A DNA stretch of 64,000 nucleotides, taken from Saccostrea cucullata (taxonomy: Eukaryota). The DNA is taken from positions 496,001-560,000 of the forward strand of contig NW_026930103.1 of the NCBI RefSeq assembly GCF_032062105.1, read 5' to 3'. Numbering within the stretch: the first letter of the stretch is position 1; the number at the start of each line of letters is the position of its first letter. Of this stretch, positions 1-64,000 are shown one piece after another. Position numbers and translations under genes: made by a program. Below the pieces are notes generated by a model that was given only the letters and a program-made list of their open reading frames with translations, did no database searches and was not told where the DNA came from.

Positions 1-647
1 AGGATGCTTCCGTATAAATATGAGCAATTATGGCGTTGTTATTCTTGAGAAGAAGATTTTTAAAGAATTTTCCTATATATTTCTATGTAAAACTTTGGTC
101 GGCCATTGTGGCCCCGTCCTACCCCCGGGGGTCATGTGAACAAACTTGAATCTACACTACCTGAGGATGTTTCCATATAAATATGATCAATTATGGCTTT
201 GTTATTCTTGAGAAGAAGATTTTTAAAGAATTTTCCTATATATTTCTATGTAAAACTTTGGTCGGCCATTGTGGCCCCGCCCTACCCCAGGGGGTCATGA
301 TTTGAACAAACTTGAATCTACACTACCTGAGGATGTTTTCCCATAAGTTTCATCTTTCCTGGTACAGTGGTTCTTGAGAAGAAGATTTTTAAAACATACC
401 ACCAAATTTTCATTAATTCCCAATTATCTCCCCTTGAATGAGAGCGTGGCCCTTTATTTGAACAAAATTAAATCCCCTTTACCCAAGAATGCTTTGTGGC
501 AAGTTTGGTTGAAATTGGCCGAGCGGTTCTTGAGAAGAAGTCGAAAATGTAAAAAGTTTACAACGACGACGACAACGACGACGACAGACAACGGACAAAT
601 TGTGATTAAAAAAGCTCACTTGAGCCTTTGGCTCAGGTGAGCTAAAA
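1..647 (+). mobile_element. Non-autonomous Helentron/DINE-like element (one end), with ~165-bp internal tandem satellite units
   Basis: Tandem units containing 'gaacaaacttgaatctacactacctgaggatg' (~138, ~304), a (GAC/AAC)n microsatellite at 560-590 and a terminal hairpin 'gctcacttgagcctttggctcaggtgagc' followed by an A-run (615-647). Same family as 52450-53870. Matches the known architecture of oyster Helitron-associated satellites. Confidence 0.75.
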
Positions 648-1534
648 AGTCATCACTTGGATCTTATGTATTTGTTAAAAGGCTCAGGTGGGTTATACTG
701 GTGAACAGGGAATGCCTACTTCTCCTATTCACCTGATCCTACCTCAGGAATTTCTTGTTGTTTGTGTTTATACTCTCATAAAAGATTTGTTGATACATGT
801 AAATATTTTAGATCTGTCACTGTTCCCTATGTTCATCTTTTCAACATATGACTTAAAATGGCTTCAAAGGAAAAATTCACGTCCACAAACATAACTTGAC
901 TTAATGCTCCTAAAGAGATTATGCGTTACTCCCTATTATGGCTTGATTTCTCTGTAGCTACACACTTTCATATTATGTAAAAATATTTTAAAAATATATG
1001 TTCAAATTTCAATGCAATGTCATTCTTATATGGATATTAGATATAGAGTTATTTACAGTAACAATAAAACTGCAAATCATTGTAATTTTACATTTGTTGA
1101 ATTCTGTCTCTGGGGTATTGTACCAAGACAAGGTCTATAATTACCAATTTCCTGTCAACCCCTATTGGTAAATAATCATAATGGCTTTATGTCGATAAAA
1201 TTAAACTTTTAACTAGCAAACGCTAGAATATATTTCAGAACTATGAAACAAGGCTCTCATAGTTATCTATTGATTAGTACTTTATAACCATAGCTACTAT
1301 ACAGATATAGAATTTTAATGATGTAAAATGATCTTTGTTCAAATTAATTAATTGTAAGTCAAAGTAGGATAAAACAGATAGGGAAGTAGTGATAAAACCT
1401 CCGCCGCGTCATCAGTCAGTAAAATGAGTTTGAAGAGGAGAATGGAAGCAAAAATTACGATTTTTTCCGTAGTTTTTCTGTCAAGCTAAACAAAGCTTCC
1501 ACTTCACCTTTGGATTTGTCAAATTTTCAACAAG

Positions 1535-4500
1535 ATGTCAAACGGTTGTTTCTTGGAAAGTTGGACCGAGGTCTTATTATTGTGGTTTTCTCTGCGGATA
1601 GGAAACTTTGGTATTGGAACTGGATTAAGCATAAGAAATGAAAGTTATTATAAGTTAGAAGGGGATTTTTCTCATCTTTTGAATCCTTCTACATTTTTGG
1701 GATCTTTCACAGCTGTTTACGGCGGTGTTCTTTGTAGCGGCGATAAAGACTGCAAAAGCTTCTTATTTAACGGTAAAACTAAACAGGTTCAGTTGTTAAC
1801 AACCATCGAAAGTCCAGGCGCTCCACCTGGAAATGGCAATGACTGGAGGTATTTTATTAAGAGAACTGGTAAGTTTTACAATTTTTATTTCTTACTATCA
1901 AATTATTGTTTTTAATATTAAATTTAAATAATTAAAAAGGTACATGTAAATGCAAAGCCAAAATTCCAAAGTACATCATGTTCTATATTGTTACATATAT
2001 TATGAATTATTGAATAAGTTATTCTTCTAATTAATCTCTATGGAAGAAAAAAGTATTACTCATGATTGCAATTAATTTTTTTCTTTTAAAAAAAAAAATG
2101 AACATAATCAGAAGTCATTAAAAATAGTCTCCTTCTTTTTCAACCACTTAATGATAAAGAGAAACTGTATAGCACAAAGATATAATGCATTTCCAATGCA
2201 TTTCCTACTAACTGTTAAAAAAATTAGAAGAATACAATTCTAAATTTCTTTTTTGAAATTGATGACAGTAAAAATGTAAACACTTTAACAATGTACATGT
2301 AAGGTGTTCCTTGCAAGAAGGTTATACACATTTTTGAAGGGATAAAATCAAATACATTAGACATGCACACAAATTAATGATATATTTTTCTTTCACACAC
2401 ACATTGGTCAAATAATTTTGTTGGAGTTGTTTTACCAATGAAACAAAATTTTTCTTAATTGGTTTTCCTAAAATATATCTGGATTCTTTGATGTTCATGT
2501 TTTGTTTGATTTTCATAATTTGCTAGGATGTTTAAAGTTAATTAACCTTTCGTAGTTTAAAATAACTTTCTGTTTGAAAACAAATTAACTTTTAAAAAAG
2601 ATAAATCAAAAGATGGAGAACTGGAAACCTGGCCCAGTACATTCAGTTATTTACTGATTGGCTGTGTGTTTTTTTTAAATTTCCTTTTTTTTTTTTTACA
2701 TTTCCATCTCAGTGAGCTTTGGTTGCATTTCAACGTTATCGGTGTATAAAAATTACACCTTAGATGTGTTAAACAACCTATTGTTATGTGAATGTCAAAG
2801 TGAAAAAAATAACTTTCTCAAAAGTCAATTAAACATTGAAGACAAATTAACATTTTTTTTTTCAGTTGTTCATATAAAAGGTTATTTAAAAATTTTCTAC
2901 TACAGTGCCCACTGTCCAATCCGACCACTGTGCAATCCGGCACACTGGCACTTCCGACGTAAATCTTTATTCCCAAAAATATCTTTATATTACATAGAAA
3001 AAGTTATTTATTGGTTAAACACAGTATTAATTGCATTGCAGTTTCACCTGTGTTATCCGACATAATTACACGGCTGGTTAAACCCCATTGAAGCCTTTGT
3101 TTACACTGTATGACACTTTTATGAGGGGATTTCAACATTCATCTGTGTTCTTGGCACATAAAAATGTTTTAATACAGTTATGATGATGTGTTAAATTACA
3201 ATGTTATCGATAATTATAATTGTTTGCAATTTTTTCCAAGGTTAGATTTTAATTATTTAACTATTAGCTTGTGTGTGACAATTTGTTTGGTGAAATGCAT
3301 CAAAGTAACAGGACCATTGATTTGAGAATTGTCACAAACAGTATGAAATACATAACCATATTAAAGAAACAAATAAAACAAAAAAATTTTTTGCTGAATA
3401 TAACATACTATTTATCCTGGGGGAAATAAATTACGGAATAAAGTCAGGCATTTAGTCTACTTCCGTTTCCAAAATGGCGGCCATCGAAGAAGGAATGTGA
3501 ACATGTGCTGATTAAAGATGGCAATAACTATTAAAAAAACAATTTTTATAAGTCATTTTATTAAAAAAATGTTATCACAATAAATTAAAAAGTTTTTTTT
3601 TTCAGGTAAAGTGTTCATATAAAAGGTTGAAATTTAAAAATTTTCATGGACTTGAAATGTGACAGAAATAGCCAACACTGTAATTTTTAATCCGACATAA
3701 ATTTAATTTCCCATGGCACTATTTATTACAAACGACTGAATTTTTTAAAATAGACTATTTATTAGCTACGTAATAAAACCTTTCCTTAGGTAGTATTTTG
3801 GCTGCTGACTTCTTTCATCCCTATTGTTAGATTTTTATGTTTATACTGATATTGACTACGAAATGACCTGTCTATCTTATCAACACATGGTTTGACTAGT
3901 TGACAAGGGATGCTCTCTCCCCCTAACACCTGATCTCACGTCTTGGATTTCCAGGTGTCCCATGTTTTTACCCTTTTCATAGTTTTGTATTATTTATAAA
4001 TTTTATTTGGATGTATTTGATTATTTTGTTTTTGAGAAGTAAAATGGTTCACATGTATTAAGTTTTGAAATGATTGTTTTTTGACTTTCGTTTGTTTTCT
4101 ATTATGTAATAAAAAACTGAAATTTAGAATATTTTGATACGTAAGCCTTCGAGAATTCATTTAGAAAAAAATATAAACTAATATACGAAGGCATATTTTT
4201 AATTCCAGCCGACATTATGTTGATCTTCTACACATAATGAAAAATGTTAAGTTCTTAATCTCGTGAAAATGGAAAGAAAATTGGTTAATTTAGATGCAGT
4301 ATGGCGACGTCAAGAAGATTCCAATTAAAAGATGGAACTCTTTGCACTCTTAATCTTCAGTAATCAGATTTAACTTCATTTAATACAAAAATCTTTAATT
4401 TCGTTGTACTTGCTTTTTGCAAGTTGCCATATAGGTTAGGATAAAAGAATATTCATGGATGCTCATCTTCTTTTTAATATGTTTAAGCTTGATACATCAG

Positions 4501-6857
4501 CATACCTTTTAAAGTAATGAGACTATTATCAGATTATATTTTATGCCCCTTGAGATTCAGTGGGATTAACACGGCTCTTTTTTTAATAAAAACTTACCCT
4601 TGCTCACAACTTTTGATTTATTGGAGTTATGCATATTGCTGTCTTAATTCACATGTTTATTCTTTTTGACAAATCTATTTTTTGTGTACGAACATATTTG
4701 ACATCCATGATTGTTTACGTGACATTCGTTTTCTATAGCAAAAGTCACGCCTTTTAAAAGTTAAAAGACAAATTTTTGTGACATTTTTTGCCTGTAGTAT
4801 CATATATATTGATCGGTTGACCTTGACGTAATTTTGAAAACCTTTTAAATTCGCTACCCATAACTTGGAGGTTGTTCTCTTTTATTTTAACTTTAACATT
4901 GGCTTTAACTTTTAAACAACCGGTGCAATGGCTTAAATATTCAACAAGTGTATTTTTGTTACAAGATATTTCATAGGTACAAACAATTTTTGACCCCTAA
5001 GCTTGATCTTAAGTTTAAGTTGCATTTGAAAAACATTAACGTTGCATTTAACTTTCATACGGGGGCTTCAGTGTACACAAACATATCTTGTTTTAAAATG
5101 ATATTAATTATTTAGCAGGCATCCAACCTAAATTTATACCTAACACTCAAATTTACAAAATCATGTACTAAAAAAAATGGATAAAATCGATATTTAATTT
5201 TAGAGCCTCGAGTATGTGAAGCAGGATGGGAGAAATTTGGAGAGTCTTGCTATTTGTTCAGTCTCTCGTATGGCACTTGGAATAACGGAAAAGTATAATC
5301 TATTCATTCCTTATTCATCGTTCTTTATTGTTATTAGTCAAAAATATTCATGCCTCATTTTGTACAAATATAGTTCATCAATAATCAGATAATTGTTAAG
5401 AATCAATAATTAAAATTAACGAAAATTACAGTTTGAAATACCAGTGAAAAGAATATTGTTTTTCTTTGTTTTATTAAGAGTCAATTTCGAAATAATATTT
5501 TGTTTCAAACAGTTCCTTACTTAAATATTAATATTATTTTATTTTGACAGACTTTTTGTGAGGGAGAGGGAGGGTATTTAGTTGAAATAACGAGCTTGGA
5601 GGAGGATACTTTTATCAGAGATTATGTCAGAAACAGGGGATTGATGGGTAATTAAAATACATAAATCTTCTTTTTATCTAACATAGAATTTAATGGATGA
5701 AATAATTAAGGAAAAATGATATATACACTTTTACAATTTGCTATTCCGTTTATTTTAAGCACAGATTGAATTTTAGGGAAAGTTTTTTTTTCATTTGAAT
5801 TTGTATTCTGTTGTTTTAACACGCTAAAAAGAATAAAGTTTTAGTGCGTTATTTAACTCTAGGCCTTTTGACGCCTTTTAAGGTTGAGAGACACCCTTTA
5901 TCCATGTTGTTAAAATTTGGCTATTAAGAAAAGTCCAATGTTTAAGCTTATCTATTTCGATCAGCAAATTTATAAAATAAAATTGGATAATGTTGTATAT
6001 TTTTAAATATATTGGCTGACAAATGGTCAATTAAAAAAGAAATCTTCGTAAAAGATGATTTCATGATTTGATAATAAAATTGAAAAAACTGAAACACATT
6101 TTTTTTCTATAGGATATGCGATGCAAATTAAATGAAGAGGAAACTCGTAATATATTACTTATTTTAACCCTAACAATTTTAAAATTCTACAAAAATTGGT
6201 TTAAAGAACCGTGTTTAAAATATTTGCATTAAACATAGTTGAATTCAAATGATTAACATTCATACATATAATGAAAAAATTTCCAATATGTTCATGGGGT
6301 TTGAAATTAGCAAAAAAAAAAAAAAATCTCATAGGTACAAAAATAAATTTACAACTATAGCAGTTACAAAGTCTTTTGCTAAAGAATATATAGTATTAAA
6401 ATAGATTAAACCCTATAACATTTAAAATACATATACACATTACGACCCCCCCCCCCCCGAAAAAAAAACAACAAAAAACAACAAAAACAATGGTTTTAGT
6501 GTTGTTTTAAAATTGATTTTCTTTGGAATACCTACATAAATCATGTATAAATAGGAATATTCTGCTTCAACATGAATCTGAGGAAATCAAGCATACAAAA
6601 TTTATCATATTTTAACTTACATTATCGTTATAGCTTTTGAAACCCGCGACAGTTGGATCGGAGCAACGGATGTAGCAGTAGAGGGTTCCTTCATTTGGTC
6701 CGGAAGTGGACAACCCATCACGTACAATAACTATGGACCTAATAACCCGGATAATAGCGGCGGGAATCAACATTGTCTTATACTGTACCAACCTTCAGAC
6801 TACAAGTGGCACGATACACAGTGCACAAACCAAAACTCTTTTATTTGTGAAAAATAA
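1535..6857 (+). CDS. PAN/apple-like domain + C-type lectin domain protein (perlucin-like CTLD), ~247 aa, 4 exons
   Basis: Exons 1535-1868, 5204-5292, 5551-5647, 6634-6857 with GT-AG borders and consistent phase (744 nt). CTLD hallmarks: CEAGWEKFGESCYLF, FCEGEGGYLVEITSLEED, WIGATD, GSFIW, NPDN..GNQHC, WHDTQC, FICEK*. Exon 1 has a hydrophobic N-terminus and LCSGDKDCKSFLFN (PAN-like). Confidence 0.85.
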
Positions 6858-7917
6858 TCACTCGTTTAAGAACAATTTTTAAATATTTTTTTAAAAAGCT
6901 CGCTTACAAAAAACAAAACATTTTAATTAAAGAGAAATGACCCCATTATCAATGTGGAACATTCATTGCTTTAATGGCTGACTTATGTGTGTTATTTTTT
7001 TTATTTCTTTATAAAAAAAATATAACCATGATATTTACAGTTTACTTCACGATGATTTTGAAGTTGATGACTTCAAAAACAAACGAGTTATCTTTCCTAG
7101 AGTTTAATTACACCTTAATAGTTACATTATGTCATTATATCAGTGGTATACTGGATTTTAAATGAATTCAATTAAACGTTTGTCTTGTTGGCAATCCTCA
7201 AGTCTTGTTCACATTAAATACAAAGTAATGAATGTTAAAGGAATCTCAACGATTCTTATAGGCAGTAGTTTAGAATTCGAAGGTCTTCTACTACTTTTTA
7301 AAACAGAACATATGTTTGTTACATATGTATATACGCACTGAATTGCTGACGAATTTTCCGTTATTTCCCAATCATGACAAAGAGTACACGGTGGGTGTAA
7401 CCGGTCGGCAGGGGATGCTCACTGCTCGATGACACCTGATCCAACCTCTGATGTTTAGGATGTCCGTGTCTGCTCTGCTCCTATTTTCTATTGCTTAATG
7501 TACTTTTGATCTTGAATACTGTTCATTATCTCTTTTTATTTCATGTATAAAATGAATATGATTTATTTGATATGCATTCTGTTCGTTAATGTTTTATCTA
7601 TATTTCCTGGGTAAGTGATCAAATGCAGTTCAATAGCAAAGATTCTATTGATCCTATACTGACCTTTCTTGCCAAGAAACGTTGCATCTCGTGATGCCAG
7701 TTTCTTTATATGTTTCGGATGAGGGTTTTTAAATTCTTTTTTCTCGGAATGAATAAATAGATGAGCTTATTTAGAGTACCTTACTTTTCAAATTCACATA
7801 AATGTATTCTAAAATGCTTTATTAAATTAAATCATTCAATATAATTTGTACAGCAAAAAGTACTTTTTTAGAACTATCAATGCGTTGTAAATTTCATTTT
7901 TTTAATGAAATAAAATG

Positions 7918-10900
7918 TCAGGATTTCAAGATTCTGTTCCATTGTCTTGTCATTTCTTCTTCGGCAACATTTTGAAGTTTTTGTAGCATTAACCATGCAC
8001 TATCAGCACCAAGTCGAGTATATTCATTATCTGGTTGTTTCTGGAATTCACTTTCTCCAACAACAATATATTGGCACAAGCCAACCAGAATACAGTATGG
8101 CAATAATTGTAAATCTTTATCAGAAATATGACAGAATTCTTTGTATCCATTCAGAAAATGTCCTCCAATATCGATACTATCAACATCTTCGACATCAACC
8201 ATTAAATCCCTTATGATCATGGCAACTTCAAATAAATAAGGAGAATACGCTATGTCATTGAAGTCTATTAGTCCAAACTTGGTTTCCCTCTTAGTATTAT
8301 CCTCAGCGTCATATATTGGATGTAAATTTCCATCTTTGTAATTTACAATGATATTAAGATCATGAATATCATTATGAATAATGCCTGAAAAATAAAAAAA
8401 AATATTTTAATTATTCTTCCTAGAAATATTTACAAATAATTAATAATACATTTTTTATTCAGTAAATTATGCGGTGTTCTACAATATCAACATTCACAAA
8501 CTTTGTTATCTGTGTAATAATGGACAAATATTATCCTAAATTTTCCAATTTTTTTTTTTTTGATAAACACTACAAAATATTTACCTTGTTAATTTCTTGG
8601 TAATACCTGTGGTATGTATATTTCTCTATTGAAACACAACTGAAAGGTCATATGTCAACCTGTATGTATGTGAGTGGCGTATAAATACACCGAAGAAAAA
8701 ATAGATGTTTTGTTTAATTGTTTACTAAGTACTACAGTAATTAGATTTGACATATCTTTTTACAAACAAAATAAATAATGAATTATCTTCGTAACAAAAG
8801 CAAGTTCCTAACGCAACGCTGTCCACTATGAGCAAGGCCGAGAACTCAACTTCCGTGAACAGCCTTTCTGAAGCACGTGGAGAAATCGGCACAGCCACAC
8901 TCCATCATCTAATACAGACATCGTTCCTCAGTCATTACCATCCGACTTCGTAAGCAACTCAACTTCCTACAATGTATATTGGAAAATTGGAAGACTAAAC
9001 AAAATCATGACTGAGTATGGTAACAGTCCACACAAATCGGTTTTCTGACCTACTCCCGTTTCATCAACTGCAACATTACATTCAATATGGCGGCGGAGAA
9101 ATGGCCTAGGGCCTATACACGTGTTTGTGCTTCCGACAACCTAAATCTAGGTCCCATATGTAATTTACGTTAACAAGATTGCTTTGATCATAATTTAAAA
9201 TTCTTTTGTTGTTTATTTCATAAAAGTTTATATTTGACTACACAATCATTAGAAATTTCCTGTTTTTATTGTCTACAATTTTATATAAAATTTGACGATA
9301 ATGGGGCGTGGCAAATATGAAATATAAATTTACGGAAATCAGTTTCATGCATTTCAAATCTACTATCATCAATAACATAATATTTTTTTCTTTTTTAAGA
9401 TTGTTGAAATTTCATAGTAAAAATAAAAATATATATTCACATTGCGTAGGTTTTTTATGGCAGGGACATTTACCTTTAAGGATTCATGGAGTTTTCCGGT
9501 AAAGCATAACTCTTTGATCATACGTTTACTGTCAATCTTGTGTAAACAATTCTTCAAAGGTTTTCCAGGAACACTCTGAGAACTATAGACAGTGATTCCT
9601 TGAATAGCTGATGAATATCACTATATTTTAGAAGTCAATTTTTTTTCAGAATGCAGAAAATAATATATACCTAGTAAATATTGTAACAGACCAACTTTTT
9701 TTTTCAAATTCTCAGAATTTTCGTCATCTGTTGACTCCAAAGTACTAATTAAACTATGCAGTTATATACATAAATTGAGTACATGTATATAACAAGGTAA
9801 TTGAAAATTATTTTTGTTAATTATAATATCAATGTATTTCCGCAATTGGTGTTCCAAAAATCAAATGGTGTTAAATACCAATAAAAAAAAAACATGGTAG
9901 AAATAACGAAAGAAAATCGCATTTTAAATTTACATGCTTTTTATATGCTTCAAACAAATTAATTGAAAATGTTCCATATCATGAAAAACTTCTGGGACCT
10001 GTCCTTTGTTTTCAGTAAATTGTACGATTATAATATGTTGACTGATTTAGCATTTTTTTGACATATAAATTATATACGTTGTATTGCAAAATTAAAAAAT
10101 TTGTTCCCTTACACACAAGAAAACTATTCAATAATGCTATTCAATGTAAACTCGCCATGTATACAACAGTTTATACCAGCATAATTTGGGGTAATGACAC
10201 ACTTGGCTGTGAGTTTTCAAATTTTAAAAAATATCCTTGCATTATTTTGGCTTATGTGTGATTTTTTTCACTACCATTATTCGAAAAACTTTTGTACAGA
10301 TTCTGACAAGGATATATATAATATATACAGTGTACAAGTAACACGCACATGTTTTACTTTTATATATAAAGACAACTTTTAAAACTTAAAATTTTCTTCT
10401 AATTAGTCATTATTGGTATGTTTTTCTTTTACCGAAATATCGAACAAATCAATTTAAAAATTCTTTTCATTAAGTTTTTATGAGAACAAACTAAAATACG
10501 TTTTTCACAGAATTTACACACATTTTAAAAATGTAGAAAAATTCATAATAACATCCAAATTTTTAAATCTGTGAAATTTATGTACATTGTAATTTTTTTT
10601 AGGATTTTGTCATGTTGTATTAAATTATTATTGTACAATGATTTCATAACTTTTTAAGATGAACATTATCATAAAAATCCTTAGTGCATTTTGCACTAAT
10701 CGGGTCACTACATTTATAAATTATAAAGTATTATTACTTATTATTATGTGTTATTATTTCACGTGTAAAAATCCTTATATATTGTTTTTTGTATATATTT
10801 CATATCTATATAATGTTTTGAATTTGAATTTTGAACAAACCTTTCTGCAGTTCTTTAAACAACGGCATTACATTGTCTTCAAATTTCTGAAGTATTTTCA

Positions 10901-12174
10901 GAATAATATCGTCTCTTTCTTCAGAAGAAATCTGCTGAGAATGAATAGAGTTGCTTACAATGTATATTGGAAAATTGGAAGACTAAACAAAATCATGACT
11001 GAGTATTGTAAGAGTTTAATATGTTTTTCATTTATGGTATATTTTCCATTCCAGCTCATTTCCCCCAGGAAACAACAACCTTAGATTTTTTAAATCGATG
11101 TACATACAGCAACTTTTGAAAGACTGAGAACATAAAGCAAATCTCATAAAGCCATGATTTATCTTACTTTGATGTCCTTTAACAAAGTTCGTAGGCATGT
11201 AGAATTTTCTAAAATCCAAGGGTCGTTTGGTCGAGATTCAAGAGAAATTTCCTTTGTAATTGTCTACAATTAATCATAAAATATAAGCTGATAATCCGAA
11301 CAAATATAAAATATAAATTTACGGGAAATCAGTTTCTTGAAAATTGTAACAACGTTTCTCTCAACATCAATAACATAATCATCTTTATTTCTATTAAAAT
11401 TTCACAGTAAATTATGTCGGGACCATGAAATATTTACATAGCGTAGATTTTTTATTCTGTCATATCCACCTTTAAAGATTTATGGAGTTTTCCGGTAAAG
11501 CCTCCCAACTCTTTGATCATACGTTTACTGTCAATCTTATGTAAACAATTCTTCAAAGGTTTTCCAGGAATGAATGAGAACAGTCGAATTACAAACTGAC
11601 CATCATCTATGAGGAAAAATGCCTTTTTTGTTTCATAAAACTAGCAAAATATATGTTATGTACATCATATACATGTAATCATGGGATAATATATGCATAA
11701 TATACATTCTGCTTCTAATGTTTATTTTAATTTAAAAAATATTTTTGTATTTTAATTGGACCTAAATATTTAATACTATCCCTTTTTTGGATGAACATGT
11801 TCTTTACGTATGCATCACCTTACTTCGTATTACATTTAAATTTATTACATTACCAGATTACCTGTTTCATGAAACCATTTATCGTCAGGAAAGGATAGGC
11901 ATAGCGTGCAGATAAACCCATCATCCTTCAGATGTTCCATAACCTTCCTCTCCTTTTCTGCTTTCTGTTGGCAAAAATTACGGCGATGAGAAAGTTTAAC
12001 CATTGCCTGCATTTCTTCATATAAACGTGACCCACAGGAGTTCTCGTACTTAACAAAAAAATTGCTGTCCTCAAAGGAATCCAGACGATCAATATTGTGA
12101 ACTTTCCATCCACATTTCACTTGTAATATGCGTTTTAATTCTTGATTCGATAATTCTGGTCGACGTTTATCCAT
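7918..12174 (-). CDS. Hydroxylysine kinase-like protein (HYKK/AGPHD1 family; aminoglycoside phosphotransferase/choline kinase fold), ~368 aa, 5 exons
   Basis: Exons 12174-11862, 11606-11470, 11263-11168, 10934-10841 (NAGNAG acceptor), 8384-7918; 1107 nt, open frame. Motifs: LDSFEDSNFFV, IRLFSFIPGKPL, GKLHKSL, catalytic GIIHNDIHDLNIIV, metal-binding GLIDFND, YLFEVAM, PDNEY. Confidence 0.85.
8965..9575 (-). pseudogene. Decayed partial internal duplicate of the kinase gene (part of exon 2, intron 2, start of exon 3, part of intron 3) inside intron 4
   Basis: 9470-9570 is near-identical to 11470-11570 (PGKPLKNCLHKIDSKRMIKEL-CFTGKLHESLK); 9250-9460 resembles 11243-11460; 8968-9018 matches 10957-11007. 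Confidence 0.75.
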
Positions 12175-13059
12175 TTTATATTATTTTTTTGTAAACTTTA
12201 GATAAAAAGTAATCTGGAACCATAACCTTTTCGTCCCTTCTTGATATTAAGCTACGGCGTCGCATACAAGAAATAAAGGTAAAGTAAGGTACTGAGAGGA
12301 AACGATACCCCCGGAAAAGTTCATGTTTTGTTCTGAAAGACCCGATATAAGGGTTAGATCAAAACGTAAAATAGGATGTGCACAATGGCATTATGTTATA
12401 AAGAATCTGTGAAAGTATCATTAAATTTTATTCAGTGATATAGGACTAGTTGCAGGAAAGACATTTTTTTTAAAGAAATCGTTTTAAAAAAACTAAAGTT
12501 CTTTTATAATAGTTCTATAAAATCCTTATTCTTCCTGAGAAATGAAAATTAAAGACGATCATGAGAATAAACGATACACTGGAAATGAATTTTTTTTATT
12601 GTTAATCTAATCTCAAAGCTTTTCGCAATGACTGTTTATTCCATAAACACTTTATTATTGAAAATGTACAGAATTAAGCAAAAACTTAAAATAAATCGAC
12701 AATGGAATCTAGCGAAAATGATGGGATTACACAATGAAGATAAGGAAAATCTATACCTCTTTTATTTTTTTTGATATGATTTGATGGCACAATTTAATCA
12801 GATTGAAGTTGATATATATTCTTTCAATTTCAGATAACTGAGACGATATGGAAGACGTTTAAGGATTCTTTTACTCGACCCCTTAAACAAATGGACCAGG
12901 GGTTGATGGAAAAATCATTTTTTTTTTTGTTTAATGAAACTTCAGGAGACATAATGATGCTTGTATATATGTAAAAATTAAAATCTATATTTTATATACG
13001 GGGTCGTGACCCCCGTGTATTGATTGGGTACACAGATTTGATATGAAAACAAATGTCTA

Positions 13060-13790
13060 ACTGGTATGAAACACATCAGTCAAAGTACGACCAAGTAATG
13101 TTATATTTTTTATCAAGCTTATCATAACGACCATAGAAACACTGACTTTAACTGGCGTGGCTATAATTTCTGTAAAAATCAACTTGTCAGTAGTATGTAT
13201 TTTGTTTAAACTTTGACAATGTCAAAGACAAGTGTAATACTTAAATAGACATACACTATACCTGCCGGTGAAAACAGTAATTTCTTAAATAAGAAAATTG
13301 ACTGTAAAAAAAACTGACCATCTCGTTTGTCATACTAGCAGGTTGTTGACCTTTATCATCTACGGTCAGGAAAAGATCAAAATATGAAACAGAGTTGACA
13401 GACTCGATGTCATCTTTTTCGAGTTTTCTGGGAAATATCAACATACATGTTAATAGAAGTCACTCTTGTTAATTGATAAAACTTTGTGTATATCTCTGTA
13501 CGTCTTGTTGACGGTCATAGCAAGTGCTGCATCTCATGTAGAAGGTTTTTGATCAATCCTCCTCGAAGGTATATAGAGAGTCAGGTCAGCTTAAAAAGGA
13601 GTGTAATTAGAGTCCAGCGGAATATTTCCAACAATACATATATGTAGGAAGATTGATCTCCGAAAAGTACATAGATGTTACCATTGACGAGCTTCAGTAT
13701 CCATTTAATATCAACCTTAGACGTGTTTGTATGTGTTTGTAGATTCAGAATTATGTATAATATTTGCTGGTGACCGATCACCAAGTTTTG
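13060..13790 (-). mobile_element. Degenerate Penelope-like retroelement RT fragment
   Basis: Broken frames similar to the 16090-17040 copy (VDIKWILKLVNGNIYVLFGDQ; IFPRKLEKDDIESVNSVSYFDLFL). Confidence 0.6.
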
Positions 13791-25943: not shown

Positions 25944-28900
25944 ATGAAAAAAATAAAAGAGCTACTATGTATTATCGCAATTTATATTTATCAAGTCAGA
26001 AGCGTGGACGAGAGAGGTAAATAAAATCTATCTAATAAGTCATTATTTAACATAAAGAATAATAGGTTTTTTATTCTTACATAGCATTTAATTGCATATT
26101 TTTAAAAATAAAAAGTGCACACATAGCATCTTTGTTATTGCTTTTGTACTGTAAACTCATGATTTATCACTGAATAATTAGTAAAGTTTAAATGATTAGG
26201 TTCTTTAACATTCGACCTAAGTTTTACATCATCAGTAAATTTAATTTATATTAATTATTCAAGAAATTGTTAAGTTGAAATCAATATGAAGAAGAAATAT
26301 TAATTTAAATTTTAAAACATTTTTACAGGATGCAAAGGCTTAATGGAGTTAGTGGTCATTATAGACGGGTCGGACAGTATCAATAAACCCGATTATGATT
26401 CCTTAAAATCCTCAATGGCCACCTTAGTGCAAAAATTAGACATTCAAGAAACAGAAATCCGCATATCGTTCATTGTCTTCAGTTCAGACATTGCATTGGA
26501 GACAGACATGATGGGGGACAAACAACAGGCGATAAACACAGCCGCCACATTACCCCACCCCAGGGATGGGACCAAAACATGGTTGGCACTGGAGGCAATG
26601 GTGTAAGTTCCCCATGGTTTTGAATCCTTCATTTTTTTTATGGTTAATCACTTAAGAAGGTTATGTAAGGAACATACTGAAAACAATTAAGTAATTCTAA
26701 AATTATGTATAGGATATATTGAGCTCTTAAAAGACGGAAGTGGTAGACAAAAAACGATCAAAAATAAATAAAATAAATATCATACCTACCGGTATCTTAT
26801 TAAAAATTTCAATCAAAGACCAGTTTTCATTTGGTGTTAATAAACCATTTCTTATATATTAATGAAAATAAAAGAATAGAAAACTGAGGGGAAATTTAAA
26901 AAAATTAAGCTTCAGTTAAACTGAATTTGACTGCGGAATGTTCCGTCCATCTGATCAATATAAGGGGCTTACGTTGGTATTGACTGTTCAACAGGAGATG
27001 CTTGCTCCTTCTAGGCAACTGATCCCACCTCTGTATTTTCAAGGAATCCGTGTTTTGTGCACTCTTTACATATTTGTATTGTTTATAGATTATTTTTTTT
27101 TAGATCGATCGGCATTCGTTGTCTTCAACTGTTACATCAAGTAAACTTTAATTCGTGTTTTTTCTTTCCTTTCCAGAGGAGTTATAGATAGAGGTCGCAC
27201 CCCAGGCCGCAAAGATGTGCCTGTAGTTGGCGTGGTGCTTACTGACGGAATATCAAAGGATGAAGCAAAAACCAGGCAAGCTGCCAAAGCTTTAAAAGAC
27301 ATGGGAGTGACAATGTACGCTATTGGTGTAACAGACATCAAGAATAAGAAAGAACTGAACGATATAGCCTCAGGGAGTGAAAAAGTCATCACTTTCCAAT
27401 CTTTTTCCGAGTTGGCAGAGAAATTGGAATCTCTTGTAAAACTTGTCTGTCCTAGTAAGTGTTTGAGAATAAATCTGTTTTTCTTTCCTTGATAACTAAA
27501 TTATGTCAAACTATTAATGGAGACAACTGCTGAATCTGCTGTGGTCAATTAGTCTTTTTCTATAATATCGAATAAAAATTTGAATCTTCAACTGGTATTC
27601 GCTTGCTTCATCACTTGATTTAATTTAACCTAATCTAATGAAGTCTGATGATATCAGTTTTTCTTTTTTTCGATTTACCTTAATACATACCTTTGTTTTG
27701 CAGAATGTCCTCCAAATCCCCTTCTTGCACACTCAGACACCCAACAAGGAGACTACATTGTGGACACAGTGTTGGAGTATCATTGTATGCCGGACTATGT
27801 ACCAGTGGGAAATAACACCATCTTGTGTCAAAGGGATCTTACATGGACAAAACTTGATTATGCCTGCAAATGTAAATTACATTCTTTGTCATAAAAGTAA
27901 ATCTCAGCATTCGACCACCGTCAATCAAAAAGATAAGTGAATCAAAATTAAAGATACTAAAAAATGAAACCTTATTATCTTGTAAAAATAATAGACTTGA
28001 ATTTGTTAATATTAACATATTTTACTGACAATATAAAAAAACCAAATTGGACACAAAAACAGGAAATCCCCTCCCTCTTCTCAAGTTTTTTTAGTATGGG
28101 TTCTGTAACTTTAAAATGACATGCTTATCCTTCCAGCTGACTGTGGCGCTCCTCCTGTTTTGGATCATACAATCCTGGATATACCAGGCAGACTTGAAGG
28201 ATCAAAGACAAAGTATCAGTGTACCAGAGGATCTGTTCTAGAAGGAACACCAGAAACTGTCTGTCAGGAAAACGGACAGTGGTCCAGACCCACCTTCAAA
28301 TGTCGAGGTAAGCCAACTTTTATTTCAATAAAAAGAACACGAAAAATTGTATGGAACAATTAAAAATGTAAGCCAAAAATGGAAAAGCAGTTGGCGTAAA
28401 AATACAACTTCCATTTTGACTGATTTGTTGGTCTTCTGAAAAAGAATTCAAAAATGTAATCAAGCAACAAATAATTGGGATGTGATGACATATCTATTCC
28501 AGCCGACTGTGGATTGCCAAACATCATAAAACATGCTATACTGAGTGACGGAGGTCAACTAGAGGGTGACAAAAGAACATACACATGTGATGCAACAACC
28601 ACTGTACAAGAAGGAAACCCCACCATAGTGTGTCAGAATAATGGAGAATGGTCCGTAACAGACCTTTACTGTAGACGTAAGTATTCTATTGCCATATTAA
28701 TATAGATTGTAGATGGATGTCTGATTGCTTTAAAGATTTTTATCTTGCACAGGGTACATGTACTGCTGGAGTGTTGTTAACATTGTCACTTTGTAAACGA
28801 TAAGTATTTTACACTATTAGCAGAATATTTGAAGACATCTGTCACCCTGCCTTTGTTTAGGCTGTAATGGAATAAAGTTATGTGCATTGTGATGAAATAT

Positions 28901-31900
28901 TTTCATTATTGGCATTTTATAGCTAATTGTGGTTATCCACCCAAAATTGAACGAGCTACGATATCCGCTGGTGGATTATTAGAAGGTGTCACACGTACAT
29001 ACACCTGTAACGTAGGTACAGTCACAGAAGGCAAAACAATGATAACATGTGGTCCCGACGGAAAATGGTCTGCCACCAACCTTTACTGCAGGCGTTAGTA
29101 TCAATTAATTTTTTACAAGTATTCTGTTATAAGTTAACAGATTACAGTTCATCTTGGAGTATCAAAGAAGAAAACAAGTGTTGAAAAAAAAACAATGCAA
29201 AAATTGTTCAATTCAAAGTATTTTAAAAATATCAAGTTTGATGATAAATATTTTTTATTTTTCAAACAGCTGATTGTGGACCACCACCAAATATAGAACG
29301 TGCGATAATTAAAGAACACAACGTGGTTATAGAAGGCGTCAGGCTTCCCGGTACACTGGAAGGAGTCACGAGGTACTACCAATGTCAACCAAATACTGTG
29401 GCCGAAGGACTGACCAGTACTACCTGTCAGCTGAACGGACAATGGACAGTTACCAATCTTTACTGTAGACGTAAGTAAAAGTACCAGTAGTTGTTGTAAC
29501 CTACTTTGCAAACAATCAAAAATATTGACGTTTACATTTCAAATATATTTGATCAAAAAATGTTTTATAAATATATTGATTCCACAAATTGAAAGTCAAA
29601 ATGATTTTGCTGCTTTATTTCTATAGAAAACTTCTATCTTCTATCTATAACTTTCTATAGAAAATCTAAATTGGACAATATTTAATAAAGATATGTTTAA
29701 TCAAAAAACTTAAACAATTGAAGAGATTATACTGGTATTCTAATTATTTATATATCTTTCTTTTATAAAGCTAATTGTGGCAATCCCCCAACCATTGAGA
29801 GAAGTACCGTGACTTTTGAGGGAACACTGCAGGGTCATAGCGCCACCTATACTTGCGTACAAAATACTCACACAGAGGGATCCACAAATATCGTCTGCCA
29901 AATTGATGGAACCTGGTCATCCACTAATCTTTTCTGCAGACGTAAGTCTACTTTTAAATCTACTGAAACAAAAGTATTTATTCTGTATTAACTAACCATC
30001 GGAATCTTGAGCCTTTTAGCGTTAAAACAAGGTTCGTGTTTTCACTACATGTAAATATCATGCATTTTCAGCCGATTGTGGGCCACCACCGGTAATCGAA
30101 CGATCCATAATTTCTCCTGGAGACAATAAGCAGGGAACAACAAGAACGTATAGTTGTCTTAGCAGTACTGTTATGGAAGGAAATCCAGCAATTACTTGTG
30201 GAATGAATGGAATGTGGTCACAAACAAACCTATACTGTCGCCGTGAGTATTCTTAATTCACATTTCCAGATTTCAATGCAAGTTTTAAATGCCTGTTAAT
30301 AGTAAATGCATTTGGGTTGAATATATCTATAGCTTGTTGATTGTTAAGAAAGTGTGAAAAATCATTTTCTTTGTGTATATTTAGCTGACTGTGGACCACC
30401 ACCAATGGTTGAGCGTGCCGTAATCTTAGATTACAATAAGGTCATAGAAGGTGTACGGCTACCTGGAACTCTAGAGGGAGTAACTAGATATTACGAATGT
30501 CAAGCAAATACCGTTGCTGAGGGACTGACCAGTACAACTTGTCAAGTGGATGGAACATGGTCTTCTACAGGATTATATTGTCGACGTATGTAATAAAGTT
30601 TATAATTATTTCTTCTTCTAAGGTCAAAACTTACAAAAATATACAACAAGAAGTCTTTTAAGGATTTCTTTCGATGGATCCAGCAGATAATTAAATAAAT
30701 CAAAGATTTAACACCATTTGAATTACTGTTTTCTAACATGTAATTTTAATAAGTATCAATTTCCATCTATAGCTAATTGTGGTAAACCACCAGTTATTGA
30801 AAGAAGTACCGTGACTTACGTCGAAACATTGGAAGGACAAACAGCTACCTACACGTGTGCACAGAACACAAGAACAGAGGGCTCCACAACGATAACGTGT
30901 CAAAACGACGGAACCTGGTCATCTACTTCTCTTTATTGCAGACGTAAGTGAGCTTATAGGATCAGTAAAATGGATATTTTGTGCTATCTTCATTTTCATT
31001 TTTGAACATGGCAAAATATGACCAAGATGATTGCTTTTCAACGTCTTATTTTTTACATTTTCTAGCCAATTGTGGACCACCACCAATGATACTTAGAGCC
31101 AAGATTTCCAAAGGCGATACATATGAGGGAACAGTAAGAACATACACATGTATGAGAAACACTGTCACGGAGGGGACACCAACCATTACTTGTGGCATTG
31201 ATGGACAGTGGTCAAAGACAAACTTGTACTGCAGACGTAAGTATAAGACAATTTATCTCAGGTTGTAGGTTTTTTGAGTAAATAAAGGGAACAAGGATGT
31301 AGTTCTATCTCTACGTGCATGTATCTGCTGTGTCTGGAGTTGTGTGAGTCTTTGTTGATTTGGGGAGTCGTCTGATTGGAGCGTCTTCTAATTTTAAGGA
31401 AAAAGACGAAACTCATCAGACTCATCCTCGGACAGCTCGTCCTCAGAGGAAGACGAAGAATCCACAACTCCAAGGCGCAGGCGTAGACGGAAGTGTTGTC
31501 GTAGCTTGCTCAATAAATGTTGTCGTAGAAAGTGTCTGAGGTCGTCTAGGTGCAGGTCGAGGCTTAGGAGTACAGTACAGCCGATCAGAAATGCTTACAT
31601 TCCAGAGGAGGAAGAGATGGACTTCAAGATTGATACACAGTATCAAATCAATGATGCAATTGATCTTAAAGAAAGCGATGATGACGACATATGATGACGA
31701 CATATAATATGGCAATACAGAACTGTTGTTTTTTTGGACACTGAAATCAACTATTCTGTGTGCCACAAAACTCTCTAACCTTTCTTTGTTGTATTTAAAA
31801 ATCTAAAGTATTCTTTTGTTTTGTTGGGCACATGTCCTTGTTAATTGAAACCTCAGAAGGTATTGAAAACAAGTATATGCCTTTCAGTATTCATGTAATT

Positions 31901-34900
31901 AAGTTTGAATTCTTCTTCGATGTGCTCAGGTCTTGTTCATTAGTATTCACTAAGTATTGCACATGTTACGCTATTTACGTTTTCTTATCTGTTATCTTTT
32001 ACTATTGTTTTGTTGAAATGGCACCATTTAGTATTCAAATATGGAGAGTCACTAGTATAGTATTAAGTTTTACTGTTTTATTTTGTTGTTTCTTCTTTGT
32101 TATTTAATCAGAATAAATTGCAAATGAATCTCCTGACTTATTTTTCATCGATAAAATAAAATATCCGATCTTCCAAGCAAAATACAAATATCTTCATTAT
32201 TAGTTATCTTAAAAAGCATAAAACTCCCTTTGAACAAATGATTTTACTGGCGGACTGCTGTTGTAGCGGACTGTGGTGAACCTATGAAGATAGAACGAGC
32301 AACCATTAACCAAGGGTCAACACTCGAGGGAGATGTCCGGACATACACATGTAACCAGCAAACTGTCACAGAGGGGGAAACTCGGATAACGTGCTTAGAA
32401 TCTGGATTCTGGTCAAATACAAGTCTTTATTGTCGACGTAAGTGCTTTCACTATATTTCCATTACCTATATTTATTGTCATTTCTATTATCCATTCGCAA
32501 ACAAAATTTGTAAGGCAAATGAAAAGAATCGGAAACAATGAAACGCTCAATATCTGTCTCTCGAAGTATGCATGATATTGGAGATACTGGAGATTCCAGA
32601 ATGCAGTTTGATTCAGATCCTCAGGTTTATAAAATTAGCAGTTAAGTAATCAACAATACTCATAAAAGTATCTCTGAATCAACAAAATTATGTAAATTTG
32701 TCCACAGTATTTCGTTAAAGTTAAAGATTAAAGTTAATCATATTATATAGGGAAAATTGCCAAATCTCCAATATTTCTGCAGAAAAAAGCGTATTGGAAC
32801 ATCTGCAATGTATTTTCTAATTGCAAATTGATCAACAAATATATTTTAGGTTTAAAAACGATAGTTATCCAGGCATTCAGAGAAATTGTCATGATTTTTG
32901 TATTTATTTGATATTTTTTGTTTTCTATTTCCGTCATATATTCTATAGTAAATAGTGTAAAAGGCTTTTGCTATCATTGCAATCAAGACACCACAAATCA
33001 CTTCGTATTTCATATCATGCAAATAAGCATTGGTATCTAAGCCTGGATTCAAGAAAATCTTATTTCTCTAAAACTGTATTAATTTTTTTCCTTTTATAGG
33101 GTACAGATATCAACTTTTATAAGTCCTTTTCTTAGATTTCCAAAACCCTTGTATCTTATAAAGATGAATAAAATGAAAATTTGTTGCATGAAAAAATTAA
33201 ATTTCAAGCTTCATTTTGATGCATTTCAAATTAATTATCAATTTTTGGAGTTATCCTTCCTGGCTGAGGATCGGATATCCTTAAACTGACAAACATACTA
33301 CGCACCCATAAAAGATCTTCAGTTAATATGATTTTTTTTCTTTGTCTCAGCGGATTGTGGAGAACCTCCATTGATAGACAGAGCCAGTTTGGATGTAGGA
33401 AAGACTGTAGAGGGCGTCATCAGAACGTACACCTGTCAGGTAAAAACTGTGACGGAGGGGTCCAGAGAGATCAGATGTGAAATCACCGGTCTCTGGTCAA
33501 CGAGCAACTTGTATTGTCGACGTAAGTACTTTTTCAGCAATTTTGTTTCATCATTGACTTATCAATATTTTATGAGCATGTTAGTCGTTTAAACAAGTAA
33601 AAAAAAAAACATAAAATTTTTAATATATCAACTATCAACTTTCTTTTCAGCGGATTGCGGACCACCTCCAGTGATTGAAAGATCAACTGTCTCCGTTGGA
33701 AACAATTTACAGGGAACTACTCGAACATACGCTTGTGATCAGAACACAGTAACGGAGGGGGAGACTTCAACAGAATGTCAGATAGATGGAACCTGGTCCC
33801 AGATCAATCTCTACTGCAGACGTAAGTCAACTACATCTAAACCCTTATATTAAAAATATGAACTCAAAATAAATATACAAAGATAACAAACAGTATTCAA
33901 GCTCAAAAGTCCATTAGATAATATAAAATTGATAGAAAGCGAACACGGACCTCCAAAATATCAAAGGTGGAATAAGATACAATTGAGGAGTTAGCACCTC
34001 CTGTCCTTTATATTTTCTAATAGTTTTAATCAATTTCACAGCGTTAGTATTTACTTCCTGGTTGTGATGACTACGCAGGCAAAAATACTTGATCTTCAGT
34101 TTATATGATTTTCCTACTTTTAAGCGGATTGTGGAGAGCCTCCTTTGATAGACAGAGCCAGTGTTGATGTAGGCAAGACAGTAGAGGGCGTCATCAGAAC
34201 GTACACCTGTCAGGGTAAAACTGTGACGGAGGGGTCCAGGAAGATCAGATGTGAAATCACCGGTCTCTGGTCAACTAGCAGTCTGTATTGTCGACGTATG
34301 TACTTCGCACTTTCTCAGTAATATTTATTTCATTATTAACAATTTTTCTTGGCCTGTGAATCGTTTAAACATGTTACGAACGAATTAAAGCTTACACAAT
34401 TCAAAATCAAGCAAGTTTCGGGAAGATTTTCAGTTACCAAAAGAAGAAACAAAACAAAATTTTAAAAATATCAACTTTCTTTTCAGCGGATTGCGGACCA
34501 CCTCCAGTGATCAAGAGATCAACAATTTCCGTTGGAAACAATTTACAAGGAACAATCCGAAGGTACACTTGTGATCAGAACACAGTAACGGAGGGGGAGA
34601 CTTCAACAGAATGTCAGATTGATGGAACCTGGTCCCAGACAAATCTCTACTGCAGACGTAAGTCAACTACATCTAAACCTTTTTTATGGAAAAGAAAATT
34701 TATTCTCCAAATTCTTAAATGAATTTGACGAATTGTTTTTTTTTTAATTTAGCCGATTGTGGTGATCCTTATCCAATTCCACGCGCCATCATAAGTGCTG
34801 GTTCCAATTTGGAAGGGTCTAGCAGAATCTACACCTGCAATCAAAACACACGCACAGAGGGAGAAACTACAATAAGATGTGAAGAAACCGGATTGTGGTC

Positions 34901-37900
34901 CCTGACCAACCTGTACTGCAGACGTAAGCTACACCTAAAAATATATTTTCACCTAAATCCTGCTAATCTTGCAAAAATATTTTTCCTATATTGTTAATAA
35001 AGTAACTACGTAAATAATTATTAACAGCCAACTGTGGTGAACCTCAACCAATTCTACGTGCCACCATTAGTGCAGGAGGGACCCACGAGGGCGACAAGAG
35101 GATGTATACTTGTAACCAACAAACAGTAACGGAGGGAAATACTGAAATCCATTGTCAGCCTAACGGACAATGGTCCACCACCAATCTCTACTGCAGACGT
35201 GAGTTGATTCATAATTATACGAACTATTTGTCACAACATTCTGCAAAATCCAGCAGAAATTAATTTAATGTTTCTGAAATTTTTGATGAATGAAACCAGT
35301 TTAAAATGAGAATTTCATTGCTGCAATTTTTGAAGTGTCAAGTTTGTCAAGGACAGTCAAATATTTCACTTAATTTGGGTTAATGTATATATTTAGAAAT
35401 TTTTGCAAATTGTAACAAGGCCATTTCTTACAAAAAATGTATAAGAAAGACTTCAAAAAAGGAAAAAATCTGAGAAATAAAACAGCCTTATACTTAACTT
35501 CTAAAGTAATAGGTCACAGAAGATAATGAATGCGACTTTGAAATTTAACAACTATTAAAATTTTTCCTTTAGTAATTATAATTATTATATTTAATAGAAA
35601 TTCATGCCAAATACATTTAGGTGTTTTTTTTAAATATGTCTGCAGAAAGTCAGTTATATTCTCTTTTCTTTGCACTCTTCAGCCGACTGCTTAGAACCAC
35701 CCAAGATTGACCGAGCGATTATTAGCGTGGGTAGAACAGTAGAAGGAACCACTCGCACATACACTTGTAATCCAGGGAGCCACACAGAGGGCACCACCAC
35801 TATTATATGTCAACAAAGTGGAGCTTGGTCAGCGACTAACCTCTACTGCAGACGTAAGTGATTCATATCTTTTGCAACTCTTAACCTTTAGTAGAACTCT
35901 GAATACATGTAACAGCGAGTCCTTTTTGGTTTAACCAGTTTTACGTTTATAAAAAGAATAATTTGTCAGAAAAAATATGCAAAACTCAAACTAGACAAAT
36001 CGCTGTGTTTCAAAGGATCAATTTAAAGATACTGCTATAAAAAATCTGTACCATTGTTTAATGCTACTTTTTAATCAGCTGACTGTGGCAATCCACCCAT
36101 TGTGGCAAGATCGAGCATTTCACTTGGCAACAACTTAGAAGGTACGACACGTTACTACACATGCGCAGAAAATACTGTGGCAGAAGGGCTTAAAGAGACA
36201 ACTTGTCAGATTGATGGAACCTGGACGGTTACAAACTTATACTGCAGACGTAAGTCTTCCACCTCGATCAGTAATTACCGTATATAAACACCTTTTTACA
36301 AGAAAATAAATAACTTCAGATTATAACTGGGAAATTGAATTTGTGGAATCACCTCATTTGAGAACTGAACTTATTTTATGTTATATTATATAATACATTC
36401 TTACATTAAAAATGAGCTCGAGAATCACTTAAGTGAGAGAGATAACTTTAAATCTTTTAAAAACCTTATGAAATTCAGTTTCGGATTAAAGTTCTTGAAA
36501 AAAATTCAAGTTTGAAGTCTATAATAAAAAAAATTAATATGTTTATTTGAATACATTATCAGTATAATATATAAATTTTGTTTTAAAAATTAGCAAACTG
36601 TGGAATGCCAATGAACATCCCTAGATCAACTATATCTCCTGGAAACACACTCGAAGGAACCGTCAGAACTTATACTTGCGACGAAAATACCGTAACAGAG
36701 GGACCCACAGAAACTGTCTGTCAGTTAAATGGACAGTGGTCACTAACAGCAATGGATTTATACTGTAGACGTAAGTACAAGCAAATTATGCATTCATAAT
36801 AATGTCTGGTGCAAACAATACCTCTAAGAAGACCCACTACCGCCAATTAGTTGTTTAATCAATTAAAAAACATTATTTTTTACTCATCTATTAGCTGACT
36901 GTGGAGAACCTATGCCAATCAATCGCGCGACAATAGCGCCAGGAAGCAATCTAGAAGGTTCCACCCGTTTCTACAGCTGCGCATCAAATACCGTAGCAGA
37001 AGGACAGCTTAACATTATTTGTCAGAAAGACGGAATGTGGTCAATGACTAACTTATATTGCAGACGTAAGGCTGAAATTGAAAATTTATTTCAAATATTT
37101 TATAAAGGCAAAAAGTCTTCTTAAGTAAACATCTGGTTAACATCTGTCCTTCACCTTTTCAAGCCAATTGCGGTATCCCTGACACTATACCTCGCGGTGG
37201 TCTTAAATATGAATCAACCTTGGAGGGTGCAGTAGCTACTTATTCCTGTGCCTCAAACACCGTACTGGAGGGTGGTTCTACAATTGTTTGCCAGGGAGAT
37301 GGACGCTGGTCAAATATAACTACATACTGTCGGCGTTAGTATTTTGTGGTTAATCTTTTAAATAAAAAAAAAAATTGTACTTCATTTAAAAGTAATCAAA
37401 CATTTTGAATACATGTAAATATATTATAAATGTGAAGTATAATAAATAATACATTTCAAATCTTTTTAAAAATTTGTTAAACTAATATTATGCCTAATAA
37501 TTTCAAATAATAATACATGCTCTTTAATGAAATTCTTAAAAGGTAATACGTTGTTAACGATGTTAATTATTTATTTTTCATTCATCAAGATTTTTATTTG
37601 AATTTAATAAATGTGGACATAATATATTTTTAAAGCAAATTGTGGAGAACCTCCAATCATACCTCGCTCTACTGTGTCTGTTGGGGGCACACTGGAAGAA
37701 GATACTAGGACATACACGTGTGACGTTGGAACAGTCGCAGAATCCGGACCCTCACAGATTGTGTGTCAGAAAAACGGGCTCTGGTCATCCACTGACTTGT
37801 ACTGCAGGCGTATGTAAATAAAATTTAAATCTAAATGAAAAGATGAATCGGTTTATATGATAAACAAAGTAAGGATGACTTTTTTAAAACTAAAGATTTA

Positions 37901-40900
37901 AGAATTTCTTTGTAAAAACAGCCGACTGTGGTGCTCCTCCAGTTATTCCCAGAGCCACAATATCACCAGGTAGTAACCTGGAAGAGAGTATAAGAGTGTA
38001 CACATGTGACGCCAACACCTTGACACAGGGTATCATCAACATTAGGTGCGATCGTAACGGACAATGGTCAACTACCGACCTATACTGCAGACGTAAGTGA
38101 ATGTCTCTTGTCTTCTTATCTCCACGAAATATTTAAAAAAATCATGAGAAAAAAATTCAAAAAGCTTACATTGACAAAACAGTATGAAAGTTCCAAAATT
38201 TTACTTTTAGCAATCTGTGGAAGACCGCCGTTGATAGAGCGGGCCTCCTTTTATGCCAATTCTACGGCGGAAGGAGGCGTAGCTTTGTATCAGTGTAGTA
38301 ACTGGACCGTCACGGAGGGATCAACATCCATCGTTTGTCAAAAGAATGGTCTTTGGTCAGAGACCGATTTGTACTGCAGACGTAAGAAGCACAATTAATA
38401 CTCATATTAATAAGTGGACATAATCAAATAATAAAAGCACATTAAAACATAACCATATATTTTTGTACTGGTCATGCTAATAGCTGCATGTATATGTTCC
38501 TTGGAATTTTGTTATAATATCTTCAAACTTTACAATTCGTAGAAACAATATTCTGTAATTATTATTAAATTTCGTATCTTCTTACAGCAAATTGTGGTCC
38601 ACCTCCCAATATTCCTAGATCCACCGTACAACCAGGGGATACAACAGAGGGTACCTCTCGATTTTATGTTTGCGATAAATCAACAAAAACTGAGGGAATT
38701 ACCGAAACCAAATGTCAAAAAGACGGAACTTGGTCCAAACTAGACATGTACTGTAGACGTAAGTGAACAGTTTAATTTTACATTAACTTTGGACCCAAGT
38801 ATTAATGACAAAATATGATTAAAAAGGAATTAAAGCCGAATAGCTTTTATTCAATTTCCTCAACGAGTTATCTTTCTTTTTTGAATTTAAAGATTTTAAT
38901 TATCAAATTTTCTTCGGTACTAAAGCTGACTGTGGCGCTCCTGTTTCTGTGGAGAACTCTAAAACAATTTACCCAACCTCTACGGTGGAGGGCACAAGAC
39001 TAACACTGGAGTGTGTAGCAGGGACGGTAGCAGAAGGAAACAATGAGGTGTTCTGTCAAAAAGACGGAACCTGGACAAAACCAACGCTATACTGTAGACG
39101 TAAGTCCAGAGTTAATTTACATATATCTGTACATACATGTAGATTACCAGACCAAAATCCCTCCAAAACAATTACTTTCAGAATTAATTTTTATAGACAC
39201 TATAACCGGAGAAAAGGTTTGAAATGGATTTTTTTCAGATTGAATCAAAGTATTATTTAATGATGTTTGCAAATATATTGTTATAATTCTTACAGCTGAT
39301 TGCAAAAAGCCATTCATGATACCAAGAGCAACAGCGCAGTACACTAGCACATTAGAGCAAGCTGTTGTCGTTTATGTTTGTAATCAAGGTACAGTAAGCG
39401 AGGGAGAGAATACCAGCGTTTGCAAACATGATGGGACATGGAGTGACGTAAATCTTTACTGCAGACGTAAGCAATTACTTGACAACAATAAAAATGCGTA
39501 TGCATACATAATATTAATTTTCTATAAATAGTATTTTGCGAGGCATTGATAGTTAAGTAAGACAGTTGATGTGTTAAAAATTTAAACATTTTTTCCCTAA
39601 TTTTTAGCTGAATGTGGACCTCCTCCAAAAATACAACGATCCACCATTACCGCCGGAAATTGGACAGAGGGATCCACCTTGACATACTGGTGTGATGAGG
39701 GAACAGTGACGGAGGGAAATCCATCAATCACGTGTCAGAGTAATGGGCTGTGGTCCGATACCAATTTGTACTGCAGACGTAAGATTATAAAACAATTTTT
39801 CTAATTATATCTCTCAATTTCGTTGATTCTCTCTCCCCCCCCCCTCCCAAAGAAAGGGTATAGGGTATTTACTTTTAATCGACAATAAATTGATGATGTT
39901 GATGATGATGATGATGCAATATTTTTTGCGTTCTTCAGCTGATTGTGGTGTTCCAAAACTCATTCATCGTGCGATCCTATCAGAAGGTGACACTTTAGAG
40001 GGGATAACTCGTACGTATACATGTACAGCTAATACTGTCGCTGAGGGCAAAACGACGATTGTGTGCCAGAATAATGGACAATGGTCTTCAACAAACTTAT
40101 ATTGCAGACGTAAGTGAAATCCCATAAGAACACATAGAAAATATACTAAAAGAATAATCATATAGCTTTGATATTTCCTAAATAACAATAAGATGTACTT
40201 AACTGATGATTTTAGCAAACTGTGGTGCACCACCTATGGTGGAGAGAGCCGTTGTGGACATGGATGGGTCGGCACTTGAGGGTGCCATAAGATATTACGC
40301 GTGTATCGGAGGATCTGTGCTGGAGGGCGAAAACAGCATCACTTGTGGGCAAGATGGACGCTGGTCTGATGTCAGAGTTTACTGCAGACGTAAGCTACAT
40401 ATATGAAAAGACAAAAAAAAAATTACATTGAATTTTGTTTGCTTATTTAACATAAATTTAATTCAAGTCAGATTCTTTATCCGAAGATGACACTGTATCA
40501 CAATACAATAATATTAAAGTTTATCAAGTTGACATTTTTTTGGGGAAAAAATATTCATGTACCAGTATGTTAATAAACAATTGAACAATATTTATAATAC
40601 AGCTAATTGCAACCAACCTCCACCGGTACCCCGAGCCACTGTCGATACCAGTACTGGTACTTTGGAAGGCAGCATTGCTGTTTACACATGTGACCGTAAA
40701 ACGGTTCAAGAAGGCTTTGGGGAAACTGTTTGTCAAAAGGATGGTACTTGGTCAAAAGTGGATCTTTATTGCAGACGTGAGTTCATGTCTAATTCAAGCG
40801 ACATTCTTAAATGGTTTTGGAATGATTTAGATTCTTATAGTATTTTATAGGAATCTGAATATGAAAACTTAATAAAAGGGATTGACAATAGGATTTCTTT

Positions 40901-52449: not shown

Positions 52450-53673
52450 AACAAGAGCCCATGGACCACATCGCTCACCTGAGAACATGGGCTAGTTAAA
52501 AAACACAAATCAGCTCAGTATTGAAAAGTTTACTTGGTGGGGGAGGGGGATTTGAATTTTTTTATTACTTGAGAATGTCACTATATCAATAAAGCATACG
52601 TGTATAATTTCGCCATACTTCAGGAGAAGAGTTTTAAAGATTTTTCCTATATATTTCTATGTAAAGATTTGATTGCCCGTCATGGCCCCACCTTACTCCC
52701 AGGGGTCACGATATGAGCAAACTTGAATTAACTCTAACTGAGAATGTTTCCACATTAATATCACCAATCATAGCTTTGCTAATCTTGAGAAGAAGATTTT
52801 TAGAAGATTTTCCCTATGTATTCCTATGTAAAACTTTGATCAGCCATTGTGGCCCCAGCCTACCCCCGGGGGTCATGATTTGAACAAACTTGAATCTACA
52901 CTACCTGAGGATGCTTCCACATGAGTTTCACCTTTTCTGGTCCAATGGTTCTGGAGAAGATTTTTTTTTAAATTCCTATATATTCCTATGTTAAGCAATA
53001 TGAGCTGCTTTTTGAAAATTTTATTTTGCGTTTAAAAAGTGTTATTATGATAAAATTGTATGTACCCTAAACCTTTATGACCAGATAGACTAAAATAAAT
53101 CAGAAGAAAGACTTCTATATCCAATATACAGTTTCATATAAGAAATTATTATTGTACAGGACGACAATAATGTAATTTTGATTCAATCGAAGCTTATAAA
53201 TAGTTCCCCCATCGCAAATATGAAAAAAGAAGTTTATATATGTTATTTTTTTTCTGTCATTGAAATAGTTATTTACAATTTTGCAACAAAAAATTCCGAC
53301 ATCAAAGCTGCAGTTCATATTACTTTAAACTTAGCCATTGTGGCCCCGCCCAACCCTCATGATTTGAACAAACTTGAATCTGTAATACCTGTAGATCTTC
53401 CACATGAGTTTCATCTTTCCTGGTCCAGTGGTTCTGAAGAAGAAGATTTTTAAAGATTTTCCCTATGTATTCCTATGTAAAACTTTGATCAGCCATTGTT
53501 GCCCCATCCTACCCCCGGGGGTCATGATTTGAACAAACTTGAATCTACACTACCTGAGGATGCTTCCACATGAGTTTCAGTTTTCCTGACACAATGATTC
53601 TGAAGAAGAAGATTTTTAAAAGATGTCATTAATTTTTCTTTAATTCATAATTATCTCCTCTTGGAAGAAGGTT

Positions 53674-53717
<44 letters not shown>

Positions 53718-53870
53718 ACTTTTTGGTAAGTTTGGTTGAAATTGGCCCTGTGGTTCTTGATGAGAAGATTAAAATGTGAAAAGTTTACGACGACAACTAC
53801 AACAACGACAAACAACAGACAAATTTTGATCAGTAAAGCTCACTTGAGTCTTCGGCTCATGTGAGCTAAT
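52450..53870 (+). mobile_element. Complete non-autonomous Helentron/DINE-like element with internal ~165-bp tandem units, interrupted by unrelated sequence (~52990-53330)
   Basis: Starts 'aacaagagcccatggaccacatcgctcacctgag'; satellite units as in 1-647; (GAC/AAC)n; terminal hairpin 'gctcacttgagtcttcggctcatgtgagc'. Confidence 0.78.
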
Positions 53871-54084
53871 AAAACCTTTTTTTAAACGACTATCTTTCAA
53901 TCAATTCAAAATGAAAATAGATTCAATTAAAATATAATTGAATTATACCAATTTCAAATGAGTTTTTGCATTGTACAAATCAATTAAATATGAATACAAT
54001 TAGAACACGTACATGTAGGTCCAATTTAATTGCACCTCTCTTTCAATCGATTATATGTACATTTAAATTTTTATAATTTTTTGA

Positions 54085-54356
54085 ATGTTGGTTGGTTTAA
54101 GTCCCTCTCGACAATGTTTTACTCATAAGAAGACGCAACCACTTGACTGAGAAGGGCTGCAAATGTATATGTACTTATACTCGGCACTATGGGCTTTTGA
54201 GCAGTAAGGGACCTTTTTCGATCTAAAATCTATACGGTCTCATCCAAAGAACCTGTGTCCACGTGCTTCGGTGGAATCCAATCCGTGACGTAAGGATAAT
54301 CTACATACTTTGCGACTCTGGAGCGGACGATCTACCACAGCGCCATGCTAGCGACA
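54085..54356 (-). mobile_element. Degenerate SINE copy
   Basis: Reverse-complement similarity to the 15583 SINE along its length, ending in 'ctaccacagcgccatgctagcgac'. Confidence 0.65.
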
Positions 54357-55329
54357 AATGTTGAATTGACTTTTTCGAACAAAAAATCAGAAAATTAATG
54401 ACATATTCATTTTGATCAAAAAAGATAACCAGGAAAAAAGTGATTCTATCAAAAATGAAAAGTTTCACTTTTGTGTAAAGATCAATTTCAATAATTTCAA
54501 ATGATCTTTAAGTAATATGTTTTCATGTGTTAAACTTGAAAAATCCCAAGTAAAAAAAAAATCTCCATATTTATAGCACTTGATCTCATTAAACCAAATT
54601 AGAATGAATACAAACCATATTATAAAGAGGCTAACACAGCTGTTCACCATATATTTAATGCTTGTTACATATATTTTGACACAAAACAATTTTTGGGTAA
54701 AATTTGACTTTTTCCTTCACAGTTGAATGATTAATTGGGAACATTGTGATTTACGTCTTCTATATATTAAAAATCAGGTCATATTCTTATATGTTCTAGA
54801 ATTGACGCGACGTCACATCTGATGTATCGGTATCATATTCTCAAACATATCTACATTAAAAAATGTAGGTTAACTGTTCACATAAGGATATAAATTTTGT
54901 TGTTACGAAATAAATTCAAAGGTACTAGGAATTCTCTTTCCCTGCCAAAAGTAACAAATTAAAAATAGGCCTACCTCAAACCAATAAGTTGAAAGTGTTT
55001 GATATAGACAAGGGTGAGCTACTGTTCAAAAGCTATAAAATGAAAACGCAGGCAATTCATTACAATTAGGAAATGAAAGATTATTATTACACGAAATGAT
55101 GATATAAATTACATGTACATAAATATACAACATTTGTTAAATACATTTAAAGAGATCACTTGAAATAAATATTGGGAGTTAAATGGGTTCAGCACTAAAT
55201 GACTATGATATAGGTTACTTCTATATATCCACAGATCTTTTTTGATGTATGCAGCGGTTCATCTTTTTCTATGATTAATTAAAGAGTTGTTTTAATTCTC
55301 AAGTTACGTAAATGTAAATCAATAAAATA

Positions 55330-55650
55330 TGGACAGCCTAATCAAGCCCAGAGGTCCATTTAAACAATACAAATCTAGGACAGGGCAAATTGGACCTCTA
55401 AAACTTCAGAGGTGACAACAGGTTATATGGAGGAGTAGGAATCCCCATTCTACCGGTTAAACTAGCGGTTCTTGCTTGTCATGATCAGAAAAATGGAGAG
55501 AAAAGACCATTGGCAATGTACTGTTTAAATAATGATCTAAAACTTAGTATGAAAAACGTCAGTCAGCATTCGACTTAATGAAAATTGCATTTGCTCATAA
55601 CGTCGTTGTATCGACCATAGATCATACTATATGAAACCAGTCTGTTGGAA
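55330..55650 (-). mobile_element. Penelope-like element 3' fragment
   Basis: Similar to 46520-46870 ('agtatgaaaaacgtcagtcagcatt', 'ttgtatcgaccatag'). Confidence 0.65.
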
Positions 55651-57589
55651 TTCTTGTTTAATTTAAAATGAAGAGGGAGAGATAACTCTTTAAACTAAGA
55701 TTAAGTAAAAAATGAAGCTTGAAATAGAAATCTTTTCATGCAACAATTTTCATTTAATGCATCTCAAGGAGATTCAAGGTTCTTTGAAATGGTTTAATAG
55801 ACAATTTGTATCTCCTAAAAGTATTTTTAAAAATACATATTCAAGGAAATCAGTTCTTTTGATCTAGCCTTAGGTACCAATGTTTATCAGTATGGTATTT
55901 AAATAGAAGTGATTTATTGTATTTTGCACTATGCATTATAAAATGATGGAAGTAAAAAAAGAAACTTAAAAGTATAAAAAAATCATGCAATTTTATTCAA
56001 AAGCCTAAAATGATGTATTTGTTGATCAATATTCAATTACAATGACAAAGTAGGTGTTTTTATTTGTATTCCCTGAAAAAAGTTATTTGAGATTTACTAA
56101 TTTTTTGGTTTTGTTAATTTTTTTTTGTTTCCAAAGATTAAATGATACTAACAAAATACTTCTTTGTTTTTAAAGAAAAATGCTATATATTTTCCGGTTT
56201 TGAAAACATGCAAAAGATCTTTTTCAAGGCTTGAAATAAGATAGCAAAAAACTACGGTTTTTAAGCACCGGCATGATTTATGGACAAAAATATATAAAGA
56301 ATGTGAACAGAATAATTATGCTATATTACAAGATGTAAACAGTTAAAAAAAGCCTGTATTTGTCCATACAGTTTTTTCTCTGTTTTAAGACAATAACATC
56401 TATCATCATTATTATTGTAACGTATGAATTACTTACGCTGTACACTAAATAGAATATTTCATCCAATCACAGTTTAGCTACTGTTTAAAACCGTTATAAA
56501 AACAATAATCTGATTCAATGGCTAAAAAATCACTTCACGCCCCCGCACCTTTATATATTTGCTGTTATTAATATGAAGCACTTATTTTTGGATATCTATT
56601 ATAATAATATGTATTAAGGATATTGACCCGTAACAGCTATTAGGTCTATGAACTGTAAGAAAATTATAATTCAAGAAATATTCGATATAAAAAGATTTTC
56701 ATGATAAAGACTCTAAATAATGAGAAGAAAACCATTATAAAACATCGTCTGAAGTCACAATATAATTGTAACCATGGCCTGGCATTAAAAAATTCGTTCT
56801 TACTTTTAAACGCTATTCTGTAGATTTAATGTACAACTTTGCTTTCTTTAAATTTCTAAAATCAAACTGACTACGTTGTTTTACAGAGAATAAAAGTTCA
56901 TAATTATTTTGTTTTTTCTATCATCTTATTTAATGATTAATGCACCTGTATAAAGCGAAAACAAAATTTCCATGTGTTTTTAAATAATGTTTGACTTTCT
57001 ATTAAATTTCCCTTTGAAATAAACAAACAATTACATAGAGGGTAAAAATGCAAGCGTTTGATTTATTTTTGTTTATAATGTATTTAATTAATAAATTCTT
57101 TATAGTCATTTATGTACAAGCTAAACAAATTTAATTTAGAGAACACTTGCAACCAGGCAGTACTTTTAATTTAATCAACATGTTCAAAGTAAGCATAACA
57201 CTCATTAAAATATGTAACAAACGATTATCTATCAAAATGAGTTAATATATATCACAATTTCCATTTTGTTGTACATGTTGAAATAATATGATGGCATAAT
57301 GACTGTAAAATGGTCGTAACATGAGCATCAAAACTTTTGAAAATCTTTCGCGATTTTCTGTGTCACTAGGGAATGAATTAGAAAGTAACCACATGTCGAA
57401 AGTGTTCAATTTCTTGTACAAATGAAGATAAAACCTCAAATACCTCATTTACTTAAAATATTTCATCACCTCTCTCTTTTTTTTAAGAAAAAAGATAAAT
57501 GACATTTTAAATGATTTATGAGATTTATATAGATATAATTATTAAATGAAAAAATCATAAATCGTGAAAAAATGTAACAAATAGGCTTC

Positions 57590-58655
57590 ATTATAAAGAT
57601 CCCTTACCCTTATTTAGAAAATCGGTGTGACATGTACTTTAAATTATTCAAGATATTTTTGAATGTACATTCATCTCCATGAACCCTAAGCCTCTAAAAA
57701 AAATTATTGTTTAAAGTGGGGGAGTTTAATATGTAGACAAACAGACTGCACTAGCCATGTTTTGCCGGTATGTAATCAGTCATTAATGTCAAAACAAAAT
57801 TTTGATCATGGTACCTTTCAGAACACTTTGATCACTATGAAATTAATGACATTATTTTAATTTTATCTAGTACAGACGACAGGAAGCTGAGACAAGATAA
57901 CAACTTTCAGAATAATCAAGTATTTCTTTCATAAAAATTAAAATACTTCCCAATTGTTTTTATTTGTTGATGATTTAAACATTTGTTATTCAGCTCGATT
58001 AATATATTTCCATCATTTATGTACTTTAGGAGATTTTCCTTTCATTTGACATTTGTAAATTAATAAAGACATGCAATATGGAAGAAACTTGTTTTTTTTT
58101 ATTCCGTTGCTGTACGTCTAAAACTTTCAAGAATTACCAAAAGGAATTTTTTTTAGTATGGACAATGAAAAAACAGTTTGAAAATATTGTTTTGGAAATT
58201 TTGAAAGTGAAGGATCTGAATGTATACTTAAATGTATAGGTGTAAAATACCAAATGTTATAAGCGTCAACTAATAAAAACAAATAGGTTGTTGTTTATGA
58301 TTTTCATGAAAATTTGAATTTAATTAATCATTTTGAAAGGTTTTTTTGTCCTCAGCTTCCCGGCGTCTGCACTAGATAGGCTAATATTTTTTGAAAAATG
58401 ACATTTTTCTCAAAGTGATCAAAGTATCTTGACAAGTAGAGTGATCAAAAGAGTGCTTTGACATTAATTTCTGATGCTATATTGGCAAAATATAACAAGC
58501 GCAGTCTGTTTGTCTAAAAATCAAACTTCCCCACATTAAAAGATAAATGTTCATACGTTAGGGGCTAGAGAGACAAATGTACATTTAAATATCTTGCATA
58601 ATGGATTTATAGTAAAAGTCACAATATTCTAAATAAGGTCGAAGCATCTTTATCA
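57590..58655. repeat. Long degenerate inverted repeat (foldback/MITE relic), arms ~400 bp
   Basis: Nested complementary pairs: cttatttagaa/ttctaaataag, agacaaacagactgc/gcagtctgtttgtct, cattaatgtcaaa/tttgacattaat, ctttgatcact/agtgatcaaag, ggaagctgag/ctcagcttcc. Confidence 0.75.
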
Positions 58656-58717
58656 TATGACTACATAAATGCAGTCGATAAGAAACGTTTTCATTATTTA
58701 AATATTAACATCAAAGT

Positions 58718-59229
58718 ACGATAGCTCAGTCTGTAGAGCGCTCGAATCTTAACTGCGACTTGCCTATGTAAGTCGTTGAAAATGGGTAGCACCTATTCCT
58801 TTGCCATGCGCTCGGCACTTGAAATAAAAGTTGCGGGTCCTACGGGTGGAACCTTTAAAAACCGAGGTCTCGTATCACGGCAGGCGTTGGCACCATAAGG
58901 ATCCCTCACTGCTCAATGACCCTGAGTGCCGAAGAAAGGTCAAAATTTAATGCACTAAATCGGTGTACTGTAAACCAACAATTATTCAAGTCCTCTTTTA
59001 TTCGCCATTCGTCAGTTTGAAATAATTCCGCGACGATTAATTTTCGCGATTGAGGAAACATTCTCTACCAATATAAAGCAAAAGAAAGGGTTCGCAGCGA
59101 TAAATATTCGTGAGTTTAAGTAGGTCGCGAAACTCGCAAATGTTTCTTGCACGCTAATAAATGTTGGTTTACAGTATGATGACGTCTAAACATGAGTTAA
59201 AAATTCTCGAATGGGACGTAAAACAACAT

Positions 59230-59272
<43 letters not shown>
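58718..59272 (+). mobile_element. tRNA-derived SINE (longer variant with an extra domain before the Deu/Nin-like core) interrupted by a MITE
   Basis: A box 'atagctcagtctgtagagcg', core 'aaaccgaggtctcgt..ggatccctcactgctcaatg', 3' 'aattctcgaatgggacgtaaaacaa' and (CAAT)n tail 59231-59272. Confidence 0.75.
58968..59174. mobile_element. MITE with 13-bp TIRs and TA target duplication (Tc1/mariner-type)
   Basis: TA-CTGTAAACCAACA ... TGTTGGTTTACAG-TA; the SINE sequence resumes on both sides. Confidence 0.8.
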
Positions 59273-59274
<2 letters not shown>

Positions 59275-61979
59275 GAACATAATTATGTGCAGAGTCAGAA
59301 TGAAGAAAACAAAGTAAATTATTTGATGACCCGTGGTTTACCAGTCAAAAGTTGTTTAACAAAAATGCTTACAAATATTTCCAAACAGTAGTTACAGAGT
59401 ACATGTACCACACAACGGGATGTTTCGGCCGTGATACAATTTTCTTTGCGAACCTTTTAGATAACAACAAAATTTAACTCGTTTAAACTTGTCACCAAAT
59501 ACGTTCCAAATAAAAGCAAAGATAACTATTTTAAAAACAACAGGGACACAAATGAATAAGTAGAACAAGTCTAGACAATATAGAGTAACACCCGGAGTAT
59601 TTTCGTTAGAAATAATTTAGCTGAAGCAGTCCTCAAAAGAAAATCAATTTATCCTACATGTTTTAAATGTATTAGAAATACTAATCGGCCAATAGTTGAT
59701 AAATTTCCTTTTACGTGTATCTTACTACTTTTCAGAAACAAATGTGATTGAAAATATATTTTTTACAAATTCTGTCTGCTACAAAATGTACCTTTCGATT
59801 TAGGATCAGTATCGGAGGCAAAGCGGGAGAATTGGAGGTATTCCGATCCCGATCTATTTAACATTCTAGCTAACCCAACTCAAATAACAGCAAGAAAGTT
59901 TCCTTATAAAATAAGTGCATATATTCTTTATAGGTTATATTCTTTTAATTAGGTCTTTCCACCTTTCCGGGGGAAAGACCTCTTGAAATGCTTCTGTTTA
60001 TTATTATTAGGTCTTTCCAGCTTTCTCTGGAAAGACCTATTGATATCCTTCTGTTTCTTCTTTTTTATTATTTTTCCGCCGTGTGATTTTGAGTTTCAAG
60101 ATTTATCGTAAAGATTTTTAGTCGATAAGAATGTACTCCGTAAAAGATTTTGGCAGTTGACCCTGCGTATATGAACTTTGACCCCTTACGGAGTTACGAC
60201 CCCTTTCGCAATAAATGCTTGTTATCACTACTCCTCCGATACCTTAAACCGCAGAGATTCCAAACCTTTATTAATGTTTACGACTGATTTAGTAGACTCT
60301 CCAATCAAACATTGCGAAAGGATTCGTAAACTCCTATAATGAATTATTGCCCCTGAATGTTTGAAATGTTTATGAATATCAAGAACTTTTCTAAAACGAC
60401 AAAGCGCAGAGACATGGGGCCAACTGCGAAAGATTTCTTGACCTTTGACCTGAAAATCTAGGTCAAGGTCAAAGTCATTCAAAAAATGTAAAATTCAGCA
60501 TTTTTTATAGCTCTTTTGTTCTTAACCAAATTCTAAACTTCTTTGCATCTTTAGTATGTACTCTTAAAACCATTTCAGAGATTCCATGCTTGTCCCCTAA
60601 GATTGAACCCTCTAAAAGTTAGTGCCCCTTTCAGTGTAAACCCTTGTTATCGCTACTCCTCCAAAACCGTAAACCGTAGAGGTACAAAACCTTCAACAAT
60701 GTCTGCGACTAATTTAGTACACTTCTCATTCTATTAGTGCGAAGGAATTCGTAAACATTTTAAGTAGTTATTGCCCCTGGCAGTTTATGATGTTTACAAA
60801 GAACTAAAAAACTTCTTAACGACAAGTCGTAAAGACATGGGCCCAACTGCATGAGATCTTTTGACCTTGAATATAAGGTCAAGGTCATTGGGAAAGTATC
60901 AAAATTTCCTTATTTACGGCCTTTTGGTTAAAATGACCTTGACCTTGATATTTGACTTTGACCTTGACCTTTTCTCAAAAGTTTAAAAATATATATTCAT
61001 TATCTTTACCTAGATTCAGCTTCAAGTGTAAAACTTAAGTTTATAAGTGCTTTTTTCTTTTGGATGACCTTGACCTTTGACCTTGATAAATGACCTTGAC
61101 CTTTGACCCAAAGGTCACATTCAAGCTTAAGTATGTGGAGGTATTTATAATTCTCACGTACAAACACTTATATAATACCCCCCCCCCCCCCGATTTCTCT
61201 AAAAAATAAAAAATCAATAGCGGCATAGGAAATTTTTCTACAAATCAAAGGACATCACAGATCAAGATAAAATTCAGTTTAGCATGTAGAAGACACCTCA
61301 AAGAAAGTGCCCTGAGAGTTTTACGGTGAGTCTCTTAAGTACAATTAAATTCTAGTGAATATCGGCGAAATCTACATATTTTTTCTGTATTAAATTCAAT
61401 TGTTGCTGAGTATTAAAATTAATTAAAGCTTGTATTGGCCATTTCTTCGATTGTTGTTAATATCACTCGATTCTCCTGCTCTAATACGATATTTCGATAC
61501 CAAAAATTCTTGCTTTCTTTAGTATGTGGAATTTATTTTAATTTTATTTAGATTTAATATTGTTGGGATGAATCTCGAAAATAGCGATTTTTCCTGTCAA
61601 ATAAATTTCCACGCTCTATCTCAGTGACACCGTTTTTTTTTTTCCCTGAGATGCATGTTTCAAGTTTAATTTATGCTGGTAACTATGAATTCAATTCAAA
61701 TAGAAATGATTATTAAATCTTACCTATGAGTTTACCATGTCTGTCAAAACGAACGCGGCCTTTTTCAAATACATAAATTGCTACGCAACCTCAAATGCAT
61801 GTATCCCCGTTAATAGCAATATCATAATTTTAATCAGACAATATCCCTTACATATTAACTCGAAAACAATCTCATTCCAACTCACATATACACCCAGGAG
61901 CTTGTCAGAAGTTTATTAAGTGGATCTCTTTGACTGATCAATGAATCAAGGAAATTCCGGTAACTTTAACTCGACAATA

Positions 61980-63369
61980 AGGCCAAAAAAATAATAGTCT
62001 TGTTTCCTGCTACCAGCCTAAAAAAAATAGGGTAGGTAGGTAGGAAAATTATTTTATTTTATTTTTTTATTTTATTTTTTTCCGACGGCATTTTTTGGAT
62101 ATGAACTGAATACATGATCAAATTAAGCATATCACAAGTCACTCAATATAATTTTTTACAATTAAATTTCATATATTGATGCACAACAACTCAAGTGGTA
62201 TTTTATAATATACAGTACACTATGTAGAAAGCTCTTTTAGTTTTCTCAGAATTTTTTTTTAGTTATGGAACATGAAGGTATTTGTGAAGTAGATAATCAA
62301 ACAATCATTCCTTTAAAAACTCAGCGATAGACCATATGTGTTACAGAAACCATGAACTTTGTTAGATTACACTGTATTTGATTTCTGAGCAGGTTAATTT
62401 TATCGTTGTTTACTATTTGAAATCTTAAAACAAAAAAACAAAAAAAAAACAAACAAAGATGATGAATCTGAATACATGTACATTTGTAATTTAAGTGAAA
62501 TATTTTAGTGAACAGGAACTAAATCAAGAACAAATGTTAATTGAAATTTCTTTTTTAAAAAGTGGAAAATAGTATTTTGTTTACATTAAACAATATAGGA
62601 CTATTGAAACAGAATGGGAATTAATTTTTTTAATAAAGTCCATGCAAAGGGTATTTTACTGATATTAGTCCCACCTTTCATTTAATATATGTATGTATTT
62701 ATTTCTTAAAATTAGTTTTAGTTAGTTAAAATTGCAAGTTGTAAAAATAATTATCCAGAAGTTAGACATGTATGTATGGTGATAATTACGTTTAAAGATT
62801 GACTAGACTAATTATGTTTTCCTTTACTTACAATATTTACCGTTTCCTGGTATTAGTCTAACCCCATATTTAATCATGGCGGTAAAAGTATCTACAAGAC
62901 ACGGGATCCTCTCCATGTTTTCAACATTCATCACTACTTTTATGCTCTTTGCACTTGGATTTGCTAACAAAATTAAAGAATGACAATTTTATTTTTTGTT
63001 AGCGATGTCGGCGACATTTATTTTATAATCGATGAGTAGCATCGAAGAGCTTCTAACAACTGACAATCGATCACTAGCAAAGATATCATTTAAAGTGGTA
63101 GTACTCGAAAAGGTTGTAATTACGCTTGTTTTTGTGTCCTTGTAGCGACACCGTTCCAAAATAACAGAGAGCACACGAGGCTGGCCTCTTCCAATGGCCG
63201 CCGCCATTTTGTTTTGTATTTATAACAGGGGAACTGAAAACGGTGACAGAACAACAAATTCCGGAAATATATCGATTTTTTTTCCGAATCGAAAAAAAAC
63301 TTTAGGGTCGGCCCCTAAAAATAGGGTCGGTCGGGTAGCAGGAAACAGGACTATTTTTTTTTTTGGCCT
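61980..63369. mobile_element. Non-autonomous DNA transposon with ~35-bp TIRs nested in the composite element
   Basis: Left 'aggccaaaaaaataatagtcttgtttcctgctacc', right 'ggtagcaggaaacaggactattt..ttggcct'; subterminal 'aaaaatagggt(a/c)ggt' at both ends; no transposase ORF and no clear TSD. Confidence 0.7.
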
Positions 63370-63392
63370 AATACGAGACAATTTCAACGGAA

Positions 63393-63460
63393 CCCGTGGC
63401 GTAGTGGTTAGAGCGCTCGCCTGCTAATCAGAGGTCCAGAGATCGAATCCTGCTAGAGCA
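63393..63460 (+). pseudogene. tRNA-like segment within a repeat element
   Basis: 'gtggcgtagtggttagagcgctcgcctgctaatcagaggtccagagatcgaatcctg' has A- and B-box-like motifs, but acceptor and T stems pair poorly. Confidence 0.45.
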
Positions 63461-64000
63461 CTATAATTTTTTTTTTTCACTTTTTCATTTGCGTTTTTCT
63501 TCTTTTTTTTCAACCCAAATGACACGGAAACACTTAAAAAGCTGGAAAGACCTCTTATTGTTCTGTGAACAATAAGTCTCCTAGTTTTTTTTATTATTTT
63601 TCCGCTACGGACTTTTGATCCGAAAGACTTATCGAAAAACATTGTAGTTCATGATACTCGACATCAAAAGTTATTTCGAAAAACAACCCAACGTATATGA
63701 CCAATGACCCCTTTCGGAGTTCTCTCCCTTTGCGTGAAAAACCATTGTTATCGCTACTCCTCTGAAACCGTAAACCGTAGAGATACAAAACCTTCAACAA
63801 TGTCTACGACTAATTTAGTACACTCTTGAATCTATTCATTACGAAAGGATTCGTCAACCCCTACAATGAATTATTGCCCCTGAATGTTTGCGATGTTTAC
63901 GATTATCAGGATCTTTTCTTAAACGACAAGTCGTAGAGACATGGGACCAACTGCAAAAGATTCACTGACCTTTGACCTTAAAATTTAGGTCAAGGTCAAA

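Follow-up and report, generated by a model that had tools for sequence, protein, structure and literature searches.

A conserved last exon in an oyster PifCCP gene, probably an alternative end encoding a charged, putatively cleavable tail

The window analysed here, 64,000 nucleotides of the Saccostrea cucullata contig NW_026930103.1, carries a gene that is, by predicted domain content, a PifCCP, with a signal peptide, a VWA domain, 39 CCP domains, chitin-binding domains and an LG domain (Table 1). The 39 CCP exons lie between the VWA and chitin-binding domains with the frame open throughout, and the predicted long form, with its chitin-binding and LG domains, has about 2,800 amino acids. The gene is 73% identical over 617 aa to the Pacific-oyster model P0024 and 42% identical to P0016 of Pinctada; a homologue search with the VWA exons returned no match at E 1e-10 among 96 candidates. 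The CBM_14 matches in Pfam reach E 4e-8 and 2e-5, and the chitin-binding and LG exons are 63-82% identical to the C-terminus of P0020. The LG exon alone has no Pfam match and is 79% identical to its region of P0020, which matches Laminin_G_3 at E 2e-4, under the curated cut-off. Within the shared CCPs, RNA shows the joint 30585->30773 in two of four runs and 30943->31066 in all four; further on, 32437->33351, from CCP11 to CCP12, is seen in run X1 only. CCP5-7 and CCP8-10 have the likely look of a triplet duplication.

Table 1 Features of the PifCCP gene in the window, with the evidence for each.
Feature	Position	Strand	Evidence
First coding exon, predicted signal peptide	25944..26016	+	73% identity to Pacific-oyster model N-terminus, E 5e-9; phase-1 GT donor
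VWA domain, 2 exons (26329-26602, 27177-27454)	26329..27454	+	Pfam VWA E 1e-11, 3e-13; GT/AG, open frame
CCP/Sushi exons 1-10, common to both isoforms	27704..31236	+	Pfam Sushi, CCP10 E 8e-10
Short-isoform intron, 162 nt, containing the earlier-noted 'remnant'	31237..31398	+	Joint 31236->31399 in 4/4 RNA runs
RRKRR polybasic site over the splice joint, predicted proprotein-convertase site	31233..31409	+	RRKR kept in 5 tail-bearing homologues
Likely alternative last exon: CDS 31399-31694, then ~430 nt 3' UTR	31399..32125, end approximate	+	RNA depth, X1 contig end 32123, single copy
Ser/Asp/Glu block, 19 aa, net -7, NSS sequon, 2 S-x-E; predicted phosphorylation	31410..31466	+	Nearly invariant among homologues
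Arg/Cys block, 36 aa, net +17, six Cys	31467..31574	+	
Acidic C-terminal block, 39 aa, net -10, and stop	31575..31694	+	
AATAAA, likely poly(A) signal of the short isoform	32112..32117	+	Sequence; coverage stops just downstream
CCP exons 11-39, long isoform only	32267..43041	+	All GT/AG and open; orthologous CCPs in Pacific-oyster models
Chitin-binding (CBM_14, CBM_14-like) and LG exons, long isoform	43427..45210, end approximate	+	Pfam matches and identity to P0020 (see text)

The intron after CCP10 (31237-32266), in which the original prediction had placed a hidden terminal exon in phase with CCP10, is indeed unusually long: no other of the 38 CCP introns reaches its 1030 nt; the second longest, of 913 nt, has a repeat inside, and the others measure 95-484 nt. 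The exon's acceptor AG lies at 31397-31398, the CCP10 donor is in phase 1, and the frame runs to a stop at 31692-31694; the tail CDS has a GC content of 45%, against 30% for the UTR. The acceptor is weak, as had been cautioned, its PWM score of 4.3 exceeding only 3 of 23 CCP acceptors and ranking 7th among the 66 AGs of the intron. The length of the reading frame is in itself weak proof, because a chance ORF of 98 codons also occurs in the UTR. The predicted short isoform has 896 aa, comprising the VWA domain, ten CCPs and the tail, and ends at 31694 without CBM_14 or LG.

The hidden exon is real and is spliced to CCP10 in the RNA of related oysters. The joint 31236->31399 (GT..AG, 162 nt skipped) occurs in all four RNA runs examined out of 24 listed, which represent at most four samples and three studies. 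Junction reads at exactly this position, proposed earlier as the check, are found once in X19 and three times, with three different starts, in X20, all as raw oligo-dT reads; two contigs also carry the joint, one from X1 (depth 13.4) spanning CCP8-9-10-tail and one from X5 (depth 347.5) spanning CCP9-10-tail. Raw reads over the junction number only four, from a relative with 5-6% divergence; most RNA records are 90-95% alike and thus derive from a relative and not from the sequenced individual. RNA depth covers 31399 to about 32120 and falls to 0-0.05 in the bin 32187-32297. The anticipated end near 32130 is borne out to the extent that coverage stops just after the AATAAA at 32112 and one X1 contig terminates at 32123, the 3' end being set by the end of coverage near 32120 and not by a poly(A) tail or a pile-up of 3' ends. 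Read indels in the acidic end, 3 nt added behind 31613 and a 13-nt tandem unit at 31678, spare the frame or the stop. Seven substitutions are listed in the tail, four replacing a residue (all conservatively) and three silent, a count from a partial list (X1 alone has 13 differences there) and not a selection test. A dominance of the short form, read from the equal depth of CCP10 and tail, was considered and rejected, because CCP10 and tail lie on one contig and oligo-dT reads under-sample the long form there.

The tail consists of 94 residues (Arg 19%, Ser 16%, Asp 11%, Glu 9%, Cys 6%, Lys 6%), 45% of them charged and arranged in three charge blocks. The RRKRR motif in front of these blocks is assembled from one Arg of CCP10, one Arg of the joint codon and the KRR of the new exon. 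By this motif, a furin/PC-type cut after RRKR(R), freeing an 11-kDa peptide, is slightly favoured on balance. Cleavage is not assured, because the first two Arg come nearly free from the CCP end and the joint codon, the last CCP Cys adjoins the site and an N-glycan sequon lies behind it.

The same joint and tail recur in transcripts of Pacific-oyster type, so the search in related oysters to which the original prediction pointed gives a positive answer. Five Logan proteins share both; the CCP part of three matches Pacific-oyster models at 195-198 of 198 positions, and that of the remaining two at 180-182 of 198. The P0001 cluster (n = 15) comprises five intron-free CCP-tail ORFs and ten single-exon pieces of 63 aa. 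Tail identity amounts to 52/89 and 51/87, scores that none of 1000 shuffles reaches. The RRKR, NSS and S-x-E motifs are kept in tail homologues in which CCP identity is about 75%, all five retain RRKR and the Ser/Glu block just behind it exactly, and the six Cys are all aligned in P0009 and P0001; the acidic C-terminal block is more weakly conserved. The search of representative sequences with P0009 covered its best 150 matches, chiefly generic CCP arrays, six of which were inspected individually, and a motif scan of the proteins from the homologue searches found no full tail beyond the five Logan proteins. An AlphaFold model from the five-sequence alignment was discarded because its mean pLDDT was 31 and even the CCPs were unfolded. 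The RefSeq protein XP_056016991.1 (P0097), which we take to be from Ostrea edulis, has three CCPs nearest to CCP4 (73%) and CCP10 (66%) of this gene, after which come RRKK and a stretch of Ser/Glu; it differs in having a signal peptide and TSP1 instead of VWA, and a 25-aa tail without the Cys block. As proof from a third genus it is no more than a weak lead, its tail similarity being reached by 29 of 1000 shuffles and intron read-through also yielding RRK.

In four of four long Pacific-oyster-type models, the CCP10 orthologue is joined directly to the CCP11 orthologue and the exon is skipped, and the fifth model, P0024 (618 aa), ends exactly where CCP10 ends. The exon is thus absent from all five models examined, and the tail is invisible to shell-proteome searches on such models. 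The data are best read as an alternative last exon whose use yields a short isoform lacking the chitin-binding and LG domains, and a single gene with two ends is very probable. The fuller picture, a conserved last exon that is likely an alternative end of the PifCCP gene and gives a predicted secreted 896-aa VWA-10xCCP protein with a tail predicted to be cut at RRKR, is the one we consider probable. Polyadenylation after 32112 would produce the short form, skipping of the hidden exon to CCP11 would produce the form of about 2,800 aa with chitin-binding and LG domains, and a convertase cut at the predicted RRKR(R) site would release the 11-kDa tail peptide. The splice choice would then switch the VWA-CCP rod: in one form it is anchored to chitin, in the other it lacks that anchor and delivers a polyampholyte. 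The short isoform of the original prediction accordingly stands as regards the loss of the chitin anchor, with which LG is lost too; the exchange of that anchor for a mineral-binding peptide is a prediction from sequence.

The tail likely aids mineral binding or shell-matrix cross-linking. Phosphorylation in the secretory pathway would turn the Ser/Glu block into a binder of Ca2+ or amorphous carbonate, and the Arg/Cys block would bind acidic matrix polymers and cross-link through its six Cys; this division of labour is a tentative proposal, somewhat less probable than the cut itself. An alternative keeps the exon as an alternative end and lets the tail stay on, or be trimmed without effect, where it would cross-link or oligomerise the protein and have no direct part in mineral formation. 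Six Cys and the Arg-rich block, suited to disulfides and polyanion binding and the most distinctive of the conserved features, speak for this reading, as do the disulfide Cys and sequon that crowd the basic site and a length much shorter than that of Pif80, without LG halves. It is nevertheless unlikely, since exact retention of RRKR and the adjoining Ser/Glu block in all five homologues is expected of a processing site with a phospho-acid block.

Less probable still is that two genes lie side by side or that the end is constitutive, with the exon always closing a VWA-10xCCP protein, CCP11-LG being transcribed separately and the long models being predictor fusions. Of the two joints, RNA shows the short one only: 31236->32267 is seen in none of the four runs examined, and depth over CCP11 (bin 32298-32408) is 0 in X19, X20 and X5 and 5.2 in X1. 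The end of P0024 at CCP10 and a weak CCP11 acceptor (3.5) point the same way, as do the listed long proteins from Logan (584-867 aa), which cover the 3' part only; the long proteins of the Pacific oyster are gene models. However, contig breaks are expected in a repeat array, and CCP11 is spliced to CCP12, yet a sequence scan of the 150 nt before CCP11, back to the poly(A) signal, found no in-frame start or signal exon. A continuous VWA-CCP-CB-LG order is moreover found in all four long models, in Pinctada P0016 and in PifCCPs as published (PMC11291548), which argues for one gene with alternative ends.

The reading of the segment as a fragment brought in by a TE or by retroposition, now under exonisation and with a functionless peptide, a caveat of the original prediction to which the weak acceptor, the low-complexity tail and the lack of matches in Pfam and the ESM Atlas (0 each for the tail) might lend weight, is largely refuted and highly improbable: segment and tail have one match each in the 1.17-Gb genome by DNA and protein searches (the DNA search skips simple repeats) with no parent found, the same joint and a 58% identical tail occur in oysters with 25% CCP divergence, and the indels spare the frame or the stop. 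By contrast, the repeat in the following intron is matched by 40 of 40 scored candidates. Nor is the upstream 'remnant' a piece of another gene, as had been suggested; 31237-31398 is spliced out in the runs, and the genome holds no second copy of it. The single copy and the conserved joint and tail therefore mark an old exon.

PifCCP is a subfamily of the Pif/BMSP shell-matrix proteins, with the members Pfu_30448, EcoUNP3, CGI_10016016 and CGI_10014502; such proteins occur in the shells of Pinctada fucata and Elliptio, and their function is stated to be unknown; in most, CCPs and not low-complexity regions lie between VWA and CB (PMC11291548). The long form resembles these proteins in its VWA, many CCP and CBM_14 domains and in its predicted LG domain. 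For the short isoform, no report was found in the open-access literature; the main text of PMC11291548 describes neither a short isoform nor a charged tail of PifCCP and contains 'splic' 0 times, and Pinctada P0016 holds no tail-type match. PifG of Lottia has the domain content of the short isoform, VWA and CCP without CB or LG, but is described as separate gastropod genes absent from shell proteomes, with no tail reported there (PMC11291548).

The closer parallel is with Pif and BMSP, whose cleavage frees carbonate-binding C-terminal parts (PMC11291548). Like Pif177, which gives Pif97 and Pif80, and like BMSP120 with BMSP100, the short isoform combines a VWA N-terminal part, a basic site (RMKR in Pif, RRKR by motif only in the oyster) and an acid/base-rich C-terminal part, and to this extent the likeness to Pif80 first proposed holds. 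Beyond it the two diverge. Pif80 follows the chitin-binding domains, holds partial LG domains and an Asp/Lys/Arg region (PMC11291548), and shows calcium carbonate binding and Ca2+-induced coacervation (PMC5540247). The oyster tail stands before the chitin-binding domains, has no LG similarity, with no match to P0016 or P0020 better than E 6.0 and 1.3, and, set against the published description of Pif80, is built of short acid, Arg-Cys and acid blocks, the conserved Arg/Cys block having gone unweighed in the original prediction. Pif97 keeps its chitin anchor, whereas the oyster tail substitutes for CB and LG by splicing, and cleavage and binding, shown for Pif, are predicted from motifs in the oyster. 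The tail is not a Pif80, and the resemblance is at most one of convergent design. It is doubtful that true oysters re-invented the logic of Pif by splicing, with a chitin-anchored scaffold on one side and, on the other, a short form whose released, phosphorylated acid/Arg-Cys/acid peptide, a Pif80 analogue of independent origin, would control carbonate precursors in the calcitic shell. The locus offers a splice switch that drops the chitin anchor, together with a conserved candidate of 11 kDa for binding mineral or cross-linking the matrix in oysters; if cleavage and binding are true, the Pif97/Pif80 design would have arisen here by convergence.

By domain order and sequence comparison, the forward-strand gene in the window is built like the PifCCPs, a subfamily of the Pif/BMSP shell-matrix proteins, with VWA, CCP, chitin-binding and probable LG domains (PMC11291548). 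Its nearest named proteins are Pacific-oyster models, ~73-75% identical, under the automatic name SVEP1-like; that level of identity points to an oyster other than the Pacific one. The CCP array contains two block duplications, CCP5-7/CCP8-10 (68-72%; 29270-31236) and CCP12-13/CCP14-15 (90-91%; 33351-34657), the first of which is absent from the Pacific-oyster models, placing the orthologous tail position there after the seventh CCP. The four long Pacific-oyster-type gene models (P0020-P0023) do not share one set of CCPs in the middle of the array, around CCP20-29, which suggests either additional cassette splicing or differently assembled models. Elsewhere in the genome, a multi-CCP gene nearly devoid of introns (G000:C270:47459-57416, minus strand) has ORFs of 1604 and 698 aa and is ~30% identical to the window CCPs.

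Features of the PifCCP gene and its neighbours in the window
Feature	Position	Strand	Basis or remark
Signal-peptide exon (predicted)	25944-26016	+	first coding exon of secreted-protein gene
Two VWA exons	after signal-peptide exon	+	Pfam
39 CCP/Sushi exons	27704 to 43041	+	every one GT/AG, frame open
Tail exon	31399 to ~32125	+	CDS 31399-31694
Chitin-binding and probable LG exons	from 43427	+	Pfam for chitin-binding, sequence comparison for LG
Head-to-head neighbour	21800-23740	-	predicted signal peptide, CBM_14, CBM-like and LG-like exons, no VWA seen; 29-55% identical to PifCCP C-terminus; possibly a divergently transcribed paralogue
Region with a C-type lectin exon	1490-6857	+	exon 6582-6854 matches the Pfam C-type lectin family, E 2e-11
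Phosphotransferase-like gene	7918-12180	-	APH E 0.002, under cut-off
ORF	50777-51262	+	Cys-rich motif, Thr repeat, basic C-terminus; no Pfam match; possibly a small secreted protein
ORF piece	16256-16613	+	presumably like the end of retroelement reverse transcriptases
ORF piece	46773-47177	-	presumably as the preceding; no Pfam match

Inside the intron after CCP10, which at 1030 nt is the longest of the 38 CCP introns, lies a real conserved last exon of this known shell-protein family; none of the gene models examined contains it. Re-reading the sequence confirms what the original prediction gave as its acceptor, its frame, its stop (31692-31694) and its AATAAA (32112). Because the acceptor is weak and the UTR also holds a chance ORF equal in length to the tail ORF, sequence alone could not decide on the exon. 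RNA from 4 of the 24 listed runs, aligned over 30300-33600, bears out the predicted joint 31236->31399 in all four. Two oligo-dT runs, of which ~45-47% each was read, supply 1 and 3 raw reads; X1 and X5, runs that yield contigs, supply one contig each, with depth 13.4 and order CCP8-9-10-tail in X1 and depth 347.5 and order CCP9-10-tail in X5. Both were taken as RNA by guess, and contigs from both do skip introns. Coverage of the tail exon runs to ~32120 and then ends, an X1 contig terminating at 32123; no poly(A) is displayed in the records. Exons in these records are ~5-6% diverged from the window, so the joint evidence stems from a relative. Two indels in the reads both keep the product: one adds 3 nt behind 31613, and the other removes a single 13-nt tandem unit where the stop lies, which by inspection leaves the last residues unchanged and a stop still present.

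The joint from CCP10 to CCP11 (31236->32267) was found in none of the four runs over this interval; CCP11 is covered in X1 (depth 5.2), where it is joined to CCP12, and its coverage is nearly or wholly nil in the other three. In all four long Pacific-oyster-type models the CCP10 orthologue runs straight into the CCP11 orthologue with the tail absent, and a fifth model terminates exactly at the end of CCP10. A search of the 150 nt before CCP11 in the window revealed no in-frame start and no signal exon; since CCP11 is nevertheless spliced onward, it most simply takes the upstream exons of the same gene. Two alternative last exons in one gene are very probable. The CCP11 acceptor (32245-32275) carries an apparent local duplication, with a short motif present twice, and is weak (PWM 3.5), which could tilt splicing to the short form or cause CCP11 skipping.

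The original prediction had cautioned that the segment might be an inserted fragment of another gene, possibly in the course of exonisation. Searched against the genome, neither the intron segment nor the tail has a second match; the next intron (CCP11-CCP12), in contrast, holds an interspersed multicopy repeat of ~670 bp (32613-33285), matched at 90-95% by 40/40 scored candidates, self excluded, and deeply covered in the RNA runs. With the tail as query, one protein among 4980 candidates matches, and 5 of the 15 members of its cluster are intronless CCP-tail ORFs. In their CCP part, three of the five are 195-198/198 identical to Pacific-oyster models, and the other two, at 180-182/198, probably represent a second species. 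The tail is 58% identical to its homologues (52/89, 51/87; 0/1000 shuffles), which retain RRKR, the NSS sequon, the Ser/Glu block and six Cys. This identity and the shared CCP-tail join make the exon older than the divergence from the Pacific oyster rather than a fresh insertion, and the caveat falls.

The predicted short form (VWA, ten CCPs and tail) comprises 896 aa (98.8 kDa), with RRKR at 798 and 94 aa (11.1 kDa) after RRKRR. The tail consists of three blocks of net charge -7, +17 (with six Cys) and -10. The furin consensus is R-X-K/R-R and that of FAM20C is S-x-E; matches to both predict that a cut at RRKR would free the tail as a phosphorylated polyampholyte. Its acid block may bind Ca2+ or amorphous carbonate; for its Arg/Cys block, binding of acidic polymers and cross-linking are predicted. 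Cleavage may nonetheless not occur: two Arg of the site cost almost nothing, being supplied by the end of the exon and by the joint codon, the site adjoins a disulfide Cys, and a sequon follows it. A shell role is suggested by analogy with shell PifCCP members of Pinctada and Elliptio (PMC11291548). One published Pacific-oyster PifCCP, CGI_10016016, a possible orthologue, is among the genes up after epinephrine-induced metamorphosis (PMC11291548; 10.1101/2020.03.25.004614).

The RefSeq model XP_056016991.1 (P0097) combines a signal peptide, TSP1, a Thr linker, three CCPs, RRKK and a Ser/Glu run; its CCPs are closest to those of the window gene, and it is a possible chimeric paralogue. Its tail matches the window tail weakly (29/1000 shuffles reach the score), which hints at reuse of the CCP10-tail module; the match could also reflect intron read-through. 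In the accessible open-access literature, the term PifCCP is met in PMC11291548 only, splicing is not mentioned in the main text of that paper, and no report of a tail-bearing isoform or of the tail motifs was found. Pif80, to which the tail had been likened, lies downstream of the chitin-binding domains and includes partial LG domains (PMC11291548). The tail, in contrast, sits upstream of the chitin-binding and LG region, which it replaces, and comparison with P0016 and P0020 gives no LG similarity; on both grounds the reading as a Pif80 is rejected. A convergent Pif80 is a doubtful reading. By analogy, the short form may function like Pif97/Pif80, the cleavage products of Pif177 in Pinctada fucata.
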